A stretch of DNA of 64,000 nt from an uncultured Pseudomonadales bacterium (GTDB lineage: Bacteria; Patescibacteriota; Microgenomatia; UBA1400; CAYNFZ01). The notes under the pieces were generated by a model. That model was not told the origin of the DNA. It searched no databases and saw only the letters and a list, made by a program, of their open reading frames with translations. The translations under genes were made by a program, and so were the position numbers. Location: NCBI GenBank assembly GCA_964398525.1, contig CAYNMS010000001.1, positions 6,569-70,568 of the forward strand, given 5' to 3'. Shown here in pieces: positions 1-64,000 of the stretch (positions within the stretch are counted from its first letter, which is position 1; every line of letters begins with the position of its first letter).

Positions 1-2
1 TT

Positions 3-269
3 TTAGACGACATCTCCTCAAACGCCACCCCTGCCACCGATTCTGCCAATCTTCAAGACAACATCATCCCCAAACAATCATTCTCTCTCACCCTAACCCC
101 CCAAGGAGAAGTCGTTTATGTCATCGAAGGCACCAAACGACGTCGCTTCTTTGGCCTTGTGCCCATTACCGTTCATAAAACTATCACCGTCTCCGCCGAC
201 AATGGTGACTTGATGGCAGAAACTTATCCCAACATTTACTACCGCCTCCTCGACACTCTCTCAATTTAA
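3..269 (+). CDS. C-terminal fragment of a hypothetical protein (5' end lies before the window)
   Basis: Frame 3 is open from the window edge to TAA at 267-269. No recognisable motif. Its stop overlaps the stop of the convergent ORF 266..769 by a few nt. Confidence 0.3.
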   Translation, partial: LDDISSNATPATDSANLQDNIIPKQSFSLTLTPQGEVVYVIEGTKRRRFFGLVPITVHKTITVSADNGDLMAETYPNIYYRLLDTLSI

Positions 270-769
270 TACCCCTTAGGTGGCTTTAACTTTTTCCCTA
301 GAAAAACCAATTTCATTTGCTTCAATCTCTCAGTTATTCTTTCCACCTCATTCTCTAACTCTTCTCTGGTTACACCTTTAGTTTTAGCCTGGTTCCAGAC
401 AACTTCCATTGTCTTTTCAAACCTATTGTTAAAACGCGTGTTCAAATCTTTCCATGCTATCCCTTCCAAACTCTGGGCAACCTCTTTTCGATATTCCAAT
501 TCGCCAATTTTCATCAAAAATGCCAAGCCTGGATAACCTAAATACCCTTGCCAATATGTTCCGTTATCATTTGTCATGATTGCTTGCTTCATTTCGTCCC
601 AAAACACCATATAAAACTTATTCCTACTACTCGAAAACACTCTGGCCGATACGACGCCTTCATTATCTTTATCATCTACTTCTACTCGCCCGTCAGCCAC
701 TGCTCCCAAAGCCTCATAAATTTTTATAGCTGGCGGCAATTTCCACTCCATTACCAAACAACATATCAC
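266..769 (-). CDS. hypothetical protein (167 aa)
   Basis: Complete ORF on the dominant coding strand with purine-rich codon usage like neighbouring minus-strand genes. No motif recognised. Confidence 0.5.
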   Translation of the reverse strand: MICCLVMEWKLPPAIKIYEALGAVADGRVEVDDKDNEGVVSARVFSSSRNKFYMVFWDEMKQAIMTNDNGTYWQGYLGYPGLAFLMKIGELEYRKEVAQSLEGIAWKDLNTRFNNRFEKTMEVVWNQAKTKGVTREELENEVERITERLKQMKLVFLGKKLKPPKGY

Positions 770-1030
770 TTCCCCACCAAGTCAGCAATTAAATATACCC
801 TCAACGTCCCCATAACTTTTCCTATTCCATGCAAATGAATTGATACATTTGCATTATGTTCCTCTCTAAAATCAGCTATTAATCTTGTTAGAAAAGCCTA
901 AACCAAGTTTAAATTGATTATTACCAACAACTTTTTGTCAAACTCATCTTATCCTGTAAATGTTTCCTTAACTACCAACTTCTCCAAATATTGACCAAAG
1001 TCCTCACTCCAAAGCCCCACGCTACATAAC

Positions 1031-1066
1031 CAAAAAACCAAGCTTCCGCTTGGCTTTTTTATTTTT
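1031..1066. terminator. bidirectional rho-independent terminator hairpin (CCAAGC-TTCC-GCTTGG) flanked by an A-run and a T-run
   Basis: Perfect 6-bp stem at 1038..1053, followed by T6/T5 on + and by T6 on the minus transcript. It lies about 80 nt past the 23S 3' end, so it probably terminates the tRNA-Ala-23S transcript. Confidence 0.5.
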
Positions 1067-1129
1067 GCTCTTTAGCAAGTGAAGAGAAAGATAGCGAGTT
1101 CTTATCGTAATTAGACTTTATCTTTTTAC

Positions 1130-4050
<2,921 letters not shown>

Positions 4051-4327
4051 AGTCAAGATTAAAGTCTGATCTAATAAGACCTACTGGTTTAAAGTTTAAA
4101 AAAACCTTAAACATTTATCTTCTCTTCACTTGTTAAAGAACAAATACTGCCGGGGTATTCCCTCTTGCAGATCCCGTACCGACTCTCTTTTGCTAATCTC
4201 TCTGTAGCCGGACAGCTACTCAATTAGACAATTTATCAAGTCGTCTTGTGGGATTAATGTGCTTCGAGTTTAAAGACTCGCGAAAGCCAATCTTTCAAGG
4301 CTTTAGCCAATCTTCAATTCTCGTTTG

Positions 4328-4400
4328 TGGACCTGAGCGGGCTCGAACCGCTTACCTCGTCATTGCAAATGACGCGCTCTACCAGCTGAGCTACAGGCCC
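4328..4400 (-). tRNA. tRNA-Ala (anticodon TGC)
   Basis: Reverse complement GGGCCTGTAGCTCAGCTGGTAGAGCGCGTCATTTGCAATGACGAGGTAAGCGGTTCGAGCCCGCTCAGGTCCA folds as a cloverleaf with anticodon loop TTTGCAA. It lies about 280 nt upstream of the 23S 5' end. CCA not encoded. Confidence 0.9.
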
Positions 4401-4720
4401 AAGAATTAAAGTGCCGTCAGTTCGCCACAGCCAAGTTGTACTCAACTAAAGCCAACCTATCAACGAACTAACTATTCTTTTTCGCTTATTTTTCCCCTAA
4501 GCGTTGGGATAAATGGATTTGCAACCGCTTTTATACGGTCAGCTGGATTATTCAATCTTAAAAAGTGCTGCTAGAGACCAAGTCCCTCAGGCAGCTTCAC
4601 TCACCATGACAACCAATCAGTGCGGTTTAAGTTTTTTCGGGTTGTCGCTTTCAGTTTCTGCATAAGGTTACTTGGGATCTCTCCAAGCGTACTGTATGTT
4701 ATCACCCCTTATTATTAAAT

Positions 4721-5104
4721 TCAATCCCTGCTCTCCCGCCAATTAGTTTCCATATTTGGCCAGTTCTGATTTCTCAACTCAAGACCTAAACTCAAGTCTA
4801 TAGTTACCCTGTCTCGGCTCAATTCAAATTTCTCAACCAATTCATTCATCGTCACCGCCAAATCATGCCTCCCCTTCAAGATCTTTCTCATCAAAATCAT
4901 ATTAATCCGTGGCTCATCTCCGGTTTTATCCACAACCACCAAACCCACCATCACCCCTTTCAAGTTCAAGTCTGGCACCACCGCCAAAACCCGCCCCTCC
5001 GGTAATTCATTCATGTGGCGTCCTACTTGATTTCTAATCATTTCCTGCCGCTTTTGTTTTCCTTCTCGATCAACAAAAATCATCCTCCCTTTTTTTTCTT
5101 TCAT
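4721..5104 (-). CDS. hypothetical protein (127 aa)
   Basis: Complete ORF with a 4-nt overlap on the upstream csbD-like gene, suggesting an operon. No motif recognised. Confidence 0.45.
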   Translation of the reverse strand: MKEKKGRMIFVDREGKQKRQEMIRNQVGRHMNELPEGRVLAVVPDLNLKGVMVGLVVVDKTGDEPRINMILMRKILKGRHDLAVTMNELVEKFELSRDRVTIDLSLGLELRNQNWPNMETNWRESRD

Positions 5105-5358
5105 TCCAACTCGTCCTCATCATCTTCATCATCTTCAAAATCCTCCCCCAAACTCTCCGCCCAAACGTCCACCTGAGCCTCTGCCTCCTCAAGATCCAAG
5201 TCATACTTTTTCTGGATCATTCCTACCAATTGATCTCTCTTACCTTCAACTTGAAGCAATTCGTCATCAGTCAACTCTCCCCACCTCTCTTTCGCCTCCC
5301 CCTTAAACTCACTCCAATTTCCCCTTATATCGTTCCAAAGGTTGTCACCATTATCCAT
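5101..5358 (-). CDS. CsbD-family general stress protein with polyacidic C-terminal tail
   Basis: KGEAKERWGELTDDELLQVEGKRDQLVGMIQKKYDL matches the CsbD/UPF0337 consensus (KGKxKExWGKLTDDDLxxIxGKRDQLVGKIQExYG). The tail is DFEDDEDDEDELE. Confidence 0.75.
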   Translation of the reverse strand: MDNGDNLWNDIRGNWSEFKGEAKERWGELTDDELLQVEGKRDQLVGMIQKKYDLDLEEAEAQVDVWAESLGEDFEDDEDDEDELE

Positions 5359-5492
5359 ATCATCTCCTGTTAACTGCTATTTCTCATAGCCTAATCTCCC
5401 TTTGTCGCTAATTGGTCAGAATTAAGTTAAATTTTGGTAATAAACCTTTTTCTTTCGTCTTGTCCTTGATAGACTATAGGCAAGGAGTTTTT

Positions 5493-5756
5493 ATGAACAT
5501 CAATCCTCGCCATTTTTCTCTCAAAACCAAACTCATCCTCTCGTTCCTCTTACTCTTCACCGCCGTCTTAGCTGCCTTTTACTGGTACTACCGCTCCACC
5601 GTGGATAAACTGGAAGCCGCCAATCGGCTCGAATCTCAAGCCCAAACCCTCCAACAAGAAATCGACGAATGCACCCTCCTCATGCAACAACAACAAGGCG
5701 AATTCTCCCGCTTCCAATACTGTTCACGCCTGCTCGAAGTCTTCCACTCCAACTAA
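5493..5756 (+). CDS. small membrane-anchored coiled-coil protein (87 aa)
   Basis: The internal ATG at 5493 has AGGAG 7 nt upstream; the track's longer ORF (from 5412) has no SD. One N-terminal TM segment (LILSFLLLFTAVLAAFYWYY) followed by a Q/E-rich helix. Confidence 0.45.
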   Translation: MNINPRHFSLKTKLILSFLLLFTAVLAAFYWYYRSTVDKLEAANRLESQAQTLQQEIDECTLLMQQQQGEFSRFQYCSRLLEVFHSN

Positions 5757-5792
5757 CTTAACCTTTTCTCAATTTTCTAGGTCTTTTAAGGC

Positions 5793-5927
5793 CTATCTTG
5801 ACTGATTCATTCGCTGATGGAGCTTAAAACCCAACGCCGCGCCAATCAAGGAAACCATGATGGCCATAGTGGCCGAACTCATCAGGGAAGGCAAAAACAA
5901 GTTAACAATTAAGGGCAGAATCTCCAT
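5793..5927 (-). CDS. 44-aa hydrophobic membrane peptide (below the ORF-track size cutoff)
   Basis: ATG at 5927 is preceded by AGGAGG at optimal spacing. Translation: MEILPLIVNLFLPSLMSSATMAIMVSLIGAALGFKLHQRMNQSR. A palindromic operator-like site lies just upstream. Confidence 0.4.
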   Translation of the reverse strand: MEILPLIVNLFLPSLMSSATMAIMVSLIGAALGFKLHQRMNQSR

Positions 5928-5949
5928 TTAGCCTCCTATTTTTATATTA

Positions 5950-5967
5950 AGTGACAAACATGTCACT
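5950..5967. promoter_or_regulatory. inverted repeat AGTGACA-N4-TGTCACT (candidate operator)
   Basis: Perfect 7-bp arms seen directly. It sits about 20 nt upstream of the SD of the 44-aa peptide gene and overlaps AT-rich -10-like hexamers (TAATAT/TATATT). Confidence 0.35.
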
Positions 5968-6237
5968 AGGAAAACCCAATATACACTAAGTTCTTTCCAA
6001 CTTTAAACGCAATTCTCACGGAATTCTTACAAATATTTAATCCCATTAACCACAACCATTCTACTCAAAGCTGCTAATTTTCTCTCAATACCATTCTTCT
6101 AAATCTTCTGTCATGCAACCTCTGGCACCTTCTCTACCAGTTCAACTGGCTCGACCATGACCACTTCTTCTGGAACTCCTTCATCGTTTCCAACCGAATT
6201 CCGCTCCCCATCACCACCCCTACCATTACCGTCTTTC

Positions 6238-7905
6238 TCACTTTTCTCTCACATCCTCTGGCAATTCCTTCACTTCATACTTAGCCAATATCTTTCGTAT
6301 TTGATCTAATGTTTTCTCATTCCATTTACTGGACAAAAGCCAACTAAGATCTACTAAATCTATCGGATCAAAAGCAACTCCCAATTCATTCAACACGTTA
6401 CTCAATTCTTCCATGTTTTCAGCCCCAAGTAACTCTTGTTTTCCGTCTGATTCGGCTTCTTTTTCCTCTTTTGTATCCATCGGTATCTCCAGTGCACCAT
6501 CTTCCTTTGATTCCTCACTGCTCTCAGCTTCACCACCAAGCTCTACTTGATCCTGTTCTAGCGACGAAGCCGCTTCTTCGGCAACTTCTTCACTTTCTAT
6601 TTTTTCTCCTTCAAGTAATTTCTTCACCTGAGCTAGACCATCCATTAATTCGCTTTCTCCATCACCTTTCACCCTCTCTGCCAAAGTATCCAACCAACCA
6701 ACCAAAGCTTCCATATCAACCCCCTCCAAACCCCCTCGCATTATTTTTTGAACAAAAATTCGCAAACTAACTTTTTCATATCTTTCTAATCCGTCCAAGC
6801 CATCTATCTCCTTTACGCCTTCCCCTAATCGATCAATCAATTCCTTTTTTTTCAATTCCTCAAACTCTTTTTCTTGCTTAATCACCTCTGCCTCACTCAA
6901 ATCCACACCATCCTCCATCCTTTCCTTCAATTGCTTGAGTGCAAACAATACCTCTATCACACTCTTTTCATCTACACCGTACGTTTCATTCTCAATTCTC
7001 CTTATCCAATCATTAACATCACCAATGTTGGCCGTCTCTGGGCTGGTTAGCAGTTGTTTAATCTGGTTCACTCCAATTTCACCAAAAGCCTCGTGCATTT
7101 CTCTTGCACTCTCAATCCCTTGCTTACTCACTCGCCCCCACACTCTTTCTGGATCTTTTTTCCATTTATCCCATTTTTGCTTCGCCTTCTCAACCAACCC
7201 TTTGCCTTCCGATGCTGTTTCTTTGGCTTTGTCAACAACACTTGAAGTTTTTTGCTCCCACCCTGACCTTAAATCTATGGCTTCCTCCACAACAGGTGTC
7301 GTTTTTTCCAGCTGTCTCTTGATTACTAACAAATCTCCAGCTTTTTTACCCCCTGCCTCTCCCGCTTGTTTCATCAAATCGTCCACAATTGCATTTACCG
7401 ACTCAATCGTCTGACTTGTTGCCTCACCTTTTTCCAACACCGCTCTGACCAAATTTCTCTGCTCAGCCAAACCAATACTCTTAGTAGCACCTAAAGCCTG
7501 CTTCTTAATTCTTGCTGCTAATTCATCAGGACTCGGTTGTTTTTCCTCTTGTGCCTTCAATTTCCCTAACTCTTGATCCGCCCCTTCCTTCCACTTCTGC
7601 CAATTTTTCTCTTTAAACTCTTTCGCTTCCTCGCTCAGTTCACCTACCGAATCTATCAATTTCCCCTGATCATCACTTTTTTTAAAACTTGCTTCCACCT
7701 GGTAATCCTGATTCCTCGGCGGCTCGCCCTTGTTTATTAGCTTTCTCACTACCCTCCCCCACAAACCTTCTTTTGGTGCTTCTGGTGTCGTTGTCTCTCT
7801 TGCAGGCGCTAAACCAGCTTCTTGCAATTCTCCCACCTTTTTACTCAACTCCTTTGCACTAGGTGGAACTCCCTCTACCGCATGCTTTATTACATCAATA
7901 TCCAT
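6238..7905 (-). CDS. large acidic E/K-rich low-complexity protein (555 aa), probably coiled-coil or disordered
   Basis: Uninterrupted 1.67-kb ORF on the coding-dense strand. Composition dominated by E, K, L, G. No TM or signal peptide. No enzyme motif recognised. Confidence 0.55.
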   Translation of the reverse strand: MDIDVIKHAVEGVPPSAKELSKKVGELQEAGLAPARETTTPEAPKEGLWGRVVRKLINKGEPPRNQDYQVEASFKKSDDQGKLIDSVGELSEEAKEFKEKNWQKWKEGADQELGKLKAQEEKQPSPDELAARIKKQALGATKSIGLAEQRNLVRAVLEKGEATSQTIESVNAIVDDLMKQAGEAGGKKAGDLLVIKRQLEKTTPVVEEAIDLRSGWEQKTSSVVDKAKETASEGKGLVEKAKQKWDKWKKDPERVWGRVSKQGIESAREMHEAFGEIGVNQIKQLLTSPETANIGDVNDWIRRIENETYGVDEKSVIEVLFALKQLKERMEDGVDLSEAEVIKQEKEFEELKKKELIDRLGEGVKEIDGLDGLERYEKVSLRIFVQKIMRGGLEGVDMEALVGWLDTLAERVKGDGESELMDGLAQVKKLLEGEKIESEEVAEEAASSLEQDQVELGGEAESSEESKEDGALEIPMDTKEEKEAESDGKQELLGAENMEELSNVLNELGVAFDPIDLVDLSWLLSSKWNEKTLDQIRKILAKYEVKELPEDVREK

Positions 7906-7928
7906 CCACCCATCATTTCAAGTTTGAC

Positions 7929-8375
7929 TTAATCCGTCAACAATCCCTCAAGTTTGAGTAGCCACTTCTTTCTCTCTACTCCCCCAGAGTAGCCCCCCAA
8001 ACCACCACTACTAGACACTACCCTATGGCACGGCACCACAATCGGCACCTTGTTGGCTCCACATGCTCCCGCTACTGCCCGCACCGCCAATGGCTTACCC
8101 ATTCTTTTGGCTAGCCCCTTATAACTCACCGTTGTCCCGTAAGCCACTTTCATCAGCTCCTGCCATACTCTCTTCTGAAACTCTGTCCCTTCAAGCTTTA
8201 CTTCCATTTCAAATTCCCGTCTCTCGCCTCTCAAATACTCCTCCACCTGCTCCCCAATCTTCGACAACTTATCACTCTGCTTTAGTTCATTAATCCAATT
8301 CACCCCCACCAGTTTGCCTTCCTCCGATAAAACTTCTACCCCACCCACCAAAGTCTTTATTCTTTCAACTTTCAT
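7929..8375 (-). CDS. ogt: methylated-DNA--protein-cysteine methyltransferase (O6-alkylguanine-DNA alkyltransferase)
   Basis: Active-site PCHRVV motif, preceded by the TVSYKGLAKRMGKPLAVRAVAGACGANKVPIVVPCHRV helix-turn-helix region typical of Ogt/Ada-C. Confidence 0.85.
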   Translation of the reverse strand: MKVERIKTLVGGVEVLSEEGKLVGVNWINELKQSDKLSKIGEQVEEYLRGERREFEMEVKLEGTEFQKRVWQELMKVAYGTTVSYKGLAKRMGKPLAVRAVAGACGANKVPIVVPCHRVVSSSGGLGGYSGGVERKKWLLKLEGLLTD

Positions 8376-8754
8376 ATCTCCTCCCTTTCACCAACACCTT
8401 TCCATTCAACTTATCAACTCCCCCCTCAAAAACCAACTCCCACCCCATACCTATCAGTCTTACATGTTCATCTTCAAAAAAGGCCACTACTGGTACTTCT
8501 GGATTTTCTTGCTGGTTTAATTCCATTAGCTCCTCCCAATCCTCCACTCCACTTAGCTTCCAAAACAAACAACCATTAGAACTAATTAATTTCAACCTCA
8601 CCTCTTCTGCAAAAGGTAATCCTAAATTAAACTCCCTTATCCTCCTTCTCCCCCTTCTTAACTCAATCGCTTCTCCTGCAATTACTTCCCAAGGATAACC
8701 TCTACCCTCTCCTTCATTACCCGAAAAATATCCCCTCCTCCTATATTCATTCAT
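8365..8754 (-). CDS. hypothetical protein (129 aa)
   Basis: Complete ORF overlapping ogt by 11 nt and the upstream PTP gene by 8 nt, so the three genes form a tightly packed operon. No motif recognised. Confidence 0.4.
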   Translation of the reverse strand: MNEYRRRGYFSGNEGEGRGYPWEVIAGEAIELRRGRRRIREFNLGLPFAEEVRLKLISSNGCLFWKLSGVEDWEELMELNQQENPEVPVVAFFEDEHVRLIGMGWELVFEGGVDKLNGKVLVKGRRYES

Positions 8755-9211
8755 GATCGCTCTCCACGAATTTCTTAATTACTCCCTTCACTCCTCTCTC
8801 TATCATTTCATACACCCCCTTAAACCCACCTCCATAATACGGGTCAGGCACCCCCACTCCTGGCTCACCCACCAATTCCATCAACAATTCCACTCTAGCT
8901 TTTGATATTTCTGGTTTATTTTCTTTGAGCCACTCCACGTGCTCCTGGTCCATTCCTATTATCAAATCAAACTCATCAAAATCACTCTCATTCACTTGCC
9001 TGGCTCCACCTTCATACCTTATCCCTTTTTCTTCTAGTAGTCTCCTCGCTCTCAAATCCGCCTTTTCTCCCTCATGCGCTCCCACTGTCCCTGCCGAATC
9101 TACCCCCACCTCTCCCTCCAAACCCATCTTCTCCAACTCATTCTTCATCACCGCCTCCGCCATGGGCGAACGGCAAATATTTCCGGTACACACAAACAAT
9201 ATCTTAAACAC
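8747..9211 (-). CDS. low-molecular-weight protein-tyrosine phosphatase (or arsenate-reductase-like)
   Basis: N-terminal P-loop FVCTGNICRSPMAE (CX5R(S/T)) and a C-terminal DPYY-like motif (VPDPYYGG). Confidence 0.85.
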   Translation of the reverse strand: MFKILFVCTGNICRSPMAEAVMKNELEKMGLEGEVGVDSAGTVGAHEGEKADLRARRLLEEKGIRYEGGARQVNESDFDEFDLIIGMDQEHVEWLKENKPEISKARVELLMELVGEPGVGVPDPYYGGGFKGVYEMIERGVKGVIKKFVESDHE

Positions 9212-9255
9212 AATTTCCTACTTTACCCCAAACCTGGCGTTTTCCCAAGCCCAAA

Positions 9256-10935
9256 TTACCCGGACTTAACTTCCGCGATCAACTCCTCCAGTACACCAAT
9301 ATTGCCTGACACTTCTCTACCTCTTTCCCAAATTTCTTCTGCTTTTTCGCTCTCTCCCTCTTGCCACAGTACTTTCCCCCATAAAAACCAATTTTGCCAT
9401 TGCGTTGGTTCCAATTCGACTAACATTTCTACCTCCTCCTTCAATTCTTCACTAGCCCCCGTTTTCTCATAAAGGTGAATCAACCTCCTTCTGGACATAA
9501 AATCTTCAGGTTTACTTTCAGTTTGAAGTTTATAAACCAAAATCGCCTGCGCCCACTCTCCCATATCTTCCAACAACAAACCTGTAGCCAAAGCCGCCAT
9601 TCCTTCTTTAAGTTCCAGTGCCCTTCCACAGGCCTCAATTGCCTTAGGAAAATTCTCCTGGGTGCGCAACGTATGACACAAATTCGTCCACAACCTCCCC
9701 GTTTCCCGCCTCTCTATGTTATACCGATAAAACCCAATCGGCTCCGCCCACACTTCAATTTGTCTCCACGTCAGCCCCAACCAAACCACCAACACTCCGA
9801 CAGCCATCCACCTCAGTCGTTCCCACTTCCACTCTACACCGGCCACCAACCCGATCATCATCCCCGCCATCGCCACATAAAGCCAGTGTTCATAAAGTAG
9901 CGCATTACCGGGCAACACTCCGGTAAAAGGAAAGATAAATATCCACCACCAGGCCATTCCAAACCATATCCACATCTTTCCTTTCTCCCTGTATTCCCTC
10001 CACCCCAACCACAATATCAAAAGACTCACTCCTATCATCCCAGCAAACCAAATATTAACCCCCTTCATGATCGGCACCATCCGCTCGTAGTGTAAGCCCG
10101 TTGGCCACACCAACACTTTCATATACTCCCAAAACACTCTTCCAAAAGTCATCACCCTCACCCACAGGCTGTTAGTATACTCGCTCCCCAGCGACGAAAA
10201 CTCATAGCCATCCAAAAAGTTCAATCTGGTCAGCCTCAGCCACACGTATCCGACCACTCCGCCAAGTGCCGCTACCAAACCCACAATTTGAGCTTTATAA
10301 GCTTTCCACTTCTTCCACTTTTTCTTTTCCACTATCTCTTTAACACTAATCAGACCAAATAGCCCCACTCCCACCACTGCCACTTCTTTAGCCAAAATCG
10401 CCAACCAATATAATCCCACCGCCAGGGCAATTAACTTCCCCTTCCTCACTTTAGTGTTTTTCCCAAAAGCCTCCGCCCAGCAGTTTGCCCCTACAAAAAG
10501 TAGCAGCGCATACAAACTATCTCCCCTGGAATTTGCATAAGCTACTGCCTCCACTTGGGTTGGATGTACCAAAAAAGCCACCGCTACCACACCCGCCTCC
10601 TCACGTTTCATCCCCATCCTTACTAATAGTTCAAACAAAGCCACCCCCGCCATGCTGTGTAAAACCAGATTAGTCAAGTGAAACCCCATCGGGTTCAATC
10701 CCCACACTGCTTTATCCAGAGCAAATGTCAAAGACGTCAGTGGCCGGTAGTAGTTACTTACCTGTCCCACCCCGCTGGTCGTGCTCTCGGAAAATATTCG
10801 ATCAAACCTGCCCAGAGTAACACTCTCATTATCCACAAAAAAAGCATAATCATCCCACAAAAATCCATTTCCCAAACTCGGCAAATATGCTATCACGCCC
10901 ACCAAAAACATCAGCTTCCAGCTCAACCACTTCAT
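9256..10935 (-). CDS. polytopic membrane protein with FLWDDY motif and C-terminal TPR-like repeats (PMT/TMTC-like putative O-mannosyltransferase; GT39/DUF1736-like)
   Basis: More than 10 predicted TM helices. Conserved GFLWDDY near the N-terminus after the first TM, as in TMTC/DUF1736 proteins. The C-terminal ~130 aa are soluble and helical-repeat-like. Confidence 0.5.
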   Translation of the reverse strand: MKWLSWKLMFLVGVIAYLPSLGNGFLWDDYAFFVDNESVTLGRFDRIFSESTTSGVGQVSNYYRPLTSLTFALDKAVWGLNPMGFHLTNLVLHSMAGVALFELLVRMGMKREEAGVVAVAFLVHPTQVEAVAYANSRGDSLYALLLFVGANCWAEAFGKNTKVRKGKLIALAVGLYWLAILAKEVAVVGVGLFGLISVKEIVEKKKWKKWKAYKAQIVGLVAALGGVVGYVWLRLTRLNFLDGYEFSSLGSEYTNSLWVRVMTFGRVFWEYMKVLVWPTGLHYERMVPIMKGVNIWFAGMIGVSLLILWLGWREYREKGKMWIWFGMAWWWIFIFPFTGVLPGNALLYEHWLYVAMAGMMIGLVAGVEWKWERLRWMAVGVLVVWLGLTWRQIEVWAEPIGFYRYNIERRETGRLWTNLCHTLRTQENFPKAIEACGRALELKEGMAALATGLLLEDMGEWAQAILVYKLQTESKPEDFMSRRRLIHLYEKTGASEELKEEVEMLVELEPTQWQNWFLWGKVLWQEGESEKAEEIWERGREVSGNIGVLEELIAEVKSG

Positions 10936-10997
10936 CCCCCTAGCCTATCATAACTGCTTCGAAAATTGATCTCACACTCTCGCTTTCACACCTTAAA

Positions 10998-11258
10998 TCA
11001 ACCCTTTGAAGGGACGATTTGTCCTGTTTTCCAGTCAATTTTTCGACCAGGTCTTTTGTTTGCAGGCTCAGCTATCACAAATTCCTCTGGATCCAAAGCT
11101 TGTGCGTCTTCAGCAGAAATATCTCCAAGATAAGTTTTGAATCCTTGTCTTCCAACTCTTTCAAATCTAATTTTTCTATTAAAAATCTCGCTTTGATCCA
11201 TTTCACCATACTGCTCAATACTCATTCTTCCTCCCAAATGAATTGCTATATCCACCAT
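10998..11258 (-). CDS. hypothetical protein (86 aa)
   Basis: Complete ORF in the same orientation as its neighbours. No motif recognised. Confidence 0.35.
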   Translation of the reverse strand: MVDIAIHLGGRMSIEQYGEMDQSEIFNRKIRFERVGRQGFKTYLGDISAEDAQALDPEEFVIAEPANKRPGRKIDWKTGQIVPSKG

Positions 11259-11294
11259 AGTATACCCACCAATTCCCTTTCCGCAATCCCCTCT

Positions 11295-11960
11295 TTAACT
11301 CCAAAACTCCGGAAATTTCTTCATATACTTCTTTCGCCTCTCACCCTTCATTTCAGGAATAAACGGCCGAAAACTATCCAGTCTCTCCAAATTCCGCTCA
11401 AAGTGAAACAGCAACTTATTCACATAATTTGCTAAATCCTCATAAGCCTGAATATTTTCAATATAAAAATACTTCTCCTTTCTGTTGCCCGCACTCGATC
11501 TGGCCGTAAATGTCCCGATCCCTACCAAAGCCTGAAAATACCCTCGCCCGTATGCCCCAGTATCTTCAATCTTATCTAGCCCTAGCGACAAATTGTACCG
11601 ATTCCACGGCGTCGTGTAGATAAACTTAGTCAGTCTTCTGTTCGTCAAAATAAACACACTCTTCTTCCACAGTGTATACACCCACCAGCCCCCCACTCCC
11701 ATAAATAACCCCGCCAAGAATAAAACTGCCACCGACACTAACCCAATTCCTTCCACTCCCGCTTGAGCCACCAGCAAAGGCAATCCCATGCCCATTATCA
11801 CCAACACCGCTACCACCAAGACAATCATCAACATCCTCAACCACAGCATTACCGTCGCTTCCCGCGTAATATATAAAATTCGCTCATCACTGGATTGCCC
11901 TGGAAACTTCAAGTCCCGGTAAGGAAACACAAACTCTCCCACCCTAAAAACGCTATTCAT
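11295..11960 (-). CDS. membrane protein with bacterial PH (bPH_2/YdbT-like) domain
   Basis: Two TM helices follow a short N-terminus. ILTNRRLTKF and the downstream beta-rich segment resemble the DUF304/bPH_2 fold signature. Confidence 0.45.
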   Translation of the reverse strand: MNSVFRVGEFVFPYRDLKFPGQSSDERILYITREATVMLWLRMLMIVLVVAVLVIMGMGLPLLVAQAGVEGIGLVSVAVLFLAGLFMGVGGWWVYTLWKKSVFILTNRRLTKFIYTTPWNRYNLSLGLDKIEDTGAYGRGYFQALVGIGTFTARSSAGNRKEKYFYIENIQAYEDLANYVNKLLFHFERNLERLDSFRPFIPEMKGERRKKYMKKFPEFWS

Positions 11961-12194
11961 GCCCCTATTCTATCAGTCTTCTCCCCGTTCTTCTTCAACT
12001 TCAGGTTTTCTCACACTATCCCAAAACTCCACTCCCCACACTCCATCATCTATTGGACTTTCTGACGCATCCAATTGCTCTTCAATTTCACTCACCCTCA
12101 TCACCTCCATTCCAGATTTTTCCCATCCTACCAAACTGTCACCACCTTGTCTCTACCTCTCCACTACACACCATAAAATCTTCAAAATTCAAAT

Positions 12195-12659
12195 CTACCT
12201 TTCAATTTGTCTCCGCCAAATATTTCCCTCAGTCAAGTTAACAATCGATCGCTTTTCTTCTCCCACCTCCAAACTCCCCCTACCCAAATACTCCAAAATA
12301 GACTCCAAATAATCAGCTACATACCCTTTTTCTGCAAAAGCATTTGCTCCACAATCAAAAACAGTTCGTGAAAATTCTTCTCCTGTAGCTATCAATATTC
12401 GACACCAAGGTATTTGATTTCTGATTTCTTTAGCCAACACCAAACCGTCGTGATATCCATACAACTCGTTCTGCGTTCCCCTATCCCCCTTATCCAAAAC
12501 AGCCACTTCAAATTGCCTATTTGACCTAATAATAAATCTTGCTTGTGTCAAATTATGTGCTATTTCCACTTCCATTCCAAGATTTGTTAGTTTATCTTCC
12601 CAGATAATCGCCCAATCCCCATCATCATCTACTACCAACGCCCGTATTTTATCCATCAA
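12195..12659 (-). CDS. stand-alone response-regulator receiver (CheY-like) domain protein
   Basis: ALVVDDD acidic pocket, candidate phospho-acceptor Asp in AVLDKGD, conserved Thr (ILIATG) and Lys (AFAEKG). No output domain. Confidence 0.55.
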   Translation of the reverse strand: MMDKIRALVVDDDGDWAIIWEDKLTNLGMEVEIAHNLTQARFIIRSNRQFEVAVLDKGDRGTQNELYGYHDGLVLAKEIRNQIPWCRILIATGEEFSRTVFDCGANAFAEKGYVADYLESILEYLGRGSLEVGEEKRSIVNLTEGNIWRRQIER

Positions 12660-12719
12660 AATCCTGTTTATGAATATTGATTTCTAGAAAGAAACATTCT
12701 CCACTCACACATCTTCTTG

Positions 12720-12793
12720 TGGGTGAGCCAGGAATCGAACCTGGGACCTCTATCTTATCAGGATAGCGCTCTAACCGACTGAGCTACTCACCC
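12720..12793 (-). tRNA. tRNA-Ile (anticodon GAT)
   Basis: Reverse complement GGGTGAGTAGCTCAGTCGGTTAGAGCGCTATCCTGATAAGATAGAGGTCCCAGGTTCGATTCCTGGCTCACCCA. Cloverleaf with loop CTGATAA. It lies in the middle of protein genes, far from both rRNAs. Confidence 0.9.
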
Positions 12794-12848
12794 TCAACAA
12801 ACCCTGATTTTACCATGAACCACCCTGACAAAAAACGCTTTCTGCTTT

Positions 12849-13070
12849 TCACTCACCCCTATTTATTCTCAAGCTCAGCTCATTAACTACCATATCCAGT
12901 ACCACCACTGCCCCTCCGGCTATCATCAACACCTCATTTGCCTTACCTTCCAATTCCGCCACTAGCCCAATCAACAAACTCATTCCCCCAAAAATCTTAG
13001 CTCCTAAAGATAACCACACATAATCCGCATTCTGTTGGCAGTATTCATATATCTCTTCAGCTCTTCTCAT
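12849..13070 (-). CDS. hypothetical small protein (73 aa, one hydrophobic segment)
   Basis: ORF immediately downstream of ruvB, abutting with 0 nt gap. No motif recognised. Confidence 0.35.
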   Translation of the reverse strand: MRRAEEIYEYCQQNADYVWLSLGAKIFGGMSLLIGLVAELEGKANEVLMIAGGAVVVLDMVVNELSLRINRGE

Positions 13071-14111
13071 CTACAAAAGCCTAAGCTTTTCATCTCTCTG
13101 ATCCGCTATCCCCAAATGCTCATAAGCTTTCTCTGTCACTATTCTCCCCTTAGGTGTGCGCTTCAACAGTCCCGCTCTCATCAAAAACGGCTCATACATG
13201 TCCTCTATAGTAGCTACATCCTCGGCGATACTTGCCGCTAGTGTCGATAGCCCGACCGGTCCTCCACCATGCTTTTCTACAATGGCCGTCAGTAGCATTC
13301 GGTCATTTCCATCCAGTCCAATTTCATCCACCTCCAACAACTTAAGAGTTTTCTCTACCACATCTCTAGTTATCAATTTATGCTTATACACCTGGGCGAA
13401 ATCCCTCACTCTCTTTAGTAGTTTCAACCCAATTCTAGCCGTTTTCCTCGATCGTGCCGCCAGCATCAACGCCGCTTCATCCTCAAACTCCAACATCAGT
13501 TTCTCCGCTGCTCCCATAATAATTTCCGCTAACTCTCCATCACTGTAAAAGTCCAACCGGTGCACCACTCCAAATCTGTCTCTCAATGGTGAAGAAATCT
13601 TACCTACTTGCGTCGTCGCCCCCACAATCGTAAATGGTGCCAGATCAAGTCTCACCGTTCTTGCCCCTGGCCCTTTCCCCAACACGATATCCAAAGCAAA
13701 ATCCTCCATCGCCGGATACAGCGTTTCCTCCACCACCTTGTTCAACCGATGAATTTCATCAATAAAGAGTACATCGCCCCGCTCCAAGTTCGTCAAAATA
13801 CTTGCCAAATCCCCCGCCCGCTCCATCGCCGGCCCGCTTGTCACTCGAATATTTGCCCCCATCTCCTTGGCAATAATGTGAGCTAAAGTAGTTTTGCCCA
13901 GTCCCGGTGGCCCGTAAAACATCACGTGTTCAATCGGCTCACTCCGGCTCTTGGCCGCTTCCAAAGCAATTTTCAAAGCCTTCTTGACCTTTTCCTGACC
14001 TCGAAACTCACTCCAACTTCCTGCCCGCAAAGACTGGTAAAGCATTTCTTCTTCATCCTCAAGAGGCTCGACCACTCTCACCTCATCACTTTGAACCATT
14101 CTACTTGCCAT
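13071..14111 (-). CDS. ruvB: Holliday junction branch-migration ATPase RuvB
   Basis: Walker A GPPGLGKTTLA, Walker B LFIDEIHRL, sensor and arginine-finger regions, and a C-terminal winged-helix typical of RuvB. Confidence 0.95.
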   Translation of the reverse strand: MASRMVQSDEVRVVEPLEDEEEMLYQSLRAGSWSEFRGQEKVKKALKIALEAAKSRSEPIEHVMFYGPPGLGKTTLAHIIAKEMGANIRVTSGPAMERAGDLASILTNLERGDVLFIDEIHRLNKVVEETLYPAMEDFALDIVLGKGPGARTVRLDLAPFTIVGATTQVGKISSPLRDRFGVVHRLDFYSDGELAEIIMGAAEKLMLEFEDEAALMLAARSRKTARIGLKLLKRVRDFAQVYKHKLITRDVVEKTLKLLEVDEIGLDGNDRMLLTAIVEKHGGGPVGLSTLAASIAEDVATIEDMYEPFLMRAGLLKRTPKGRIVTEKAYEHLGIADQRDEKLRLL

Positions 14112-14117
14112 AATGTC

Positions 14118-14169
14118 TACTTACTACTTACTACTTACTACTTACTACTTACTACTTACTACTTACTAC
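14118..14169. repeat. heptanucleotide tandem repeat (TTACTAC)x7 (GTAGTAA on the ruvB-sense strand)
   Basis: Seven perfect 7-nt units read directly from the sequence, starting 7 nt upstream of the ruvB ATG (14111). They lie within the divergent region shared with the + strand GT-C gene at 14300. Confidence 0.9.
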
Positions 14170-14299
14170 ACGAAACATACCCCAAAACACCCTAGAGAGC
14201 AAGTCACTCCACATGGCTCTACTTTCTTATTATTCCCTCATTGATACCATTCTTACATCCAAGTAAAATCCCATTACTCAATCTTTTTTCTCTACCCAA

Positions 14300-15637
14300 T
14301 TGAATCGAATCTCCTCTCCACTTCACACCCTCCTCTCCCTCCTGGCTTTTCCTAAAGGCAAATCTCTCTCCCTTCTTTTAGCCCTCCTCCTGATTACTTT
14401 TCTCTTCTGGTTCCTTCGCCTCTATAACTTCGACCAACTCCTCACCTTCCACATCGACCAAGCCCAACATTTCTTCGAAGCCAAAGAAATGGTCGATACC
14501 CGGACTCCCAAACTGATCGGCCCTATTGTCACCACCCGCATGGTAGACGGCCGTGGCTTCTTTATCGGACCACTTTATTCCTATCTCTTGGCCATTCTAG
14601 GCAGCATTTTCAGCTGGAACATTATCGCCATTACCAAATTTCTTCTATTAATGTGGTGGTCTAGTGCTTTACTGCTCACCGTTTGGGTCGCCCGCCAACT
14701 TAATTGGTCAATTGCTCTATTGGTTTATCTACTCCTCGCCACCCATCCGACCCTTGTTGGTTATAGCCACATGGTCTTAAACCCCAACTTCCTCGCTTTG
14801 TTCTCCATTGGCTTTTTCTTTTTCCTCTTTCGCGCATTCTCCCACCCCTCCAAAGCCAATTGGTTCCTGACTGGCCTATTTACCGGTATTTGTCTGAGCT
14901 TTAACTACTTAGTTCTTTCCTATTTTGGCCTCATCGCCCTTGTCTGGCTTTACCAAATCTATCGTCGCCGTGCCCGCATTATCGACCCACTTGTCATCGG
15001 ATTTGGCATCATTCTTGGCAATCTGCCTTTCTTTATCTTCGAACTCCGGCACAATTTCTACAATCTCCGTACTATCCTTGATCTTGGTGTCAGTCCTGGT
15101 GGTGGAGCCAGTCTTATCGCCGGCTACACCCTCTTTGCTTTTCTTCCCCTAGCTGTCTGGATTTTTGCCTACTTTGCTGAATTTCTTCGCCGTAGAATCG
15201 GTTTTTTGGTTCCCCTCCTCCTCACACTTATCTTAGTTTTTTATTTCCAAACCTCCACTACTTATAGCCGTACCAGAGGTATCGGTATGCCCAAAGGCTG
15301 GAGTGTTCCCCTGCAGCAACAACTCGCCTACCAAATTTGCCAAGACAATCATGGCGAACCTTTCGAAATCGCCGCCATGGTCACTGCCGATATTCGCGCT
15401 ATGGATCTTCGCTGGTTTGTCCAGCAATGCGCCCAACCTGCCGGCTTTACACAGTATCCCTTCGTCGACACGCTTTATTTAGTCGACCAGGGTTTCTTAG
15501 CCCAAGGCATCGAGCCAGGCAATTGGGAAATCGCCAGTTTTGCCCCTTTTGCAGTTAGACAAAAGCAACAACTCAATCAATACCTCTGGTTTTACAAACT
15601 CGAACGCCTAAAACCTTCCTCCTCTCCCGCTCTCTGA
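14300..15637 (+). CDS. polytopic GT-C-fold membrane glycosyltransferase (ArnT/PMT/GT39-83-like)
   Basis: 445 aa with about 10-12 TM helices. Acidic first-loop motif (HIDQAQHFFEAKE) and large C-terminal periplasmic-type domain, the architecture of undecaprenyl/dolichyl-phosphate-sugar-dependent transferases. It interrupts the ruvA-ruvB gene pair on the opposite strand. Confidence 0.5.
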   Translation: MNRISSPLHTLLSLLAFPKGKSLSLLLALLLITFLFWFLRLYNFDQLLTFHIDQAQHFFEAKEMVDTRTPKLIGPIVTTRMVDGRGFFIGPLYSYLLAILGSIFSWNIIAITKFLLLMWWSSALLLTVWVARQLNWSIALLVYLLLATHPTLVGYSHMVLNPNFLALFSIGFFFFLFRAFSHPSKANWFLTGLFTGICLSFNYLVLSYFGLIALVWLYQIYRRRARIIDPLVIGFGIILGNLPFFIFELRHNFYNLRTILDLGVSPGGGASLIAGYTLFAFLPLAVWIFAYFAEFLRRRIGFLVPLLLTLILVFYFQTSTTYSRTRGIGMPKGWSVPLQQQLAYQICQDNHGEPFEIAAMVTADIRAMDLRWFVQQCAQPAGFTQYPFVDTLYLVDQGFLAQGIEPGNWEIASFAPFAVRQKQQLNQYLWFYKLERLKPSSSPAL

Positions 15638-15640
15638 CTC

Positions 15641-16195
15641 CTATCTCCCCAACTTCTTAATCACTTCTCTCACTTTCTCTTCCTCTCTCATACCAGCAGG
15701 TAAACCTCGAAGCACTTCCTCCACTTCTCGTCGTCCAAACCCCATACTCATCAACGCTTGAACCAGCTCTCCTCCATCTGTCTCCGTCAAATCTAGTTCT
15801 GCCAAATCTCCCAACTTACTCTTCAGATCCACTATTATCCGTTGTGCGTTCTTCTTGCCAATTCCCGACACGCTGGTAAAAAATCCTACATCTGCCATTG
15901 CCACCGCCTTCTGCACTTCTTCAGCTTTCCCTCGATTCAACACATTCATGGCCATTTTTGGCCCCACCCCTGAAACAGAAATTAACATCTGAAATAACTT
16001 TAGTTGTTTCTTGTCCCTAAACCCATAAAGCGTCAACTCATCTTCTTTGACATATGTGTGCACATAAACTTCCAAACCTGCTCCTTTCTCCAATCCCTCA
16101 GATACCATCACCACTTTATATCCCACCCCACCTACCATCAGTATCAAAGACTTCTCCGCCACCTCATATATTTCACCTTTTAAAAATCCAATCAT
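15641..16195 (-). CDS. ruvA: Holliday junction DNA helicase RuvA
   Basis: N-terminal MIGFLKGEI...GVGY OB-fold start, HhH motifs (GVGPKMA, GIGKKNA) and a C-terminal RuvB-interaction domain. Confidence 0.9.
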   Translation of the reverse strand: MIGFLKGEIYEVAEKSLILMVGGVGYKVVMVSEGLEKGAGLEVYVHTYVKEDELTLYGFRDKKQLKLFQMLISVSGVGPKMAMNVLNRGKAEEVQKAVAMADVGFFTSVSGIGKKNAQRIIVDLKSKLGDLAELDLTETDGGELVQALMSMGFGRREVEEVLRGLPAGMREEEKVREVIKKLGR

Positions 16196-16229
16196 TTCCC
16201 TCCTTTATTCGCCTCATATTATCACACCT

Positions 16230-16700
16230 TTGACCAACACTTCCGCCAGAGGTTATAGTTACCCTATGCTCAAAATCTATCGTTTCCTTGCCGTCATCAT
16301 GCTCATCTCCGGAGCCATTATGTTCTCCGCTCTCCTACAAACCTTCGATGCACTCCCTCCCCGCCTCGTTCAATCCCTCATCAATTCTCTAGATCACCGC
16401 CGCCTCCGTGAGCCTACCCAATCGCAAATCTACGATATGTTTAATCAATCCAAACTCTGCCGCCAAAACGCCGACTGTAGTTACTCTGTTACTCGCCAAA
16501 CCCATTGCCAAATAGAAGTCGCCAACCGCTATTACCTCGAAATCCCCGAAGATCAAGAATTTGTTTTCAACCCCATCGATTGCCCCACTCTACCTGAACG
16601 CGACTTTGACTACCTCACTTGCTCTAAAAATATCTGCACCAAACACAATCTGCCCTTTAAGGATTTCTTCACTCGTCCCAACCCCTCTCCCCAGCCCTAA
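16230..16700 (+). CDS. small Cys-rich membrane-anchored or secreted protein (156 aa)
   Basis: N-terminal hydrophobic anchor (FLAVIMLISGAIMFSALL), then a soluble region with 6 Cys (CRQNADCSY...HCQ...DCP...CSKNIC). Wedged convergently between ruvA and ruvC, with a 4-nt overlap on the ruvC stop. Confidence 0.4.
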   Translation: MTNTSARGYSYPMLKIYRFLAVIMLISGAIMFSALLQTFDALPPRLVQSLINSLDHRRLREPTQSQIYDMFNQSKLCRQNADCSYSVTRQTHCQIEVANRYYLEIPEDQEFVFNPIDCPTLPERDFDYLTCSKNICTKHNLPFKDFFTRPNPSPQP

Positions 16701-17188
16701 GTCGACCTTGTCCTCAATTGACTGTTGATAAAAAAATGCGTCAATGCCGCCGCCATCGCATCCGCCGCATCATCAGATTTTGGCACAGCTTTCAACTTCA
16801 ACTGGCTTTTTACCATCATCTGCATTTGCTTTTTGTCAGCCTGGCCATAGCCGGCTATACATCGCTTTATCTGTAGTGGCGTGTAGTTATAAGCCGCTAC
16901 CTTCTTTTTTACTAAAGCTACCAAAATTACCCCCCGAGCCTGCCCCACTCCCATCACCGTCTTGGCATTTTTAAAAAAGTACAACTCCTCCACTGCCGCT
17001 GCATCTGGATGATGTTTATCCACCAACTCACTAATTTGATCAAAAATCTCCTCTAGTCTTACATTCAATGAGTCTGTTGGCGAAGTCTCCAAACACCCGC
17101 ACTCCACCAAATTTTGCCTAGATCGATTTCCTTCCACTATCGCCCAGCCCATCCTCCCAAACCCCGGATCAATTCCCAATACTTTCAT
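16697..17188 (-). CDS. ruvC: crossover junction endodeoxyribonuclease RuvC
   Basis: N-terminal MKVLGIDPGFGRMGWAIVEG with catalytic Asp, conserved E/D/D carboxylates, RNase H-like fold, 163 aa. Confidence 0.88.
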   Translation of the reverse strand: MKVLGIDPGFGRMGWAIVEGNRSRQNLVECGCLETSPTDSLNVRLEEIFDQISELVDKHHPDAAAVEELYFFKNAKTVMGVGQARGVILVALVKKKVAAYNYTPLQIKRCIAGYGQADKKQMQMMVKSQLKLKAVPKSDDAADAMAAALTHFFINSQLRTRST

Positions 17189-17225
17189 GTTCCTATCTTA
17201 TCTTTAAACCCTTAATACTCAACTC

Positions 17226-18470
17226 CTATTTCTCCCAGTCAGACATCACTGTCTGTGGCAGCCTCAATTTCCTAGGCATCACTAAAAACAATCCAACACA
17301 AACTACAGCTCCAAAAATCCCCAACCATCCAAAAGTTGCGATCTCACCAATAAATTCCGATGCTCCTCCTACCAAAACCGGCCCAAACACAAAGGCAATA
17401 CTGCCCATCGAACTGGACAAACCCACCAGATGTTTTCTCTCTCTCCCCATCCTACTTAATAAATCCGTATACACGGCATCAATCAAGGGTAAAGCTACCG
17501 AAGCCAACATGCCTGCTACAAACACCAAAGCTATCCTAAACGGCAAACTCACATCCAAAAGTTGTAACCCTAAAACCAGACTCGCACCCGCCATCAAACC
17601 TGTTGCCCAAATCTTTTTCCGTCGATATATACCCCATTTAACAATCATCCCTCCCGCAAACAATGATGGTAACAAATATGCCGGTATCCACAACCCGCCC
17701 CACCAACTCTCTTTCAGCAAGCGGGCAGACAGCACCGCCCCTATTGTCCAAAAACTCGAATCAATCAACGTAAAGATCAATGACAACACCAATATAGGCC
17801 AGATATGAGGCAGCAATACTAACCAGTGTCCTATTTCGTCTTTCAAGTTCACATGTTTCCAATCCGCGCTCCATTCCCGCTCTCCCTTTTTGTCGGATAT
17901 CAAAATAATCATTCCCCCTCCTAAAACCGCCAAACCGATGGCAACCATTAACATCGCCTCTACTCCTATCATCAGCAACCCTCCCGCTAATAGCGGACCA
18001 AACACGTAAGCCAAACTCGAAAAGGTTCGCAATATCGCCCACACTCCGCTTCGCCTCTCTACCCTTACCCTCTCGGCCACATACTGCTGTTTAGCAAAAA
18101 TTAAAATTTCATAATACACCCCCCACAACCCCATCCCCACCAGCGCCAACCATAATCCTCGCATCAAAAACACCCACCCCATTACTCCACTAAACAATAT
18201 TCCTACTACCACCCCAAACACAAACAGATAAGTAGCCTTAATTTCTTTAACTATCTGAGGAAAGGCTAAATCCACTCCCAGCCCCACCACCGACGAAAAA
18301 CTCATCACCAAGCCCATCAATAATCCACTCCCCCAAATTTCCTCCAATAGTCCTGGCACCCAGAAACTCAACATCGCATCTGCCAAATAGATGAAAAAAA
18401 TTGCGCTTACCAAACCAGCCATCCTCAGCCAAAACGGATTAAATCTACCTTGCCATTCTTGTTTCTTCAT
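17226..18470 (-). CDS. MFS-type transporter (12 TM)
   Basis: 414 aa organised as two six-helix halves separated by a charged loop (ISDKKGEREWSADWKH). Gly-rich helices typical of the major facilitator superfamily. Confidence 0.55.
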   Translation of the reverse strand: MKKQEWQGRFNPFWLRMAGLVSAIFFIYLADAMLSFWVPGLLEEIWGSGLLMGLVMSFSSVVGLGVDLAFPQIVKEIKATYLFVFGVVVGILFSGVMGWVFLMRGLWLALVGMGLWGVYYEILIFAKQQYVAERVRVERRSGVWAILRTFSSLAYVFGPLLAGGLLMIGVEAMLMVAIGLAVLGGGMIILISDKKGEREWSADWKHVNLKDEIGHWLVLLPHIWPILVLSLIFTLIDSSFWTIGAVLSARLLKESWWGGLWIPAYLLPSLFAGGMIVKWGIYRRKKIWATGLMAGASLVLGLQLLDVSLPFRIALVFVAGMLASVALPLIDAVYTDLLSRMGRERKHLVGLSSSMGSIAFVFGPVLVGGASEFIGEIATFGWLGIFGAVVCVGLFLVMPRKLRLPQTVMSDWEK

Positions 18471-19310
18471 CTTTCAATCTTAGCAATTCTTTCTTACCAA
18501 TTTCATGCCAAAACTCTCTCCCCCCTTGAATATAATATATTCATGGTTTCCCTCGTTCTCCTTAACCTTTTTCTTTTTCTCTTCCTTCTCTTAGTCATTT
18601 TTGAACTTTCCCTGTCTCACAAGCCTTCTCGTTTTCATCAAACCTCCCTTTCGTTTTCTCCCTTCTTTACCCTGGTACTTGTTCTCATTTCCATGGCTTT
18701 AGTCTTGGCTCTAATCCTCTATGCCCCCGGTCATCTTCTCCGCTACTACATCATTTTCCTCATGGGCTTTTCCCTAGTGTCTCATACTTTTTGGCTTTCC
18801 CAGAATAAGCATCACCAATTTATCTTTCCTCTCCTGGCTCTCCTACTCTTCTTTGCTCGTTTGTATACCAGTTACGATCTGATCCATAATCTTTTTCTCA
18901 TCTTTGCCATCTCCTGGCTTGGTCCAGTCATCACTCAAATCAAACTCATCAATCGCCACCGCTTTGTCGTTATCAGCCTCCTCTGGTTTCTCTATGATAT
19001 TGTCTTTGTCTGGGTTAGTAAAACCAGCGCCCAAGTCCAAGTTAATACCGAAAATATCGGCTTTCCCCTCGGCCTCACCGTCTCCGACAATCTTCTTGGC
19101 ACGGGTGATCTCCTTTGGTCTTCTTTATTCCTCTCCATCCTGCCTTCCTCCCACACCCGTCTTCACGCCTCTCTCTTACTCTTGTCTTCCAACATCATTC
19201 TCAATCTTTTGGCCATCACCCTCGGGTTTTACACCTTCCCCCTTCTCGTCCTCTGGGTCCCCCTTGGCATTCTCTACCTCAATTTTTCCATCAAAAAACC
19301 CCGCGTTTAA
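18450..19310 (+). CDS. putative GxGD-type intramembrane aspartyl protease (presenilin/signal-peptide-peptidase-like, A22-like)
   Basis: Polytopic protein. It has a YD motif in a TM helix (LWFLYDIVFVW) and, about 40 aa later, LGTGDLLW (GxGD) at the start of another helix, the two-aspartate signature of presenilin/SPP homologues; a PLG motif sits near the C-terminus. The true start may lie downstream of 18450, which overlaps the MFS gene. The stop codon lies in the loop of the 16S terminator hairpin. Confidence 0.4.
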   Translation: MPFLFLHLSILAILSYQFHAKTLSPLEYNIFMVSLVLLNLFLFLFLLLVIFELSLSHKPSRFHQTSLSFSPFFTLVLVLISMALVLALILYAPGHLLRYYIIFLMGFSLVSHTFWLSQNKHHQFIFPLLALLLFFARLYTSYDLIHNLFLIFAISWLGPVITQIKLINRHRFVVISLLWFLYDIVFVWVSKTSAQVQVNTENIGFPLGLTVSDNLLGTGDLLWSSLFLSILPSSHTRLHASLLLLSSNIILNLLAITLGFYTFPLLVLWVPLGILYLNFSIKKPRV

Positions 19311-19316
19311 GCGGGG
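19293..19316 (-). terminator. rho-independent terminator downstream of 16S (CCCCGC-loop-GCGGGG + T6 on the minus transcript)
   Basis: Perfect 6-bp GC stem followed on the minus strand by TTTTTT. About 225 nt past the 16S 3' end. Confidence 0.5.
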
Positions 19317-19540
19317 TAATCTAGCGAATCCAGGCAATTCTAAACCTCTAAGAGGTGGTAGGAAGCGACCATCCCAAACAGAAAGCCTGTTTAAGCTGGT
19401 CCCTTCTTGGTCTCCGTGGCAACTACAAGGTAATGCCACGTGCCCAATTTAAGGCTGGGTGCCTAGAGTATTTTTGATCTGTTACCAGATCAGGGTATTT
19501 ACTTATCCCATGCGTGAGGCTGGGAACCCGTACTCCTTAG

Positions 19541-21044
<1,504 letters not shown>

Positions 21045-21082
21045 ATGAGCAAGAGACATAGTTCATCTCTTACTGCTTCCTA

Positions 21083-21107
21083 CCACATCTTAGCTGTTAA
21101 GATGTGG
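21083..21107 (-). other. perfect 10-bp hairpin in the 16S 5' leader (CCACATCTTA-loop-TAAGATGTGG), a candidate processing element
   Basis: Read directly. About 40 nt upstream of the mature 16S 5' end. Confidence 0.4.
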
Positions 21108-21137
21108 ATCATTATCCTTACTCTGTTTTCGCTGCGT

Positions 21138-21166
21138 ATTTAATTATTAAAGTGCAATAAAACCAA
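21138..21166 (-). promoter_or_regulatory. candidate sigma70-type promoter for 16S (-35 TTGGTT / 17 nt / -10 TTAAAT) with AT-rich upstream region
   Basis: Hexamers with 17-nt spacing, about 90 nt upstream of the mature 16S 5' end on the minus strand. Weak match, by eye only. Confidence 0.25.
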
Positions 21167-21250
21167 TCCAGGGGTTTTTAGGCCTTTGGTTTAGTCACTC
21201 TGTGAGCCTTTCCGTTAGGAGTACTCACTTAAAAAAGTTTGCTGTCAAGA

Positions 21251-21276
21251 AATAAAAAGCCCCGACTAAGCGGGGA
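21251..21276 (-). terminator. rho-independent terminator (CCCCG-ACTAAG-CGGGG + T-run on minus) ending the upstream minus-strand gene before the 16S promoter region
   Basis: 5-bp GC stem followed by TTTTTATTT on the minus transcript. About 100 nt downstream of the stop of ORF 21378..21746. Confidence 0.45.
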
Positions 21277-21377
21277 TGGTTATCAAGTGGCTTAGCTGAG
21301 ATTTTTACCTTGTCATACTCAACATGTATCCTACCACACTCTCCTTTAAAATCAACAGCCACCACCCCTATCCTTTT

Positions 21378-21746
21378 TTAACTTTTTTCAGCCCAGTTAA
21401 TCCCCACCCTTTCACTTAAAATTGTAAAAGGCTCCAGCCTTTTCATAACATCCCGCTTTATCCACATCATCTCTTCAAACATGACCCCATCTTCCTCCAA
21501 TTGTTCAATTAAATTCAAATCAGATGCATTGTTTAAATACTGCAATAGTAGAACCGCCAGAATTTCTCGTCTTGCTTCTTCACAAATCTCACCTTCAAAC
21601 ACCTTTATCAAAGTTTCGACAGGTATTAACCATTGGCCTTTTTCCACTTCCTGAATACTCAAATCATCTACACAAACAGAATTCCCCAATCTCTTAACCA
21701 ATAGTTTTCCATGACTCTCATTCAATTGTAGTTCTGGATTTCGCAT
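21378..21746 (-). CDS. hypothetical protein (122 aa)
   Basis: Complete ORF. No motif recognised. Confidence 0.4.
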   Translation of the reverse strand: MRNPELQLNESHGKLLVKRLGNSVCVDDLSIQEVEKGQWLIPVETLIKVFEGEICEEARREILAVLLLQYLNNASDLNLIEQLEEDGVMFEEMMWIKRDVMKRLEPFTILSERVGINWAEKS

Positions 21747-21802
21747 TTAGCCTACTATTTTAGGCACGCGTAATTTACCCAATCTTCAGGCAAAATGCAA
21801 AC

Positions 21803-22498
21803 CTACCAGACTAAAATGGTCGCCACCTCAGCACAACTCTTTCCTTCCTGCCCCTCCGTCGTCACCCACACGTTATAAATTCCTCTTTCATCTGCTTCCA
21901 CTCGATCTCCATTCCTCCATTCCTTTTCTCCCGTCGGACCAATCACTTTAATTCTCGTGTCGTCTGCAAATTGTCCCGTGCCGTCGTGAAACGACCCCAC
22001 TCTAAACTCCTCCCCCCTGTCTAATTCCAGGTATTGTCCCCAATCAGTTTGCTCATCAGGTTGCACTCTAGCCTGAGTACTCCCATATTTACACTCTGCT
22101 ATTTCACTCGGATACGCTTCTACTTCAACACTCGCCCACTCCATACAGTTATCCCCCCACTGTCCCTCCGTCGTCACCCAAATCCGATACGTCCCAGGTC
22201 TGTCAGCCCTAATTGTAGCTTCATTACTCGAGAAATCATGCACTCCTGGGCCCAATACAATTATCCTGGTGTCATTGGCAAACTGCCCTGTCCCATCATG
22301 AAACGAACCCACTCTAAAACTCTCACCTTGTCTAATCCTAATCTCCCTCTGCCAAGGCTGGCTAATGCTCTGCTGTACTCTTGCCTGAGTCGAGCTATAG
22401 TTACACCCCACCGCCCCTACTTCCGATCCCACACTCAAGCCTGCCAACAACAATCCAAGCACCAACCCCAAACTCAATATGCCTTTTATCTTCTTCAT
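21803..22498 (-). CDS. secreted protein built from two tandem ~100-aa repeats (beta-rich)
   Basis: ATG at 22498 has GGAAG 8 nt upstream and opens a signal peptide (MKKIKGILSLGLVLGLLLAGLSVGSEVGA). Two internal repeats share SSTQARVQ...FRVGSFHDGTGQFAxDTRI.V.GP...WVTTEGQ.G..C.E.A. Confidence 0.5.
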   Translation of the reverse strand: MKKIKGILSLGLVLGLLLAGLSVGSEVGAVGCNYSSTQARVQQSISQPWQREIRIRQGESFRVGSFHDGTGQFANDTRIIVLGPGVHDFSSNEATIRADRPGTYRIWVTTEGQWGDNCMEWASVEVEAYPSEIAECKYGSTQARVQPDEQTDWGQYLELDRGEEFRVGSFHDGTGQFADDTRIKVIGPTGEKEWRNGDRVEADERGIYNVWVTTEGQEGKSCAEVATILVW

Positions 22499-22565
22499 AC
22501 TAACTTCCTCTGCCCGCAAACTCTAACAAACAAACCACTACCCATCAAGCTTTTTTACCGTTTTC

Positions 22566-23396
22566 TTACCCAATTCTTGGCCTTTTATGTTCAATTATTT
22601 CGACTTCTTTTTCTTGGTAAACTATCGGATTACTTAGTTGTATTTTTCTTTCTTCATATCTTGATAATTGCACCTTCAAAGCCATTTCACTCAATTCTTG
22701 GTCATTAAACCTATTAGCTACACGCTCCTCTCCTTGAAGCACATAACCTAAAAACTGAGTCGCAATTGGGCTCATAGTTGCAATGCCAAAAATCTGTACT
22801 ATTGTCTGAAATGTACTTAAGTCTTGAGTAACAGTTATAGCCGAGAGCAGACCTGCCGCCACTCCTGCCAATCTATTCAATCTTTTTTTATAACGCAATA
22901 TTTCATTTAACTCCCTTTCGTTTTCACCTAGATGGGCTAGTTCATGTAACAAATTTCCAGAAATTCTTTGGTGCAATTTTTTAGTATCTACAAAATCATC
23001 TTGCACTACTCCCCTTAAAAGATTTGGTAAATTTACTCCTACCAATTTCATATCCTCCCGATCCGTACGTTGAGCAGCCGCTGCCTCTATCAAAAAAAAT
23101 TCATCCTTTAATCCTGACTCATTCATCCCCATGTTCTGACTTGCATAAGCACTCATGTCATTAAAACTCCCGAAAAAAACAATTTCGTTAATCTTTAACC
23201 TTAATTCTTGTGCTCTCTTGCTTTCTCCCATTTCCTCTAATCTATCCGCTGCCTCCAAAATCACAGCCTTTCTATCGATATCCAAATGAATCACCCATCC
23301 ATTGGCACACTTCACGCTGGCCTTTACTCTTTCCGGCATATCCCTAAATTCGCCCTCAATTACTACCCCATCATTGGAAACAATGCCATCTGCCAT
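22566..23396 (-). CDS. putative HExxH zinc metallopeptidase with hydrophobic C-terminal segments
   Basis: HELAHLGE motif (HExxH plus a downstream Glu). Start set at MADGIV (23396), which has GGGAG 6 nt upstream and abuts the mnmA stop; the track's longer ORF overlaps mnmA by 34 nt. Hydrophobic stretch AGVAAGLLSAITVT after the motif. Confidence 0.5.
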   Translation of the reverse strand: MADGIVSNDGVVIEGEFRDMPERVKASVKCANGWVIHLDIDRKAVILEAADRLEEMGESKRAQELRLKINEIVFFGSFNDMSAYASQNMGMNESGLKDEFFLIEAAAAQRTDREDMKLVGVNLPNLLRGVVQDDFVDTKKLHQRISGNLLHELAHLGENERELNEILRYKKRLNRLAGVAAGLLSAITVTQDLSTFQTIVQIFGIATMSPIATQFLGYVLQGEERVANRFNDQELSEMALKVQLSRYEERKIQLSNPIVYQEKEVEIIEHKRPRIG

Positions 23397-23398
23397 TC

Positions 23399-24544
23399 TT
23401 ACTCCCTTATTACTCCTCCCCCTATCATACACGCCCCACTGTCCTTCCCATCATAAAACACACAAGCCTGCCCCGGCGCCACTCCCCTCAATGGTTTCGG
23501 CGTCTGCACTTTTACGCTTCCCCTCTCTCTTGCCACATTCGCTTCCACCAACTCTCCCAAATTTCTTATCCTCACCCACACCTTCATGTTTGAAGCCAAT
23601 TCTTCTTCAGATACCAGCCAGTTCATCTCTTCCACTTCAAACTTATCTCTCTCCAATTCCACCTCCTCACCAATCATCAATTGGTTTTTCTCAACGTTCT
23701 TACCCACCACATATAGAGGCGGCAGTTCCCGAGGTTCCCAGTCAATCACCCCTCTTTCCTTAAGCTTCTTAATTCGTCTTTTATCCAATCCTTTACCCAC
23801 CCGTTGGCCAATCGTGTAAAACCACGCTCCCTCATGCTCACCCACTCTTTCTCTGGTACCACCAACATCTACCACCAATTCCCCCACTTTCTGTTCCAAT
23901 CTCTCCTTTAAAAAATCCCTCACGTTAATCTCTCCCATAAAACAAATCCCCTGGCTATCCGGTTTGCCCGCCGTCTCCAACCCGTACTCCTTTGCCCTTT
24001 CCCTAACCATTTCTTTAGTTTCTATCTCTCCAATTGGAAATAATATTTTTCCCAACTGTTCTGGCTTTAACTGATACAAAAAGTAGCTCTGGTCTTTTTG
24101 GGTGTCCCTTCCTCTCTGCAAGCAGTATTTACTCCCAACTTGTTTTATCCGTGCGTAGTGTCCCGTCGCCACATAATCAAACCTAGCCGGTTTACCCTGA
24201 GCTTGCCCAATAGCCCACTCATAAAACAAACCAAATTTAATTTCTCTATTACACACTGTGTCCGGATTCGGTGTTCTTCCCAATTCATACTCTCTATAAA
24301 AATAATCCACCACTTTCTTTTTATACTCATCTCGGAAATCCAACACCTTAAACGGTATTTCCAATTTCAAGGCTACTGCCAAAGCATCCTTACGATCCTC
24401 CTCCGCCCTACAACCAGGCGCCCTCCAACACTCCAAAAACACTCCGGTTACATCATAACCGGCCTCCACCAGCATTGCCGCCGCCACCGACGAATCCACC
24501 CCTCCCGACAACCCTACTGCCACTTTTTTTCTCCCCTGTGTCAT
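23399..24544 (-). CDS. mnmA: tRNA-specific 2-thiouridylase MnmA
   Basis: PP-loop VAVGLSGGVDSSVAA, conserved catalytic Cys residues, and the NREIKF and GHYAR motifs characteristic of MnmA/TrmU. Confidence 0.9.
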   Translation of the reverse strand: MTQGRKKVAVGLSGGVDSSVAAAMLVEAGYDVTGVFLECWRAPGCRAEEDRKDALAVALKLEIPFKVLDFRDEYKKKVVDYFYREYELGRTPNPDTVCNREIKFGLFYEWAIGQAQGKPARFDYVATGHYARIKQVGSKYCLQRGRDTQKDQSYFLYQLKPEQLGKILFPIGEIETKEMVRERAKEYGLETAGKPDSQGICFMGEINVRDFLKERLEQKVGELVVDVGGTRERVGEHEGAWFYTIGQRVGKGLDKRRIKKLKERGVIDWEPRELPPLYVVGKNVEKNQLMIGEEVELERDKFEVEEMNWLVSEEELASNMKVWVRIRNLGELVEANVARERGSVKVQTPKPLRGVAPGQACVFYDGKDSGACMIGGGVIRE

Positions 24545-24574
24545 CCTGCAATTTTATCAAACCACTTCTCCCAA

Positions 24575-25036
24575 CTATTCTGACTTTCCCTCTTCATGGG
24601 TCTTTTCACTCTTCCAGACATCGCGGCCTTTAGCCCGCTGACCTTCAATCTCATTTTCCGGATCATACATCACCACAAACTGTTTCAAATCCTTTCTTCC
24701 AATCAACATCGGCAAGTTCATGTGTGTCCTATCCACCACACTCGCCAATGAATTTACCTCAATCCCTCTCATCCAAAACTTTACCTTAATTACTTCCCTT
24801 ATCTGGTTTATTCCCAAAGAACTCCGGTAATGCCTTGTAAACACCACGTTTTCTTCCTTCAATAAACCCAATTTCTCAGCCAGACCCCGATCCAAACTCG
24901 TCCGATAAGCTCCTGTATCCACTTTCGCATCAACCAAATGTTTTTTATTGTTTGAGTCTTGTACTTGAACTTGCTCAAACACTCGCACCATTTTTCTTCG
25001 GTGTAACACTCGACTAAAAATATTTAAAACTTTCAT
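24575..25036 (-). CDS. stand-alone retropepsin-like aspartic peptidase domain protein (RimK-associated 'ATP-dependent zinc protease'/DUF785-like)
   Basis: DTG catalytic signature (KVDTGAYRTSLD). Clear paralogy to the C-terminal domain of the upstream ATP-grasp protein (VIDTGLYRTQIDKDLAAKLGLL vs VDTGAYRTSLDRGLAEKLGLL). 1-nt overlap with that gene. Confidence 0.55.
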   Translation of the reverse strand: MKVLNIFSRVLHRRKMVRVFEQVQVQDSNNKKHLVDAKVDTGAYRTSLDRGLAEKLGLLKEENVVFTRHYRSSLGINQIREVIKVKFWMRGIEVNSLASVVDRTHMNLPMLIGRKDLKQFVVMYDPENEIEGQRAKGRDVWKSEKTHEEGKSE

Positions 25037-26316
25037 TATTTCGTTACCTCCGGATTCACCAAAAACCCTTGCAGATCTAGCCTTCCCACCACCAACTTTA
25101 TTTTATTCTGACTTCTTGAAACTACCGATGCCGCCGACACCGTCTTCCTGCCGCGAATATAAAACACAATCTCCACTACTCTCTGCCTCCCTTTCTTGAG
25201 AGTCCTCTCCCAAAGTTCATGTTCTTCACCCAGTAGTCCTAGCTTTGCCGCCAAATCCTTATCAATTTGGGTCCGATACAAACCAGTATCTATCACCGCC
25301 ATCAGTTCGTGTCGCTTCTTTTCACTATCCAGTAAGGCTACCTCCTCCTGCGCTCCAATAATCGTTATTCCCTCATCCGCTTTCACCTTATCTGCAAAAC
25401 TCTCCGCAAACAGTGCTTTCCCCACTCTTACTCCATGATCCACATTCCTGACACGCAGTCCCTCCACTCTCTCCAGTCTCCACTTTAGCCCCGCATCATT
25501 AGCAATTTGGATTCCCAATCCCGGACTGGCATTTAATTCTACTACCATCGGGCCTTTATCATTGTGTAACAAAATATCCACTCCACAAAACATCAATCCA
25601 GTTGCCTCAGCCGCCGCCACCGCCGTTCTCAAAATTGACGACCACAAAGGAATTTTCAATCCATTAAGCTTCCTTCTTGTCTCCGGCACATACCTCACTC
25701 TGTTGCCGTGTTGAACTCCTTTTAAGGTTACTCCCGTCCCCACATCTATTCCCACTCCAATTGCTCCCTGATGCAAGTTAGCTCTACCTTCAGATTCCTT
25801 GGTCGGTAGTCTTAACATCGCCATTACCGGCACTCTATTAAATACCAACACTCGAATATCCGGCGTTCCACTGTAAACATACCGTTTAAACTTAGGGTGT
25901 CTCGGCACCCTTTCCTCTACAAAGGCTTGATGCCTCGTTCCAAAAGTACTGTACTGTCCTTCCAAAATATCACTAATATGCAGTTCCAAATCCTGTCGAC
26001 TCAAACGCTCTCCATCCACATCGAGCCAGCTTTCTTTCTCTGGCAACTTCTTTTTGATTATCAAAATACCCTTACCCGCACTCCCAGATGAAGGTTTTAT
26101 CACAAAACTCGTCTCTATTGTCTCAAAATCAAATCCTTTCACTTCTTCCATTGTTTCAAACAATCCATACAGTTTAGGCACCGATACTTGAGCCTGTTCT
26201 AACATTTCTTTGGTCATCAATTTAGAATTGGCTATGTCCACCGCTTTGTCTGCATTCAAAGACTTATACAATTTCTGTCTAGCATTTAGACCCAAAATAT
26301 CTGCCGGTTTGGCCAT
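25036..26316 (-). CDS. RimK-like ATP-grasp ligase fused to a C-terminal retropepsin-like (DTG) domain
   Basis: ATP-grasp motifs FVIKPSSGSAGKGILII, DIRVLVFNRV, RANLHQGA and GVDILLHNDKGPMVVELNASPGL closely parallel RimK (GVDLL...GPLVMEVNSSPGL). The extra C-terminal ~120 aa carry the DTG motif. Confidence 0.7.
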   Translation of the reverse strand: MAKPADILGLNARQKLYKSLNADKAVDIANSKLMTKEMLEQAQVSVPKLYGLFETMEEVKGFDFETIETSFVIKPSSGSAGKGILIIKKKLPEKESWLDVDGERLSRQDLELHISDILEGQYSTFGTRHQAFVEERVPRHPKFKRYVYSGTPDIRVLVFNRVPVMAMLRLPTKESEGRANLHQGAIGVGIDVGTGVTLKGVQHGNRVRYVPETRRKLNGLKIPLWSSILRTAVAAAEATGLMFCGVDILLHNDKGPMVVELNASPGLGIQIANDAGLKWRLERVEGLRVRNVDHGVRVGKALFAESFADKVKADEGITIIGAQEEVALLDSEKKRHELMAVIDTGLYRTQIDKDLAAKLGLLGEEHELWERTLKKGRQRVVEIVFYIRGRKTVSAASVVSRSQNKIKLVVGRLDLQGFLVNPEVTK

Positions 26317-26328
26317 ACCACCCTCATC

Positions 26329-27243
26329 TTAATCTAGTAAACTTCTAAATCGCCAATACTCCATTAATCTCAAACCGGAAAACTTCCCCAAAAAGATATT
26401 AAATATCGCCACTATCAAAAGCACCGCCTCAGTATTCAAAAGCACAAACAACTGCACCATTTCCAAATTCATCACAAAATAAGCCACCACCGCCAACAAC
26501 AAAGTTTCCAAAGTCATTTCAATCGCCTCATCCCTGCTTCTTCTGGATTGTACTTCCATAAATGTCTCAGCCAACAAAACCATCAATAAAATCGGAAAGA
26601 TCGACAGCTGCGTCAAGTCGTTTAAATTCAAGTACGGTGCCGCCACCAATAAAATCACTACCCATAAAGTCACTGCCCAAAGCAGCAATGACGTCCTGGG
26701 TAAATATGGTAGTTTCAAACCCCTGATTAGCATTCTAGCCAAGGTTGCCACCAGGATAATACTAAAAATTAAAATAAACCCCGTCGTAATTCCCGTTGCC
26801 AATAAACCAATAGACACAATCGCTGGCGTAAAAATTCCAAATCCTCGTAGTCCAATCAAGTGTCTAGACGCCGCAATCATCGCCGTCACGATTGGAAACA
26901 TCAACAAAAGTACAATCGTGTTTGCCGGCACTCCCGCCATTACTGCTGATCGAATCGACCATCGCAAAAAATTAGTTATCGAGAATTCCCCCACCGGATG
27001 TGTCAGAATAAACTGAGCTAACTTTCCCCTTGTTTCTCCTTGAGTCTCAGTCAAATCACTGCTTCTTTCGGTAATTCTCTTCACCACACCACTGGCTGTC
27101 GCCTCCATGGCCGCTTCTGTCGCCTCCTGAGCTTCTAGATCTGTATCAGGTGATGGCGAAATCACTACCCCTTGGGCATTTGCCTCCCCTACACTCCTAC
27201 CCAACAATCCCAACAAAAAGCCCACGATTATTAGTTTCTTCAT
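26329..27243 (-). CDS. membrane protein with signal peptide, ~60-aa acidic periplasmic segment and ~6-7 TM helices (RimK-associated?)
   Basis: MKKLIIVGFLLGLLGRSVGEANA signal peptide, then multiple hydrophobic helices. Sits immediately upstream of the ATP-grasp gene on the same strand. Confidence 0.45.
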   Translation of the reverse strand: MKKLIIVGFLLGLLGRSVGEANAQGVVISPSPDTDLEAQEATEAAMEATASGVVKRITERSSDLTETQGETRGKLAQFILTHPVGEFSITNFLRWSIRSAVMAGVPANTIVLLLMFPIVTAMIAASRHLIGLRGFGIFTPAIVSIGLLATGITTGFILIFSIILVATLARMLIRGLKLPYLPRTSLLLWAVTLWVVILLVAAPYLNLNDLTQLSIFPILLMVLLAETFMEVQSRRSRDEAIEMTLETLLLAVVAYFVMNLEMVQLFVLLNTEAVLLIVAIFNIFLGKFSGLRLMEYWRFRSLLD

Positions 27244-27281
27244 GGGCTTATTATATCAAGGCTAATTGCTTGAGTAATTAC

Positions 27282-28070
27282 TTAGTTTGTCAGTGCTTCG
27301 TCTAGAGCGGTCTGGAACACACTATATGGCTGAGCTCCAACTACCACTTTGCCATTTATGATGAAAGTAGGTGTTCCACTCGCCCCTACTTGGCTAGCCA
27401 ATGCCAAATCATCATCTACCGCCTGTTTGTATTTCTCTGAATCCAAACAACTTTCAAACTCACCCGAATCTAAACTAAGCTCTCGGGCATATCCAACAAA
27501 AACTTCAACCGGATCTCCATTGGACCATTCCTGCTGACCTTCAAAAAGTGCGTCATGCATTTCCCAATAAGCATCTTGATCTCCTGCACATCTGGCCGCC
27601 TGAGCCGCTGCATGTGCGTTACCATGAAAAGGCAAAGGTAAATCTCGAATCAAATATTTAATCTTGTCATTTTCCACGTAATCAGACTTAATCGAGGGCT
27701 CTGTTTGCTGAAAGTGCCTTTGACAAAAAGGACATTGGTAATCAGTAAACTCAACCAACACCACCTCAGAATCCTCATTTCCCCTCACGGCTGCCGGATT
27801 CTCCATCACTCTCTGCCACTGTTCTTCATTCAGTTCAGTTACTTGTTCTGGGGCCTGGGCCTGAGGCGCTGCCGCCTGCTGGTTGTTATTGGTTCCTTGA
27901 GCTACCACTCCACCTCTTAGCATCCTCAGTTGACCATAAAAGTAGCCCAAGAAAAAAGAGCTAACTACCAACGCCAACGTCAATACCCCCATCATTTTGC
28001 TCTGGGCTTCCATTCCTTTCCATGCGGTCACCAGCCCTTTCAAACCGCCTGATTTTTGTCTACTCGGCAT
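27282..28070 (-). CDS. DsbA-family thiol:disulfide oxidoreductase, membrane-anchored
   Basis: CPFC active site (FTDYQCPFCQRHF), the cis-Pro region GTPTFIING, and one N-terminal TM anchor. Confidence 0.8.
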   Translation of the reverse strand: MPSRQKSGGLKGLVTAWKGMEAQSKMMGVLTLALVVSSFFLGYFYGQLRMLRGGVVAQGTNNNQQAAAPQAQAPEQVTELNEEQWQRVMENPAAVRGNEDSEVVLVEFTDYQCPFCQRHFQQTEPSIKSDYVENDKIKYLIRDLPLPFHGNAHAAAQAARCAGDQDAYWEMHDALFEGQQEWSNGDPVEVFVGYARELSLDSGEFESCLDSEKYKQAVDDDLALASQVGASGTPTFIINGKVVVGAQPYSVFQTALDEALTN

Positions 28071-28131
28071 AATTGTCTCCTTCTTAAAAGTTAATACACC
28101 TTATCTTTTTTGCTAGTTTCCTGTCAACGGT

Positions 28132-29373
28132 TTATTTATTTCCTACCCGATATCTTCTTGCATCCAAAATCCTGCCCACTGCATAAATGTAAGCCGCTTC
28201 TCTAAAACTTACCTTCTCTGTTTCTTTTAGCCGGTTAACTTTATCAAATGCCGCATCCATTTTCTCTCTCAATTTATCAATTACTCTTTCTTTTTCCCAA
28301 TAATCCCCGCTATTATTTTGTACCCACTCAAAATACGACACCGTTACTCCTCCGGCATTAGCCAATATATCCGGTACTATTTCAATCCCCTTATCCAGCA
28401 AAACCCTTTCCGCCTCAGGTGTAGTCGGTCCGTTAGCCAGTTCCAATATCCACTTAGCCTTAACTTTATCAGTTCTCTCCAAATCTATCACTCCCTCCAT
28501 AGCCGCCGGCACCAACACATCCACCTCTTGCTCTAACACTTCCCCGCCCTCTCCCCACAAAACTCCTTCCATTCCCTCCAGACTTCCAGTTTCCCGTTTA
28601 AAATTAATCACCCTTTCCCAGTCCAAACTCTCTGTCGGTTTTGCTTTTACAGTCCCTTTTGAGTCACCCACAGCTACAATCTTATACCCCTTCTTCTGGG
28701 CATACTCCCCAAACCAATAACCCACATTTCCCAATCCCTGAATTGCAATAGTAGTTTCACTTGCCTTCCAACCCAAACTCTTAACCAAAGCCTCTAACAC
28801 AAAAAAGCCTCCCAGACCCGTGGCCTCCTCTCTTCCTTGAGATCCGCCCAGAACTACTGGTTTGCCGGTAAACACGCCGGGTTCTTTTCTGCCCACCAAA
28901 CTTTCATACTCATCCAGCATCCACGCCATCACCTGTGCATTAGTGTTCACGTCAGGTGCTGGTACATCCTTCCAGGCCCCCAGTCTCTCACCCAACATTC
29001 TCACGTAAGCTCTGGCTATCTCTTCCAATTCACTCATCGTCAATCTTTTCGGATTTATCGCCACCCCTCCCTTACCTCCACCCATAGGCAAATCCATCAC
29101 CGCACATTTCCAGCTCATCCACATCGACAAAGCTTTCACCTCATCCACACTTACATCTTGATGAAACCTGATTCCCCCTTTAAAAGGACCCAAAATACTA
29201 TTGTGTTGGGCTCGATAAGCTTTAATTTTTTTTCGCTGGCCAGCAATCACCACATCCAATTCTCCCTCAATTATTGCCTCATGTTCAGTTAAAGCTTTCC
29301 ATTCTTCATCACTCATCGCCACCCGTTCTCTCACTTGCGCCAATTGCTCCACTGCCGCTTGATACGGGTTCAT
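28132..29373 (-). CDS. gdh: Glu/Leu/Phe/Val-family dehydrogenase, most likely glutamate dehydrogenase
   Basis: Catalytic lysine region KGGIRFHQDVSVDEVKALSMWMSWKCAVMDLPMGGGKGG and Rossmann motif GLGNVGYW. Confidence 0.88.
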   Translation of the reverse strand: MNPYQAAVEQLAQVRERVAMSDEEWKALTEHEAIIEGELDVVIAGQRKKIKAYRAQHNSILGPFKGGIRFHQDVSVDEVKALSMWMSWKCAVMDLPMGGGKGGVAINPKRLTMSELEEIARAYVRMLGERLGAWKDVPAPDVNTNAQVMAWMLDEYESLVGRKEPGVFTGKPVVLGGSQGREEATGLGGFFVLEALVKSLGWKASETTIAIQGLGNVGYWFGEYAQKKGYKIVAVGDSKGTVKAKPTESLDWERVINFKRETGSLEGMEGVLWGEGGEVLEQEVDVLVPAAMEGVIDLERTDKVKAKWILELANGPTTPEAERVLLDKGIEIVPDILANAGGVTVSYFEWVQNNSGDYWEKERVIDKLREKMDAAFDKVNRLKETEKVSFREAAYIYAVGRILDARRYRVGNK

Positions 29374-29390
29374 TCTTCCTCCCTATAATT

Positions 29391-30452
29391 TTATTTTTTG
29401 GCTGCCAGCCATCTTTCAGCATCCAGTGCCGCTTGGCATCCCATAGCTGCCGCTGTTACTGCCTGTCGATATCTAAAGTCCACCACATCTCCTGCACCAA
29501 ACACACCCTCTACCGAAGTCATTGTGGGAAAGGCCACCAAACCTTGGTTTATATGTGTCTCTGCCAAACTCACCCCCATCTGGCTCAACCCCAATCGGGT
29601 TACCAAATATCCTTGTTGATCGATCTCTAAATCATCCCCAAATATTTGCGTCATTGGTTTATGTCCAATTGCCAAAAAGACTCCATCTGCTTCCAATTCC
29701 TCCACACCAGTCTCGCTTTCTAATCTAACCCCTTCCACCTTCGTCTCCCCCAAAACTTCAACCACTCTACTATTCCACTTTATTTTTACCTTAGCGTGGC
29801 TTTTAACTCTCTCGGCCATAATCTTACTTGCTCTCAATTCGTCTCTTCGCACCACCATCGTCACCTCCTCTGCAAACTTGGTCAGTGCCAGCGTGTCCTC
29901 CACCGCCGCATCCCCACCCCCAACCACAAACACCTTTTTGCCTCGGTAAAACGGCGCATCGCACACCGCGCAAGTCGCCACTCCTCTTCCAAAAAGTTTT
30001 CCCTCTCCTGGCACATCCAACATTTTGGCAAACGCCCCAGTGGCAATGATCAAACTTTCAGCTCCATATTCTGGCTCACTGGTCTTTACCTCCTCTACCA
30101 ATCGTTTCACCGTTTCCCTGTCACTCTTTGTCGCCCATTCCCCTTCCCCAGTGCTTGGCAACTTAGTCCACACTTTAAACGGTCTCTGCCTTAACTCTAC
30201 TGCACTCACATTTTTATCAATAATTTCCGCCCCAAACTTCTCAGCCTGAGCTCTCATTTGAGCCATCAACTCAGGCCCCATAATTCCATCCCGAACTCCT
30301 GGCCAATTCTCCACCAAAGTGGTATTCATCAGTTGTCCGCCAAAATTCTCCCCCGCAAAAACCAATGGCTTCAAATCCGCCCTGGCTGCATAAATTGCCG
30401 CCGTATACCCAGCCGGACCACTGCCAATAATAATTACTTTATGTTTTTCCAC
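29391..30452 (-). CDS. trxB: thioredoxin-disulfide reductase
   Basis: FAD motif IIGSGPAGYTAA, redox-active CAVCD, NADPH motif VVGGGDAAVE. It carries a ~35-aa C-terminal extension beyond typical TrxB length. Confidence 0.9.
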   Translation of the reverse strand: MEKHKVIIIGSGPAGYTAAIYAARADLKPLVFAGENFGGQLMNTTLVENWPGVRDGIMGPELMAQMRAQAEKFGAEIIDKNVSAVELRQRPFKVWTKLPSTGEGEWATKSDRETVKRLVEEVKTSEPEYGAESLIIATGAFAKMLDVPGEGKLFGRGVATCAVCDAPFYRGKKVFVVGGGDAAVEDTLALTKFAEEVTMVVRRDELRASKIMAERVKSHAKVKIKWNSRVVEVLGETKVEGVRLESETGVEELEADGVFLAIGHKPMTQIFGDDLEIDQQGYLVTRLGLSQMGVSLAETHINQGLVAFPTMTSVEGVFGAGDVVDFRYRQAVTAAAMGCQAALDAERWLAAKK

Positions 30453-30495
30453 TTAATTCCTTAACTACTTTTATTAATCAGAGTTAGCCTTATTT

Positions 30496-30816
30496 TTAGG
30501 CAGCCTGTTTCAGCAGTTCTTCATAGCCAGCTTTCCCACCAAAACCGATTTTTCTCTCCACTTCTTCCCCGTCTTTAAACAAAACCACCGTCGGAATGCT
30601 CATCACCCCATATTCACCTGCTATTCCCTGATTCTGATCTACATCGATTTTAATGATTTCATATTTTCCCTCACTATTATCCGCCAACTCATCCAAAACT
30701 GGTGCCGCCATTTTGCATGGTCCACACCAATCTGCATAAAAATCGACCAATACCGGCACTTTTGCTTTTAATACTTTCTCTTCAAATTCATCCTGGTTAA
30801 TGTGTGTTGCTCCCAT
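30496..30816 (-). CDS. trxA: thioredoxin
   Basis: WCGPCK active site, 106 aa. Confidence 0.9.
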   Translation of the reverse strand: MGATHINQDEFEEKVLKAKVPVLVDFYADWCGPCKMAAPVLDELADNSEGKYEIIKIDVDQNQGIAGEYGVMSIPTVVLFKDGEEVERKIGFGGKAGYEELLKQAA

Positions 30817-30846
30817 TATTTCTCCTTAAAAACTTAATAATGTTTT

Positions 30847-31122
30847 TTATCCTTGTTTAAATAAAGATTTCAAGATCTTATCAAAGTCTGCCAGTCTCTT
30901 CCTTGATTTAACGCATTCCTTCGCTTCATTGGTCAGCAAATCCCTTGCCACTCCGGACAAGGCGCTTCTAACTGCCATAATCTGCTGAGCAATTTCACCA
31001 CATTCCCGACCTTCTTCATACATTCGTCTCACCGCCGCAATTTGCCCTTCCGCTCGTTTCAATTTATTTAAAGTTTTGTCCATACGTTCACCAATAATAC
31101 TCCCCCCTAGTATACAAGTCAA
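30847..31122 (-). CDS. CsoR/RcnR/FrmR-family (DUF156) metal- or stress-sensing transcriptional repressor
   Basis: LNKLKRAEGQIAAVRRMYEEGREC...IMAVRSAL matches the DUF156 signature (L.RLKRIEGQVRGV.RM.E....C..........A.R.AL). Probable true start at MDKTLN (31083). Two Cys (C-x28-C) but no His at the His61 position of Cu-sensing CsoR. Confidence 0.6.
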   Translation of the reverse strand: MTCILGGSIIGERMDKTLNKLKRAEGQIAAVRRMYEEGRECGEIAQQIMAVRSALSGVARDLLTNEAKECVKSRKRLADFDKILKSLFKQG

Positions 31123-31139
31123 GCCTGTCTTTCATCTAC

Positions 31140-31658
31140 CTAATTGGTTATCTCTACCTTATTTCCAATTCCAATTCCCCATTCCTCTACTTTGCCCAAA
31201 TCCACTTCCAACACATACTTCACCTCACTTCTCGGGCTAAATTGTTTTAAATTTACCCAATCCTCAGGTTCCTCAGGCGCCTTCACTCTTTCAGTTACAT
31301 CCACCACTTCACATTTTGCTACCCTCCCCGATTCCTCATCACTACACTTGCCTATCCAGATAAAATCCAATCCTATCCTCATTCCTTTCATCCAAAAACT
31401 CGGTACATGCGCTCTAGGAAACACAAACAACATCCCCTCACTACCAATTTCATCTCGGTAACCAAGACCTTTAGTGATTTTTTCTGGTGTATCCGCCACT
31501 TCCACATTTAACTGTCTTTCTCCAATCTTCATTTGCGTCATTTTCTTTTCTTCTACCGTCTCCCCCACACTTTCATTTTGAGCAATCTTTGCACTACACC
31601 CGCCCAAAACAGCCAGCCCCAACAATCCACCCAATATTCCCCATTTTGACAACCTCAT
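31140..31658 (-). CDS. DUF192 (COG1430) lipoprotein
   Basis: Start chosen at 31658 (GGGAG 6 nt upstream), giving the lipoprotein signal MRLSKWGILGGLLGLAVLGGC. Core VEVADTPEKITKGLGYR...GMLFVF...FWMKGMRIGLDFIWI matches DUF192. Confidence 0.6.
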   Translation of the reverse strand: MRLSKWGILGGLLGLAVLGGCSAKIAQNESVGETVEEKKMTQMKIGERQLNVEVADTPEKITKGLGYRDEIGSEGMLFVFPRAHVPSFWMKGMRIGLDFIWIGKCSDEESGRVAKCEVVDVTERVKAPEEPEDWVNLKQFSPRSEVKYVLEVDLGKVEEWGIGIGNKVEITN

Positions 31659-31671
31659 CCTATCTCCCATT

Positions 31672-32463
31672 CTAAACCCTATTTCTTCCCTCATTTTGTC
31701 CTTCCCTATTTTTTCTGCTTATTAGCACAAATCCGGCCAATATCATAACCAAAGCCACCATCTGCCCCACTGCCACTCCACCTAATTCCCACCTTTCAAT
31801 TCTCATCATTTCCAGTCCAAATCTAATCACACCATAACCTATCAAATAAACCCCCAACAGTTTTCCACTTCCAATTCTAAAATTGCCATTTAAATATATT
31901 CTCATCATTACAACAAACAGTACCAAATTCAGCAAACTTTCATACAAAAACAATGGCTGAAATCTCTCAAAACTTTCATACCCGGAAAGTCTGTTCTCAA
32001 TATCTATTTTTATCCCCCAAGGCCAATTAGTCGGCTTTCCATATAACTCCTGATTAAAGTAATTTCCAAATCTTCCCAGTGCCTGCCCTACCGGCACTCC
32101 CAAGGCAGTTATATCAGCGTATTTCCATACCAACTTTTGAGTTACCTCACCAAGTTTAAACTTTAAAAACAACACCATTCCTAACAATCCTCCGGCAATT
32201 GCCCCAAAAATCCCCAACCCCCCGTTCCATACAGCCACAATTTGATCCAAATTTTTTTGATAATAATCCCACCAATCAATTACATGATATGCCCTAGCCC
32301 CCACAATCCCCGACAATACCACCCAAACCACGCCATCTTCTACTACTTTCTTGTCCATTTTTTCTCTTTTTGCCACCCAACCCACAATCCAAGTAGCCGT
32401 CAACACTCCCAAGCCAATCATTAATCCATAAACTCTTATCCCAATTTCCTCAATTTCAATCAC
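31672..32463 (-). CDS. lgt: prolipoprotein diacylglyceryl transferase
   Basis: Lgt signature region GGLGIFGAIAGG...GRFGNYFNQELYG, conserved His (YHVIDW) and the Y..G..RF..E..R C-terminus. 7 TM. Confidence 0.85.
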   Translation of the reverse strand: MIEIEEIGIRVYGLMIGLGVLTATWIVGWVAKREKMDKKVVEDGVVWVVLSGIVGARAYHVIDWWDYYQKNLDQIVAVWNGGLGIFGAIAGGLLGMVLFLKFKLGEVTQKLVWKYADITALGVPVGQALGRFGNYFNQELYGKPTNWPWGIKIDIENRLSGYESFERFQPLFLYESLLNLVLFVVMMRIYLNGNFRIGSGKLLGVYLIGYGVIRFGLEMMRIERWELGGVAVGQMVALVMILAGFVLISRKNREGQNEGRNRV

Positions 32464-32493
32464 CTTTACCTCTAGTTAATTATCTAGTCTATT

Positions 32494-33180
32494 CTACATT
32501 CCAAACAATGCCATCAAACTTACAAGCACAAAAAACCCGCCAAACACCCCCACCACCACTTTTAGTTCATCTTCACTCACTTTTCTCTTAATCGGCCAAA
32601 ATAATTTGCCCATCAGATATTCTTTATCCGACCAGTCCTCTTTAATTCCCAATACTAAATTCAACCCCACTCCCAATATCAAGCCTTGTGCCAGAAGGCT
32701 TAACGAGCTGGTCATTAGAAATAGTGCCAGCACCACCCAGGCCCCCAAAAACAAGACATTGTTCATCGCCAACTGAACCTGTTCATGCTTTCGCTCTAGT
32801 AAAAGATTCAACCCTTCTTGGTACCGTTTCTGCTTTATCAATCCCCTTACTTTTACGCTCAAATCATCCTCAGGTCTGGAAAAATAAACAAAAATTAACC
32901 TGTCTGCCAATCCAAAAACCATACCTAACACTCCACCCAGCAAAAACAACACCATTCCCATTAACGCTTGCCACCTCCAGTTGCTCCGAAGCAAAAGCCC
33001 CAACGCCATCACTCCAAAATATACCCCTCCCACCACACCTATTCGTCTATTTATCCAGCCACTCCAATCTTTTTTTAGAGGCGCTGTCCCTTGTGAATCC
33101 TTGGTTTGTGTTTGCACTTGTTGCTGTGTTGTCCACGGTTGTTCCATGATTCCATCATACACAATTTGATATCTGATCAA
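32494..33180 (-). CDS. hypothetical polytopic membrane protein (228 aa)
   Basis: About 5 hydrophobic helices. No motif recognised. Confidence 0.4.
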   Translation of the reverse strand: MIRYQIVYDGIMEQPWTTQQQVQTQTKDSQGTAPLKKDWSGWINRRIGVVGGVYFGVMALGLLLRSNWRWQALMGMVLFLLGGVLGMVFGLADRLIFVYFSRPEDDLSVKVRGLIKQKRYQEGLNLLLERKHEQVQLAMNNVLFLGAWVVLALFLMTSSLSLLAQGLILGVGLNLVLGIKEDWSDKEYLMGKLFWPIKRKVSEDELKVVVGVFGGFFVLVSLMALFGM

Positions 33181-33237
33181 AATATCTAACCTCTATTCAT
33201 CACCTCCAAACTCATGTTTTTCACTTTCCAGATTTGT

Positions 33238-33543
33238 CTATTTCTTTTCATCTCCAGTCTTTAGTTGTTTCAATTTCCACATAAACAATGCTCCTGGCTT
33301 TTTGGCTCCAGCATCCTTCACAAACGACAGTGCCTTCTCCAACAATCTTCTATCCTCTTTTTTAGCCAGCCTAATATATAAAGCCTTATGCTTTTCGTCA
33401 TCAAGCTCCATTGCCAATCTATAACCATAATCCTGAAACTCTTGGGTTATATATCCCCCTTTATCCTCCAGTTGAAAGTTTTCCAAAAGCCCTGCCAAAG
33501 TCATCAATCCATCACTTTTATCGGTGTTTGTCTTTTTGGTCAT
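33238..33543 (-). CDS. hypothetical protein (101 aa)
   Basis: Complete ORF. No motif recognised. Confidence 0.35.
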   Translation of the reverse strand: MTKKTNTDKSDGLMTLAGLLENFQLEDKGGYITQEFQDYGYRLAMELDDEKHKALYIRLAKKEDRRLLEKALSFVKDAGAKKPGALFMWKLKQLKTGDEKK

Positions 33544-33556
33544 GTGTCTATTTTAC

Positions 33557-34783
33557 CTATTTGTTTCTTCGTTGATGCTCCTCAATCAAGGTTGACAATA
33601 CAATTCCCCCTGCCCCCATGCCCACCACCACCAACCAAATTATCTCTTCCCTCCACATTAACACTAAAGCCAAAATCAACAATACTAGAATCATCCAAAT
33701 CGACTGCCACAATATCCAATACACCACAAATGAAAACGTCTCCGGTCCCTTTGCTCTCTTAAATGCATACCCAAAGAAAAAATTCCTAGAGGTAGTCGAA
33801 AACAATTTATCCACACTATCCACCACCATTATTTGGGTCAAATTCTTCACCCACATTCTTACCCCCCACATCACTGCCCCACCAGCAGCTCCCAAAACCT
33901 GAAACTTTCTCATATTTGGTTTATCAGTTAATTTTGCCACCAAATATGTAAATACCACCGTTGCCAAAGCTGTCACCGACCCAAAAACACCTACCTTTTC
34001 AATGCTACCCACCAATAACATTACATAAATTGGCCAAAAATCCCCATACATTGAATCATTTATCAATCTTCCCCCCATCGCTATTCCTGCTTTTACAAAT
34101 GTCCATTCGCTCGTCCAATCTAAAAATTCCCGCCAACTCACCTCATCCAAATGCAAGTGATGCTTTAAAAATAAAGCCGGCACTCCTGCTAAAACCAAAA
34201 ATATAACAGCCACCCCAAACATATATTCATATCCAAATCTTGAAGCAATCAATGCCCCTATCAGTGGTGCGGCTACATGTCCAAGCTTTGACATTGCATC
34301 CAATCTGCCAAATTCAGTTCCCATGTTCTCTTCCTTTGATTCATCTGAAAACAAAGTAAAATAAGTCACCCAAAACGTGCAAATCACCAAACCATTCAAC
34401 ACCCCAGCCATCAACACATACCACAAATTCCTCGTAACACTTGCTTGGGCCAATAATAGAAACATACCCACTGATAATAAGGCAGAAACCAAAAGTGTTC
34501 TCCTGTATCCGATTTTTCGAATCAGTCCGTTTCCTACCCCCACTACTCCCCCTACCACCACCAATCTTGTTATCAACCAATACAAAACCACCAACAATAA
34601 CCCCCCCTTTATTTCACCACTCCAAAAACTCTCTCTACCAACTGAAAAAATAAATATCGAACTCAACACAGTCACCAAAGCATAAGCAATTTCTCTAAAA
34701 AAGGTCATTATCCACAGACCTTTTTGATCTTTAATTTTTCTTCTTCTCACCGAAAAAACAAATCTCGACCACAAATTCAACAT
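33557..34783 (-). CDS. MFS-like transporter
   Basis: About 12 TM in two halves and Gly-rich helices. The start is uncertain: an alternative ATG at 34708 gives MTFFREIA. Confidence 0.45.
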   Translation of the reverse strand: MLNLWSRFVFSVRRRKIKDQKGLWIMTFFREIAYALVTVLSSIFIFSVGRESFWSGEIKGGLLLVVLYWLITRLVVVGGVVGVGNGLIRKIGYRRTLLVSALLSVGMFLLLAQASVTRNLWYVLMAGVLNGLVICTFWVTYFTLFSDESKEENMGTEFGRLDAMSKLGHVAAPLIGALIASRFGYEYMFGVAVIFLVLAGVPALFLKHHLHLDEVSWREFLDWTSEWTFVKAGIAMGGRLINDSMYGDFWPIYVMLLVGSIEKVGVFGSVTALATVVFTYLVAKLTDKPNMRKFQVLGAAGGAVMWGVRMWVKNLTQIMVVDSVDKLFSTTSRNFFFGYAFKRAKGPETFSFVVYWILWQSIWMILVLLILALVLMWREEIIWLVVVGMGAGGIVLSTLIEEHQRRNK

Positions 34784-34810
34784 ACCCTCACTCTAATACA
34801 CCCAAAGCCT

Positions 34811-35347
34811 TTATATAAGTCTCTCTTTGATTTCTTCAGTTATTTTCTCCAACACACTTTGCATTTCTTCTCTCTCAGCCTTCTTCATTTTCATCAATAC
34901 AAATTCCGCTCCACTGATTCTTCGTCTCATTTCCTCACTTCGATTGTCCACTCCTATCCTCACGCGCCAAAACTCCTTGGTCTTCAAAGCGTTTTCAACT
35001 GAATTCACTCCATTATGCACTTTCGGGCCCCGCGCCCAATCAATCTTATATTCTCCCCAGGATAAGTCCAAATCATCATGCACCACCCACAAACCCTCAG
35101 CTGTCACTTCTTCCTGCTTTTTTAGAGCATAAGCCACCGCCACCCCACTTCGGTTCATGTAAGTCAAAGGCTTCACCAACTCAACCTCTAGACCATTTAT
35201 TTTAACCCACACATATTCAAACAAACCGTTTTTGTTTTTATTCCAGCTTTTCTCTCCGGCCAATCTCTCCACCACACCATACCCCATGTTGTGTCGTGTT
35301 GCTTCATACTTTTCATCCGGATTACCCAAACCCACAATAATTTTCAT
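34811..35347 (-). CDS. pth: peptidyl-tRNA hydrolase
   Basis: N-terminal MKIIVGLGNPDEKYEATRHNMGY (catalytic His), conserved Asp and the basic tRNA-binding patch. 178 aa. Confidence 0.9.
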   Translation of the reverse strand: MKIIVGLGNPDEKYEATRHNMGYGVVERLAGEKSWNKNKNGLFEYVWVKINGLEVELVKPLTYMNRSGVAVAYALKKQEEVTAEGLWVVHDDLDLSWGEYKIDWARGPKVHNGVNSVENALKTKEFWRVRIGVDNRSEEMRRRISGAEFVLMKMKKAEREEMQSVLEKITEEIKERLI

Positions 35348-35437
35348 TAAACCCCTTAATAATTCAGCTTCACCATTTTACACTCATAATTACATGATTT
35401 GACAAATAAAATCAGCTTTAGGTAAGGTAAAAGAACC

Positions 35438-37300
35438 ATGACGGACACCGCCTCCTCTTCTCAGCCAAATCTTTCCCAAGACCTTGCTGATATCCGTCTT
35501 CAAATTGAAAATCTTCAATTACCTGTTTCCGCTTTTCTGGGGATTCACATTAGCCCTGACCAAAACAGTTTCCAAGTCGCCAAAATTGGCGGTCAACGTA
35601 TTACCTTTCATCGCGAAAACACCTCCAAGTCTCAACTCGAACAAGATTTGCTCAACTGGATCCAAGCTCAAAGCCAAAATCAACTTAAAATTATTGCCGC
35701 CGGCTTAGGCAAACGTCATTCTCAAAATCCTCTCGTCTCCAAACTTTGGCTTGAGCATGACATAGTCCCTCATTTAATTTCACACCAAACCCACTCTGAT
35801 AAAGATGACATTATTGACACTGCTCGCAAAGTCTCTCATCTTTTCAACCCAGACAATTCCGCCAAACCAATTTTAAACGACGCTCATCGAGTCAAAGTCG
35901 CCTCCCTCGTCAAACTCTCCGACTACCAACAACTTCTCTCTCCCAACCGTTTCAAACAACTTACATCTCTAGCTCACTCATTTCAGGGTAAAAAACTCCG
36001 CTTTTTCTCCGCCACCCCTCAAGGCGGAGGTGTTGCCCTTATGCGTCACGCCCTCATTCGCCTTTATCACCTGCTGGGAGTTGATGCTCAATGGCATGTG
36101 CTCCAAGATAAACCTGAAGTTTTTGCTATTACCAAAACTAAATTTCACAACGTCCTCCAAAATGTAGCTGCAGCCAACGTTCGCCTTAACCCAACCGATC
36201 AAGAACTATTTAAAGCCTGGAGCCAGGATAACGCCCAATATTTCCAAGACGTGTTCAGCGATGCTGACGTGGTCGTTATCGACGATCCTCAACCAGCTGG
36301 TCTAGTCCCACATATTAGAAAACAAAACCGCCACGCCAAAATTCTTTACCGCTCCCACATTCAATTAGAGGCTCACCTCGCCAATGAACCAGGTACCCCC
36401 CAGCACGCTACTTGGGAGTTTATTTGGGATCAGATCAAGTCTGTTGACGGTTTCATTTCCCACCCCGTCAAAGGCTTTGTTCCAGCCAATGTTCCTTCAA
36501 ATTTGGTCGTCACCATGCCCCCGACCACCGACCCTCTCGATGGATTAAACAAACCACTTTCAGCTGAGCAACAAACCTACTATCTCAAACTCTTTGATAA
36601 ACTCCTACTTGAAACCAACCAAACCCCGCTCGATCTCAATCGTCCTATCATCACTCAAATTGCCCGCTTTGATCCCAGCAAAGGCATTCCTGATGTCCTC
36701 GATGCTTTTGCTCAACTTAGGAAAAAGCTCCAAGATTCTCACAAGCCTCAGCTCATTATTGCCGGTAACGGCAGTGTAGACGACCCAGACGGTGTCCCAA
36801 TTCTAAACCTTATTCGCCACACCCTCACTCAAACAAAATTTGCTTCTCTGGCTCCAGATATCAAAATCGCCCGTCTCCCTCACATTGATCAACTTCTCAA
36901 CACTCTCCTTCGTGTCAGCCACATCGTTCTCCAGCTATCCCACAAGGAAGGTTTTGAAGTCAAAGTTTCAGAAGCCCTCATGAAAGGTATACCTGTTGTC
37001 GCCTATCGGGCAGGCGGCATTCCTCTTCAGATCAAACATGGCCAAACCGGCTTTCTTGCCTCTGTTGGCAACATACCCCAAGTGGTTGATTATCTTCATC
37101 AGCTGCTCACAAAACCCAAACTGCACGCCCAAATATCTTCTCAGGCCACTTCAGCCGACCACTTTTGGGTCCAGACTCCCAGCAATGCCATTAACTGGCT
37201 CTTTTTGGCAGACCAAGTCTTAAAGCATGGTCAAATCTCCGGAAAAAACCAACCTCTCAGCTTGCTCTTGGATCAACACTTTGCTTCAAGCCTTTCCTAA
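35438..37300 (+). CDS. TreT-like trehalose synthase (GT4, GT-B fold) with ~170-aa N-terminal extension
   Basis: From residue ~175 the sequence tracks archaeal/bacterial TreT by eye: FSATPQGGGVALMRHAL, FHNVLQN, DDPQPAGLV, TMPPTTDPL, PIITQIARFDPSKGIPDVLDAF, VLQLSHKEGFEVKVSEALMKGIPVVAYRAGGIPLQIKHGQTGFLA. Confidence 0.7.
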   Translation: MTDTASSSQPNLSQDLADIRLQIENLQLPVSAFLGIHISPDQNSFQVAKIGGQRITFHRENTSKSQLEQDLLNWIQAQSQNQLKIIAAGLGKRHSQNPLVSKLWLEHDIVPHLISHQTHSDKDDIIDTARKVSHLFNPDNSAKPILNDAHRVKVASLVKLSDYQQLLSPNRFKQLTSLAHSFQGKKLRFFSATPQGGGVALMRHALIRLYHLLGVDAQWHVLQDKPEVFAITKTKFHNVLQNVAAANVRLNPTDQELFKAWSQDNAQYFQDVFSDADVVVIDDPQPAGLVPHIRKQNRHAKILYRSHIQLEAHLANEPGTPQHATWEFIWDQIKSVDGFISHPVKGFVPANVPSNLVVTMPPTTDPLDGLNKPLSAEQQTYYLKLFDKLLLETNQTPLDLNRPIITQIARFDPSKGIPDVLDAFAQLRKKLQDSHKPQLIIAGNGSVDDPDGVPILNLIRHTLTQTKFASLAPDIKIARLPHIDQLLNTLLRVSHIVLQLSHKEGFEVKVSEALMKGIPVVAYRAGGIPLQIKHGQTGFLASVGNIPQVVDYLHQLLTKPKLHAQISSQATSADHFWVQTPSNAINWLFLADQVLKHGQISGKNQPLSLLLDQHFASSLS

Positions 37301-37353
37301 TCCGTCACTTTTTCCCTTATTCCTCCTATCCATATCGGTTAAAATGGTGATCT

Positions 37354-38457
37354 ATGCCAAAAATCGTTTCTATTTTTGCAGCCCCTGAAGGTCATTTAAG
37401 TATCGCCCAAGCCTTGTATGAAAAACTCTCAGATCAGGGTTTCGATGTTCACCTCAATCTCTACGGGGACCGTGAATTTATACTTTATCGTCCTTTTTAT
37501 CGGTCTTTTCCCAAATTATGGAAAATCCCCTACACCCTAGGAGAAAGGAAACTCGCTCGCTTAACTGCCACCAAATATGCCCAGCGCCAATATCTCAAAT
37601 CCATCAAATCCGATTTAGCCGACCAAAAACCTCATGTGGTTATCAGTACCTGGTTTATGTTCAACCCCATCTTGGAATCACTATCCCCCACTCACAATTT
37701 TCTCCACTTAAACCTGGTCCCCGACCCTTGGTCGTTTCACCCCATAACTGTCTCCCAAATCTCCCCCAATCTAATCTTCGATGACCAAGCTGCCACTTTT
37801 TGCCACCAAATTGGCATCAAAAAAAACCTTGTTTTCCCGATTGGTTGGTTCGTTCGTCCCGCCTTTGAAGCTTCCTACCAAAAATCCGCCATTCAAAAAC
37901 AACTCAGTCTCGACTCTCGCCTAACCTTTTTAATTACCGGCGGCAGTGAAGGCAGTAATAAAATCTACGACCTCGTTTCTTCTCTGTGTCAACAAAACCA
38001 TCGCCTCCAAATTATTGTCATCTGTGGCACTAACCAGCAACTTTTCTACAAAATTTCCAAGCTCCTTTCTTCCTCCAGTCAAACCCGTCTTGTTCCCTTA
38101 GGTTTTACTCACCAAATCCACCAATACATGCAGGCAGCCGATTTAGTCATCGGCAAAGCCGGACCCAATCAAATATTCGAGTCAGTTGCCACCCACACTC
38201 CTTTTTTTGCCATTACCCACCTCCCCGGACAAGAAGATGGTAATCTTGAACTCATTCAAACCTACAAGCTTGGTTATGTCGAAGAACGTCCCCAGCCAGC
38301 CCTCTCGCTTCTCCAGCGCCTTATCCACTCCCCTAAATTACTAGAATCATCAAAAGACCCTCTTGCCTCCCTTGCCAAAACCAATCAACAATCCATAAAT
38401 CATCTCATCAAGCTCATCGACCAACATCTTGCCAGTAAAAAACTTAATTTCTCCTAA
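37354..38457 (+). CDS. GT28-family glycosyltransferase (MGDG-synthase/UgtP-like diacylglycerol glycosyltransferase; MurG relative)
   Basis: N-terminal KIVSIFAAPEGHLSIAQAL in place of the MurG GGTGGH loop, as in UgtP/MGDG synthases. C-terminal GT-B half with nucleotide-sugar motif (IGKAGPNQIFES, LPGQEDGN). Confidence 0.5.
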   Translation: MPKIVSIFAAPEGHLSIAQALYEKLSDQGFDVHLNLYGDREFILYRPFYRSFPKLWKIPYTLGERKLARLTATKYAQRQYLKSIKSDLADQKPHVVISTWFMFNPILESLSPTHNFLHLNLVPDPWSFHPITVSQISPNLIFDDQAATFCHQIGIKKNLVFPIGWFVRPAFEASYQKSAIQKQLSLDSRLTFLITGGSEGSNKIYDLVSSLCQQNHRLQIIVICGTNQQLFYKISKLLSSSSQTRLVPLGFTHQIHQYMQAADLVIGKAGPNQIFESVATHTPFFAITHLPGQEDGNLELIQTYKLGYVEERPQPALSLLQRLIHSPKLLESSKDPLASLAKTNQQSINHLIKLIDQHLASKKLNFS

Positions 38458-39455
38458 TTCACAATCATCATTTGCACCACCACAAAGCTAAAGTAAGCTC
38501 CTACTAACACCAACCCCTCTTGTCGTGACAGTTTGCGTTGACTGTATGTAAACCACCAAAACATGGCAAAAATCAAAATATAGAAAATTACACTTACCAA
38601 ATAAGTCATAGCCTCATCTCCCAACATAACCGGCGAAATCAACGCCACCGCACCTAGAATTAACGCTGAATTTGCTACCGTTGAACCAATAATATTCCCA
38701 AACGCCATCATGTATTCTCTTTTTCTAATCGTTCTTATTTCAAACGTTATCTCTGGCAAACTCGTACCAATTGACACCATAAAAAGCCCTACCAAAATTA
38801 CCGGAATTCCGATCAGCTCCGCCATCGACCCTGCCAACTTAACAATCAAATCCGACAACACAATCAACGCCGCCGACCCAACCACCAACTTAAACATTCC
38901 ATGCTCGATTTCCCTCTTCCCCAAAACTCTCAACACTTTGTGTCCCCAATCTTCCTCCTCCTCATAATACTCCTCACCCACTCTCTCCAGTCGTGCTTTC
39001 TTTTTCCTATTCATGGTGCTCACTACAAAAAACAGATACACCAGCAGCAACACACCCCCATCAATTCTGGATAGTTTCTTATCCATTAACATCAGTAGAG
39101 GCAGCAGCGCCACCAAAAATGCATACAAGATATCTTTTTTGTAAACTTGATTTCTTGCCTTAACCACCCCCGACAATACCGCCGCTCCTCCAATCACCAA
39201 TGAAATATTGGCCAAGTTACTGCCAATCACCACCCCCAAAGGTAACGTTGCCTCATTCTCAAGTGCGCTTGTCAGCCCCACAAACAACTCAGGCAAACTC
39301 GTTGCCAACGCTACCAAAAAGGTTGTTAGTCCATAAGCTTCAAACGATGTCCCCTTAGAAAGCTGCTTAATCCCCACTACCAATATATCCGTGGCTCTAG
39401 ACAAAGCATAAGACAGACCAAGCAATAACAAAGTTAAAACCAACAAAACCATCAT
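38454..39455 (-). CDS. Na+/Ca2+ exchanger (CaCA family, YrbG-like)
   Basis: Two alpha-repeat motifs (GLTTFLVALATSLPELFVGL, and GNIIGSTVANSALILG in the second half). 10 TM. 4-nt start/stop overlap with the upstream P-type ATPase. Confidence 0.75.
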   Translation of the reverse strand: MMVLLVLTLLLLGLSYALSRATDILVVGIKQLSKGTSFEAYGLTTFLVALATSLPELFVGLTSALENEATLPLGVVIGSNLANISLVIGGAAVLSGVVKARNQVYKKDILYAFLVALLPLLMLMDKKLSRIDGGVLLLVYLFFVVSTMNRKKKARLERVGEEYYEEEEDWGHKVLRVLGKREIEHGMFKLVVGSAALIVLSDLIVKLAGSMAELIGIPVILVGLFMVSIGTSLPEITFEIRTIRKREYMMAFGNIIGSTVANSALILGAVALISPVMLGDEAMTYLVSVIFYILIFAMFWWFTYSQRKLSRQEGLVLVGAYFSFVVVQMMIVN

Positions 39456-42034
39456 ATCTGCAACAGTACCTTATTCCCTATTTTTATCTGATAATCATGA
39501 TGAATAAAGATCCATTTCACCGCTTCAATCATCGTGATGTTAATAAGTCCCATTACTAACAGAAGCAGCAATTCCAGCATACTTAGCGGTACCGTCTCAA
39601 GCATTCGACTTATGCTCGGCACATAAAGCCCACTCATCATCAATAAAAACCCGACCAGCACTGCCACCAGTAAAAATTTATTATTAGTCAAATTCTCATT
39701 CCATAGATTTGCCCGCAGACTTTTAATCGAAAATATATAAAGTAGTGAATTAGTTCCCACTCCCACAAACATAAACGTCCTTAATGCCTCTACCGTTTCA
39801 CCTTTTGAGTATAACCACCAATAAAGACCCAATAGCATTAAGTTCGAAATCACCCCCACAGCCAGTATTAAACTTCTGATTTCTGCGTCCAATATTGGTT
39901 TATTTCTCGCCCTTGGTTTCTCCTCCATCACTCCCTCATCACTCAAATCAAATGCCAAAGCCACTCCCGGCAAACCATCTTCCACTAAATTAATCCACAA
40001 TATTTGAATTGCCGTCAGTGGCAAAGGTAATCCCAATATCAAACTTCCGCCAATCAAAATCAATTCCTGAAACGCATCAGTCAATAGATATGTAACCACT
40101 TTGCGCATGGTTTCATAAATAACCCTCCCCTCCCGAATCGCCTCTACAATCGTCTTAAAGTTACTGTTAAGAAGTACCATGTCCGCCGTCTGCTTACTCA
40201 CATCACTGGCTTCATTCACCACCACTCCTATATCCGAAGCCTTCAACGCCGGAGCATCATTAACTCCATCCCCAGTCATGGCTACCACTTCCCCTTTTTC
40301 CTTCAAAGCTGTTACTATCGCCAATTTTTGGTCCGGTGTAGTCCTGGCAAACAACACAATCTCACCAATTCTCTTCTTCAGTTGCCTTTGTGTCAGTTCC
40401 TTTAATTCGTCTCCAGTTATCACTTGTTCATCAGACAGTTCTCCATGCTCACCTAGAAGTTTCTTTAAGACTGCCACGGCTGTATCTTTGTAGTCACCCG
40501 TAATCACCTTAACTTCCACTCCTGCTCTCCTGGCAGCCAACAATGACTCTGCCACCTCAGGTCTTAATGGATCCTCAAACGCCAAAAATCCCTGCCACCC
40601 CAAATCACTAAGTTTCTTCTCTACTTCTCCACTCGTCTTAACTCTTTTACTCGCCATCCCAATCAATCTATACCCCTGTTTGGCCATTTCCTTAATTTTT
40701 TGTAGTTCCTCTCGTTTTCTCTTCGGAGACATATAAGAGTGGTTTAGTACTACCTCCGGCGCCCCGGCCATACTCACCAAATAATCTTTAGTGTCTCGAT
40801 TCAAACTGGCCATATACTTATTCGCCGAAGAAAATGGGATTTCATCTACTCGTTCAAATTTCTTCCTCACTTCTGCCACAGTTTTCTGTGTGATTCTTTT
40901 TACTTGGGTCTTATCCATCTCTTGTTTAGCCCACGCCGACATTGCCAACCCTTCCTCATCCCTTTCATCGTTGGCTAGTATTGACGTCAAAACCAGTCCG
41001 TCTCTTTCTCCCACAAACTCAACTACTCGCATCTTTCCCTCAGTCAAAGTACCAGTCTTATCGCAACAAATCACCGACACGCTCCCCAAGGTCTCAGCCG
41101 CCACCAGTTTTCTCACTAATGCCTTACGCCTCAAAATCCGCTGCATGCCTAAAGCCAATATTACCGTCATCGAAACCGCCAGTCCTTCAGGAATTGCCGC
41201 CACCGCCATCGCCACCGCTGTCTTGAACATTTCCGCCACCGGCTCTCCTCTAACCACTCCAATCACCATAATTATCCCCGTCGCTCCCACCACAATGTAC
41301 ATCAACACTTTAGCCAACTCCGCCAATTTCACCTGAAGCGGCGTATCTTCTTCCTCAGTTGTGCTCAAACTCTGAGCAATCTTTCCCATCTCCGTTTTAT
41401 TTCCTGTTGCCAACACCAACATCTCCCCCACCCCTCCCGCCACCGTCGTCCCCATATACACAAACCCCTCTGCTTTCTTGTCATGAGGTCCGGGTATAAC
41501 TAACTCATCCAAACTTTCAATTTTTTCCCACTTAGCCACATTCTTAGACACCGGCCGACTCTCACCGGTCAATAACGCCTCATTCACCGACAGTAAATTC
41601 TCCTCAATCACCACTCCATCAGCCGGTATACTCCCTCCCGAATCCAAAAGCACGATATCCCCCGGCACCAATTTACTCATCAATATCTTCTCTTGCTTTC
41701 CATCCCGTCTCACCCTTACTTGTGGCTTCAAATAACTTTTCAGCGCCTCCAACGACTTGGCCGCTTTCCATTCCTGCCAAAACCCCAGCGTTGCATTCAC
41801 CACCACTACACCCAAAATTATTGCCGTGTCCAGCCACTCTTTCAAATAAATGGTTACCGCACCGGCAAACAACAACACATAAATCAATGGTGACATAAAC
41901 TGCGATACCAACAGTTTTCCCACCGAATACTCCCGCTTTTGTTCAAACTCATTCGCCCCCACCATCACCAATCGCTTTCTGGCTTCTTGGCTACTCAAAC
42001 CATATTCCAAATCAGTTAAGGGCAGTTTTCTCAC
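39452..42034 (-). CDS. P-type cation-transporting ATPase (type II, Ca2+-ATPase-like)
   Basis: Phosphorylation motif CCDKTGTLTEG, hinge MTGDGVNDAPALKASDIGV, PEGL motif in M4 (IPEGLAVSMT), TGES actuator motif. 860 aa. Confidence 0.9.
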   Translation of the reverse strand: MRKLPLTDLEYGLSSQEARKRLVMVGANEFEQKREYSVGKLLVSQFMSPLIYVLLFAGAVTIYLKEWLDTAIILGVVVVNATLGFWQEWKAAKSLEALKSYLKPQVRVRRDGKQEKILMSKLVPGDIVLLDSGGSIPADGVVIEENLLSVNEALLTGESRPVSKNVAKWEKIESLDELVIPGPHDKKAEGFVYMGTTVAGGVGEMLVLATGNKTEMGKIAQSLSTTEEEDTPLQVKLAELAKVLMYIVVGATGIIMVIGVVRGEPVAEMFKTAVAMAVAAIPEGLAVSMTVILALGMQRILRRKALVRKLVAAETLGSVSVICCDKTGTLTEGKMRVVEFVGERDGLVLTSILANDERDEEGLAMSAWAKQEMDKTQVKRITQKTVAEVRKKFERVDEIPFSSANKYMASLNRDTKDYLVSMAGAPEVVLNHSYMSPKRKREELQKIKEMAKQGYRLIGMASKRVKTSGEVEKKLSDLGWQGFLAFEDPLRPEVAESLLAARRAGVEVKVITGDYKDTAVAVLKKLLGEHGELSDEQVITGDELKELTQRQLKKRIGEIVLFARTTPDQKLAIVTALKEKGEVVAMTGDGVNDAPALKASDIGVVVNEASDVSKQTADMVLLNSNFKTIVEAIREGRVIYETMRKVVTYLLTDAFQELILIGGSLILGLPLPLTAIQILWINLVEDGLPGVALAFDLSDEGVMEEKPRARNKPILDAEIRSLILAVGVISNLMLLGLYWWLYSKGETVEALRTFMFVGVGTNSLLYIFSIKSLRANLWNENLTNNKFLLVAVLVGFLLMMSGLYVPSISRMLETVPLSMLELLLLLVMGLINITMIEAVKWIFIHHDYQIKIGNKVLLQI

Positions 42035-42098
42035 TCCCTCATCGTATCAGATATCCCGTCCCCACTAAACAATCAACTCAAGTAAATTTTAACCAACT

Positions 42099-43895
42099 CT
42101 ACACAATCCTCTTCAACTCTTCTGCGCTGGTCGCCTGTTCTGGATCTTTATCATCTCTAAACTTAACCAGTCTTGGAAATCTCAATGCCAATTTTGCCGT
42201 GTGTATCGGAGATTTAGTAATCTCATCCGCCGCTATCTCCACAACTAGCCCTGGAGCCAGCCACACATCCGCAGCTAAATTCTTGACCACCTCATATTCC
42301 TTCGGTTTTTGATTTACCGCCAGCTTGTCGGCTCTAGACTTCATCTCTCGCCATTGTTCATCTGTCAACCCCGTCCCAATCTTAGACAAGCTATAAAATT
42401 TACCTTCTTCAAATCCGTCTCCCTCCCCTCTTACTCCTACCAAAAACGCACCAATCCCAAACCTCGATCTTTTACCCCTCCCCGCGTAATACCCTAAAAC
42501 CATTGGGTCTACCGTATCCGATAATTTAGCCGCCGAACCCTCGATTTCTTTAAACTTCACCCAACTCCAACCTCTTCTGCCAGGCTCATAGACTCCATCC
42601 CACTTTTTCACCATCGCCCCTTCTAAGCCCTCAGCCAATTGATGGGCATGATACTCTCTTATCGCCTCTGCCCTTTCGGTTACCAACACTTCAGGCACTT
42701 CTAGTAACTCTCCATTAACCACTGTCTCTTCCAATATTTTTCGTCGCTCACTAAAAGGTAGTTTCACCAAACTCTTTCCATCTTTGTACAAAATGTCATA
42801 TACAAAAAACTTAATTGGTATCTCTTTAGCCGCTGCCGCAATTCCGTGTTTTCTCTTCCTCTGTATTGTCTCCTGAAACGGTCGCAGTGCCCCGGTTTCG
42901 GGATCAATCCCCACTCCCTCACTATCCAAAATCACCTCTTCTGCTTTCAAGTACTTCCCCACTTCCATTAGTTCCGGAAACATCTCACTCGTCTCATCCA
43001 AGTTTCGTGTAAAAGTCCTCACTTCCTCATTCATTCCCAGGTTTAATTCCAATAAGCTATCTTGTTCTTTCTTTGTTTCTTCTCGACCCATTCCTCCTCT
43101 TCTAAAATGTATCTGAACTCTTGTTCCGTCATACTTAGGTTCCACTGCCACTTTTCCCATCTTCTTAACCATCTCATCCGCACTTTTAAGTCTTTGTGCC
43201 AGTGCCGGAATTACCGGTACTCCCAATTCCACCTCCACTCTCTCTTCAACCTCATCACCAGAAAACTGTTTTACTAGTCTTGCAATTTTACCGATATCCG
43301 GGGAAATTTGATACGCCCCCTCCAATTGTTTCCGTTTCTCCTTTCCGCCAGTCTCCATCCATGAAAGCGCATCCAGAATCGTCATATCCGAAAATCCAAG
43401 TCTCAATTTCCCCACCACCATCCTGCCTACATACTTACCAGAAATCTCATCCAGCTCCCTAAATAATTCTGCCAAACCTGCTACTTTCCTTTCTTGGCTC
43501 CCCTGCCCCTGATCCGTGGCGATTTCAACCAATCGTTCATAGACATCCAAAATCCCCAACCCATCGCTTTCAGCCATTTCTTGAGAATTTATGTTATCGA
43601 TCTTAAATCGACCCACCACTCCCCCCAAATCACCCAACTTATTATATTCTGCCCTTACCGCTTCTACGTTTAATCCAAACGCCAAGGCTATCGCCCTCAT
43701 CACCATCTTTTCTGCCAAATTAAATTCCAGTCTGTCAAACTTGGGTCTCAATTGCCCCAAGCTCAAATTCACCACTACCGAAATCTCCTCTTCACTCACC
43801 TTGCCAAACAACTCTGCCAACAACGCTGTCATCTCCAGCCGAGAGGGTGTTTTCTCTAACCTCTCAAAATAGGCTGACAATTCACTAAATTTCAT
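42099..43895 (-). CDS. ATP-dependent DNA ligase (archaeal/eukaryotic Lig-I-type with N-terminal DNA-binding domain)
   Basis: Adenylation motif I AVEPKYDGTRVQIH (KxDGxR), downstream nucleotidyltransferase and OB-fold motifs. 598 aa. Confidence 0.85.
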   Translation of the reverse strand: MKFSELSAYFERLEKTPSRLEMTALLAELFGKVSEEEISVVVNLSLGQLRPKFDRLEFNLAEKMVMRAIALAFGLNVEAVRAEYNKLGDLGGVVGRFKIDNINSQEMAESDGLGILDVYERLVEIATDQGQGSQERKVAGLAELFRELDEISGKYVGRMVVGKLRLGFSDMTILDALSWMETGGKEKRKQLEGAYQISPDIGKIARLVKQFSGDEVEERVEVELGVPVIPALAQRLKSADEMVKKMGKVAVEPKYDGTRVQIHFRRGGMGREETKKEQDSLLELNLGMNEEVRTFTRNLDETSEMFPELMEVGKYLKAEEVILDSEGVGIDPETGALRPFQETIQRKRKHGIAAAAKEIPIKFFVYDILYKDGKSLVKLPFSERRKILEETVVNGELLEVPEVLVTERAEAIREYHAHQLAEGLEGAMVKKWDGVYEPGRRGWSWVKFKEIEGSAAKLSDTVDPMVLGYYAGRGKRSRFGIGAFLVGVRGEGDGFEEGKFYSLSKIGTGLTDEQWREMKSRADKLAVNQKPKEYEVVKNLAADVWLAPGLVVEIAADEITKSPIHTAKLALRFPRLVKFRDDKDPEQATSAEELKRIV

Positions 43896-43970
43896 CCTAT
43901 CTCCTGTCTAAATCTCTCTGATTTTAACCTCTTGGGCTATACTTTGCACACCCACTCAGTACTCAAACTC

Positions 43971-45062
43971 TCAATTCTTCAACACGTAGTATGCCCCTTT
44001 AGTTTTCCCCTTCTTCTCCACCACTCCCTTATCAATCAAATCTTTAAAGTCTCTAAGCACTGTGTCCGGTGATACCATCGGCAACAAATCATTCGCCTCC
44101 GGTGTTGTCAGCTTACCCTGCTGGTTGAGTACTTCAATCAACTTTATCTGCCTCTCACTCAAAGCCACCTGTTGCCCCAGAGTTCCCTTTAATTTCATAT
44201 CTCTCGACAACTTCAACACTTGGTTTTTCACTGCATCTAATTCATTAGCCAGTCCCCAACAAAAATACTCCAACCATTCCGTCAGATCCATACTCTCCCC
44301 TTCACCCACACTCGCCAAAGCCTGGTAGTATCTCAATGCATCCCTGTCAAAATACTCTTCCAACGAGAAAAAGCGCTTTACATCATACCCTTCTCCATAC
44401 AACACCAAAGTTGCCAAAGCTCTAGCTGCCCGCCCATTCCCATCCGTAAACGGATGAATTCTAACCAATTCATAGTGAGTTATTCCTGCCCGCAATACCG
44501 AGTGATGTGCCCGACCGCTATCGCTGTTTAACCAAAAGAAAAACTCTTCAATCGCAATCGGCACCTCAACCGCTGGCGGTGGCATAAAAGTCAGTTCTCC
44601 TGTTTTAGAGTTTCTTATCGCCACCTGCACTTTCCGGTATTGGCCCGCCTCATCCTCCGGCAGAATTCTCTCCACCGCCTTTCGGTGCAAAGTCTTTAAG
44701 ATGTCATCAGAAAAGGTTACTGGCTGGGACAATTTCATTCCCCACTCCTCAATCCACCCTAATACATTCCTATAATTAATCACTTCCTGCACATCTCGTT
44801 CTCGCCCGCTCATTCCCGCTCTCTCTGCCACCGTTTCTGCTCGCTCTCCGTCCATTACCACCACTCTTTCAGCCTGAGACAGTGACAATTCATTTCCCTC
44901 TATCGCCGTTCCATGATGCACACTTCGCACCAATGCATCCTGTCTAAACTTAGCCTCCCATGCTGGCACCAGCGCGGCATGCTCAACCACTTCCCTTGCG
45001 CCATCAATCTTGCCAATGCTTTTTAAGATTTGGTGGGTAATTACATATCTGGGTTCAAACAC
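43971..45062 (-). CDS. Fic-domain protein (putative AMPylator) with C-terminal winged-HTH
   Basis: Core motif HPFTDGNGRAARAL (HPFx[D/E]GNGR). N-terminal HHGTAIEGNE resembles the inhibitory-helix region. The C-terminal ~70 aa are HTH-like. Confidence 0.85.
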   Translation of the reverse strand: MFEPRYVITHQILKSIGKIDGAREVVEHAALVPAWEAKFRQDALVRSVHHGTAIEGNELSLSQAERVVVMDGERAETVAERAGMSGRERDVQEVINYRNVLGWIEEWGMKLSQPVTFSDDILKTLHRKAVERILPEDEAGQYRKVQVAIRNSKTGELTFMPPPAVEVPIAIEEFFFWLNSDSGRAHHSVLRAGITHYELVRIHPFTDGNGRAARALATLVLYGEGYDVKRFFSLEEYFDRDALRYYQALASVGEGESMDLTEWLEYFCWGLANELDAVKNQVLKLSRDMKLKGTLGQQVALSERQIKLIEVLNQQGKLTTPEANDLLPMVSPDTVLRDFKDLIDKGVVEKKGKTKGAYYVLKN

Positions 45063-45189
45063 TTATTTCTCCTTATACTCCCTAGAACTGCTTCCCTATT
45101 CTTGCATTTCTTGCGCTAATTCTCAAGCAGTTTATGCTACACATTAATACTTCCTTGTGGTCCGTTTTCTTTTCAAGCAAAATTAACAA

Positions 45190-45438
45190 ATGAACCATTT
45201 AGAAAAGGAAAAAATTACTCTCGATTCTCCCTCTTTGACAGTAGCAAAGCTTACAAACTTGCTTCACACCATCGATCAATTTTTTTTCCCATCTATTGAT
45301 CCCGATTTTGATCCCACGTTGGAAGGTACCGAAGTTGCTCCTAACACTTATCTTATTGGTCAAACCTACTATCGCCTGGATGAAAACCACCCTCAATTTA
45401 AAGATTATTCCCTCCAAACGCTCGATTCTGCTTCCTAG
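45190..45438 (+). CDS. hypothetical small protein (82 aa)
   Basis: ORF diverging from the Fic gene. No motif recognised. Confidence 0.3.
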   Translation: MNHLEKEKITLDSPSLTVAKLTNLLHTIDQFFFPSIDPDFDPTLEGTEVAPNTYLIGQTYYRLDENHPQFKDYSLQTLDSAS

Positions 45439-45470
45439 CCTTTCTCAGCCTCTCCTGCTAAAATCCCTTC

Positions 45471-45770
45471 ATGGCTAAAAAAATCGCAGTCCCAGAATCC
45501 TCTAAAGAATTGCCCCTTGCAGTAGTTAGACAAATGATCACCCTTGCCACTTCCGGCTTTGGTTTAGTGGCTGCCCTAGCCTGGAACGAGTTTGTCAAAT
45601 CAGTCATCGAAGGCTATATCCGCCCCTATCTTCCCTCCGGCTCTCCGGTTATCTCCCTGCTTATTTATGCCATCATCGTCACTTCCTTGGCCGTTATCAT
45701 CACTCTCCAACTCGCCAAAATCGAAAAACGCCTTCAACGCGAAAAAGAAGCCGAAGCCGCCAAAAAATAA
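45471..45770 (+). CDS. small two-TM membrane protein (99 aa) with basic C-terminal tail
   Basis: TM1 LATSGFGLVAALAWNEF and TM2 VISLLIYAIIVTSLAVIITL. Loose resemblance to the MscL TM1 pattern (LAVAVVIGAAFG..V). Low-confidence functional call. Confidence 0.4.
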   Translation: MAKKIAVPESSKELPLAVVRQMITLATSGFGLVAALAWNEFVKSVIEGYIRPYLPSGSPVISLLIYAIIVTSLAVIITLQLAKIEKRLQREKEAEAAKK

Positions 45771-45772
45771 TC

Positions 45773-46666
45773 CTATTTCCGACCCAACTCCTTGGCTATT
45801 TCTTCCACTAAATCACTGCTGTTATAGTAAACTCCCACACTCTCATAAAGCCTGTCTGCAGCCTTCTTCAATACGAAACTTGAGCTCCCTGCCGCCACCA
45901 TTGGTTCATTTCTGGCTAACATTCCTCCCACCAGTCCTGCCAACACATCCCCCGTTCCTCCCTTAGTCAAACCTTCATTTCCTCCGACTATCAAAACACA
46001 CTCATCCCTCCTGCACACTATATCCTCCACGGATTTAGACAAAATTGTTACTCCCCCCAACCTTTGTGACAGGTCAGACAAGATTTTACCCCTTTCTTCT
46101 CTTATCTCCTCATCTGCTCTGTTCTGCATTTCCTCTAGCCGAGTCTTAATTTCAATTAGCCCGAGCTTTTCCACCAATCGTTTCAATTCACCCCAATGAG
46201 GTGTAATTATCATGTTTTCCGTCAGTTTTGTCGGGTCACATTCTTGTAATGCCCCACCGTCCACCACCCACTTTTTATCAGGAAACTTGCCTAGTAACTC
46301 ATTTACAATCTCCTCTGTGCTTCTTTCCCCCTCCATCAAGCCTTCTTTTCGAGGCATTCCCGGACCGATTATCACCACATCATCTTCCTTAATATAACTC
46401 TCCACCTCACCCCAATCCACCACAATCCCATTCCAAAAGCCTCCTTTAATTCTCTTTCTCACCACTTCATTATTTTCATTAGCACTCGACGTAAAATGTA
46501 CCAAGTCCACTATTTTACTCGCCACATCCGCACTCCAAAAAATCGATGCATGAAACAACTTGCTTCCGCCTATCACCAACACCCTTCCGTTTTCACCCTT
46601 ATGTGAGTCCTTAGCTGGACGCACTAATTTACTCAAATCTTCTCTGGTAAACTCGCTCATTTTCAT
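45773..46666 (-). CDS. nnrD: ADP-dependent (S)-NAD(P)H-hydrate dehydratase (YjeF C-terminal domain / Nnr)
   Basis: GRVLVIGGSKLFHASIFWSA and the C-terminal GGTGDVLAGLVGGMLA motifs of the carbohydrate-kinase-like YjeF_C family. Confidence 0.8.
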   Translation of the reverse strand: MKMSEFTREDLSKLVRPAKDSHKGENGRVLVIGGSKLFHASIFWSADVASKIVDLVHFTSSANENNEVVRKRIKGGFWNGIVVDWGEVESYIKEDDVVIIGPGMPRKEGLMEGERSTEEIVNELLGKFPDKKWVVDGGALQECDPTKLTENMIITPHWGELKRLVEKLGLIEIKTRLEEMQNRADEEIREERGKILSDLSQRLGGVTILSKSVEDIVCRRDECVLIVGGNEGLTKGGTGDVLAGLVGGMLARNEPMVAAGSSSFVLKKAADRLYESVGVYYNSSDLVEEIAKELGRK

Positions 46667-46953
46667 CTTCCCAGTTTAGCATAACCACCCCAAAACATTT
46701 GCTACAATCAATCCAAATGAAAATCCTTGTTCTCCTCTTTCTGCTCCTTCTTATCTCCACTCTCCTACCCACTATTTACTACCAACAGACTACCACTTGT
46801 CTAAATGAAACTGATTGCACTACCCAATCAGACTGGCTCACTGGTCCCAGCCTAGCTTCCCGATTCTTCAACCAACTCAAAGGGCTTTAGTCTCCTCTTT
46901 CCACCCCAGAATCAAACTCTCATCTGTTTATCACTAAACTTTTCCTTAGGTTT

Positions 46954-48252
<1,299 letters not shown>

Positions 48253-48321
48253 TTATCTAATTGGTTACACCGAGCTTAATTATACCGTTCTTGCCTAATT
48301 TTCCCAACCAAATTCACATCT

Positions 48322-48681
48322 TCAACGGCTCACCCAGCCTAAGCAATAAGTTTTCATTGGTGCAGGATAATAAGGCTTATTCACACTCAAACCCACCGAA
48401 GTCAATCTTATCCCCTTACACACGCATTTAGTCAACGCATATCTCTGCTCATCATAATTAGCCACTGCTTCTCCGCAGGCTGGCACCGGTAGCTCTAAAG
48501 CACCGATTATATACCACAACCCGATTTTTAGTAGATACCAAGAAAACAAAGTGATCAACCCGATGCTGCCAATTTGCTTTATCTTCTCCCACCAACTCTT
48601 TTCTGCCACTTTTACATTTCTTAATTGAAACATGTTCACTCTCCTAAAATCACGATCTAACTCATTATAGTCCGTATTCAC
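48322..48681 (-). CDS. hypothetical membrane protein with Cys cluster (119 aa)
   Basis: One or two TM segments (IGSIGLITLFSWYLLKIGLWYIIGAL), then CGEA...CVCKG. No motif recognised. Confidence 0.35.
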   Translation of the reverse strand: MNTDYNELDRDFRRVNMFQLRNVKVAEKSWWEKIKQIGSIGLITLFSWYLLKIGLWYIIGALELPVPACGEAVANYDEQRYALTKCVCKGIRLTSVGLSVNKPYYPAPMKTYCLGWVSR

Positions 48682-48730
48682 TTCGTCTTAATAACCAAAA
48701 AAGTCGTCTTTTACAATACTTCCCATCGTT

Positions 48731-49303
48731 TCACATCTTTAACTTTTCCTCATATAACGGCAAGTAATCTACCTCTTCGCCAACCAAATTGCTTTCATAC
48801 ACCACCACTCTCTCCACTTGCACCCTGTGGGGTATTTGCCAATTTATCTTTTTGGCAATTTCCTTCCCTATTTCGCCCTTCAATTTCCAACTGGCTTTCG
48901 CCTCAACTCTCCCCAAAGTTACATGCGGTCTAAACGCTTGAAAATCATCAAAGCCCAATTGTTCCAACTCCAACTTAATTTTCTTCCTCAGTGAAGCCAA
49001 GCTTTTCAAATCCCCTTTTAGTCCCATCCACACCACTTTTGGCCAAACTAAATCAGGAAACGCACCCAATCCTTTAAATTCCAATTCCATCTCCCCCACC
49101 CCCACACACGCCTTCTTTACCGCCCCCACCACCACCTCTATTCTGGCCTCTTCAACTTCACCCAAAAATACCAGTGTCACGTGCCAGTTGTCTCTCTTCA
49201 CCCACTTTACCGGCCAATGCTTCCGCTCCAGTTGTTTCATCACTTTGTCTATTCCTCTTTTTGCTTCTTGTGTTAAAGGCACTCCCACAAACACTCGCTT
49301 CAT
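48731..49303 (-). CDS. thpR: RNA 2',3'-cyclic phosphodiesterase (2H phosphoesterase, ThpR/LigT)
   Basis: Two H-x-T-x motifs (HVTLVFLG and HVTLGRV) about 80 aa apart. 190 aa. Confidence 0.8.
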   Translation of the reverse strand: MKRVFVGVPLTQEAKRGIDKVMKQLERKHWPVKWVKRDNWHVTLVFLGEVEEARIEVVVGAVKKACVGVGEMELEFKGLGAFPDLVWPKVVWMGLKGDLKSLASLRKKIKLELEQLGFDDFQAFRPHVTLGRVEAKASWKLKGEIGKEIAKKINWQIPHRVQVERVVVYESNLVGEEVDYLPLYEEKLKM

Positions 49304-49325
49304 CCGCTCATTCTAACAAACTAGC

Positions 49326-49769
49326 CTACCCCCTCCACTCCAACCTTACAATCTCTGTCTTAATTTGTTCCCCACCCTGATATACTCCTACTTTTACTTC
49401 CACTGCCTCCCTTTCGTAGTCCATCGGGTCAAACATAATTTGACCACTCCAACTGTTTCCCTCACCATTCAATCCACAAAACATAGTTTGCTCCCTCACG
49501 CCTCCATCTACTACCCAAGCATAATCACCTGTAATAACTAAGTCAAAGACTCCATCTCTACCTCTGTCCGGTTTTTTTACTGTCAGATCATATACTTTAT
49601 CTCTCCCTACCTCAGTTACTGGTTCATGGCTATCAATCCCATGCGGCAACACCCTAACCCACTCACCCTCTTTCCATTCTTCCTCCTTCATTTCTTGGTC
49701 TCGATCCACATCCTCGCCTTCCACTCCCTTATAGATTTTCTCAATTATTCTCAAATCTTCAATTCCCAT
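49326..49769 (-). CDS. hypothetical protein (147 aa)
   Basis: Complete ORF between thpR and recF. No motif recognised. Confidence 0.4.
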   Translation of the reverse strand: MGIEDLRIIEKIYKGVEGEDVDRDQEMKEEEWKEGEWVRVLPHGIDSHEPVTEVGRDKVYDLTVKKPDRGRDGVFDLVITGDYAWVVDGGVREQTMFCGLNGEGNSWSGQIMFDPMDYEREAVEVKVGVYQGGEQIKTEIVRLEWRG

Positions 49770-49793
49770 ACACTAAACTAACATATTCACACT

Positions 49794-50867
49794 TCACAAT
49801 TCAATCACCTTCATCTCTTTGCTCCACACCGGAATCTGTTCATTGTCAGCTGTGGTGATGATTGTTTGCTGTCGCTCCAGTTGTTCCCAAATCAACTGCC
49901 GATGCCCTCTGTCCAATTCCGACATAATGTCATCCAAGAGTAAAATCGGCCTTTCTCCACTCATTTTCTCCACAAATTCCATCGACAAAAGTTTAAGCCA
50001 CAACACCCCCAGTCTCTGCTCACCCCTGGATCCAAACGCCATCAAACTCCTTTCCTTTCCCTTCATCACCTTCTTCACTTCAATATCATCCCGGTGCGGC
50101 CCCACCAAAGTGTAACCGGCTGCCAATTCCTTTTGTTTATACTCCTCCAACCGTCTCTCGCTCATCACGCTCACCTCATAACTCGCACTCAAACCAAATT
50201 CTTTGTAAGTCTGCGTGTGATTAAAATAGTCCACCATCGCCCTCCTCTTCTCTTGCACATAAGTCCCGTTTTTAATTACCGACTGGTCCCAGTATCCCAA
50301 GGCTTGCCTCCCAGTCCTTCCTTCTCTAATCATCTCCAGAATTTTATTCCGTCTTCTCAAAGCATTTCCATAAGCCTTCAGGTTTCTCCCGTACTCGCCA
50401 TCAATCTGTGTCAGCACTTCATCCAAAAACTGTCTCCTCCTGGCCGGACTGCCCTCCACAATTCTCATGTCCTCCGGCCTAAACACCACGGCAAATAAGT
50501 TCTCCATAAACTTACTCCTATTTCTCCCCACTCCATTTACCAAAAATCGCCTTTTATTCACTCTCTTGCCTGCCACTACTCCTCTGGTAATCACAACTTG
50601 TAGCTCAGTTTCCTCTTCCTCTCCATTACTCACCTTTGCTCCCACATGAGCGACCTCTGCTCCAAAGTTCACCATCTCCTCCACTCTTCCCTCCCTAAAA
50701 CTCTCACCGGTGGATACCAACCAAATTGCCTCCAATACATTAGTTTTACCCGCTGTGTTTGGACCCACAATGATATTTGTTCGCTCTAAATTTGCTTCAA
50801 AAGCTACATGATTGCGAAAATTCATCAACACTAGTTTATTAATCTTCATGTGCTTGGATTCTAACAC
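49794..50867 (-). CDS. recF: DNA replication and repair protein RecF
   Basis: N-terminal MKINKLVLMNFRNH, Walker A GPNTAGKTNVLEAI, signature and Walker B (ILLLDDIMSELD). Confidence 0.9.
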   Translation of the reverse strand: MLESKHMKINKLVLMNFRNHVAFEANLERTNIIVGPNTAGKTNVLEAIWLVSTGESFREGRVEEMVNFGAEVAHVGAKVSNGEEEETELQVVITRGVVAGKRVNKRRFLVNGVGRNRSKFMENLFAVVFRPEDMRIVEGSPARRRQFLDEVLTQIDGEYGRNLKAYGNALRRRNKILEMIREGRTGRQALGYWDQSVIKNGTYVQEKRRAMVDYFNHTQTYKEFGLSASYEVSVMSERRLEEYKQKELAAGYTLVGPHRDDIEVKKVMKGKERSLMAFGSRGEQRLGVLWLKLLSMEFVEKMSGERPILLLDDIMSELDRGHRQLIWEQLERQQTIITTADNEQIPVWSKEMKVIEL

Positions 50868-51225
50868 TCCTATCTAATCCGCTTTCTCTCATAATCCTTA
50901 TTCCCTCACCATCCAAGTGTATGCACATCCCTGCAATTAAAGCATTTAACACTACTAGGGTTTTTAGCTCTTCATCAAGATCATTGAATCCAAACCATCC
51001 ATCCCCCATCCGAATTTTGCCAGTCTTCGTTGCTTCTACCGCCAACCTCACTCCCTTTTCAAAATTCAACCCTAATTCTTTTAAACTCTCTCGTTCACTC
51101 ACCAGTTCCACCCAGTCTCCCCACAACAAATACCACTTTCCCAAATCGTTGTTAAACTCCTCATCTTCATAATCTCCAAATATGGCAACCAAATCTCCAA
51201 TAAATTTTTGCTGCCTTTCACTCAT
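50839..51225 (-). CDS. hypothetical protein (128 aa)
   Basis: Complete ORF overlapping recF start by 29 nt and the NUDIX gene end by 8 nt. No motif recognised. Confidence 0.4.
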   Translation of the reverse strand: MSERQQKFIGDLVAIFGDYEDEEFNNDLGKWYLLWGDWVELVSERESLKELGLNFEKGVRLAVEATKTGKIRMGDGWFGFNDLDEELKTLVVLNALIAGMCIHLDGEGIRIMRESGLDRSVRIQAHED

Positions 51226-51652
51226 GCTTTAGTCTAGCCCACTCGTCAACAAACTTTTTCAAAAAACCTCCATCATCCCCAGTCTCCAAACCTCTAAACT
51301 CTTCTGGTCTAACCCACTTCCACACCTTGTGTTCGCTAGAAAGTCTCACTTGTGTTCCGCTTGCTTTTCCCCACCAACCAATTACCACCACCTCTATCCC
51401 CTCAGGCTTACTCCCCATGCTCGACTCCACTCTCAAAGGTTTGATATCACCAATTTCCAATCCTGTCTCTTCTAACACTTCCCGTCTAACACTATCATGA
51501 ATCTCCTCCCCAACTTCTAAATTCCCTCCTGGCAAATCCCACGCGCTTGGCCGTCGACAATCACTATCTTGCCGCTTAAGTGCCAACACTCTACCCTCTT
51601 CATTTACTACCACCACTTTAGAAAAAACTTTTACCTTCTCAAGATACTTCAT
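51218..51652 (-). CDS. NUDIX hydrolase (MutT-like)
   Basis: Nudix box GGNLEVGEEIHDSVRREVLEETGL (Gx5Ex7REUxEExGU). 144 aa. Confidence 0.8.
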   Translation of the reverse strand: MKYLEKVKVFSKVVVVNEEGRVLALKRQDSDCRRPSAWDLPGGNLEVGEEIHDSVRREVLEETGLEIGDIKPLRVESSMGSKPEGIEVVVIGWWGKASGTQVRLSSEHKVWKWVRPEEFRGLETGDDGGFLKKFVDEWARLKHE

Positions 51653-52523
51653 TCTTTCTCCTCTGGCACTTGGGACACCAATATGTTCCCCGCCCTCCTA
51701 GTTTTGCCTTTACCATTTCTCCTCCACACCCTTTTCTCAAACATCTCTCTCCTTCTCTTCCATATGCCAAAAAATGTTCCTGATACTTGCCCCCCATTCC
51801 GGCAATATCTACGTAATTACTATAACTTGCCCCACCTAGTTCAATTCCCTTATGTAGCACCTTTACCATTGCCTCGTGCAATCTTTCCACTTCCTGCTTT
51901 CCCAAATCTTTAGCTGGCTTAAACGGATCAATTTGGGCCAACCACAACGCATCGTTGGCATAAATATTTCCCATCCCTCCCATCTTGGCTTGATCCAAAA
52001 TCACCAATTTAACTGGCCTTGTAGATTTGCCTAACACCCCTCCCAAATACTCCACCCCAAACCTCTTATCCACCACATCCGGCGGCAATTGCCTCCGAAG
52101 GACCAAGAACTCCTTACCACTTACCAATCTCCACCAGCCAAACACTCTCATGTCATTAAAATATAGCCTGGCTCCGTCTTCAAATCTCACTACAATTCTC
52201 GTGTGTGTACTCGGCAGTTTACCCACCCAGTCTCCACTTGGATGTCCTCCCACCACTCTGTCATTACTCTCCTTCTCTACAAATATCAACTGGCCAGTCA
52301 TTTTTAAGTGAATTAACAGGCGCCTGTCTCCAGTCTCAAACTCCACCACAATCATTTTTGCCAGTCTTCCCACGCTCTTTATTTGCTTTCGATTTAGCAC
52401 ATCCAAGCCACTTCTAGCGCTTTTTTCCCGTCTGACCTCAACCTGAGCGATTGTTCTGCCGACAAGTACTTGATCTAACTGCTTGGCAATAGTTTCAACT
52501 TCAGGTAATTCTGGCATCCACAA
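51639..52523 (-). CDS. mutM: formamidopyrimidine-DNA glycosylase (Fpg/MutM; Nei family)
   Basis: N-terminal catalytic MPELPEVETI (Pro2, Glu3), H2TH region, C-terminal CxxC...CxxC zinc finger (RCLRKGCGG...YWCPKCQ). Confidence 0.85.
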   Translation of the reverse strand: MWMPELPEVETIAKQLDQVLVGRTIAQVEVRREKSARSGLDVLNRKQIKSVGRLAKMIVVEFETGDRRLLIHLKMTGQLIFVEKESNDRVVGGHPSGDWVGKLPSTHTRIVVRFEDGARLYFNDMRVFGWWRLVSGKEFLVLRRQLPPDVVDKRFGVEYLGGVLGKSTRPVKLVILDQAKMGGMGNIYANDALWLAQIDPFKPAKDLGKQEVERLHEAMVKVLHKGIELGGASYSNYVDIAGMGGKYQEHFLAYGREGERCLRKGCGGEMVKAKLGGRGTYWCPKCQRRKNEVS

Positions 52524-52557
52524 GCCTCCTAAAACTTATACTATTCTTCCCACTCTT

Positions 52558-53670
52558 TCACCGTCGCCGTAGTTTTTCTTCCACAAACGCAACCATCTCT
52601 TTTTTAAATCTTTCCTTTCCAAACTTCTCTCCATGTTTTCTTATCTGAGCCGGACTAAAACTCACTCCCTTTTCCTCCAATTTCCTTATCCCGCTAGCCA
52701 CACTCTCAGCCGTCAGTTCATCAACAAACACTCCAGTTTTCCCCTCCAACACCGTCTCCTGATATCCTCCCCCTCTGAAAGCTACTACAGGTGTCCCCGC
52801 CATCATCGACTCTACCGGAGTAATTCCAAAATCCTCATCACTTGCCAACGCCAAAAATCCCTTAGCTCCTCGATACAATCCAGCCAATTCCTCATCCTCA
52901 AGATACCCCAAAAACTCTACCGTCCCCCCTGCAGCCTCTTTCAGTTTCTTCATCTCTCCACTCCATCCAGCCGCCGCCCCAACTACTTTCAAAGGCACTC
53001 TCAACTTGTTGGCTGCCTCTACTGCCAAAGACAATCCTTTTCCTCCCACGATCCTCGATATTACCAGATAATAGTTACCCTTCTCCTTCTCTTGGCTACC
53101 CACCAACTCTACCGGTGGATAAATCACATCTGCTTCTCGTCTGTAAAACTTGTTTATTCTCTCTCTCGTGTTCTGCGAGTTTGCAATAAAATAATCCACT
53201 CTCTGGGCGCTCAAATAATCATATTGCCTGAGTCTGTTATTCACTACTTTGGCATATTGCCTCACCATCCAATATTTCTGCCACTCCACACTTGTGGGAT
53301 ATCCATACAAATACCTTGGTGGCGTATGGCAATAGCAAATATTCAAGGCACTATCTTTGGTTATCACTCCTTTGGTGATATACCAAGACGCGCTCGTCAC
53401 CACCAAGTCATAGTCTTCAAATGTAAAACTCTCCCAGATGTAAGGTGCCAAAAATCGTAGCGGACTATGAAGCTTACTTCTAAACCCAGGTATCTTCGCC
53501 GCCCATGACTCAATTAACTGTTTGTCTTCAAACCTTTTATAGGCAGGCGAATCTTTTCTGGCAAAAGCTGTATAAATCGGCGCCTCTGGCCAGATTTCAG
53601 TCATTGCCAACAACACCCTCTCCGCCCCGCCAAACTCCGATAAATAATCGTGAACTAAGGCTACTTTCAT
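52558..53670 (-). CDS. glycosyltransferase family 4 (GT-B)
   Basis: N-terminal KVALVHDYLSEFGGAERV and C-terminal EDFGITPVESMMAGTPVVAFRGGG (EX7E motif). 370 aa. Confidence 0.8.
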   Translation of the reverse strand: MKVALVHDYLSEFGGAERVLLAMTEIWPEAPIYTAFARKDSPAYKRFEDKQLIESWAAKIPGFRSKLHSPLRFLAPYIWESFTFEDYDLVVTSASWYITKGVITKDSALNICYCHTPPRYLYGYPTSVEWQKYWMVRQYAKVVNNRLRQYDYLSAQRVDYFIANSQNTRERINKFYRREADVIYPPVELVGSQEKEKGNYYLVISRIVGGKGLSLAVEAANKLRVPLKVVGAAAGWSGEMKKLKEAAGGTVEFLGYLEDEELAGLYRGAKGFLALASDEDFGITPVESMMAGTPVVAFRGGGYQETVLEGKTGVFVDELTAESVASGIRKLEEKGVSFSPAQIRKHGEKFGKERFKKEMVAFVEEKLRRR

Positions 53671-53697
53671 CTCTAAATTATACCTGCCTCAATTCCT

Positions 53698-54705
53698 TCA
53701 AAATAGCGCCTCTTGTACACTCATTTCAAATTCATCTGCCGGCAGTCTCTTTATCAAACTTTTAAACCCAAACTTCTCAAACAATGCTACTGTTTCTCTC
53801 TTGTCATAACCAGTCACTCGGCAGTCCTCAAGTTTAAGCTCAATCGGCACTTCCCTCATTATGGTCGCCAATTCCCGGCTTTTAAATGCCAGTTCTCTGC
53901 CCTCTATTAGTTTAGCCACCACCGCCACACCCACTCCCATCTTTAAGGCTATTTCCTTTAACTGCTTTGCCTCAATTTCCTCACTTTCACTCTCAGTTCC
54001 CAACACTTCACTTCTTGCTTCATCCAGTTTGTTATAAACACCCTCTAAATTCTCAAATTTCTTCAGTAACTCTACCGCTGTCTTTGGTCCAATTCCCCTA
54101 ATTCCCGGTATATTGTCACTGCTGTCTCCGGCCAACCCTTTGTAATCTACCACTTGGTCTTTCCTGACTCCCAACTTTTGCTCAACCTCTTCTTCCCCAT
54201 ACATTATCGATGGCTTACTTCTCATTCCAGGAATAAAAACTAACACCTTCTTGTTCTCTACCAACTGAAAAATGTCTTGATCTCCAGTCACAATTACGGT
54301 TTCTATCTCATGCTTGCTTTCGTCTCGTGCTTGCTCAGCTATTGTGCCGATTAAATCATCCGCTTCAAATCCCTTGACTGCAAACATGGGCATGTTCATT
54401 TTCTCCACCACCTCAAAGGCTCTTGGCACTTGTTCCTTAAACTCTTCCGGCGCTTTCTGTCGATTGGCTTTATACTTTTCATAACCATCTTTCCTAAACG
54501 TCGGCCCTTCACTATCAAAACAAATCGCCATGTGAGTCGGTTTCAATTCCTCTATCACCGACAACAATATCGAAGCAAACCCATACACCGCATTTACCAT
54601 CGCCCCGTCAGGCGAAGTCAAATATGGAATCGCATAAAACGCTCTAAAAAGTAGCGAGTGCCCATCAACCAATACCAATCTGTCTTTCTTTTTCTTGTCT
54701 GCCAT
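53698..54705 (-). CDS. stand-alone 5'-3' exonuclease (Pol I N-terminal / FEN-like, ExoIX-type)
   Basis: LVLVDGHSLLFRAFYA start and metal-binding acidic clusters (AFDSEGPTFR, FEADDLIGT, VTGDQDIFQL), followed by a helix-hairpin-helix (GIPGIRGIGPKTAVELL). Confidence 0.85.
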   Translation of the reverse strand: MADKKKKDRLVLVDGHSLLFRAFYAIPYLTSPDGAMVNAVYGFASILLSVIEELKPTHMAICFDSEGPTFRKDGYEKYKANRQKAPEEFKEQVPRAFEVVEKMNMPMFAVKGFEADDLIGTIAEQARDESKHEIETVIVTGDQDIFQLVENKKVLVFIPGMRSKPSIMYGEEEVEQKLGVRKDQVVDYKGLAGDSSDNIPGIRGIGPKTAVELLKKFENLEGVYNKLDEARSEVLGTESESEEIEAKQLKEIALKMGVGVAVVAKLIEGRELAFKSRELATIMREVPIELKLEDCRVTGYDKRETVALFEKFGFKSLIKRLPADEFEMSVQEALF

Positions 54706-54725
54706 GTCCTGATTTTACCAAAGCC

Positions 54726-55166
54726 TTATTTTGCTTTTCTCTTCCCGTCAGTTTCAGTTCTTTCTGGCTTCATACTAAAGCCCTGATTCTTCTCAATCCG
54801 TGCCAATTTTGCCTCCACCTCATCCAGCCTCTTGTCCAGCCGATTCCAATAATATCTATCCCGTACGCTAAATAATGCCACCGCTATATGTCCCACAATC
54901 AATCCAAACACCAAAACCCCCAACACTTCCAACACCATTCCCACCACTCTTCCTGCCAAAGTTACCGGATACACATCCCCCAAACCAACCCCTGTCATTG
55001 TCGTTACCGCCCACCAAACTCCGTCTTCTACATCGATAATATTTGCCCCAGCATGATTCACCTCCAGAGGCACAATCAAAATTCCCAGATTAAGAGCCAG
55101 CATTACAAATAAAACTACCAACAACTTAAACCGATGATGATGCATCAAATCCAACAAAGCTTTCAT
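54726..55166 (-). CDS. two-TM KcsA-like cation channel with non-canonical selectivity filter (GVGLGD)
   Basis: Pore helix plus filter WWAVTTMTGVGLGDVYPVT aligns with KcsA WWSVETATTVGYGDLYPVT. The Thr and Tyr of TVGYG are replaced by Gly and Leu. 146 aa, cytoplasmic charged tail. Confidence 0.6.
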   Translation of the reverse strand: MKALLDLMHHHRFKLLVVLFVMLALNLGILIVPLEVNHAGANIIDVEDGVWWAVTTMTGVGLGDVYPVTLAGRVVGMVLEVLGVLVFGLIVGHIAVALFSVRDRYYWNRLDKRLDEVEAKLARIEKNQGFSMKPERTETDGKRKAK

Positions 55167-55197
55167 TCAACCAGTATAGGTTATGCCCCACTCTCTC

Positions 55198-57156
55198 TCA
55201 ACGCTTGTTTGTCTTACTCACTCGTCTAGTGTTTTTAACCGCAACGCTTTTCCTTACCTTCTTGGCAGCCACTCTGGCTTTAGGTACTCCGACCAATTTT
55301 TCAAAATCCTCTCCATCAATCGTCTCTATTTTAACCAACTCCTCACTTACCCTATCCAGGATTTTCTTGTTTTTCTTCAGTATCGCCCTTGCCAATTCTT
55401 GTGCTTCTGACAGCAGCTTTTGCATTTCCTTATCTACCCTAGACTGAATCTCATCCGATATCTTGGTTGGTTCCATCACCGCCCGACCCCACTCTGTCGT
55501 CTCATACTGAGGCCCAAAATAAACCGGCCCCAGTCCACTCATTCCATAATCCACCACCATTGCTCTAGCTATCCTTGTGGCCCGACTTATATCACTCGAA
55601 GCCCCAGCTGTAAGTTCACCAAAAATCAGCTCCTCTGCTTCTCGACCTCCCATCATCACTGCCATCATTTCCATCAGTTCACTCTTAGTTTGCTGGTATT
55701 TATCCTGCTCTGGGGGCGTCATTGTAAAACCCAAAGCTTTACCTCTGGACACAATACTAATCCTGTGGACCGCATCCGCATGTGGACTAAAGTGAGCTAC
55801 CAGTGCATGTCCAGCCTCATGATAAGCCGTCATCTTTCTATCATGCTCGCTCTGAAGTCTCTTTTTGCTCGGTCCCAATTTCACCTTGGTTGCCGCTTCT
55901 TCCAAATCTTCCCAAGTTATTTCTTTACGTTCTTCTCTCGCGGTCAAGATTGCCGCCTCATTAAGCATGTTCTCCAGATCCGCTCCCGAAAAGCCCACCG
56001 TTCTTCTGGCAGCCCGATCCCAATCCATGTTTTTACTCACGGGTTTACCCAAACCATGGATTTTTAAGACTCTTTTTCTCTCGTCCAAATCAGGCAAATC
56101 TATCTGCACTCTCCTGTCAAATCTTCCCGGTCTAGTCAACGCCGGATCCAACAGATCTCCTCTGTTTGTCGCCGCCAACACCATCACGCTGTCATTTCTG
56201 GTAAACCCATCCATTTCCACCAAGATCTGATTCAAAGTTTGCTCTCTTTCGTCATGACCTCCAGCCGCTCCCAAACCCCTCATTCTTCCAATCGCATCAA
56301 TCTCATCGATAAAAATAATCGAAGGCGCGTTTTTCTTGGCCGTCTCAAATAAATCTCGGACTCTGCTGGCACCCACTCCCACCAACATTTCCATAAACTC
56401 ACTTCCAGCCATTGAGAAAAACGGCACTCCAGCTTCCCCTGCCACTGCCCGAGCTAATAAAGTTTTACCTGTTCCCGCAGGCCCAACCAACAACACGCCT
56501 TTTGGAGTACGCGCCCCCACTTTAGTGTATTTCTTGGGGTGTTTCAAAAAATCAACTACTTCTTCTAATTCTTTCTTAGCTTCATCCACTCCCCCCACAT
56601 CTTTAAAGGTCACATCCTGCTTGCCCTTGCTAAATAATTTTGCCTTACTTCTACCAAACCCCAAAATCCCGTCTTGTGCTCCTCTGGCTTGTCTTATCAA
56701 AAATAGGAAAAATACTCCCATCAACACCAAAGGCAGCAATGTTCCCAAAATATCCACCCACATCCTGCTCATCGATTGATCCGCTACCTCAAGCTCTACA
56801 TCGGCTACTTCCACTCCTGCGTTTTGCAGAATTTCCGTAAACGAACCCTGATCTTCAATCCTAGAATTAACTGGTTGTTCTTGATCCGCATAAAACACTC
56901 TTAGCGTTCTTCCTTCAATCAAAATTCGCTCCACCTTACCCGCTTTCACATCTGCTACTACCTCAGACAAAGGTACTTCCTCTCCGTTGCCCATTCCTCC
57001 AAAAAGCGACACAATAAACGGCACAAATAATAACAAAATCAGCAGCCACATCAACGCTCTGCGAAAATTAAACTTAAATTCCATCTCAATCTTTTTTAGA
57101 GGCTTTTTGCCTTTGGAGTCTGGTTTATCCTGCTTTTTTTCAGTTTTCTTCGCCAT
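55198..57156 (-). CDS. ftsH: ATP-dependent zinc metalloprotease FtsH
   Basis: Two N-terminal TM, AAA+ Walker [19 protein letters not shown], second region of homology, zinc site HEAGHAL. Confidence 0.95.
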
Positions 57157-57257
57157 AACGAGGGTATTCTAACCGATACTAACACTATTTACCAGGTCTA
57201 TTCTGGCACTCCTTCCCCCCAACTGCTTGCACCCAATTGTTCCTACTATCTAGTAGC

Positions 57258-57599
57258 TTATCTAACTATTGTACCCTTCGGCACCTCCCGACTAATCTCA
57301 ATTGGAATAGGCTTCTCTTGTGTGTCGCTCATCAACATCATTCCCTGACTCTCTTCTCCTCCCATTTTCTTGGGTTCCAGGTTCACCACAAACACACCCT
57401 TTTTGCCTACCATTTCCTCCGGCGAATAAACCCCTTTCACTCCGGCAAATATCACTCTTTCTCCCAACTCCTCACCTAAATCAACCGTTAGCTTTAATAA
57501 TTTACGGCTCCATTCCGGCTCTTCACACGCCACTACCTCCCCCACTCTCAACTCCAATTTCAAAAAATCTTCAAACTTAATCATGTCTTTCATCATCAA
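57258..57599 (-). CDS. tRNA-binding domain protein (CsaA/Myf/EMAP-II-like OB fold)
   Basis: DFLKLELRVGEVVACEE...KLLKLTVDLGEE...VVNLEPKKMGGEESQGMML matches the MetRS C-terminal/CsaA tRNA-binding domain pattern. Immediately downstream of trpS. Confidence 0.7.
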   Translation of the reverse strand: MMMKDMIKFEDFLKLELRVGEVVACEEPEWSRKLLKLTVDLGEELGERVIFAGVKGVYSPEEMVGKKGVFVVNLEPKKMGGEESQGMMLMSDTQEKPIPIEISREVPKGTIVR

Positions 57600-57608
57600 C
57601 TCCTTTTA

Positions 57609-58622
57609 TTAACGATTTAACTTATTCCTCTCCCCAATCACCTCATAAACTTCTTTAAGTGTCTCGCCTGCCAACTTCCTCGCTCTATCTGCCCCCTCCG
57701 CCAAAATCTCCCTCACTCGATCCACGTCTTCCTCTAACTCTTTCCTTCTTTGTCTCATGGGTTCAAATAGTTTCTGGTGCGCTTCATATAACTTTTGCTT
57801 CACTTCCACATCCCCAACTTTCCCTTCTCTGTACCTTACCTTCAAGTCTTCCACCTCATTCTCCCGCTCATTCATCAAATCGTGGTAGATAAACACCGGA
57901 TTCCCTTCTACTCTACCGGGGTCAGTCGGGTGAATTCTGGCTGGATCTGTAAAACTGCCCATTATCTGTTTTCGCACCATTTCAGGTTCAACAAAAATCC
58001 CAATCGTATTCCCCAAACTCTTACTCATTTTCCGCTCCCCATCCGTTCCTACAATCTTCCCCGTTTCTTTGCTAATCATCGGCTCTGGCAACGAAAACAC
58101 TTGTGATTTATAAGTCCGGTTAAAGTTTTCTGCAATATCTCGGGCTAGTTCTATATGCTGCCTCTGGTCTTCACCCACCGGCACTCCATCTGGCTTGTAC
58201 GCCAAAATATCCGCTGCCATCAATATTGGGTAATTAAATAGCCCCATATTAATCGCATCTCGCCTCTCCCCCTTCTCCAATTTATCTTTAAACGCATGCA
58301 TCCGTTTCATCTGTCCATACGACACATAGTTAGCCAGTACCACCGCCAACTGAGACTGTTCCGGTACATCCGACTGCCTAAAAAACACACACTTTTCCGG
58401 ATCAAGCCCCAAGGCTAAATAATCTAAAACCACCCCCACAATGTTTTTCTCCAATTCATCTTTATTCTGAACCGTCGTCAATGCGTGCAAATCTGCTACA
58501 AAATAATAAGTCTCTTCGATACTGTCTTGTAGCTCAATATGAGGCTTCACCGCCCCAAAATAATTCCCAATATGCAACTCGCTCCCACTTGGTGTAATCC
58601 CTGCTAGTACTCTTTTAAACAT
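57609..58622 (-). CDS. trpS: tryptophan--tRNA ligase
   Basis: Class I HIGH-type motif (TPSGSELHIGNYFG), KMSKS, and the Trp-specific GxDQ region (PVGEDQRQHIEL). Confidence 0.9.
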   Translation of the reverse strand: MFKRVLAGITPSGSELHIGNYFGAVKPHIELQDSIEETYYFVADLHALTTVQNKDELEKNIVGVVLDYLALGLDPEKCVFFRQSDVPEQSQLAVVLANYVSYGQMKRMHAFKDKLEKGERRDAINMGLFNYPILMAADILAYKPDGVPVGEDQRQHIELARDIAENFNRTYKSQVFSLPEPMISKETGKIVGTDGERKMSKSLGNTIGIFVEPEMVRKQIMGSFTDPARIHPTDPGRVEGNPVFIYHDLMNERENEVEDLKVRYREGKVGDVEVKQKLYEAHQKLFEPMRQRRKELEEDVDRVREILAEGADRARKLAGETLKEVYEVIGERNKLNR

Positions 58623-58687
58623 GTTTTCCTTTTATTTCTGATTTTATATCATAACTTAATTTCATGTCCCAACTCATTCAATCAACC

Positions 58688-59881
58688 CTAAGTTCTATCC
58701 TTCAATAGATTTTCATATATATTCTCCACATCTTTATCCCCTCTACCGGACAAATTCACCACTACCACTTCATCATCCAGCCTCTTTACTAATTTCGACA
58801 CATAAGCTAAAGCATGTGCCGATTCCAACGCTGGAATAATACCTTCATTTCTTGATAATTGCACCACCGCAATTACCGCTTCCTTATCGTCAATCCCTTC
58901 CACCTCCAACCGGCCAATATCATAAAGGTACGACAATTCAGGACTCACTCCCGGATAATCTAAACCAGATGCTGCCGAATAGGATTCAGTCACTTCGCCA
59001 TTTTCATCTACCAAAACACGGCATCGAAATCCATGAATATCTCCAGGTTTTCCCTTCATTAACGACATTCCGTGTTTCTTTGTGCTCACTCCTCGTCCAG
59101 CCGGTTCAACGGCCACTAGTTTTACTTTTTCGTCTCGAATAAACGAGTAAAATAATCCCAGAGCATTCGATCCTCCTCCGACACAAGCCACGACATAATC
59201 CGGTAACTGACCCAATTTCTGCAGTAACTCAGTTTTTACCTCCTTGCCAATCACAGCTTGAAAATCTCTAACCATAAGAGGATACGGATCTGGTCCCACT
59301 GCCGATCCCAACATATAAAAACTATTCCCATCATTAACATATGCCTCCAAGGCTTCATCTATCGCGTCCTTTAACGTCCTCTGTCCTCGAGTCACGGTCT
59401 GCACACTTGCTCCCAGCAGTTTCATTCGATAAACATTCATTTTTTGATTTTTTACATCTCTTGCCCCCATATAAATGGTTGCTTTCATCCCGAACTTGGC
59501 CGCCACTGTCGCAACCGCCACCCCGTGTTGACCCGCTCCCGTTTCGGCAATTAATCGTTTTTTTCTCAAAAACTTAGCCACCAAAGCTTGTCCGACAGTG
59601 TTGTTTATCTTATGAGCTCCAGTATGATTTAGATCTTCTCGCTTTAAATACACCCTCGCTTTGCTATCTTTAGGGACTAAACTCGCTGCCTCATATAACA
59701 GGCTCGGCCTTCCAACAAATTCCCGATACAGTTTTTCCAATTCATTTTTGAACTTGTCATCATGTTTCAATCGAATGTATGTCTCTTTCAATTGACCTAA
59801 CTTTCTCTCCAAAATTGGCGGCACCAATCTTCCTCCATATTGACCAAATTTGCCATTTTCGTCTGGAAATGTATATCTCAT
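58688..59881 (-). CDS. trpB: tryptophan synthase beta chain, stand-alone (no adjacent trpA)
   Basis: PLP-lysine motif LNHTGAHKINN, GGGSNALG, GAGQHG. Start placed at 59881 (AAGGA 7 nt upstream). The track's ATG at 59920 sits directly on the terminator T-tract with no SD. Confidence 0.85.
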   Translation of the reverse strand: MRYTFPDENGKFGQYGGRLVPPILERKLGQLKETYIRLKHDDKFKNELEKLYREFVGRPSLLYEAASLVPKDSKARVYLKREDLNHTGAHKINNTVGQALVAKFLRKKRLIAETGAGQHGVAVATVAAKFGMKATIYMGARDVKNQKMNVYRMKLLGASVQTVTRGQRTLKDAIDEALEAYVNDGNSFYMLGSAVGPDPYPLMVRDFQAVIGKEVKTELLQKLGQLPDYVVACVGGGSNALGLFYSFIRDEKVKLVAVEPAGRGVSTKKHGMSLMKGKPGDIHGFRCRVLVDENGEVTESYSAASGLDYPGVSPELSYLYDIGRLEVEGIDDKEAVIAVVQLSRNEGIIPALESAHALAYVSKLVKRLDDEVVVVNLSGRGDKDVENIYENLLKDRT

Positions 59882-59920
59882 TTTTTTCCTTAATAACTTA
59901 TCAATAAAAATAAATGCCAT

Positions 59921-59942
59921 AAAAAAACCCGCCTTCGCGGGT
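59921..59942 (-). terminator. intrinsic terminator (AACCCGC-GAAG-GCGGGTT + T7) between the Trp-rich leader ORF and trpB; candidate attenuator
   Basis: GC-rich stem seen directly, followed on the minus transcript by TTTTTTT. 28 nt downstream of the leader ORF stop and 40 nt upstream of the trpB start. Confidence 0.5.
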
Positions 59943-59969
59943 TAAGTTTATTTCAACAAAAAAGCCGAC

Positions 59970-60035
59970 TTAAACTTGTCCGCGCCATAAAAGATACATC
60001 TGCCACCAATCTCTGGATAAAAGCTTATTCAACAT
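59970..60035 (-). CDS. 21-codon leader peptide with three Trp codons (MLNKLLSRDWWQMYLLWRGQV), a candidate trp attenuation leader
   Basis: ATG at 60035 is preceded by GGGAGG with 7-nt spacing. TGG TGG tandem at 60003..60008 and a third TGG at 59985..59987, all in frame, ending in TAA. It overlaps the last codons of the TrpR-like gene. Confidence 0.5.
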   Translation of the reverse strand: MLNKLLSRDWWQMYLLWRGQV

Positions 60036-60282
60036 TCTTAAACCTCCCTAGCTGCAATTCTCTTGACCCTCTTGTCACCGTCGCAACTCCAATTTCCAAG
60101 TCTTGAGCAATCTGTCTCTGTTTATCACCGAATTTAAGTCGCCTGACAATCTCCAATCTCTTTGAAACTTGTTCCAACTCACCAGGAGTCAATATTCCCG
60201 TCAAAAAACTCTCCATCTCCTCTCGAGTCTGAATTCTAAGCATGTGGCCTATCAACTGATTCAACAATTGTTTTGTTTTCAT
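60025..60282 (-). CDS. TrpR-like DNA-binding protein (YerC/YecD family)
   Basis: 85 aa. The C-terminal helix-turn-helix QRQIAQDLEIGVATVTRGSRELQ matches the Trp-repressor/YerC fold signature (..IA...GVS.ATITRVSR.L). Confidence 0.65.
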   Translation of the reverse strand: MKTKQLLNQLIGHMLRIQTREEMESFLTGILTPGELEQVSKRLEIVRRLKFGDKQRQIAQDLEIGVATVTRGSRELQLGRFKNVE

Positions 60283-60295
60283 ATACTAGTACAGA

Positions 60296-60323
60296 AGTAT
60301 ACCATGTTCTCTTCAAAAATCAA
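60296..60323 (-). promoter_or_regulatory. candidate promoter for the TrpR-like/leader/trpB/trpS operon (-35 TTGATT / 16 nt / -10 TATACT)
   Basis: Hexamers read on the minus strand. TSS would be about 7 nt upstream of the ATG, giving a near-leaderless mRNA. By eye only. Confidence 0.3.
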
Positions 60324-60344
60324 TCCTGCCCAGTCACTGATATC

Positions 60345-60373
60345 TTGAACCAAACCCCTTTGCCTGATAAAAT
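60345..60373 (+). promoter_or_regulatory. sigma70-type promoter for the tRNA(CAT) gene (-35 TTGAAC / 17 nt / -10 TAAAAT)
   Basis: Near-consensus hexamers with 17-nt spacer. Predicted TSS 2-4 nt before the tRNA 5' end. Confidence 0.45.
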
Positions 60374-60383
60374 ACCTCTTACG

Positions 60384-60456
60384 CGCGGGGTAGTGTACGG
60401 TAGCACGTGAGGCTCATAATCTCACAGACCAGGTTCAACTCCTGGCCCCGCAACCA
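60384..60456 (+). tRNA. tRNA-Met (anticodon CAT), initiator-like
   Basis: CGCGGGG...CCCCGCAACCA, the same ends as E. coli tRNA-fMet, with an unpaired C1 x A72 (the bacterial initiator hallmark). Anticodon loop CTCATAA. CCA encoded. The anticodon stem lacks the three consecutive G-C pairs of canonical initiators. Confidence 0.8.
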
Positions 60457-60463
60457 AGAAAAG

Positions 60464-60488
60464 ACCGACCTTCATAGTCGGTTTTTTT
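60464..60488 (+). terminator. rho-independent terminator after tRNA(CAT) no. 1 (ACCGAC-loop-GTCGGT + T7)
   Basis: 6-bp stem followed by TTTTTTT on +. Confidence 0.5.
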
Positions 60489-60599
60489 GCTTCTAAATCT
60501 ATCTCCTCGAATTTTTGCCTGCTTTAGCATCTGTTAAAATATCAACTACTAAAGCTCAAGTTGTGCTCATGTTGACTTGCCAAACAAAGCTTTAGTCAA

Positions 60600-60671
60600 G
60601 GCAGGGTAGCTCAATGGCGGAGCAGAGTCTTCATAAGGCTAAGGTTGTGGGTTCGAATCCCACCCCTGCTA
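60600..60671 (+). tRNA. tRNA with CAT anticodon (elongator tRNA-Met, or tRNA-Ile2 if lysidinylated)
   Basis: GGCAGGGTAGCTCAATGGCGGAGCAGAGTCTTCATAAGGCTAAGGTTGTGGGTTCGAATCCCACCCCTGCTA. Cloverleaf with loop TTCATAA, G1-U72 pair, 27-43 mismatch. No CCA encoded. Confidence 0.75.
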
Positions 60672-60677
60672 CAGTCT

Positions 60678-61067
60678 TCACCAAAACAACTCCACCCACT
60701 GGACCCACACCGGTTTTTCTTCCTCCACCTCTGGCTTTTCTATTCCCTGGTCAGCCACCATCACCTTTTCAATCAGTTCATCCGGTATCACCACCACCGC
60801 CTCTCCAGGCTTAACCAATCCTAGTTCCTCACGAATATACACTTCATCCGCACCCGGACTCTCTACTTTCCTTTTCTCTTCCTCCAAAGCCTCTTTTTCC
60901 TCAATCAACTTCACCACTTCCGCCTCTTCTTTTTCCACTCTCCCACCTACACTCAACAATTCCACCAGGTTTCCTAGAAGCGAAATGGTGAACATCAACC
61001 AAATACCCACAATCATCATTGCCCCGATCTTCTTTCTTGTAGTAAAATTGTTTGCACTTAAACTCAT
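60678..61067 (-). CDS. FtsB/DivIC-like septum-formation protein (N-terminal TM + coiled coil), tentative
   Basis: One TM (IGAMMIVGIWLMFTISLLG), then a Glu/Lys-rich heptad region (EKEEAEVVKLIEEKEALEEEKRK) and PGE... as in DivIC/FtsB. Size and architecture only. Confidence 0.35.
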   Translation of the reverse strand: MSLSANNFTTRKKIGAMMIVGIWLMFTISLLGNLVELLSVGGRVEKEEAEVVKLIEEKEALEEEKRKVESPGADEVYIREELGLVKPGEAVVVIPDELIEKVMVADQGIEKPEVEEEKPVWVQWVELFW

Positions 61068-61164
61068 AATATGTTATTATAAGCCTATTCTTTTGGCCTG
61101 GTTCTTGCCCCCCGACCACTAAGTCCGGCTTTGCTGCCATCATTATTAACTAGACTTAATTGTA

Positions 61165-62046
61165 ATGGAAAACCCCGATTCCGCCACTTCTCTTTCTGCC
61201 ACTCACCAACAATTCATCAAAAATCTCCGTGACAAAGGCCGAGCCAATGCCACCATTCTTGCCTATGGCAAAGATATTGACCAGCTAATTGAATTCGCCG
61301 CTCTCCAAAAAATCACCGCCCCTCAAGCTATTACCCCCAACTTAATTGAACAATTCAAAGCCCACCTCGAAGCAGAAGGCTACACTCCTAAATCTATCTC
61401 CAGAAAAATCAACTCTATCAAGTCGTATTTTCGTTTTCTCCGTTCCCAAAAACTAATCCAAGACAATCCAGCCAACGACATCTCTCATCCCAAAGTCGAA
61501 CTTACCCCACCCAGAATTCTCACCAAACTCGAATACCGCGCCCTTCGCGATGCTTGTCGTCGTGACGAACGCGTCAGCGCCATTGTCGAACTCCTGCTCC
61601 AAACCGGTATTCGTATTAGTGAGTTGGCCGGCCTTAATCTGGAAGATGTCGACGCTACCAATAAAAAGATCCACATCCGCTCCGAAGCCGATCATGAAGC
61701 TCGTTCCATTCCTCTCAATCAGCCTGCAGCCAAAGCCCTAGAGGAATACCTAAAGTATCGACCCAAAACCAATGCCAAAACCCTCTTTGTTACCAAAACC
61801 GGCCGACCATTCCTTATCAGAAACATTCGTGCTGCCATTGATCGCTACTTCCGTCTTGCCGGCATCACCAATGCCAAAGTCAACGACTTAAGACACACCT
61901 TCATCGCCGAGCAATTAGCCGCCGGCACCCCCCTAGTCTATGTCAGCAAACTTGTCGGCCACAAACGCCTGACCACTACCGAAAAATATCTCAAATTCCT
62001 CGATAACCGCATGGAGAAAAACGAAGTTCGCCTCCAGGAACTCTAA
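61165..62046 (+). CDS. tyrosine site-specific recombinase (XerC/XerD-like integrase)
   Basis: N-terminal SAM-like core-binding domain. Catalytic R (GIRISEL), H-x-x-R (DLRHTFIAEQL), second His (LVGHKRL) and nucleophile Tyr (TTEKYLKF). 293 aa. Codon usage is host-like. Confidence 0.85.
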   Translation: MENPDSATSLSATHQQFIKNLRDKGRANATILAYGKDIDQLIEFAALQKITAPQAITPNLIEQFKAHLEAEGYTPKSISRKINSIKSYFRFLRSQKLIQDNPANDISHPKVELTPPRILTKLEYRALRDACRRDERVSAIVELLLQTGIRISELAGLNLEDVDATNKKIHIRSEADHEARSIPLNQPAAKALEEYLKYRPKTNAKTLFVTKTGRPFLIRNIRAAIDRYFRLAGITNAKVNDLRHTFIAEQLAAGTPLVYVSKLVGHKRLTTTEKYLKFLDNRMEKNEVRLQEL

Positions 62047-62432
62047 TGCCCGAACTCCCATTTGAGTCTGGGGGTCGAATTTGCCCCTTCACTTCTCACG
62101 ATCCAGACGGCAATCCTGACTTTTGTCGCAGAAAAAGCTGTCTCTTAAACAATATTCCCGACTGTGTTTTAGAAAGTTTAAAAATATCTGCCGAAGCCTA
62201 CTCAATTGATCAATTAGAAAATGAAGAAGAACAAGCTTCTCGAACATCTGATGTTCCCCCATTTCTCATCTCCCTCAGATTAGGAAGAGAACTTTTTGAG
62301 ATTCAACAAGAAATCGACAATACCACTAGACAACTAAGAATTAATCGTGATCAGTTTATCTCAAGCCTTCCTCAACAGCTTAGACCTCTCACCTATTCAC
62401 ACCCCAAATCATCAGAAGAAAGAACAGCTTAG
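62046..62432 (+). CDS. hypothetical protein with N-terminal Cys cluster, translationally coupled to the recombinase (TAATG overlap)
   Basis: C-x..C...C..C in the first 40 aa. The 3' two-thirds (after ~62160) are AT-rich and lose the host's C-over-G bias. Confidence 0.3.
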   Translation: MPELPFESGGRICPFTSHDPDGNPDFCRRKSCLLNNIPDCVLESLKISAEAYSIDQLENEEEQASRTSDVPPFLISLRLGRELFEIQQEIDNTTRQLRINRDQFISSLPQQLRPLTYSHPKSSEERTA

Positions 62433-62680
62433 TGTGCCGATTTCTTCTTCCTTAGTTTCACTCCTTCAAACACCTGCTCTTCCCCAGTTTCTTCATCTAC
62501 AATCTTGATAGTATAAGTTCTTCCCTCATCCTTTTCCTCTAACTTGTCTTGGCTATAAAAAAACTCATCCCAAAACGCCGCCTCGTAATCATCGTCTTGA
62601 AACATTTCACTCGTGTCTTCATCAAAATCAAAGTCATCTGAAAATTTCTTACTCATATTCCTCCTTGAGTATTTCCCCAA
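62429..62680 (-). CDS. small highly acidic protein (83 aa; D/E/F-rich)
   Basis: MGKYSRRNMSKKFSDDFDFDEDTSEMFQDDDYEAAFWDEFFYSQDKLEEKDEG... has a net negative charge of about -15. Convergent with the preceding ORF. Confidence 0.4.
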   Translation of the reverse strand: MGKYSRRNMSKKFSDDFDFDEDTSEMFQDDDYEAAFWDEFFYSQDKLEEKDEGRTYTIKIVDEETGEEQVFEGVKLRKKKSAH

Positions 62681-62778
62681 AAGCAGATGCTATAATAACA
62701 CCTCCCTCGAGTAAATACTACTACCACAGACTATAGCTCTTTTTCCCTTTTGTTCCCAGTACGCTAAAATACCCATAC

Positions 62779-62802
62779 GGGAGTGTAGCTCAGTGGTAGA
62801 AC
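62779..62802 (+). other. 5' tRNA fragment (acceptor 5' strand + D-arm: GGGAGTGTAGCTCAGTGGTAGAAC)
   Basis: Matches the canonical tRNA 5' third, but no anticodon arm follows. Its acceptor strand is complementary to the 3' fragment at 62963..62992. Confidence 0.5.
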
Positions 62803-62825
62803 CTTAAATAATTCCGCGAGTACTT

Positions 62826-62898
62826 GCGCGAGTAGCTCAATTGGCAGAGCTGTCGTCTTATACACGACTGGTTCCAGGTTCAAGTCCTGGCTCGCGCA
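62826..62898 (+). tRNA. tRNA-Ile (anticodon TAT; UAU decoding AUA)
   Basis: GCGCGAGTAGCTCAATTGGCAGAGCTGTCGTCTTATACACGACTGGTTCCAGGTTCAAGTCCTGGCTCGCGCA. All four stems are perfect (acceptor 7/7, D 4/4, anticodon 5/5, T 5/5). T-loop TTCAAGT. Anticodon loop CTTATAC. Confidence 0.8.
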
Positions 62899-62962
62899 CC
62901 TTTTAAAACGTCTTTTTCTCGCCTGGACCATCCAGGCAGAACAAGCCTAGCTTTTACACGTC

Positions 62963-62992
62963 CGGCCGGAGGTTCGAATCCTCCCGCTCCCA
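62963..62992 (+). other. 3' tRNA fragment (variable region + T-arm GGAGG-TTCGAAT-CCTCC + acceptor 3' strand CGCTCCC + A)
   Basis: Canonical T-arm. Its acceptor 3' strand pairs 7/7 (one G-U) with GGGAGTG of the 5' fragment at 62779. Together they would make a tRNA lacking only the anticodon arm. Confidence 0.5.
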
Positions 62993-63078
62993 CCTCTCTA
63001 AACTAGATAGTTAGTCTCAATCAAGTAATTAATTTGCTTTGTCTATCTCCTGTCACTAGACTGAAATATTCCCGATTG

Positions 63079-63618
63079 ATGAAAGAAACAATTGACTCCG
63101 TCACTCCTGATGATGCCATAGCCGATGCCTTAATATTTGGATATGCTGGTCTAATTCTTAAACAAGCTCATCATTTTCAAGAATCTCAACAAATCTCTTT
63201 GTCAACTATTGCAGCAGAATGTACAGTCCACGAGTGCGTTCCTGCATCAGCCAGAGCACTTGCTTATTTATTCACTCGACACTCCTCACTTTTCAAACGC
63301 TACTTTCTTCTTCATTCAGTTAATGCATTAAAAGGAACTCAACATCTCTGTTACAGCCTTGATCATCTTAAACATCAACTCCAAACCCAGCCACGCTCTC
63401 ACCCCCTAGTTTCCTATCCTGCCTATCAATATCCTGACTCCAACCAACACATGCTCTTTGTAGTCCTTGACAATAACAACCATTTTCATTGGGGATCTCC
63501 TGCCAATTCAGAAGTCAACGATCATCATACGCAACTATCCAAAATAATAACTTCACACAATGCTCCTGACATACCAACTTTAATTACTCAAGTTACCTCA
63601 TACGAAGGTGGTCTTTGA
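63079..63618 (+). CDS. hypothetical His-rich protein (180 aa) with atypical base composition
   Basis: ORF from the ATG at 63079. G is about equal to C on the + strand here, unlike the host pattern where C greatly exceeds G. No motif recognised. Confidence 0.4.
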   Translation: MKETIDSVTPDDAIADALIFGYAGLILKQAHHFQESQQISLSTIAAECTVHECVPASARALAYLFTRHSSLFKRYFLLHSVNALKGTQHLCYSLDHLKHQLQTQPRSHPLVSYPAYQYPDSNQHMLFVVLDNNNHFHWGSPANSEVNDHHTQLSKIITSHNAPDIPTLITQVTSYEGGL

Positions 63619-64000
63619 CCATCAGCCAGTTATCTTGAGTATCTTTTTACAAACCAACTTATCCCCACCCATCCATTTTTTAGTAACGATAAGCCAGGTT
63701 GGGAAATTACCAAATCCACTCACACTTCACTTCAAGATTACAATCAATATTACCATCATTTTGGCATCTGCCCTCCCATGATTGTCCACTTAACAACTCC
63801 TGACTCCAATCAAGCCTTCGTTTCCCACACTCGATTAACCTTCAACTTCTCTGCTGCATAGTTTTCAAAACTTTTTCAATATTTAATCAATCTGTTATCA
63901 AGCTAAAAAAAACTACTCTCATACTTTTTTCAGTCGCTTTCCTTTTCATCTTAGATTAATCCCACCACTCCCCCAACTTTATTTTCGCCAGTTGCCAACA

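Follow-up and report, generated by a model that had tools for sequence, protein, structure and literature searches.

The window analysed here, a stretch of 64,000 nucleotides (64 kb), derives from an uncultured, Microgenomates-like bacterium of the Patescibacteria whose RuvB reaches, among species representatives, a best identity of 65% (Gottesmanbacteria, Collierbacteria and Daviesbacteria). On its minus strand the window carries ruvB (13071..14111), which encodes 346 aa and matches the Pfam families RuvB_N (E 7e-76), AAA_lid_4 and RuvB_C. Immediately upstream of this gene, and read in the ruvB sense on the same strand, lies a perfect heptanucleotide microsatellite of 53 nt (14117..14169) with the composition (GTAGTAA)x7 + GTAG, which is followed by a non-repeat linker of 5 nt, ACAUU in the transcript (14112..14116), and then by the ATG at 14111..14109. 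The gap between the end of the tract and the start codon is thus 5 nt; the distance of 7 nt given in the preliminary description is correct for the register that begins at 14118 and is counted to the A of the ATG. A scan of the linker for Shine-Dalgarno (SD) motifs was blank, in agreement with that description.

Tandem Repeats Finder (TRF) reports the tract as a single array of period 7 with 7.6 copies, 100% matches and a score of 106, the runner-up in the window scoring 56. When the window was shuffled 30 times with its dinucleotides preserved, perfect tracts of period 4-9 attained maximum lengths of 16-20 nt, compared with the 53 nt observed. Besides the ruvB tract, (CCAA)x4 at 6690 is the sole tract of the window that has a period of 4 or more and comprises three or more copies. 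The tract is therefore, as first described, a real and statistically exceptional microsatellite beside the ruvB start. Tandem GTAGTAA was sought elsewhere in the 64 kb with up to 2 mismatches and was not found, and a dispersed repeat family was rejected within the window since the array is unique there. Two exact matches were observed, both in viral contigs (L109 and L110).

Every unit contains, in the ruvB sense, both UAG and UAA, as can be read directly, and because 7 and 3 share no factor these stop codons close all three ruvB-sense frames across the tract. The opposite (plus) strand holds a small ORF starting at the ATG at 14113, which spans 22-55 aa depending on the allele and never joins the neighbouring plus-strand ORF; a coding role of the tract was rejected on both counts.

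That neighbouring ORF (14300..15637, plus strand, with a TTG start at 14300) encodes a polytopic membrane protein of 445 aa belonging to the PMT_2 / GT-C-like glycosyltransferase family (GT-like hereafter). The PMT_2 match of the window protein is weak (E 0.008); 14 of 16 family members match, the best at 5e-10, and comparison of the family profile with solved structures yielded no sequence match. An alignment of homologs shows residues R40, F50 and Q54 to be conserved, and because these precede the start of a shorter, 382-aa call, the long form of the protein holds and with it a divergent intergenic region of 188 nt (14112..14299). The region is, as had been stated, shared between ruvB and the GT-like gene. 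A consensus scan (10/12) predicts a promoter for the GT-like gene at 14241..14269 on the plus strand (TTGATA, 17 nt, TAAAAT), 72 nt past the tract and back to back with the predicted ruvB promoter, which lies between the two. Further along, and again on the minus strand, are ruvA (15641..16195; Pfam RuvA_N and HHH_5) and the RuvC gene (16697..17188; identified by Pfam scan). In relatives (gene orders of L100, L101, L102 and L105) ruvA immediately precedes ruvB, both genes having the same orientation; in the window the opposite-strand GT-like gene separates the two, and for this reason ruvB needs a promoter of its own.

Predicted promoter and leader of ruvB and its start codon

Seven related lineages (L099-L108), whose RuvB proteins are 80-83% identical to that of the window, and a contig of the same species (L097, described below) were available for comparison. 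The ruvB promoter is predicted to consist of the -10 hexamer TATGTT (14174..14179, minus strand), which is preceded by a run of GGGG (14183..14180), and of the -35 hexamer TTGCTC (14197..14202, minus strand) located 17 nt further upstream. The -10 hexamer forms part of a conserved block, (G)GGGTAT(G/C/A)(T/A)T, that precedes ruvB in the window, L097, L099, L100, L105-107, L108 and L102/103, while a TTG at exactly 17 nt upstream of the -10, across a spacer of variable sequence, recurs in five lineages (TTGCTC in the window, TTGTCA in L099, TTGAGT in L100, and TTGAAG in both L105 and L108). Conserved hexamers separated by a variable spacer represent the conservation pattern usual for a sigma-70-type promoter, as which the predicted element may be read. 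A promoter within the tract was considered and rejected, as TAGTAA and TAAGTA lack the final T of TAnnnT and a promoter scan found none there.

The repeat begins 4 nt past TATGTT. Transcription of ruvB is predicted to start near 14167 and thus within the first unit of the repeat. The tract would then most likely make up almost all of a transcribed, untranslatable and unstructured ruvB leader measuring about 56 nt, with the ATG at 14111 as the earliest AUG of the mRNA. The next in-frame ATG (14099..14097) corresponds to M5, and the ruvB start must be either M1 or M5; M23 was rejected as a start, since the motif RVVEP is conserved upstream of it and since an R or K takes its place in three relatives (L099, L101 and L102).

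Starts elsewhere in the window place this arrangement in context. The pattern TAnnnT, usually after a G-run, occurs exactly 6 nt before the start of 14 of the 53 minus-strand ORFs, compared with 0.7 expected, which indicates that leaderless mRNAs are common in this genome; the -10 pattern near starts, ggTAnnnT, is one that the ruvB -10 fits, and the ruvB element of L100 has just such a leaderless layout (TATGTT, 7 nt, ATG). SD-like motifs were found at approximately 20 other ORFs of the window. A predicted SD-less leader of 56 nt is unusual in a genome that otherwise employs leaderless or SD-led starts. Because it is atypical in this respect, ruvB may be poorly translated, or its translation may proceed in a way that depends on the repeats. 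As a weak alternative, a second and weaker -10-like hexamer, CATTAT (14115..14110), which overlaps the first ATG, could drive a near-leaderless transcript starting at M5, and the tract would then be promoter-upstream DNA rather than leader.

Copy number among strains and relatives

A JGI contig of the same species (L097; sample 3300009868, 2802 nt) spans the locus and carries a tract of 46 nt or 6.6 units, exactly one unit fewer than the 53 nt or 7.6 units of the window allele. The two sequences differ by 33 substitutions, all of which fall within 13002-13911 and 32 of which lie inside ruvB, whereas from 14112 to 14825 (714 nt) there are no substitutions and the one-unit indel is the sole difference. 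As the ruvB-side SNP nearest to the tract (13911) is 200 nt into the gene, this indel is the sole change across approximately 900 nt around the tract, a pattern characteristic of slippage hotspots. Codon differences between the two ruvB alleles comprise 28 synonymous and 2 non-synonymous changes, and the gene is maintained under purifying selection. The proposal that copy number varies among strains is thus borne out by 6.6 and 7.6 units between identical flanks, as is the proposal that changes in unit number alter the length of the 5'UTR; the known alleles number two, both from short-read assemblies, which can mis-size repeats. Scans of JGI metagenomes with the GT-like protein or with a 20-nt unique flank returned no further spanning alleles, a look-up of the window RuvB read from M5 found nothing, and the RuvB cluster at 90% consists solely of the window form and the JGI form.

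In L105-107 the homologous site reads GGGGTATGTTTCGGTGTAGTAGAG and contains a single-copy GTAGTAG seed. Because this seed stands at the homologous site, the repeat has grown from native sequence, the seed predating the expansion. Two other relatives carry tracts at the ruvB 5' end, namely ATGACAG x5.6 in L099 and TGATGAT x4.9 in L108; both are degenerate and decayed (68-77% matches) and are built from units unrelated to that of the window. The 7-nt tracts at the ruvB 5' ends of the window, L099 and L108 are independent of one another.

Consequences of unit gain and loss

Simple sequence repeats (SSRs) in promoters usually switch genes by changing the spacing between the -35 and -10 hexamers. 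In classical SSR contingency loci the tract is accordingly located between such hexamers, as are the TA repeats between the hifA and hifB promoters, or within an ORF, as is the heptanucleotide repeat of neuO, and the outcome is ON/OFF expression. The ruvB tract resembles these in being a hypermutable tandem array that changes by slippage of whole units and, in the case of hifA/hifB, in occupying a divergent intergenic region; unlike them it is located between the -10 and the ATG. The conserved -35, the 17-nt spacer and the -10 are all upstream of the tract, and for this reason slippage cannot alter -35/-10 spacing; nor can it frameshift ruvB, since the tract is outside the ORF. That 7 cannot be divided by 3, a point raised in the preliminary description, is therefore of no consequence for the reading frame of ruvB. 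Measured against contingency loci in general, the locus possesses a perfect slippage-prone tract (53 nt, 7.6 units) and polymorphism among strains (6.6 versus 7.6 units), but the tract lies neither in an ORF nor between -35 and -10, and the adjacent gene is ruvB rather than a surface, host-interaction or restriction-modification gene. The GT-like neighbour would fit the contingency class, although 72 nt separate the tract from the promoter predicted for it. Phase variation of the classical ON/OFF kind is thus unsupported, and we consider it unlikely at ruvB.

The leader RNA is predicted to be unstructured. Folded as 101 nt, it has a minimum free energy of -4.3 kcal/mol, an empty centroid and a z-score of 0.79, and in a fold of 278 nt of transcript the repeat is still unpaired in the centroid (z 0.59). 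Over simulated alleles of 1-14 units the energy required to open the region around the AUG ranges from 4.9 to 5.4 kcal/mol, alleles of 6 and 7 units being 0.11 kcal/mol apart, and an Rfam scan of the leader found no family match. A hairpin such as that of the hmw genes discussed below, or a riboswitch, was rejected on the grounds of an unpaired repeat, no Rfam family and flat start-site accessibility. The flat predicted accessibility over 1-14 units likewise speaks against the suggestion that copy number alters translation initiation. The sole effect that these models predict for slippage is that an unstructured, SD-less leader becomes longer or shorter in steps of 7 nt.

Taken together, the reading that we favour, with a probability of roughly 0.6, is that a slippage-prone microsatellite has expanded in the ruvB leader, that it does not constitute an ON/OFF switch and that its copy number is neutral or weakly modulatory. 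A native single-copy sequence in the ruvB leader would have expanded to a heptanucleotide microsatellite. The clade-conserved promoter (TTGCTC, 17 nt, TATGTT; 14202..14174) would fire approximately 7 nt past the -10, inside the first unit, such that the ruvB mRNA would open with approximately 51 nt of (GUAGUAA)n followed by ACAUU and the first AUG. Replication slippage would then gain or lose whole 7-nt units, giving rise to the 6.6 and 7.6 units that are seen, and each such event would alter just the length of an unstructured, SD-less and stop-rich leader, leaving promoter hexamer spacing, reading frame and divergent promoter untouched. Copy number would thus be neutral or near-neutral, or would at most cause a slight and gradual shift in ruvB translation or mRNA stability. 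A graded tuning of expression by copy number is possible; a weak or neutral effect is favoured, and we infer that any effect on expression would be small.

The graded possibility has a well-studied precedent. In Haemophilus influenzae the repeat (ATCTTTC)n / (TGAAAGA)n of hmw1A and hmw2A is transcribed within the 5'UTR (PMC12721329, PMC2651432) and acts by means of a long hairpin, formed by approximately 10 repeats and a G-rich segment, together with RNase III (PMC12721329). Natural hmw alleles contain 11-38 units, and expression is inversely proportional to unit number. These genes are the nearest mechanistic analogue of the ruvB tract: both have a 7-nt unit situated between the promoter and the ORF (transcription of the repeat being measured for hmw and predicted for ruvB), and in both a copy number that varies among strains leaves the gene without a frameshift. 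The effect on expression is known for hmw and hypothetical at ruvB. By analogy, the tract could function as a rheostat in which copy number in the 5'UTR sets the level of RuvB in a graded, heritable and reversible manner, a proposal which would further entail subpopulations that differ in recombination and repair capacity. That hmw shows a transcribed 7-nt SSR to control expression (PMC12721329, PMC2651432) argues for such a role, as do the predicted position of this heptanucleotide SSR in the 5'UTR, its one-unit polymorphism, the fact that the tract stands where an SD or a leaderless start would be usual, and the repeated occurrence of 7-nt tracts within the clade, both in ruvA and at the 5' end of ruvB. 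The hmw mechanism, however, needs its long hairpin and RNase III, whereas the ruvB leader has no such predicted pairing, the repeats having no hairpin partner. The Pfam scan of the window proteins identified no RNase III gene within the 64 kb, a result that carries no weight for the remainder of the genome. Predicted start-site accessibility is independent of copy number, the 6.6-7.6 units seen are few in comparison with the minimum of 11 in natural hmw alleles, and the tracts at the ruvB 5' ends of relatives are unrelated and decayed, as expected for unselected microsatellites. Furthermore, hmw1A and hmw2A encode a surface adhesin of a pathogen, while ruvB encodes the housekeeping Holliday-junction helicase of an uncultured Patescibacteria bacterium and is under purifying selection. 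A rheostat of this kind is consequently considered rather improbable, though it is the strongest of the competing explanations.

A close formal parallel is the H. influenzae repeat (AACAACC)1-7, which lies 13 bp upstream of a TonB-dependent receptor gene and is present as 1 unit in some strains and as 6-7 in others (PMC2651432). Like the ruvB tract it is a heptanucleotide SSR located a few bases upstream of a start codon, with up to 7 units in its own case, and its range of 1 versus 6-7 units parallels the single-copy seed of L105 versus the 6.6-7.6 units here. It differs in adjoining a surface receptor gene, and its phase variability was proposed from genome comparison only.

It might also be envisaged that the repeats constitute an array of sites at which a protein or the ribosome binds the mRNA, and thereby a translational control element, copy number then being the number of sites. 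UAG-N4 repeats are bound by HutP-type proteins, and the UAG that recurs every 7 nt in the ruvB tract invites comparison with HutP sites. Another possible model is provided by TAACTGA, a heptamer that forms direct repeats in Beggiatoaceae, Cyanobacteria and some Bacteroidetes (PMC4679880) and for which a role of this kind has been proposed in the Beggiatoaceae. These are forward heptamers within a few nt of the start, at the position of the ribosome binding site, without an SD and without predicted RNA structure, and the ruvB repeats likewise run forward directly upstream of the start at the same position and without an SD (cf. PMC4679880). Both have all forward frames stopped and the reverse strand open, and in the register TAAGTAG the ruvB unit displays two stop codons one base apart (TAA-N-TAG), as does TAACTGA (TAA-N-TGA). 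The two units are, on the other hand, identical at just 4 of 7 positions in that best register, and the TAACTGA repeats form approximately 169 dispersed sets per genome, mostly of 2-6 copies, whereas the ruvB unit forms a sole tandem array in 64 kb with no dispersed network. Relatives carry other units (ATGACAG, TGATGAT) or the single-copy seed at the same site, such that no motif is conserved, and no HutP-, TRAP- or CsrA-type protein was detected by Pfam among the 70 window proteins scanned. We regard a binding array as improbable.

The wider clade offers a different perspective. Perfect in-frame 7-nt tracts are present in ruvA of L101, (TCAAGAA)x4, and of L102, (TCAAATA)x3.7, in both cases in the segment encoding the same RuvA surface loop, while ruvA of L100 contains a degenerate 7-nt tract; the loop peptides of further RuvA homologs read as translations of 7-nt tracts, for example QDSRFKIQDS as that of (TCAAGAT)n. 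A gain or loss of one unit in the ruvA tracts of L101 and L102 would frameshift the gene. Per 100 kb, period-7 arrays of at least 4 copies number approximately 12 in the close clade, 6.6 at other CPR loci and 1.4 at non-CPR ruvB loci, an approximately 8-fold enrichment of the clade over the non-CPR controls. The rarity of such repeats in compact genomes, asserted in the preliminary description, consequently holds for the window and fails for the clade. Recurrence of 7-nt arrays is most simply explained by a lineage-wide slippage bias toward 7-nt units. Their occurrence both at the ruvB 5' end and in ruvA hints that chance slippage may not explain all of it, and it is conceivable, though we give the idea little credence, that the RuvAB genes are recurrent, selected targets of heptanucleotide tracts by which Holliday-junction processing is varied stochastically.

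Two further explanations have very little in their favour. Control of the divergent GT-like gene through its upstream promoter architecture is suggested by the position of the tract within the shared 188-nt region and by the affiliation of the neighbour with the PMT_2 / GT-C-like family, surface-glycan genes being typical contingency genes; the best promoter candidate for that gene (14241..14269, 10/12), however, lies beyond the ruvB promoter at the distance given above, the tract is approximately 107-159 nt upstream of the predicted transcription start of the GT-like gene, and no plus-strand frame joins the tract to its ORF in any allele. We consider such control highly improbable, and given the same predicted arrangement copy number should leave the divergent promoter unaffected, contrary to the earlier suggestion.

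De Bruijn assemblers can mis-size periodic sequence if k is shorter than the tract, and the difference in length could in principle be an artefact in which one or both short-read assemblers gave the wrong length to a tract that is itself real. Exact copies of the RuvB and of the GT-like protein are encoded on Logan contigs from approximately 20 sequencing runs, and these assemblies, made with k=31, break at the tract: 5 of 6 contigs on the RuvB side and 10 of 11 on the GT-like side end in exactly 30 nt of periodic sequence, i.e. k-1. Because the contigs stop at 30 nt, the tract in those samples must be at least 38 nt long or present in mixed lengths, and because they are broken at k-1 they give no copy number; the repeat is nevertheless real in all those samples and is not an artefact of one assembly. 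That just two contigs span the tract, that the Logan assemblies break there and that mis-sizing is possible where k is shorter than the tract leave an artefactual length difference with a very small probability, given that ordinary reads are longer than either tract (46 and 53 nt) and that contigs crossing such tracts need read-supported k-mers, that the two contigs come from different strains (33 SNPs) and that the difference amounts to exactly one unit between intact flanks.

Significance of the microsatellite upstream of ruvB

Based on its position and its polymorphism, the tract joins a known class, that of strain-variable 5'-leader microsatellites. To our knowledge, research on hypermutable repeats has dealt almost exclusively with host-adapted pathogens and with genes for surface or restriction functions; the present case concerns a strain-variable microsatellite that adjoins a gene of core recombination in an uncultured member of the Patescibacteria (CPR), and comparison with relatives allows its anatomy of promoter, leader and start codon to be reconstructed. 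This comparison indicates how a leaderless-type start would be pushed off its promoter through expansion of a microsatellite. In practical terms, the tract interrupts k=31 assemblies of this organism at one point.

The excess of 7-nt arrays across the clade, some of them in ruvA, may reflect the mode of DNA replication or repair in these bacteria. Should the recurrence in the RuvAB genes prove to be selected, it would represent a contingency locus that acts on recombination and repair itself. Likewise, if copy number modulates RuvB, variation in recombination capacity at the level of the population would become testable in CPR bacteria.

Heptanucleotide arrays beyond the ruvB upstream tract

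Heptanucleotide repeats were also encountered within ruvA of three relatives, where in-frame tracts fall in one and the same surface loop of RuvA: a perfect (TCAAGAA)x4 in L101 (3490..3517), a perfect (TCAAATA)x3.7 in L102 (3239..3264) and a degenerate 7-nt tract in L100 (3369..3399). From the sequence, gain or loss of one unit in these loop tracts would result in a ruvA frameshift. RuvA loop peptides of the homologs P0157, P0159, P0156 and P0169 resemble translated 7-nt tracts, and the start of the JGI contig L103 coincides with the exact end of the L102 ruvA tract. A further perfect array, (CGACATA)x4.4, occupies the gap between two convergent genes in L100 (2762..2792).

Period-7 arrays of the AATTGTC/AACTGTC type are present in several Clostridia ruvB loci (L030 73..104 and 474..505, L060 865..896, L065 2389..2420 and L083 3732..3764). 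Their length is fixed, always at approximately 4.6 copies and 32 nt, and one of the arrays is located 16 nt upstream of a start codon that has a Shine-Dalgarno sequence. The arrays resemble a conserved element more than a variable simple sequence repeat. At window positions 14099..14127 both in-frame ruvB ATG codons are preceded by AAGTAGA (AAGTAGA-CATT-ATGG and AAGTAGA-ATGG), which points to a small local duplication where the repeat meets the coding sequence.

The ruv region and its variation between strains

The ruvA and ruvB genes are adjacent and on a single strand in the relatives compared (L100, L101, L102 and L105), while in the window (13071..17188) the order is ruvC, a 156-aa ORF (+), ruvA, the GT-like gene (+) and ruvB, such that opposite-strand genes interrupt the ruv set. 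The ruvC gene of L100 is also adjoined by a GT-like homolog. The public call of the GT-like gene (P0121, 382 aa) begins at M64 (window 14300..14488 region), and this annotation probably misses an N-terminal transmembrane segment, because the homologs conserve R40, F50 and Q54, all of which lie upstream of M64.

Comparison of the window with L097, a contig from a second strain of the same species, revealed 33 substitutions, all clustered in 13002..13911 and 32 of them inside ruvB, where the codon differences comprise 28 synonymous and two non-synonymous changes. The 714 nt upstream contain no substitution, and approximately 1 kb of downstream sequence contains one. Such clustering would fit either a tract of recombination or a consensus that is a mosaic.

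Base composition and DNA-repair genes

The GC skew of the window is extreme (−0.42 for 1..64000; −0.24 to −0.53 per 4-kb bin) and tracks the DNA strand, not gene orientation, and the GT-like gene (+) is therefore G-poor in its own sense. Many long spurious ORFs arise on the G-poor strand. Strong skew (0.39–0.51) is common to most close relatives, the loci compared including L099, L101, L102, L104 and L105, but the extreme skew is not shared by L100, L108 and more distant CPR (≤0.16).

Alongside ruvABC, other DNA-repair genes are abundant in the window (7929..8375, 42099..43895, 49794..50867, 51218..52523 and 53698..54705), encoding an Ogt-like methyltransferase, an ATP-dependent DNA ligase, a RecF-like protein, NUDIX, Fpg and a 5'-3' exonuclease; neither MutS nor MutL was seen within the 64 kb.

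Probable leaderless starts

In the relative L108, a short upstream ORF (approximately 2415..2510; MDHTNGSRIL...) is homologous to the RuvB N-terminus of L100 (MDDPNTSRIP...; 4013..4080). It is separated from ruvB by a degenerate 7-nt tract, and its stop codon runs into the start annotated for ruvB. The former leaderless start of ruvB appears to have been displaced in L108.

Of 53 minus-strand ORFs in the window, 14 carry a TAnnnT motif spaced exactly 6 nt from the start codon on its upstream side, against 0.7 expected, examples being 17188 (ruvC), 53670, 27243, 24544, 54705 and 11960. A G-run usually precedes the motif at these 14 starts, and no conserved −35 was found upstream of it. This pattern indicates that leaderless mRNAs are widespread.

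Follow-up and report, generated by a model that had tools for sequence, protein, structure and literature searches.

Genetic characterisation of the Rlo system dates only from 2025; its operon, rloABC, is known from Gammaproteobacteria including Pseudomonas aeruginosa (Lormand et al., mBio 2025, PMC12239564). The operon contributes to tolerance of hypo-osmotic conditions and to the integrity of the envelope; 96% of RloB sequence matches are proteobacterial, and the origin proposed for rlo is an adaptation advantageous to Gammaproteobacteria (PMC12239564). In Pseudomonas the peptidase RloA is secreted, bearing an N-terminal signal peptide, and its residues K46, D48, R114 and R137 bind poly-Glu, such that mutating them ends cleavage (PMC12239564). 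The loss of all RloA peptidases in Pseudomonas is suppressed by deletion of rloB or rloC (PMC12239564), implying that the peptidase takes away a product of the ligase and the membrane protein. A second described pairing is that of RimK and RimB, a cytoplasmic ATP-grasp alpha-L-glutamate ligase and a poly-Glu-specific retropepsin-like endopeptidase, which are combined in the hybrid enzyme RimBK (Desulfotalea DP2392), with an additional free rimB next to rimBK in some genomes (JBC 2025, PMC11957791).

Here we analyse a locus from a host that differs from those of rloABC, a monoderm-like Patescibacterium whose genome is reduced; the 64,000-nucleotide stretch of DNA in which it lies is called the window throughout. 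Patescibacteria hosts, with their reduced genomes, keep few accessory systems. A sequence-only reading had drawn attention to three genes of the window as a RimK-type ligase fused to a peptidase, a free copy of that peptidase and a membrane protein, together suggested to form a self-contained system. Inspection of the sequence and its ORFs found three tightly packed minus-strand genes, with all features at the coordinates given here:

26329..27243, minus strand: gene of the 7-TM protein (304 aa), with an N-terminal signal-like segment and about seven hydrophobic helices
27175..27243, minus strand: putative Sec-type signal peptide of the 7-TM protein (residues 1-23, ...ANA/QG, where '/' is the end of the segment), from sequence reading and hydropathy
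26332..26388, minus strand: C-terminal tail motif of the 7-TM protein, G[KR][WYF]xGLRLxE[YI]xRF[RK], predicted cytoplasmic
25036..26316, minus strand: ligase-peptidase fusion gene (426 aa), ATP-grasp with a C-terminal DTG domain
25402..26316, minus strand: RloC-type ATP-grasp ligase domain (residues 1-305 of the fusion)
25039..25371, minus strand: fused retropepsin-like domain (residues 316-426 of the fusion)
24575..25036, minus strand: free peptidase gene (153 aa), with DTG at residues 40-42

The descriptive part of the earlier reading stands. One 426-aa protein does carry both an ATP-grasp ligase and a retropepsin-like DTG domain; the gene immediately upstream encodes a 304-aa 7-TM protein with a predicted signal peptide; and the gene that follows encodes the fused domain again as a free paralog (39% identity over 107 aa, E 2e-20), its ATG overlapping the fusion gene's TAA stop by one base (TAATG) and a GGAGG lying 10 nt upstream of it. 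The other spacings are 12 nt from the 7-TM gene to the fusion gene and 30 nt to mnmA. Database relatives of the fusion protein number more than 5000, the best 120 being nearly all full-length (~414-451 aa), and independent contigs repeat the three-gene order, so the three ORFs are real genes and not chance ORFs. A scan for promoters and terminators gave results at or below chance, which do not inform the limits of the operon, and PADLOC returned one weak match (E 0.0019) and otherwise no defence system. A second ATP-grasp gene or RimK is absent from the 64-kb window, and no rpsF or ribosomal-protein cluster was noticed among its ORFs.

In a census of 93 related contigs, including the window, 91 have the 7-TM gene immediately before the fusion gene, and the other two are cut at the contig end. 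This linkage covers Woese-, Shapiro-, Collier-, Moran-, Doudna- and Saccharibacteria and defines a two-gene core that is widespread in Patescibacteria, in keeping with the dedicated membrane partner that had been proposed. Record titles such as 'uncultured Gammaproteobacteria', which for many GTDB loci disagree with a gene content of Patescibacteria type, played no part in this taxonomy. All three genes stand together on 11 related contigs besides the window. The free peptidase gene occurs in the window's own clade only (12 loci including the window, always directly after the fusion gene) and, while present in the system as first envisaged, does not belong to the conserved core. As to the suggestion that the upstream DsbA gene might be linked, DsbA is directly upstream at only 12 of 91 loci, which is clade-level synteny and no argument for a link. 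Directly downstream, one or two true RimK-family genes are present at 75 of 91 loci and missing from the window, which may have been left with fewer ligases than the ancestral pathway requires; in the window's close relatives, true RimK genes lie two genes downstream.

The ligase domain matches Pfam ATPgrasp_ST (PF14397) at 4e-67 (226.8 bits vs a cut-off of 31.4) and TIGR02291 at 1.4e-82 (277 bits, under the hypothetical-equivalog cut-off of 314), and is 41% identical (E 9e-71) to RloC of the canonical rloABC locus that we used for comparison, on the Legionella adelaidensis plasmid NZ_LR134414. The motif GVDILLHNDKGPMVVELNASPGL occupies residues 245-267 of the fusion protein, and DTG residues 343-345. 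Residues K74, D247, E260 and N262, which would serve ATP/Mg binding, are unchanged in 87 of 87 sequences and count towards the predicted competence of the ligase. In the AF2 model of the fusion protein (pLDDT 85), the best solved-structure matches of the ligase are RimK, ArgX/LysX and cyanophycin synthetase. Pfam RimK is matched at 1.5e-13, but the RimK family cut-offs are far from being reached (TIGR00768, 67 vs 143 bits; PRK10446, 31 vs 331), Rimk_N has no match in the ligase, and residue 21 of the ligase aligns with RimK residue 89, leaving the N-terminal ~70-90 residues of RimK, its pre-ATP-grasp domain, without a counterpart. By these profile matches the ligase is of the RloC type, in the ATPgrasp_ST/TIGR02291 family, with RimK proper excluded; of the RimK-type ligase originally proposed, the ATP-grasp ligase is retained and RimK is not. 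The Pfam label of ATPgrasp_ST, 'sugar-transfer associated', hints at a possible non-protein acceptor.

The 7-TM protein matches Pfam 7TM_transglut (PF14402) over residues 108-302 (3.1e-26, 92.8 bits vs a cut-off of 25), whilst the NCBIfam RloB model aligns only at profile positions 296-506 of 508 (70.8 bits vs a cut-off of 900); against residues 311-503 of Legionella RloB it shows 30% identity (E 2e-18). A Pfam scan finds no match in it to PF14400, the external inactive transglutaminase domain, nor in any of the Patescibacteria 7-TM partners scanned, some of which have PKD domains instead. Judged by this profile coverage, the protein corresponds to the 7-TM half of RloB and has no inactive transglutaminase domain. 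The signal-like segment, MKKLIIVGFLLGLLGRSVGEANA/QG, is followed by an acidic, predicted external segment of ~80 aa (pI 4.8) and then by ~7 hydrophobic helices within residues ~105 to ~290, with basic residues falling in the loops predicted to be cytoplasmic (hydropathy and charge count). The tail motif is found in nearly all 91 7-TM partners, and Legionella RloB bears it also, as GQYRGYRLLELVRF.

The free peptidase belongs to Pfam Zn_protease (DUF785, PF05618; 3.7e-8, 33.8 bits vs a cut-off of 27), as had been anticipated, and the top Foldseek PDB matches of its AF2 model (pLDDT 87) are RloA 9g58, RloA2 9g59 and DUF785 2pma. A HMMER scan with this protein collected 318 relatives and a word-indexed homology search 2 proteins only. 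It has the full K38-x-D40-T-G / R80 / R103 signature, with D40 unchanged in 89 relatives; these four residues match K46, D48, R114 and R137 of RloA, and both Arg pairs are 23 residues apart. The fused domain, which follows a linker (residues 306-315) that is disordered in the AF2 prediction, keeps the catalytic Asp within D343-T-G, as well as R401, and has V341 and Q378 in place of the Lys and the first Arg. Across 92 fusion proteins compared for this signature, 74 fused domains have KxDTG/R/R.

In the window's clade the free copies have the full RloA signature (K-x-D-T/S-G, R, R) and the fused copies beside them have lost the Lys and the first Arg (12/12) and often DTG too (9/12). The fused domain is degenerate at 15 loci in all, and at every one of these another peptidase gene lies directly downstream, a free retropepsin at 12 and a MATCAP-like gene, behind a dead-retropepsin fusion, at three (L002, L003 and L009); none of the 77 loci with an intact fused domain has such a gene directly downstream, and this pattern of duplication and decay represents only two or three independent evolutionary events. 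In the tubulin tyrosination cycle, the TTL ATP-grasp ligase is opposed by the MATCAP carboxypeptidase, which is the same logic of ligase versus peptidase, by analogy only, as the window is without a MATCAP gene. The MATCAP-like peptidase, as an unrelated replacement in one other lineage, supports the notion that the ligase needs an opposing peptidase. There is no DNA-level repeat between the two peptidase copies of the window and the duplication is therefore old. One locus (L088) has a tandem double free peptidase with both halves intact, which fits a homodimeric enzyme. Fold and motif of the free peptidase agree with those of the clan AA retropepsin-like peptidases, single-lobe beta-barrels with D-T/S-G that work as dimers. 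We rejected the idea that the free peptidase is the RimB of an adjacent rimK that has been lost from the window, because free copies directly follow the fusion even where RimK is missing (L088 and L091).

Zn_protease, 7TM_transglut and ATPgrasp_ST are the same three Pfam families as those of rloA-rloB-rloC on NZ_LR134414 and, as in rloABC, all three functions are encoded together. The ensemble is of the known rloABC kind, since its membrane protein falls in the known 7TM_transglut family, and is not an unrecognised system. Iyer, Abhiman, Burroughs and Aravind reportedly predicted, in 2009 (Mol Biosyst 5:1636), a neighbourhood of ATP-grasp, 7TM-inactive-transglutaminase and aspartyl-peptidase genes, which we take to be the origin of PF14397, PF14400 and PF14402 and which, judged by the Pfam names, has the same domain families as the window. 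We consider it rather probable that the genes of the window are a Patescibacteria-type variant of the Rlo system. Weighing against this are the TIGR02291 score under its cut-off, the Pfam label of the ligase family, the downstream RimK-family genes that the window lacks and the small number of independent events behind duplication and decay. The free peptidase has the poly-Glu-binding K/D/R/R residues of RloA, and the cytoplasmic tail motif is common to the 7-TM protein and Legionella RloB. In contrast to rloABC, the Patescibacteria peptidase is without a signal peptide (hydropathy of the free copy finds neither this nor any hydrophobic segment) and is fused C-terminal to the ligase; both features place it in the cytoplasm, not the periplasm. 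The external part of the window's membrane protein is a short acidic segment where RloB has an inactive transglutaminase domain, other Patescibacteria partners having nothing or PKD domains at this position, and the gene order is B-C::A(-A') in the window versus A-B-C in rloABC. The extra free paralog and the decaying fused copy of the window's clade are further departures. With the peptidase located unlike that of the only studied system, the site of cleavage and the role of the 7-TM protein may differ too.

RimBK offers a parallel to the fusion itself, in that the window also couples an ATP-grasp ligase to a retropepsin-like domain and adds a free peptidase gene. However, RimBK has its peptidase N-terminal to a true RimK, whereas the peptidase of the window (residues 316-426) is C-terminal to an RloC-type ligase and, unlike RimBK, the Patescibacteria fusion is always linked to a 7-TM protein. 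From its domain order and family, the Patescibacteria fusion looks like an independent invention.

The most likely function, by analogy, is the membrane-docked synthesis of an acidic, poly-Glu-like peptide that is trimmed in the cytoplasm. The 7-TM protein, with its N-terminus outside and its conserved basic/amphipathic tail inside, would be the membrane partner of the cytoplasmic RloC-type ligase, which, working at the membrane, would spend ATP on a peptide or tail with alpha linkages and an acidic, poly-Glu-like composition; a dimeric retropepsin-like endopeptidase would cut the product, limiting its length or amount. Poly-Glu chemistry is assigned to the ligase by analogy, after RimK and the genetics of rloABC. 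The amino acid that would be ligated, its acceptor and the docking of the ligase on the conserved 7-TM tail are parts of this scheme that we infer, and the physiological role, by the same kind of analogy, would be in envelope or osmotic homeostasis. The peptidase would work in the cytoplasm and would ancestrally have been the C-terminal part of the ligase chain. A duplication in the window's clade would then have given the domain a gene of its own, with translational coupling to the fusion gene, the free copy retaining the full catalytic and Glu-binding signature and the fused copy drifting towards a pseudo-protease; that of the window would be part of the way there, with DTG still in place and two of the four basic substrate-binding positions lost. 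Nothing at these genes demonstrates the export that had been suggested as a possibility.

The reading that competes most seriously with such trimming of a poly-Glu-like product is rather unlikely in our view. It takes the ligase for an envelope amidoligase, and what this would load with a single amino acid or a short peptide is a lipid-linked glycan, some peptidoglycan or teichoic-like precursor, or a different surface polymer; the 7-TM protein would handle that precursor as flippase, exporter or acceptor platform, with the peptidases regulating or editing. The Pfam name of the ligase family and the external PKD domains of some 7-TM partners would suit it, as would the cell-shape, beta-lactam and hypo-osmotic phenotypes of Pseudomonas rlo mutants, which suggest cell-wall defects, and the class A PBP gene found 2-3 genes downstream at 26 Moranbacteria-type loci. 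That PBP linkage is limited to one clade, however, neither the window nor the neighbour clusters show a linked gene for a glycosyltransferase or for polysaccharides, and the peptidase retains the poly-Glu-binding residues of RloA.

A bolder form of the Rlo assignment, which we hold to be unlikely, has the Patescibacteria cassette preserve an ancestral Rlo machine that faces the cytoplasm throughout. Docked on the conserved 7-TM tail, the ligase-peptidase would build and trim back a poly-acidic tail as a rheostat of turgor or envelope stress in hosts of minimal genome. The acceptor of that tail would lie close to the membrane and might be the 7-TM protein; cutting, in the window's clade, would fall to the free paralog, the fused peptidase having become a pseudo-protease scaffold. 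If this were true, the substrate of Rlo could be found in a far simpler system than Pseudomonas.

Distinctly unlikely is an arrangement in which the free peptidase, instead of forming an independent homodimer, heterodimerises with the degenerate fused domain, thereby tethering peptidase activity, or a RimB-like regulator, to the ligase. The fused domain does stay full-length despite the decay of its active site, the two genes are translationally coupled, and RimB binds and stimulates RimK. But a retropepsin active site takes one Asp from each subunit, so that a D/N heterodimer would be inactive at nine of the 12 loci, those whose fused domain no longer has DTG, and the intact halves of the L088 tandem favour homodimers.

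It is highly improbable that the locus is a ribosome-modification pair of the RimK/RimB type, even though the ATP-grasp core is RimK-like, with RimK as its best solved-structure match, RimB is itself a cytoplasmic retropepsin-like enzyme with fused RimBK forms known (PMC11957791), and close relatives have true RimK genes nearby. ATPgrasp_ST and RloC match the ligase much better, the strict linkage to a 7-TM protein is absent from rim loci and the domain order is opposite to that of RimBK. The separate RimK paralogs that adjoin the fusion at most loci argue that the fusion is not the equivalent of RimK. A RiPP-type pathway, in which the ATP-grasp enzyme cross-links a precursor peptide, the retropepsin cuts off its leader and export falls to the 7-TM protein, can draw on the clustering of ligase, peptidase and membrane protein and on the maturase PsnB among the lower-ranked structural matches, but the intergenic gaps are too short for a precursor gene, the neighbours showed no conserved small ORF and the nearest families, RloC and RimK, lie outside the RiPP clades, so that we give it almost no credence.

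Returning to the Rlo variant, this stripped-down module turned up in all the Patescibacteria lineages that were sampled, which extends the range of hosts known for Rlo. In the Patescibacteria form all enzymatic parts would be cytoplasmic and covalently joined, from which we argue that the logic of Rlo does not depend on cleavage in the periplasm, and its two-protein core offers a compact target for identifying the Rlo product biochemically. With its peptidase duplicated and the fused copy decaying afterwards, the window's clade gives a clean example from nature of a free domain taking the place of a fused one. As to the 7-TM protein, the idea that its C-terminus is a Glu-ended acceptor like that of S6 finds no general support, as a Glu run closes only 4 of 91 partners and the C-terminal residues of most are basic. 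This is kept as a minor lead only; a few homologues have a genome-encoded EEEEE or LEE at the C-terminus.

Three genes run in the same direction at 24575-27243 on the minus strand of the window, as the sequence-only reading had described:

26329-27243, minus strand: gene for the 7-TM protein, 304 aa
25036-26316, minus strand: gene for the ligase-peptidase fusion, 426 aa, starting 12 nt downstream of the 7-TM gene
24575-25036, minus strand: gene for the free peptidase, 153 aa, third in the same direction

The free peptidase gene begins with an ATG that overlaps the fusion gene's TAA by one base, and GGAGG lies 10 nt upstream of that ATG. In the 426-aa protein the ligase motif quoted in that reading spans residues 245-267 and the C-terminal DTG residues 343-345; the DTG of the 153-aa protein is at residues 40-42, and this protein is indeed a second copy of the fused domain (39% identity, E 2e-20).

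The three protein families are those of the rloABC operon: RloA, a retropepsin-like peptidase, is secreted and cuts runs of at least 8 Glu; RloB combines an inactive transglutaminase with seven TM helices; and RloC belongs to the ATP-grasp proteins and is cytoplasmic. A triple rloA mutant has defects that are suppressed by deletion of rloB or rloC (PMC12239564). A Legionella plasmid bears a canonical rloA-rloB-rloC locus with exactly the same Pfam families as the three window genes; the RloC of this locus is 41% identical to the window ligase (E 9e-71), and residues 311-503 of its RloB are 30% identical to the 7-TM protein, tail motif included (E 2e-18). However, whereas RloB joins a transglutaminase to its seven helices, the Patescibacteria partner is without that domain, and whereas RloA is secreted, the Patescibacteria peptidase is attached to the C-terminus of an RloC-type ligase, which makes it cytoplasmic. 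Proteobacteria account for 96% of RloB hits in the 2025 report (PMC12239564), a picture which the loci found here broaden.

The ATP-grasp assignment of the 426-aa protein stands, with strong matches to Pfam ATPgrasp_ST (4e-67) and NCBIfam TIGR02291, 'alpha-L-glutamate ligase-like' (1.4e-82), but the RimK-type label, taken strictly, does not: RimK models match weakly (PF08443, 1.5e-13) or fall below cut-off (TIGR00768, 67 bits against 143; PRK10446, 31 against 331). In the HMMER alignment residue 21 pairs with RimK residue 89, so that the pre-ATP-grasp N-domain of RimK has no counterpart here. K74, D247, E260 and N262 are invariant among 87 homologues and this conservation suggests a ligase able to bind ATP and Mg. 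In an AF2 model (pLDDT 85) a disordered linker (306-315) connects two domains, of which the ligase domain best matches RimK, ArgX/LysX and cyanophycin synthetase. There are more than 5000 fusion homologues; the best 120 are, with few exceptions, full-length (about 414-451 aa), with named sources among them in Woesebacteria, Pacebacteria and other Patescibacteria.

We compared 93 loci: the window, 80 species representatives and 12 metagenomic contigs. In 91 of them the gene immediately before the fusion gene, on the same strand, is a 7TM_transglut gene; the other two are cut by a contig end. This bears out the proposed membrane partner and shows that the system has a dedicated 7-TM partner for its ligase. 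The suggested DsbA link is not supported: just 12 of 91 loci have DsbA next upstream. Directly after the fusion, 75 of 91 loci carry one or two true RimK-family genes (PF08443, 1e-31 to 1e-38; L008, 6332-8123; L019, 6313-8069; and 73 further loci), and in close relatives of the window an ATP-grasp_4 gene is found there as well; no RimK-family gene was found within the 64 kb of the window, from which both kinds of gene have been lost. Two to three genes downstream of the cassette, 26 loci of Moranbacteria type encode a penicillin-binding protein of class A (transglycosylase and transpeptidase; 8998-11385 in L033), which may be clade synteny only. Many Patescibacteria-type contigs among the 80 representatives are titled 'uncultured Gammaproteobacteria', 'Pseudomonadales' or 'Bdellovibrionales', with one Methanoperedens and one Fimivivens; these titles look unreliable, or the contigs mis-binned.

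The 304-aa protein matches Pfam 7TM_transglut (3e-26), and the NCBIfam RloB model solely in its C-terminal 7-TM part. A signal-like N-terminus and an acidic external segment of about 80 aa precede about seven helices, with loop charges that agree with the positive-inside rule and a predicted basic cytoplasmic tail. A transglutaminase domain is absent from every Patescibacteria 7-TM protein tested, their external part being missing, short or made of PKD domains, and the tail motif G[KR][WYF]xGLRLxE[YI]xRF[RK] is nearly universal. Most partners end in basic residues; a few have genome-encoded REEEEE or GLEE ends (L012, 2308-3171; L014, 4117-4980; L002, 3937-4980; L003, 3394-4437), which recall the Glu-ended S6 acceptor of RimK.

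The 153-aa protein passes the Pfam Zn_protease (DUF785) threshold, as had been anticipated, and no hydrophobic segment was found in it. The best matches of its AF2 model (pLDDT 87) are the crystal structures of RloA and RloA2, followed by DUF785 Lpg0085, Ddi1 and HIV protease. In a profile search none of the 80 representative loci yielded a free copy; an exhaustive scan returned 318 relatives, mostly of 105-160 aa. On every contig examined for its neighbourhood, the free copy directly follows the 7-TM/fusion pair, with or without a RimK gene after it, and we therefore rejected the idea of an orphan RimB.

The main new result is the residue pattern of free and fused copies. Free copies retain K-x-D-T/S-G, R, R with an invariant Asp, corresponding to RloA K46, D48, R114 and R137, which serve poly-Glu binding and catalysis (PMC12239564); a distance of 23 residues separates the two Arg in free peptidase and RloA alike. 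Judged from these residues, the peptidase carries the poly-Glu-binding signature. The same signature is found in 74 of 92 fused domains. Wherever a free copy is present (12 of 12 loci), the Lys and first Arg are gone from the fused domain, and in nine of the 12 the DTG as well (NSG, NTG, NPT, KTG, DTR). In the window the fused domain has V341-x-D343-T-G, Q378 and R401, so that the catalytic Asp of the signature first noticed is kept. Mean identity of free copies is 34.5% to the intact fused domains of other lineages and 28.5% to their own neighbouring fused domain. The three other loci with a dead fused domain (L002, L003, L009) show NTG and loss of Lys and Arg, and there the first gene downstream of the fusion encodes, instead of a free copy, a MATCAP-family peptidase (PF08014, 2e-24; 6250-7242 in L002), which looks like replacement by an unrelated peptidase. 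In one relative (L088) a 258-aa protein with two tandem retropepsin-like domains (4678-5454) follows a fusion whose own domain reads DTR; KxDTG/R/R is intact in both halves, which makes it a single-chain pseudo-dimer and fits a homodimeric enzyme.

All enzymatic parts are shown to lie on the cytoplasmic side. By analogy with RimK/RimB biochemistry (PMC11957791) and rlo genetics, the ligase, working at the membrane, would build an acidic alpha-peptide that the peptidase would limit, the 7-TM tail being a candidate docking site. S6 modification, an envelope glycopolymer amidoligase, a pseudo-protease anchor heterodimer and a RiPP pathway were considered as alternatives. This kind of system is already known from rloABC (2025), from the gene neighbourhood on which Pfam PF14397/14400/14402 are based and from RimBK hybrids. 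Our literature search found no description of the Patescibacteria form with a cytoplasmic peptidase fused C-terminally to an RloC-type ligase, of a 7-TM partner without a transglutaminase domain or, for the window's clade, of a duplicated free peptidase beside a decaying fused copy.

Elsewhere in the window, the 23S and 16S rRNA genes (1123-4053 and 19541-21042, both minus strand) are unlinked, separated by about 15.5 kb that holds protein-coding genes and one tRNA. Across 1-64000 every 2-kb bin has a GC skew between -0.19 and -0.58, a very strong and uniform bias, and the minus strand carries 52 of the 64 ORFs of at least 100 aa. A 238-aa protein encoded at 21803-22519 (minus strand) has a signal-like N-terminus and an internal repeat of about 100 aa in two copies (STQARVQ...FRVGSFHDGTGQFA.DTRI...VWVTTEGQ).

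Follow-up and report, generated by a model that had tools for sequence, protein, structure and literature searches.

The window, i.e., the whole stretch of 64,000 nucleotides that was analyzed, contains on its minus strand, to which all coordinates below refer, the genes trpB and trpS and, upstream of them, a gene of the TrpR family. A consensus scan predicted a sigma-70-like promoter (TTGATT-16 nt-TATACT with a TG extension; 60296..60323), which ends 13 nt before the ATG of the TrpR-family gene (60025..60282; 85 amino acids); given this short gap, the 5' UTR of the mRNA would be very short and lack a Shine-Dalgarno (SD) sequence. The original prediction had described this gene as TrpR/YerC-like, which holds at the level of the family, since the protein scores 61.8 bits with Trp_repressor (Pfam PF01371; cut-off 27; E 6.7e-17); with the NCBIfam models it stays below the cut-off, reaching 48.1 of the 67.25 bits set for TrpR and 36.2 of the 42.2 bits set for YerC/YecD. 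Downstream lies trpB (58688..59881), which encodes a tryptophan synthase beta chain of the TrpB1 type (NCBIfam TIGR00263, 537 bits against a cut-off of 392). A longer open reading frame begins at 59920; however, the ATG at 59881, which is preceded by the SD sequence AAGGA, is the likely start, since the homologues start at the matching position. The window comes from a member of the Patescibacteria (CPR), and its closest TrpB homologues, with 60-69% identity, are also from Patescibacteria, variously named Pacebacteria, Microgenomates or 'Patescibacteria group'. Next in order are trpS for tryptophan--tRNA ligase (57609..58622; NCBIfam TIGR00233, 314 bits against a cut-off of 177), a gene for a tRNA-binding-domain protein (57258..57599; Pfam tRNA_bind, E 1.9e-23), and ftsH. 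The gene order of trpS and the tRNA-binding-domain gene is kept in three of the relatives described below (L082, L085, L088), and in a fourth (L081) the domain is fused to TrpS; judging from this synteny, the two genes probably belong to the same operon. Elsewhere in the window, the 16S and 23S rRNA genes were found about 15 kb apart.

Between the TrpR-family gene and trpB lies a short, trpL-like open reading frame of 21 codons, MLNKLLSRDWWQMYLLWRGQV, ending in TAA (59970..60035). The frame starts within the TrpR-family gene, overlapping its 3' end by 11 nt, and the ATG is preceded, at a distance of 7 nt, by the SD sequence GGGAGG (60043..60048), which is itself embedded in Gly-Arg codons of that gene; such a start, GGGAGG-N7-ATG, is credible for translation. 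Three of the 21 codons specify Trp, two of them in tandem (W10 and W11; 60003..60008), where stalling of the ribosome is proposed, and all of them upstream of trpB-trpS, which are the proposed first and second regulated genes. The third Trp codon (W17; 59985..59987) together with the adjoining CGCGG constitutes what is hereafter called segment 2 (59980..59987), the putative 5' strand of an antiterminator as judged by duplex energy and covariation; it lies 21 nt after the tandem codons, its CGCGG being 8-12 nt before the stop codon. The intrinsic terminator, AACCCGC-GAAG-GCGGGTT followed by T7 (59921..59943), comprises a hairpin of 7 pairs, 5 of them G-C (59943..59926; -11.2 kcal/mol), and the T run (59927..59921); CCGCG in its 5' arm (59940..59936) is segment 3 and the 3' arm is segment 4. 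The hairpin begins 26 nt after the leader stop codon, and the T run ends 39 nt before the trpB ATG, a distance in which the consensus scan found no promoter-like site. MFE folds additionally placed a spacer hairpin, AAGUUUA...UAAACUU, at 59944..59977, which would bring segments 2 and 3 together; comparable spacer hairpins were seen in the folds of three relatives (L082, L140, L124). All the parts that the original prediction had listed, namely the leader frame with its ribosome-binding site, three Trp codons and TAA, the hairpin with its T7 run, and the complementarity of CGCGG in the leader (59984..59980) to CCGCG in the terminator 5' arm (59940..59936), were indeed found where it had placed them.

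Taken alone, the window is weak evidence, and that the element exceeds chance is shown only by its conservation in other genomes. The motif TGGTGG-N15-TGG occurs 9 times on the G-rich minus strand, against 1.1 expected, and is therefore not special by itself. The whole leader is no more stable than its shuffles (MFE z = -0.71), and the window antiterminator, CGCGG:CCGCG, is a duplex of 5 bp and -10.2 kcal/mol that 11% of shuffles equal or better; it is the weakest in the family. Folding did nonetheless reveal two alternative states. The nascent RNA, when taken without the 3' arm of the terminator, folds into the CGCGG:CCGCG antiterminator (-19.1 kcal/mol), which closes the spacer hairpin, whereas the complete RNA prefers the terminator (-22.2 kcal/mol). 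In these folding models, this is the kinetic arrangement used by attenuators; since the complete RNA favors the terminator, the antiterminator would need to win kinetically, as the E. coli trp antiterminator likewise does. In the window, no convincing hairpin between segments 1 and 2 was seen, just weak GUG/CGC pairing, so that the default in the absence of translation would be read-through, unlike in E. coli. By eye, such 1:2 pairing appears to be present in L099a (AACTCTC with GGGAGTT) and L198 (ACTCGCT with AGCGAGT), and none was seen in L124.

Comparison with Rfam models gave a similar picture, in that no leader family reached its gathering threshold in the window or its relatives. The top non-tRNA match in the window was nevertheless Trp_leader (RF00513) at 59919..60014, with 23.9 bits against a gathering threshold of 41 (E 0.007-0.02); it rests on UUGGUGGC plus the terminator, the first stem of the model being unmatched. 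The same model was also the top non-tRNA match in five relatives, with 24.5-29.9 bits, all below the cut-off of 41. No match to the T-box model (RF00230) was obtained in 59700..60500, even at E <= 10.

Relatives were gathered in two ways, which together yielded about 30 distinct sequences of the family. The first set consists of the contigs of TrpB homologues in the protein database, and thus placed no constraint on the DNA upstream; 12 lineages had informative upstream sequence. A scan of a genome collection with the TrpB protein retrieved only distant proteobacterial and Firmicute trpB loci, being saturated by the universal NHTGAHKI motif. In 8 of the 12 lineages of this first set, the window included, a leader with tandem TGG codons and an intrinsic terminator lie upstream of trpB, also where the TrpR-family gene is missing. 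Besides the window, these are L082 (MLNSYTSISSWWSSRYLWQRG), L085, a Pacebacteria MAG (MTSSYTHTSFWWTGRYLWQCG), L095 (...RFDWWKTIRKW), L099 and L203 (MKLNTQL..WWNSLK), L198 of CPR3 (...NISWWTRSHW), and L202 (MKNIFLNSNQWWTSSLW). A Shapirobacteria MAG (L200) has a leader with a single Trp in the same architecture; in L088 and L098 the leader is replaced, ahead of the same operon, by a divergent T-box-like RNA; and in L204 only the TrpR-family gene with its operator is present, with neither leader nor terminator. The occurrence of a T-box-like Trp leader on the same operon in related CPR bacteria indicates, by comparison of sequences, that this operon is a target of tRNA-Trp-dependent control.

These loci bear directly on the simplest alternative, in which the hairpin and U7 are no more than the terminator of the TrpR-family gene, the small open reading frame is incidental, and trpB-trpS have a transcript of their own or depend on leaky read-through, all regulation being left to the repressor. 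Such an arrangement would agree with the trpO-like candidate site that overlaps the promoter, with the repressor-only organization of L204, and with the unremarkable in-window statistics of the frame and its folds. We nevertheless consider it quite unlikely. In L082 and L085 there is no TrpR-family gene, and the leader directly follows a promoter, TTGACA-N17-TA(G/C)AAT; since leader and hairpin are both kept there, the hairpin is not merely that gene's terminator. The tandem-Trp leader and terminator in L198 are likewise not preceded by a TrpR-family gene. Further arguments against this alternative are the lack of a promoter-like site in the 39 nt ahead of trpB, the presence of the leader after trpS in other relatives, ahead of TrpB2, and the covariation of leader and terminator, the latter two of which are presented below.

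The second set was obtained by scanning metagenomes with the pattern TGGTGG-N15-TGG-N20-50-ACCCGC-N3-9-GCGGGNTTTT. This gave 98 matches, of which 80 were fetched; about 30 of these were of CPR type, representing 23 distinct sequences. It is to be noted that the pattern itself fixed the WW-N15-W arrangement and the core of the terminator, so that these features are not independent evidence in this set. The genes that follow the leader were found as follows. Members were located upstream of trpB-trpS, and L143, L148 and L144 resemble the window in that a TrpR-family gene precedes the leader. In L144 the leader, MLNKNTLSTFISLQWWSSSYLWRN, is upstream of trpS alone, and in another group (L124) it closely follows trpS and precedes a gene annotated as 'TrpB-like PLP enzyme', which is of the TrpB2 type (NF009057, 654 bits). 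The recurrence of one type of leader before three kinds of Trp gene arrangement, namely trpB-trpS, trpS and TrpB2, offers strong functional evidence.

The position of the leader start also raised the question of coupling. The overlap of the leader start with the preceding gene amounts to 11 nt in both the window and L144 and takes the form of ATGA in L143 and L148, and the small frame could therefore mainly serve to couple or re-initiate translation where the TrpR-family gene ends, with no sensing of Trp. The likelihood of this is minimal, for the leader is also present where no gene precedes it at all (L082, L085), and in the window it ends 89 nt before trpB with the terminator in between, which leaves no coupling into trpB.

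The competing structure was then compared across the family. A single consensus antiterminator on a MAFFT alignment was dropped, as the pairing register differs between subgroups. Register-free duplex energies were used for this comparison together with a permutation of cognate and non-cognate terminator arms. All 23 distinct members of the second set show complementarity between the 5' arm of the cognate terminator and the stretch that begins at the third Trp codon and ends at the stop codon, with duplex energies of -8.6 to -19.8 kcal/mol and with pairing that often runs into the loop. When cognate arms were exchanged for non-cognate ones, only 3 of 20000 permutations reached the observed mean, and with one representative per clade (16 in all) 15 of 50000 did so, these counts not being true probabilities because the sequences are related. 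Matched changes in the two strands could be recognized directly: leaders with TGGCGG(G) have the arm CCCGCCA, those with CGTAG(C/T)GGGT have ACCCGCTACG, and those with TGCGG have CCGCA, while the window pairs CGCGG with CCGCG. Within the terminator stem, the innermost pair alone co-varies (C-G, U-A, A-U), the core of the stem having been fixed by the search pattern. The cleanest evidence of covariation comes from the four members that are independent of the pattern and have terminators of different sequence, in which the complementarity is kept all the same: in L202, leader GAAGCAGAG faces arm CTCTGCTTC (9 bp, -15.3 kcal/mol; 0.1% of shuffles as good), in L200, CTGGGAGA faces TCTCCCAG (-16.9 kcal/mol; 0.1% of shuffles as good), in L099a, GGGAG faces CTCCC, and in L198, AAGCG faces CGCTT. 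In the window, the CGCGG:CCGCG duplex and the terminator are mutually exclusive. In many members, the third TGG itself pairs with CCA in the arm or loop of the terminator. Sensing does not account for this codon, because a ribosome stalled there would mask segment 2 and favor termination; the codon is more readily accounted for as belonging to the pairing strand.

Two features of subsets of the family could be taken to mean that something other than a ribosome halted at Trp codons is at work. The first is the leader peptide, one large subfamily of which conserves WW-x-G-(R/D)-(Y/F)-L-W-(R/Q), where the Gly uses all four GGN codons and the Leu four codons (TTA, TTG, CTA, CTG). This would be expected if the leader acted through its peptide and not through its codons alone, be it by TnaC-like arrest that senses free Trp, by a hold at the stop codon, or as a peTrpL-like micropeptide in trans, and leader peptides that function in trans are known (PMC7298713). 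Against this, the three-base periodicity of the leaders is weak, with column entropies of 1.27, 1.21 and 1.38 bits at codon positions 1, 2 and 3, respectively, and the length of the N-terminal part ranges from 4 to 13 codons. Moreover, the motif is absent from the pattern-independent members (WWTSSLW, WWTRSHW, WWKTIRKW, WWNSLK) and shifted in the window (WWQMYLLW), and action through the peptide is thus considered very unlikely.

The second feature is the spacer between leader and terminator, which in the relatives contains 41 UAG triplets against 15.6 +/- 3.7 expected, a number that none of 2000 shuffles reached. Together with the T-box-like leader found on the same operon in other CPR lineages, this enrichment could suggest that a trans-acting factor, i.e., a TRAP-like protein or an uncharged tRNA recognized in T-box fashion, decides between terminator and antiterminator in place of the ribosome. 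However, the spacer of the window has no UAG at all, its leader has no T-box match even at E <= 10, and the UAG triplets of the relatives are spaced irregularly or with a 7-nt period, unlike TRAP sites. Furthermore, such a model does not require the conserved reading frame, its SD sequence, the tandem Trp codons or the position of the stop codon relative to segment 2. Replacement of the ribosome by such a factor is therefore extremely unlikely. As an addition to codon counting, a further sensor, either arrest of the nascent chain (in response to free Trp, or prolonging the stay of the ribosome on the stop codon) or a CPR TRAP-like factor, is quite unlikely as well; the conserved peptide tail and the UAG-rich spacer are both absent from the window copy and from the most divergent members.

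Attenuation by the translating ribosome is thus the reading that we prefer, and it is probably joined by a second and independent layer of control at the promoter. A candidate trpO-like operator, ACTTCT-GT-ACTAGT (60285..60298), overlaps the -10 box and the likely start of transcription; one of its hexamers is a perfect ACTAGT, and the other matches at 4 of 6 positions. In relatives, two ACTAGT-like hexamers 8 bp apart are found immediately upstream of the start codon of the TrpR-family gene, as seen in the candidate operators of L143 (ACTAGTGAACTAGT), L148 (ACTAGCGAACTAGT) and L202 (ACTAGTACACTAGT); that of L204 (ACTAGCATACTAGT) lies between the -35 and -10 boxes. The two-hexamer layout of these sites is shared with the E. 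coli trp operator, AACTAGTTAACTAGTAC (PMC11748629). By this resemblance, the TrpR-family protein probably represses the promoter at the trpO-like site, and the locus would be under dual control as in E. coli.

The original prediction had read the element as an attenuator resembling E. coli trpL, and conservation and the covarying antiterminator give this reading good support. Considering the anatomy of the sequence, its conservation, its association with Trp genes, and the covariation of leader and terminator arm, all of which were observed directly, the element is most probably a classical ribosome-mediated Trp attenuator in an operon of the order trpR-like/leader/trpB/trpS/tRNA-binding protein; from these observations we infer the stalling, the timing of folding, the read-through and the binding of the repressor. 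Transcription would start from the promoter upstream of the TrpR-family gene, and the 21-codon leader would be translated from its own GGGAGG site overlapping the end of that gene. On the assumption that a ribosome shields about 12-15 nt downstream of the codon in its A site, scarcity of charged tRNA-Trp would stall it when W10 or W11 occupies that site, so that 59987..59980 stays free. The free segment 2 would then pair with CCGCG of the terminator 5' arm once this is transcribed, the resulting antiterminator would block the terminator, and RNA polymerase would read into trpB-trpS. With ample Trp, the ribosome would proceed to the TAA (59972..59970), where it would cover segment 2 without reaching the terminator (59943 onward); the AACCCGC/GCGGGTT hairpin and U7 would then form, and transcription would end 39 nt before trpB.

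Several known systems share parts of this design. With E. coli trpL (RF00513), the window has in common a short leader frame containing Trp codons in tandem, an intrinsic terminator that follows closely, a stretch near the leader stop codon able to pair with the 5' arm of this terminator, and an antiterminator that is less stable than the terminator; the probable dual control by a TrpR-family repressor, with an ACTAGT-type candidate operator, parallels E. coli TrpR/trpO. Unlike in E. coli trpL, a third Trp codon forms part of the antiterminator strand in the window and a clear 1:2 hairpin is lacking, the leader overlaps the repressor gene, which belongs to the same operon, and the regulated genes are not trpEDCBA but only trpB (for indole salvage) and trpS, in a CPR host of reduced genome. 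The trpR-IGR-trpBA locus of Chlamydia trachomatis shares the reduced genome, a trpR directly upstream of trpB salvage, and a regulatory intergenic region, and a logic of Trp-codon-dependent attenuation has been proposed for Chlamydia (PMC7755916). The annotated chlamydial TrpL, however, has 59 amino acids without any Trp codons in tandem, and is regarded as attenuating poorly; the putative cis leader is atypical and unvalidated, attenuation being ascribed to the WWW motif of YtgCR in trans (PMC7755916). The window, in contrast, has a cis leader with WW, a clean terminator and a co-varying antiterminator. Leader-peptide attenuators on cognate synthetase genes are known from pheST of gamma-proteobacteria and from trpS and leuS of Streptomyces (PMC1262725), in which, as here, regulatory codons control the gene of their own synthetase. 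Those systems are from different phyla, with no sequence relationship shown, and differ in that trpS is here co-regulated with trpB or, in some relatives, located upstream of the leader. Lastly, the Trp T-box (RF00230) acts on the same targets, trpS and trp genes, and has the same read-out, namely terminator versus antiterminator according to the charging of tRNA-Trp, whereas neither a T-box sequence nor Stem I is present in the window element, which is proposed to sense through translation of its reading frame.

Patescibacteria/CPR are uncultured, host-dependent bacteria with tiny genomes, and to our knowledge almost nothing is known about their gene regulation. Our searches of the open-access literature found no report on a Trp leader, on trpB/indole, or on a T-box in CPR/Patescibacteria. 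What is described here is a family of classical Trp attenuators previously unreported in Patescibacteria, i.e., a new member of a known mechanism; it is currently unannotated because its members score below the threshold of the Rfam Trp_leader model, and it could become a new Rfam model in its own right. If the interpretation is true, CPR bacteria would use a textbook mechanism that requires tight coupling of transcription and translation, and would monitor charged tRNA-Trp. The single step of Trp synthesis that is retained, in which TrpB or TrpB2 uses indole and serine, would be regulated jointly with the charging of Trp, and the TrpR-type repressor would apparently act as a second layer on Trp salvage and charging. 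With four solutions occurring in related lineages, i.e., leaders with WW or with a single W, a divergent T-box-like RNA, and the repressor alone, this group would offer a compact natural test case.

In one subfamily of the Trp leader ORFs in the comparison loci (L082, L085, L112, L124, L135, L140, L143 and others), the peptides have WW-x-G-(R/D)-(Y/F)-L-W-(R/Q) in common, encoded with all four Gly codons and with four Leu codons. Conservation of this motif is greater than would be expected for a leader that purely counts codons. The leader of the window carries a shifted version of it, WWQMYLLW. The spacers between leader and terminator were strongly enriched in UAG triplets, with 41 observed against 15.6 +/- 3.7 expected; the enriched spacers are those of L112, L140, L134, L127, L124, L143 and others, that of L112 containing five TTAGNNN repeats, and the spacer in the window has zero UAG triplets. 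These triplets could possibly serve as out-of-frame stops, met by ribosomes that have shifted frame at hungry Trp codons; alternatively, they may constitute a protein-binding site.

A tandem arrangement of leaders was found upstream of trpB in two loci (L099:2183-2520, and L203), in which an intact WW leader and its terminator are followed by a second terminator-like hairpin and then by the conserved leader in degenerate form (..NWNCSRYLWQG..), in which both the WW pair and the leader's own terminator have been lost. This order looks as though a new attenuator had taken the place of an older one.

In other CPR lineages, a different conserved, structured element was observed before trpB-trpS in L088 (2150-2420), also present in L089-L094, and before a tRNA-Trp gene in L098 (1526-1772). 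The L088 and L098 elements are near-identical over ~65 nt (CGGAGGCGAAACCGU..AGUCAGCAACGAGUGU..GCUCG.G.AGAAAGAG), 3' of which lies GGUGGUAC(C/A)G and then a terminator; a UGGA specifier-like site is present. The match to the Rfam T-box model is very weak: it scores 22.8 bits, where the gathering score is 93, and appears only when the element region is searched alone. The element probably represents a very divergent Trp T-box, one not captured by current models. In L098 this T-box-like leader is followed by the tRNA-Trp(CCA) gene (1815-1888) and then, in the region extending downstream to 2000, by an ORF containing WW (MKKRIQYYLNWWQGHFLWRLFLIPNSILLI); this ORF has no obvious terminator, and trpB-trpS come next. 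It appears that tRNA-Trp is here itself controlled by a tRNA-Trp-sensing element.

In CPR, the promoters of TrpR-family genes are overlapped by putative operators that resemble E. coli trpO and consist of a pair of ACTAGT-like hexamers spaced 8 bp apart; they are found upstream of this gene in the window (60285-60298) and of its counterparts in L143, L148, L202 and L204, and the mRNAs of several of these genes would be leaderless or nearly so. Directly upstream of the TrpR-family gene of L095 is a group I intron match (1188-1389, minus strand; Rfam RF00028, 64.3 bits), and this contig also has a tRNA gene at 12-83.

In the window ~15 kb separate the 16S and 23S rRNA genes, and this interval holds tRNA-Ile(GAT) and tRNA-Ala(TGC) at scattered positions as well as gaps of protein-coding length (the four features at 1123-4053, 4327-4400, 12719-12793 and 19541-21042); at 62826-62900 there is a tRNA-Ile whose anticodon is TAT. 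The compositional bias between strands is very strong, the plus-strand GC skew being -0.2 to -0.7 (window 57000-61500, whole minus strand), and all 9 of 9 TGGTGG-N15-TGG matches in the window are on the minus strand; careful null models are therefore needed for G-rich motifs of that strand.

Outside CPR, the metagenome pattern scan also matched other short ORFs that contain WW and are accompanied by terminators (L118, L123, L133, L178; L125, L128, L167; L101, L102, L138, L142, L163; L100, L107, L119, L121, L145, L162, L168). Examples are MNINQ(H/R)LIALWWR(N/K)TLLWAV, MTLFNLTNRWWRDFPNW and ..GWWF, along with (WWY)n repeats, which are striking, for instance YWWYWWYWWYWWYW. These ORFs probably represent Trp leaders, or Trp/Tyr leaders, from other phyla.

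Follow-up and report, generated by a model that had tools for sequence, protein, structure and literature searches.

Bacteria usually read AUA with a CAU tRNA that TilS turns into a lysidine-AU form. Some 98% of bacterial genomes are taken to conserve tilS, which is treated as a drug target (PMC12514573), and bacterial tRNA-Ile(UAU) is still described as "rare cases" (bioRxiv 10.64898/2026.02.03.703510), the lists of exceptions naming Mollicutes, Bifidobacterium and Neorickettsia, with one genome of the candidate phyla radiation (CPR) standing unremarked in a supplementary table (PMC8450103). The hallmarks of the Mycoplasma mobile system are an unmodified U34, an IleRS with Arg865 for the Trp905 of E. 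coli and a ribosome that rejects AUG (Taniguchi et al., 2013; PMC3575796). Bifidobacterium adolescentis and Neorickettsia have a TAT tRNA, lack tRNA-Ile2(CAU) and tilS, and use a eukaryote-type IleRS (PMC3575796), whilst suppressors of a tilS deletion in Bacillus subtilis read AUA via a mutated copy of tRNA-Ile1(GAU) (Fabret, 2011; Kohrer, 2014; PMC3919564). Within the CPR, WWE3 bacterium RAAC2_WWE3_1 is entered as 'missing Ile2, presence of Ile3-TAT' in Supplementary File S5 of tRNAscan-SE 2.0, named in that table only and with no discussion of the CPR (PMC8450103), and the Saccharibacterium Southlakia epibionticum carries tilS directly upstream of ftsH, with three tRNA-Met(CAT) genes nearby, a single tRNA-Ile and no TAT tRNA in the neighbourhood (PMC10633639).

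The DNA analysed here, 64 kb over its whole length and referred to below as the window, is from a Microgenomates-group member of the CPR, and we consider it likely that this host reads AUA with a genome-encoded tRNA-Ile(UAU) and not with a TilS-modified CAU tRNA. Like M. mobile, it is a reduced-genome bacterium that uses AUA and in which an encoded TAT anticodon would replace tRNA-Ile2(CAU); tilS is absent from M. mobile (PMC3575796) and presumably from this organism. Unlike M. mobile, a member of the Mollicutes, it belongs to the unrelated CPR lineage, where the trait is common to many candidate phyla and not confined to a single species. It shares the TAT tRNA with B. adolescentis and Neorickettsia. 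An IleRS suited to a UAU anticodon would be expected to have Arg or Lys at the site of E. coli Trp905, or to be of the eukaryote type; no ileS was found in the window, or in the CPR loci examined, for such a comparison. WWE3 RAAC2 (locus L099), also a CPR genome, has the same cluster (TAT-xer-CAT-CAT-trpS-ftsH) with a tRNA 81% identical to that of the window, but represents a different candidate phylum, and the window gene additionally lies within the remains of a broken older copy. The window tRNA has the body type of the classical TilS substrate, tRNA-Ile2(CAU) (D arm, A73, C29-G41), and the tRNAs share their genomic setting, near ftsH and divIC, with those of Southlakia; in contrast to the classical system, it has T34 and not C34, there are two CAT tRNAs and not three, and the slot by ftsH is without tilS. 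Like the B. subtilis suppressors, the host would use a UAU-anticodon Ile tRNA for AUA with no lysidine, but here the tRNA body is tRNA-Ile2-like and distinct from that of the window's own tRNA-Ile(GAU). The relevant features of the window are as follows.

12719..12793, minus strand: tRNA-Ile(GAU), the AUU/AUC reader (ARAGORN, Rfam)
55198..57156, minus strand: ftsH (NCBIfam TIGR01241, 735.9 bits)
57258-57599: ORF with a tRNA_bind domain, upstream of ftsH (Pfam)
57609-58622: trpS, upstream of ftsH (Pfam)
60345..60373, plus strand: promoter-like site, TTGAAC, 17-nt spacer and TAAAAT, with TG (consensus match only)
60384..60456, plus strand: initiator-type tRNA(CAU), CAT_1 (ARAGORN; Rfam RF00005, 52.9 bits, E 1.6e-08)
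60460..60488, plus strand: terminator-like hairpin GACCGAC...GTCGGT, then seven T's (from the sequence)
60600..60672, plus strand: elongator tRNA-Met(CAU), CAT_2 (ARAGORN; Rfam RF00005, 61.9 bits)
60678..61067, minus strand: DivIC/FtsB-family septum-formation protein, between the CAT pair and xer (Pfam PF04977; kept in relatives)
61165..62046, plus strand: XerC/D-type tyrosine recombinase, xer (Pfam, NCBIfam)
62429..62680, minus strand: small conserved ORF hyp83, between xer and the tRNA-Ile locus (tblastn)
62826..62900, plus strand: tRNA-Ile(UAU), 'type B', the functional form (ARAGORN; Rfam RF00005; homologue covariation)

The original prediction of a canonical tRNA with a genomically encoded TAT anticodon stands: ARAGORN and Rfam RF00005 agree on the gene at 62826-62900 (68.8 bits, E 6.9e-13), which is conserved and covarying among its homologues. 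Every stem is paired, the anticodon T34-A35-T36 (62859-62861) lies in the loop CUUAUAC (C32, C38), and the 3′ end encodes CC without the full CCA. The core of the tRNA (positions 8-65) shows an identity of 0.93 to L136 and 0.91 to L133, both close relatives, and seven metagenome contigs 99.97-100% identical to the window carry the same three tRNAs. In a comparison of tRNA classes its body was nearest tRNA-Ile2(CAU), a likeness partly built in by the fixed D-arm pattern of the scan described below, whilst mean identity to Ile(GAT) tRNAs was 0.58; the D loop reads AATTGGC as against AGTCGGTT in the window's tRNA-Ile(GAU), and the two bodies differ. A38 is among the identity elements of E. coli IleRS. 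Of these elements the TAT tRNA has A73, C4-G69, U12-A23, C29-G41 and A37 but C in place of A at position 38, and for this reason we infer its Ile identity from homology, codon-to-residue alignment and the absence of another AUA reader; the host IleRS would presumably accept the UAU anticodon.

The two CAT tRNAs had been predicted to be an initiator with C1xA72 and an elongator Met, with no third, and this holds for the window, since its only other tRNAs are Ala(TGC) (4327-4400) and Ile(GAT) (12719-12793). CAT_1 has C1 opposite A72, a mismatch kept in its CPR homologues, and an encoded CCA, and its family (CGCGGGR...CCCGCAACCA) adjoins an elongator CAT tRNA in WWE3, Saccharibacteria and Microgenomates loci. 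Bacterial initiator tRNAs are marked by a 1-72 mismatch, three G-C pairs at the base of the anticodon stem and A11-U24. CAT_1 has neither the three consecutive G-C pairs nor A11-U24, its anticodon stem being U27-A43, G28-C42, A29-U41, G30-C40 and G31.U39 and its positions 11-24 U-A; other CPR initiators also have G31.U39, so that a trait of the lineage seems likelier than decay. The promoter-like site ends 10 nt 5′ of CAT_1, and the terminator-like hairpin, which the scan gives on the opposite strand, lies directly 3′ of it. CAT_2 has G1.U72, G2-C71, C3-G70, the loop UUCAUAA and C31-G39, with no C4/C5. CC at positions 4-5 was found in none of 13 CPR elongator CAT tRNAs in the class comparison and Y31-G39 in all 13, as against CC in 53/56 and G31-C39 in 52/56 classical tRNA-Ile2. 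Judged by these signatures CAT_2 is of the Met type and not the Ile2 type, and neither CAT tRNA of the 64-kb window has those of tRNA-Ile2 (C4-G69, C5-G68, G31-C39).

AUA is in regular use, accounting for 251 of 16,475 codons in 55 ORFs of the window (15.2 per 1000, 27% of Ile codons) and occurring in 52 of them. When aligned with orthologues, ATA positions correspond to I (0.37), L (0.23), V (0.15) and only rarely M (0.02), a pattern like that of ATT/ATC and unlike that of ATG. On this alignment evidence the AUA codon means Ile in the host, and codon usage supports the earlier reading.

A search for TilS-like sequence in the window (64 kb) and in TAT-state CPR loci totalling 330 kb found none, and PF01171 does not occur among the called genes of the relatives' loci examined; the only PP-loop protein in the window is MnmA, the s2U34 synthase (23399-24544). 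The window represents 64 kb of a genome of probably ~0.7-1 Mb, and we infer that tilS is absent genome-wide. The host might instead hold a redundant system, in which tilS and a tRNA-Ile2(CAU) outside the window read AUA alongside tRNA-Ile(UAU): Lactobacillus casei and L. plantarum are such dual genomes (PMC3575796), tilS exists in at least one CPR bacterium, Southlakia, and the window covers only ~8% of a typical CPR genome. We regard this as unlikely, however, given that WWE3 RAAC2, which shares the cluster and whose genome is complete, is without tRNA-Ile2(CAU), that the conserved slot upstream of ftsH is without tilS here, where the tRNA_bind ORF and trpS take it up, and at every TAT-state locus examined, and that Southlakia, which has tilS, keeps three CAT tRNAs and no TAT tRNA, so that the two states look like alternatives. 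Together, RAAC2 and Southlakia indicate that the CPR holds both states, with the window on the UAU side. Since Southlakia is of the same order as a TAT-state MAG (L141), the state cannot be predicted simply from the lineage to which a bacterium belongs. The original prediction that AUA is read by tRNA-Ile(UAU) is well supported by a conserved, covarying tRNA with a tRNA-Ile2-type body, by the Met features of the CAT_2 family, by frequent AUA with the meaning Ile, by the lack of tRNA-Ile2(CAU) in RAAC2 and by the Southlakia contrast.

Gene order around the tRNA (TAT, xer, divIC, fMet CAT, Met CAT, trpS, ftsH) is conserved across CPR phyla, and two of the three CAT tRNAs of Southlakia lie on either side of its DivIC-family gene. 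The same prediction had allowed for a mobile context and horizontal acquisition, and the TAT tRNA could indeed be pictured as cargo of a mobile element, accessory to host decoding, with the neighbouring recombinase as its integrase: a tyrosine recombinase is encoded 0.8 kb upstream, two ORFs without homologues in relatives (hyp128 and hyp194) flank the tRNA-Ile locus, and the functional tRNA is itself an insertion with a flanking direct repeat. Yet the recombinase scores as XerC/XerD/XerA-like and its orthologues sit beside divIC, at the same position, in all relatives examined across CPR phyla (WWE3, Saccharibacteria and Microgenomates loci); every one of these relatives has a TAT tRNA at the locus; the inserted copy has the form usual for the lineage, as its core identity to L136 attests; and hyp128 and hyp194 gave no match to phage families. 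Because the block is conserved across CPR phyla the supposed integrase is a housekeeping Xer, the idea of a mobile context fails, and we consider cargo status very improbable. A tRNA-targeting integrative element, whose integrase and cargo would vary in presence among relatives between att repeats of tRNA origin, was likewise rejected, the Xer-like recombinase being at a fixed position in all relatives examined. The small ORF hyp83 has tblastn matches of 41-65% identity in all close relatives. The sole repeat is a duplication of 8 bp, and the 132-bp insert between its copies holds nothing but the tRNA. The arrangement favours, in our view, an old, vertically inherited CPR gene block in which initiator, elongator Met(CAU) and Ile(UAU) would have stayed together.

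The functional TAT gene is nested within an older tRNA-Ile(UAU) gene, broken here but whole in the closest relatives, with the following parts.

62688..62696, plus strand: extended -10-like element TGCTATAAT, 5′ of the tRNA-Ile locus (from the sequence)
62779..62802, plus strand: 5′ fragment of the broken resident 'type A' tRNA-Ile(UAU), acceptor 5′ strand and D arm
62803..62934, plus strand: 132-bp insert with the functional tRNA (8-bp flanking direct repeat)
62935..62994, plus strand: 3′ remainder of the type-A tRNA-Ile(UAU) (alignment to L132)

Over its 24 nt the 5′ fragment differs at 3 positions from the tRNA-Ile(TAT) that is intact in L139 and L132, the closest relatives, and its acceptor strand pairs with 62985-62991. 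The 3′ part comprises the 3′ half of the D arm, a decayed anticodon arm with the loop CTTTTAC (62951-62957), the variable loop, the T arm, the acceptor 3′ strand, A73 (62992) and CC, with 1 mismatch in 27 nt across T arm and acceptor. ARAGORN calls a tRNA across both type-A fragments in 212 of 1200 artificial interior deletions. The insert lies between the copies of the direct repeat, GGTAGAAC (62795-62802) / GGCAGAAC (62935-62942), holds a partial copy of the tRNA's own 5′ end (GCGAGTA, 62816-62822) and has a hairpin at 62921-62937. The working gene would be a second copy whose insertion split the resident tRNA-Ile(UAU) gene near its middle and left a short duplication on either side. The motif TGCTATAATAACAC also stands 5′ of the TAT tRNA in two relatives, L139 and L138, and the element at 62688..62696 is probably the resident promoter from which the nested copy is transcribed. 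Its position within a broken tRNA gene might suggest that the TAT tRNA is itself a decaying or unexpressed pseudogene, AUA being read otherwise. This is hardly credible in the face of a perfect cloverleaf scoring 68.8 bits, a family under strong purifying selection with compensatory changes, the conserved promoter-like element upstream, and AUA in 52 of 55 ORFs of a window that has no other candidate AUA reader. The insert that broke the resident TAT gene itself brought an intact TAT gene, which fits the idea of an indispensable tRNA, and the evidence supports a putative in-place replacement by a sister-lineage allele, not gain of a new function.

Distribution was assessed by scanning a genome collection with the fixed D-arm sequence plus Y34, a pattern that reaches only genes sharing that D arm, so that CPR tRNA-Ile2(CAU) genes with a different D arm fall outside it. 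Among the matches listed, 21 of 24 short-variable-loop TAT tRNAs came from the CPR as against none of 82 CAT tRNAs (Fisher p = 2.5e-19, again among the matches listed); the CPR sources of the listed TAT matches were WWE3, Saccharibacteria, Parcubacteria, Campbellbacteria, Brennerbacteria and Microgenomates. Across 22 distinct CPR TAT tRNAs, all 21 cloverleaf pairs are kept, 14 of them with compensatory double changes, and the CUUAUA loop is invariant. In the class comparison C38 was present in 26/27 CPR TAT tRNAs, as against A38 in every CAU-type tRNA compared. These comparisons of gene sequences show the UAU solution to be the conserved state in many CPR lineages. We lean, if only slightly, towards the wider reading that much of the CPR has dropped TilS and lysidine for tRNA-Ile(UAU) with the C32/C38 loop, including WWE3, Microgenomates, Parcubacteria-type lineages and many Saccharibacteria, and that Southlakia-like lineages keep tilS along with three CAT tRNAs in that ftsH/divIC region. 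The breadth of tRNA-Ile(UAU) across the CPR appears to be unreported.

The body of the TAT tRNA is that of classical tRNA-Ile2 (D arm, A73, C4-G69, U12-A23, C29-G41) with T34 and C38, and it would most likely have originated by a C34-to-T change in a tRNA-Ile2(CAU) gene, after which tilS would be dispensable. In the proposed mechanism U34 would pair directly with the third-position A of AUA, so that the TilS/lysidine route would not be needed, and the ribosome, the unusual C32/C38 loop or a modification of U34 would prevent misreading of AUG. The known substrates of MnmA carry U35, and modification enzymes are generally scarce in the CPR. That specificity against AUG comes from a modified U34 or position 37, and not from an unmodified U34 policed by the ribosome as in M. 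mobile, is a tentative option, albeit one we take seriously: the eukaryotic solution is pseudouridine-A-pseudouridine and U34 may be modified in M. suis (PMC3575796), the nearly invariant and unusual C32/C38 loop could be a determinant of modification or tuning, and MnmA is encoded in the window; against it, UAU has no U35 for MnmA, and the general scarcity of such enzymes in the CPR applies.

CPR bacteria make up a large share of bacterial diversity. Direct reading of AUA by tRNA-Ile(UAU), if it is as widespread among them as the comparison suggests, would rank among the major bacterial strategies instead of being a rare exception, and the switch would have occurred, or reverted, more than once within the CPR, even inside one order. 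The finding matters for annotation because CAT and TAT tRNAs and a 'missing Ile2' in CPR genomes should not be taken to mean that the genome is incomplete. The nested gene clearly illustrates how an essential tRNA gene can be replaced in place. As tilS-using and UAU-using relatives coexist within the CPR, comparison of close relatives opens the adaptation of IleRS and the ribosome, the role of C38 and the order of tRNA change and tilS loss to study, and the CPR would provide a natural series for studying how a U34 tRNA avoids AUG.

Five tRNAs were found by ARAGORN in the 64-kb window, all of which exceeded the gathering score of the Rfam tRNA model, and the three on the plus strand were also present on seven short metagenome contigs 99.97-100% identical to the window:

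4327-4400, minus strand: tRNA-Ala(TGC) (ARAGORN, Rfam tRNA model)
12719-12793, minus strand: tRNA-Ile(GAT) (ARAGORN, Rfam tRNA model)
60384-60456, plus strand: CAT_1, a tRNA with a CAT anticodon (ARAGORN; Rfam, 52.9 bits)
60600-60672, plus strand: CAT_2, a second tRNA with a CAT anticodon (ARAGORN; Rfam, 61.9 bits)
62826-62900, plus strand: tRNA-Ile(TAT) (ARAGORN; Rfam, 68.8 bits)

The original prediction had placed two CAT tRNAs and a TAT tRNA here, and ARAGORN, Rfam and the cloverleaves agreed on all three. Every stem of the TAT tRNA was paired, with the anticodon loop CUUAUAC, whilst the acceptor of CAT_2 comprised G1.U72, G2-C71 and C3-G70. CAT_1, proposed to be initiator-like, indeed had C1 opposite A72 in its cloverleaf and CCA encoded at its 3' end.

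A pair of CAT tRNAs accompanies the TAT tRNA in CPR loci, one member always being of the CGCGGGR...CCCGCAACCA type with C1xA72 and the other belonging to a family with the loop UUCAUAAG. In this second family CC at positions 4-5 was found in 0 of 13 sequences and a Y31-G39 pair in 13 of 13, compared to CC in 53 of 56 and G31-C39 in 52 of 56 classical tRNA-Ile2(CAU) sequences, the AUA reader in which C34 is converted to lysidine by TilS. Elongator tRNA-Met of other phyla have G39 in common with the CPR second CAT family, and their GGC start in common with the Microgenomates second-CAT sequences. These Met-type features, together with the absence of tRNA-Ile2 signatures, identify CAT_2 on sequence grounds as an elongator tRNA-Met and not a TilS substrate. 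The predicted combination of an initiator-like tRNA with an elongator tRNA-Met was thus upheld, by the C1xA72 family for CAT_1, and for CAT_2 by the lack of CC at positions 4-5 and the presence of Y31-G39. A textbook initiator tRNA has three G-C pairs and A11-U24; CAT_1 lacks these, and the same deviations were seen in other CPR initiators, which have G31.U39 instead of the canonical third G-C pair. CPR elongator tRNA-Met sequences had U32 in 13 of 13 cases and those of other phyla C32. The anticodon-loop rules look shifted in CPR, judging from the sequences of the window (62857-62863 and 60631-60637) and of the compared genome and metagenome loci (L016-L144).

The AUA codon is in regular use. 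Across 55 non-overlapping window ORFs ATA made up 251 of 16,475 codons (15.2 per 1000, 27% of Ile codons) and was present in 52 of the 55, usage above 10 per 1000 being considered high in a recent TilS paper (PMC12514573). Where 30 ATA codons of well-conserved genes were aligned, the orthologues had I (0.37), L (0.23), V (0.15) and M (0.02), a profile resembling that of ATT/ATC positions and differing from ATG positions (M 0.26). The codon usage check suggested with the original prediction therefore came out in its favour, AUA being frequent and aligned with I, L and V, with M at only 0.02, and by this comparison AUA is not reassigned in the window organism.

As a TilS candidate we considered the sole SGGxDS protein of the window and rejected it as MnmA (tRNA 2-thiouridine-34 synthase, 23399-24544), which was also the sole tRNA-modification enzyme recognised there. 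A local search with an Aquifex TilS query returned no TilS-like sequence from the window or from 330 kb of TAT-state CPR DNA, the sole weak match being the MnmA PP-loop, and no PF01171 gene was present in the gene lists of any locus fetched. Upstream of ftsH the window carries an ORF with a tRNA_bind domain and trpS; no IleRS gene was found in the window, IleRS being the enzyme that in M. mobile has Arg at the position of E. coli Trp905. Nine species from three clades without tilS and with tDNA-Ile(TAT) have been described, plus 371 unassigned metagenomic TAT tDNAs (Taniguchi et al. 2013, PMC3575796), and 17 bacterial genomes are marked 'missing Ile2, presence of Ile3-TAT' in File S5 of tRNAscan-SE 2.0, comprising Bifidobacterium adolescentis, haemoplasmas and M. 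mobile, Neorickettsia and candidate division WWE3 bacterium RAAC2_WWE3_1 (PMC8450103). The latter is our locus L099, and its cluster is the same as that of the window, so there is a complete CPR genome of the window type without tRNA-Ile2(CAU). The opposite, TilS state is found in Southlakia epibionticum, a cultivated Saccharibacterium with a complete genome, in which TilS (SEML1_0730; K04075; PF01171, 6.8e-45) lies directly upstream of ftsH (SEML1_0729), three 'tRNA-Met' genes (SEML1_0733, 0739 and 0741) lie within 6 kb, two of them flanking a DivIC-family gene, and the single 'tRNA-Ile' is located in the rRNA operon (PMC10633639). Thus Southlakia has tilS and three CAT tRNAs whereas the window has no tilS at the locus, two CAT tRNAs and one TAT tRNA, and RAAC2 and Southlakia together mean that both states exist within CPR. 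The tilS/three-CAT and TAT/two-CAT states look like alternatives in the same neighbourhood and, by its sequence, the window is in the TAT state. Locus L141 bears the label of Southlakia's order yet is in the TAT state, and hence the switch was not a single deep event; two FtsH searches for a Saccharimonadales locus in the tilS state returned only TAT-state or WWE3-like sequences. On the evidence of the 64-kb window and the related loci, a redundant system, in which the UAU tRNA operates alongside a lysidine pathway, is improbable, and we consider it quite probable that AUA is read by the UAU tRNA only in the window organism.

The distribution of this tRNA was assessed by scanning 185,579 species, each represented by a single genome, with the D arm and anticodon loop of the TAT tRNA fixed and position 34 set to C or T, the D arm of the CPR TAT tRNAs being AATTGGCAGAGC. 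At least 120 loci matched. Among the matches listed, 24 were TAT with an ordinary variable loop (21 CPR, 3 other genomes) and 82 were CAT (0 CPR, 82 other genomes), a split by CPR membership with Fisher p = 2.5e-19. The CPR TAT genomes among these listed matches were WWE3, including the complete genome of RAAC2, Saccharibacteria, Parcubacteria, Campbellbacteria, Brennerbacteria, Microgenomates and unclassified Patescibacteria, whilst the listed CAT matches were mostly classical tRNA-Ile2 (GGGCCC..., CCGGCUCAUAACCGG) from Desulfovibrio, Aquificae, Methylomirabilota, Syntrophales and others. Scan and closer relatives together gave 22 distinct CPR TAT tRNAs, with no broken pair, compensatory double changes in 14 of 21 pairs and an invariant CUUAUA loop. 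C38 was present in 26 of 27 CPR tRNA-Ile(UAU), against A38 in all CAU-type tRNAs compared. Mean identity of the window TAT tRNA was 0.70 to tRNA-Ile2(CAU), a value inflated by the fixed D arm, versus 0.58 to tRNA-Ile(GAU).

Several other loci were recorded in the course of this comparison. L075 and L127 are MAG contigs, one of 363 kb, labelled 'uncultured Pseudomonadales' and carrying a Parcubacteria-type tRNA-Ile(TAT) (CAAG-CUUAUAC-CUUG); they are either mislabelled or represent an organism outside CPR that uses this tRNA as well. UAU-anticodon tRNAs of 90-95 nt with a long variable arm were seen in Acidobacteria, Hyphomicrobiales/Rhodomicrobiaceae and Cyanobacteria/Obscuribacterales (L017, L020, L049, L056, L059, L079, L081, L087, L090, L097, L110, L117, L123 and L126), 12 of the 14 adjoining other tRNA genes and several lying in dense arrays, in which as many as ~23 tRNA genes are packed into a few kb and those for tRNA-Leu seem short, at about 75 nt. 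In the Desulfovibrionaceae loci L068 and L088 a single 8-kb stretch contains both the tRNA-Ile2(CAU) gene and the 3' end of ileS.

Xer homologues with organism names came from Chisholmbacteria, Woesebacteria and Cerribacteria (~62% identity), which places the window in the Microgenomates group of the CPR/Patescibacteria. The window organism is also present in the sequencing runs SRR10807626, SRR10580905 and SRR34646252-71. A metagenome scan with the Xer protein returned only recombinases of 26-30% identity, and four proteins of the window, looked up as exact cluster members, had no match in the collection, which differing start codons probably explain. The housekeeping gene content is typical for a reduced genome, and the rRNA genes are unlinked, with 16S (19541-21042) and 23S (1123-4053) about 15 kb apart and separated by ruvA, ruvB, ruvC, transporters, hypothetical genes, tRNA-Ile(GAT) (12719) and tRNA-Ala (4327); the 64-kb window yielded no 5S rRNA.

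The suggestion that the TAT tRNA sits in a possibly mobile context was not sustained. The neighbouring recombinase (xer, 61165-62046) scores as XerC/XerD/XerA-like, and the order TAT, xer, (divIC), CAT, CAT, trpS, ftsH, 5'-3' exonuclease recurs across CPR loci, being seen in WWE3 RAAC2, Saccharibacteria-labelled MAGs, Microgenomates, one Saccharimonadales MAG, every close relative of the window and two further CPR contigs, in which suf genes and hpf come before it. Parcubacteria-type loci have the TAT tRNA immediately next to ftsH. The CAT tRNA genes upstream of divIC share the strand of xer in the window, L136, L137, L138 and L140, only the elongator CAT being found in L138 and L140, and lie on the other strand in L133 and L135. 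The TAT tRNA gene runs opposite to xer in L108, WWE3 and Saccharibacteria, and in the same direction as xer in the window's subgroup. From this arrangement, tRNA genes look to have undergone small inversions locally while the order of genes stayed fixed. Genes for PF05635 '23S rRNA intervening sequence protein' occur beside xer or near ftsH in L135 (1864-2223) and L138 (3259-3633), with none in the window. Some CPR FtsH have ~1.2-1.3 kb insertions annotated as intein plus LAGLIDADG (L040, FtsH 4-834 and 2083-3021; proteins P0241 and P0259), and SufB in L143 (1-1576) has an intein too.

Around the TAT tRNA the window contains parts of a further tRNA gene:

62688-62696: extended -10-like element TGCTATAAT, common to L139 and L138
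62779-62802: tRNA 5' fragment with acceptor strand and D arm, shortly before the TAT tRNA
62803-62934: 132-bp insert carrying the intact TAT gene (type B), flanked by an 8-bp direct repeat GGTAGAAC/GGCAGAAC
62935-62994: tRNA 3' remainder (D-arm 3' half, decayed anticodon arm with loop CTTTTAC, T arm, acceptor 3' strand, A73 and CC)

The acceptor strands of the two fragments pair with each other, and ARAGORN called a tRNA across both in 212 of 1200 artificial interior deletions, with an inconsistent anticodon. An intron-containing or split tRNA was considered; intron-allowing ARAGORN found none, there is no 5' anticodon-stem strand and the anticodon varies with the join. This reading was dropped in favour of a disrupted gene because an intact orthologue was found in relatives. 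The closest by Xer identity, L139 (79%) and L132 (77%), both have an intact tRNA-Ile(TAT) at the same locus, from each of which the 5' fragment differs by 3 mismatches in 24 nt, whilst the 3' fragment has 1 mismatch in 27 nt to L132 and 5 in 27 to L139. The other form, type B, is carried by L136, L133 and L135, to which the functional window copy is 0.90-0.93 identical over the core (positions 8-65). An intact orthologue of the older form (type A) in L139 and L132, together with its fragments around a type B copy, therefore indicates that the resident type A gene was split by the 132-bp insert. The intergenic flanks of the relatives have diverged too far to reveal a source of the insert. The TGCTATAAT element probably drives transcription through the whole nested structure. 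Two ORFs flanking the locus, hyp128 and hyp194, have no homologues in relatives and no match in Pfam, NCBIfam or PHROGs; hyp194 stops at an in-frame TGA (63616-63618), beyond which its frame has 80 more open codons to a TAG (63859-63861; whole stretch 63034-63861), and may be a pseudogene or involve readthrough or a recoded stop.

The window organism appears to use functionally the same solution as M. mobile, Bifidobacterium and Neorickettsia, the features of that class found here being the TAT tRNA, AUA as isoleucine and the absence of any Ile2-type CAT tRNA within the 64-kb window; to this extent the proposed tRNA-Ile(UAU) strategy holds. Bacterial tRNA-Ile(UAU) is still called rare in papers from 2025-2026 (including bioRxiv 10.64898/2026.02.03.703510). 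Literature searches that combined TilS or lysidine with CPR, Patescibacteria or Saccharibacteria gave nothing relevant, and no paper of the searchable literature described how widely the trait occurs in CPR, the conservation of C38, the occurrence of both states in this radiation or the nested replacement. During that replacement an intact UAU tRNA would never have been lost, which fits with this tRNA being indispensable.
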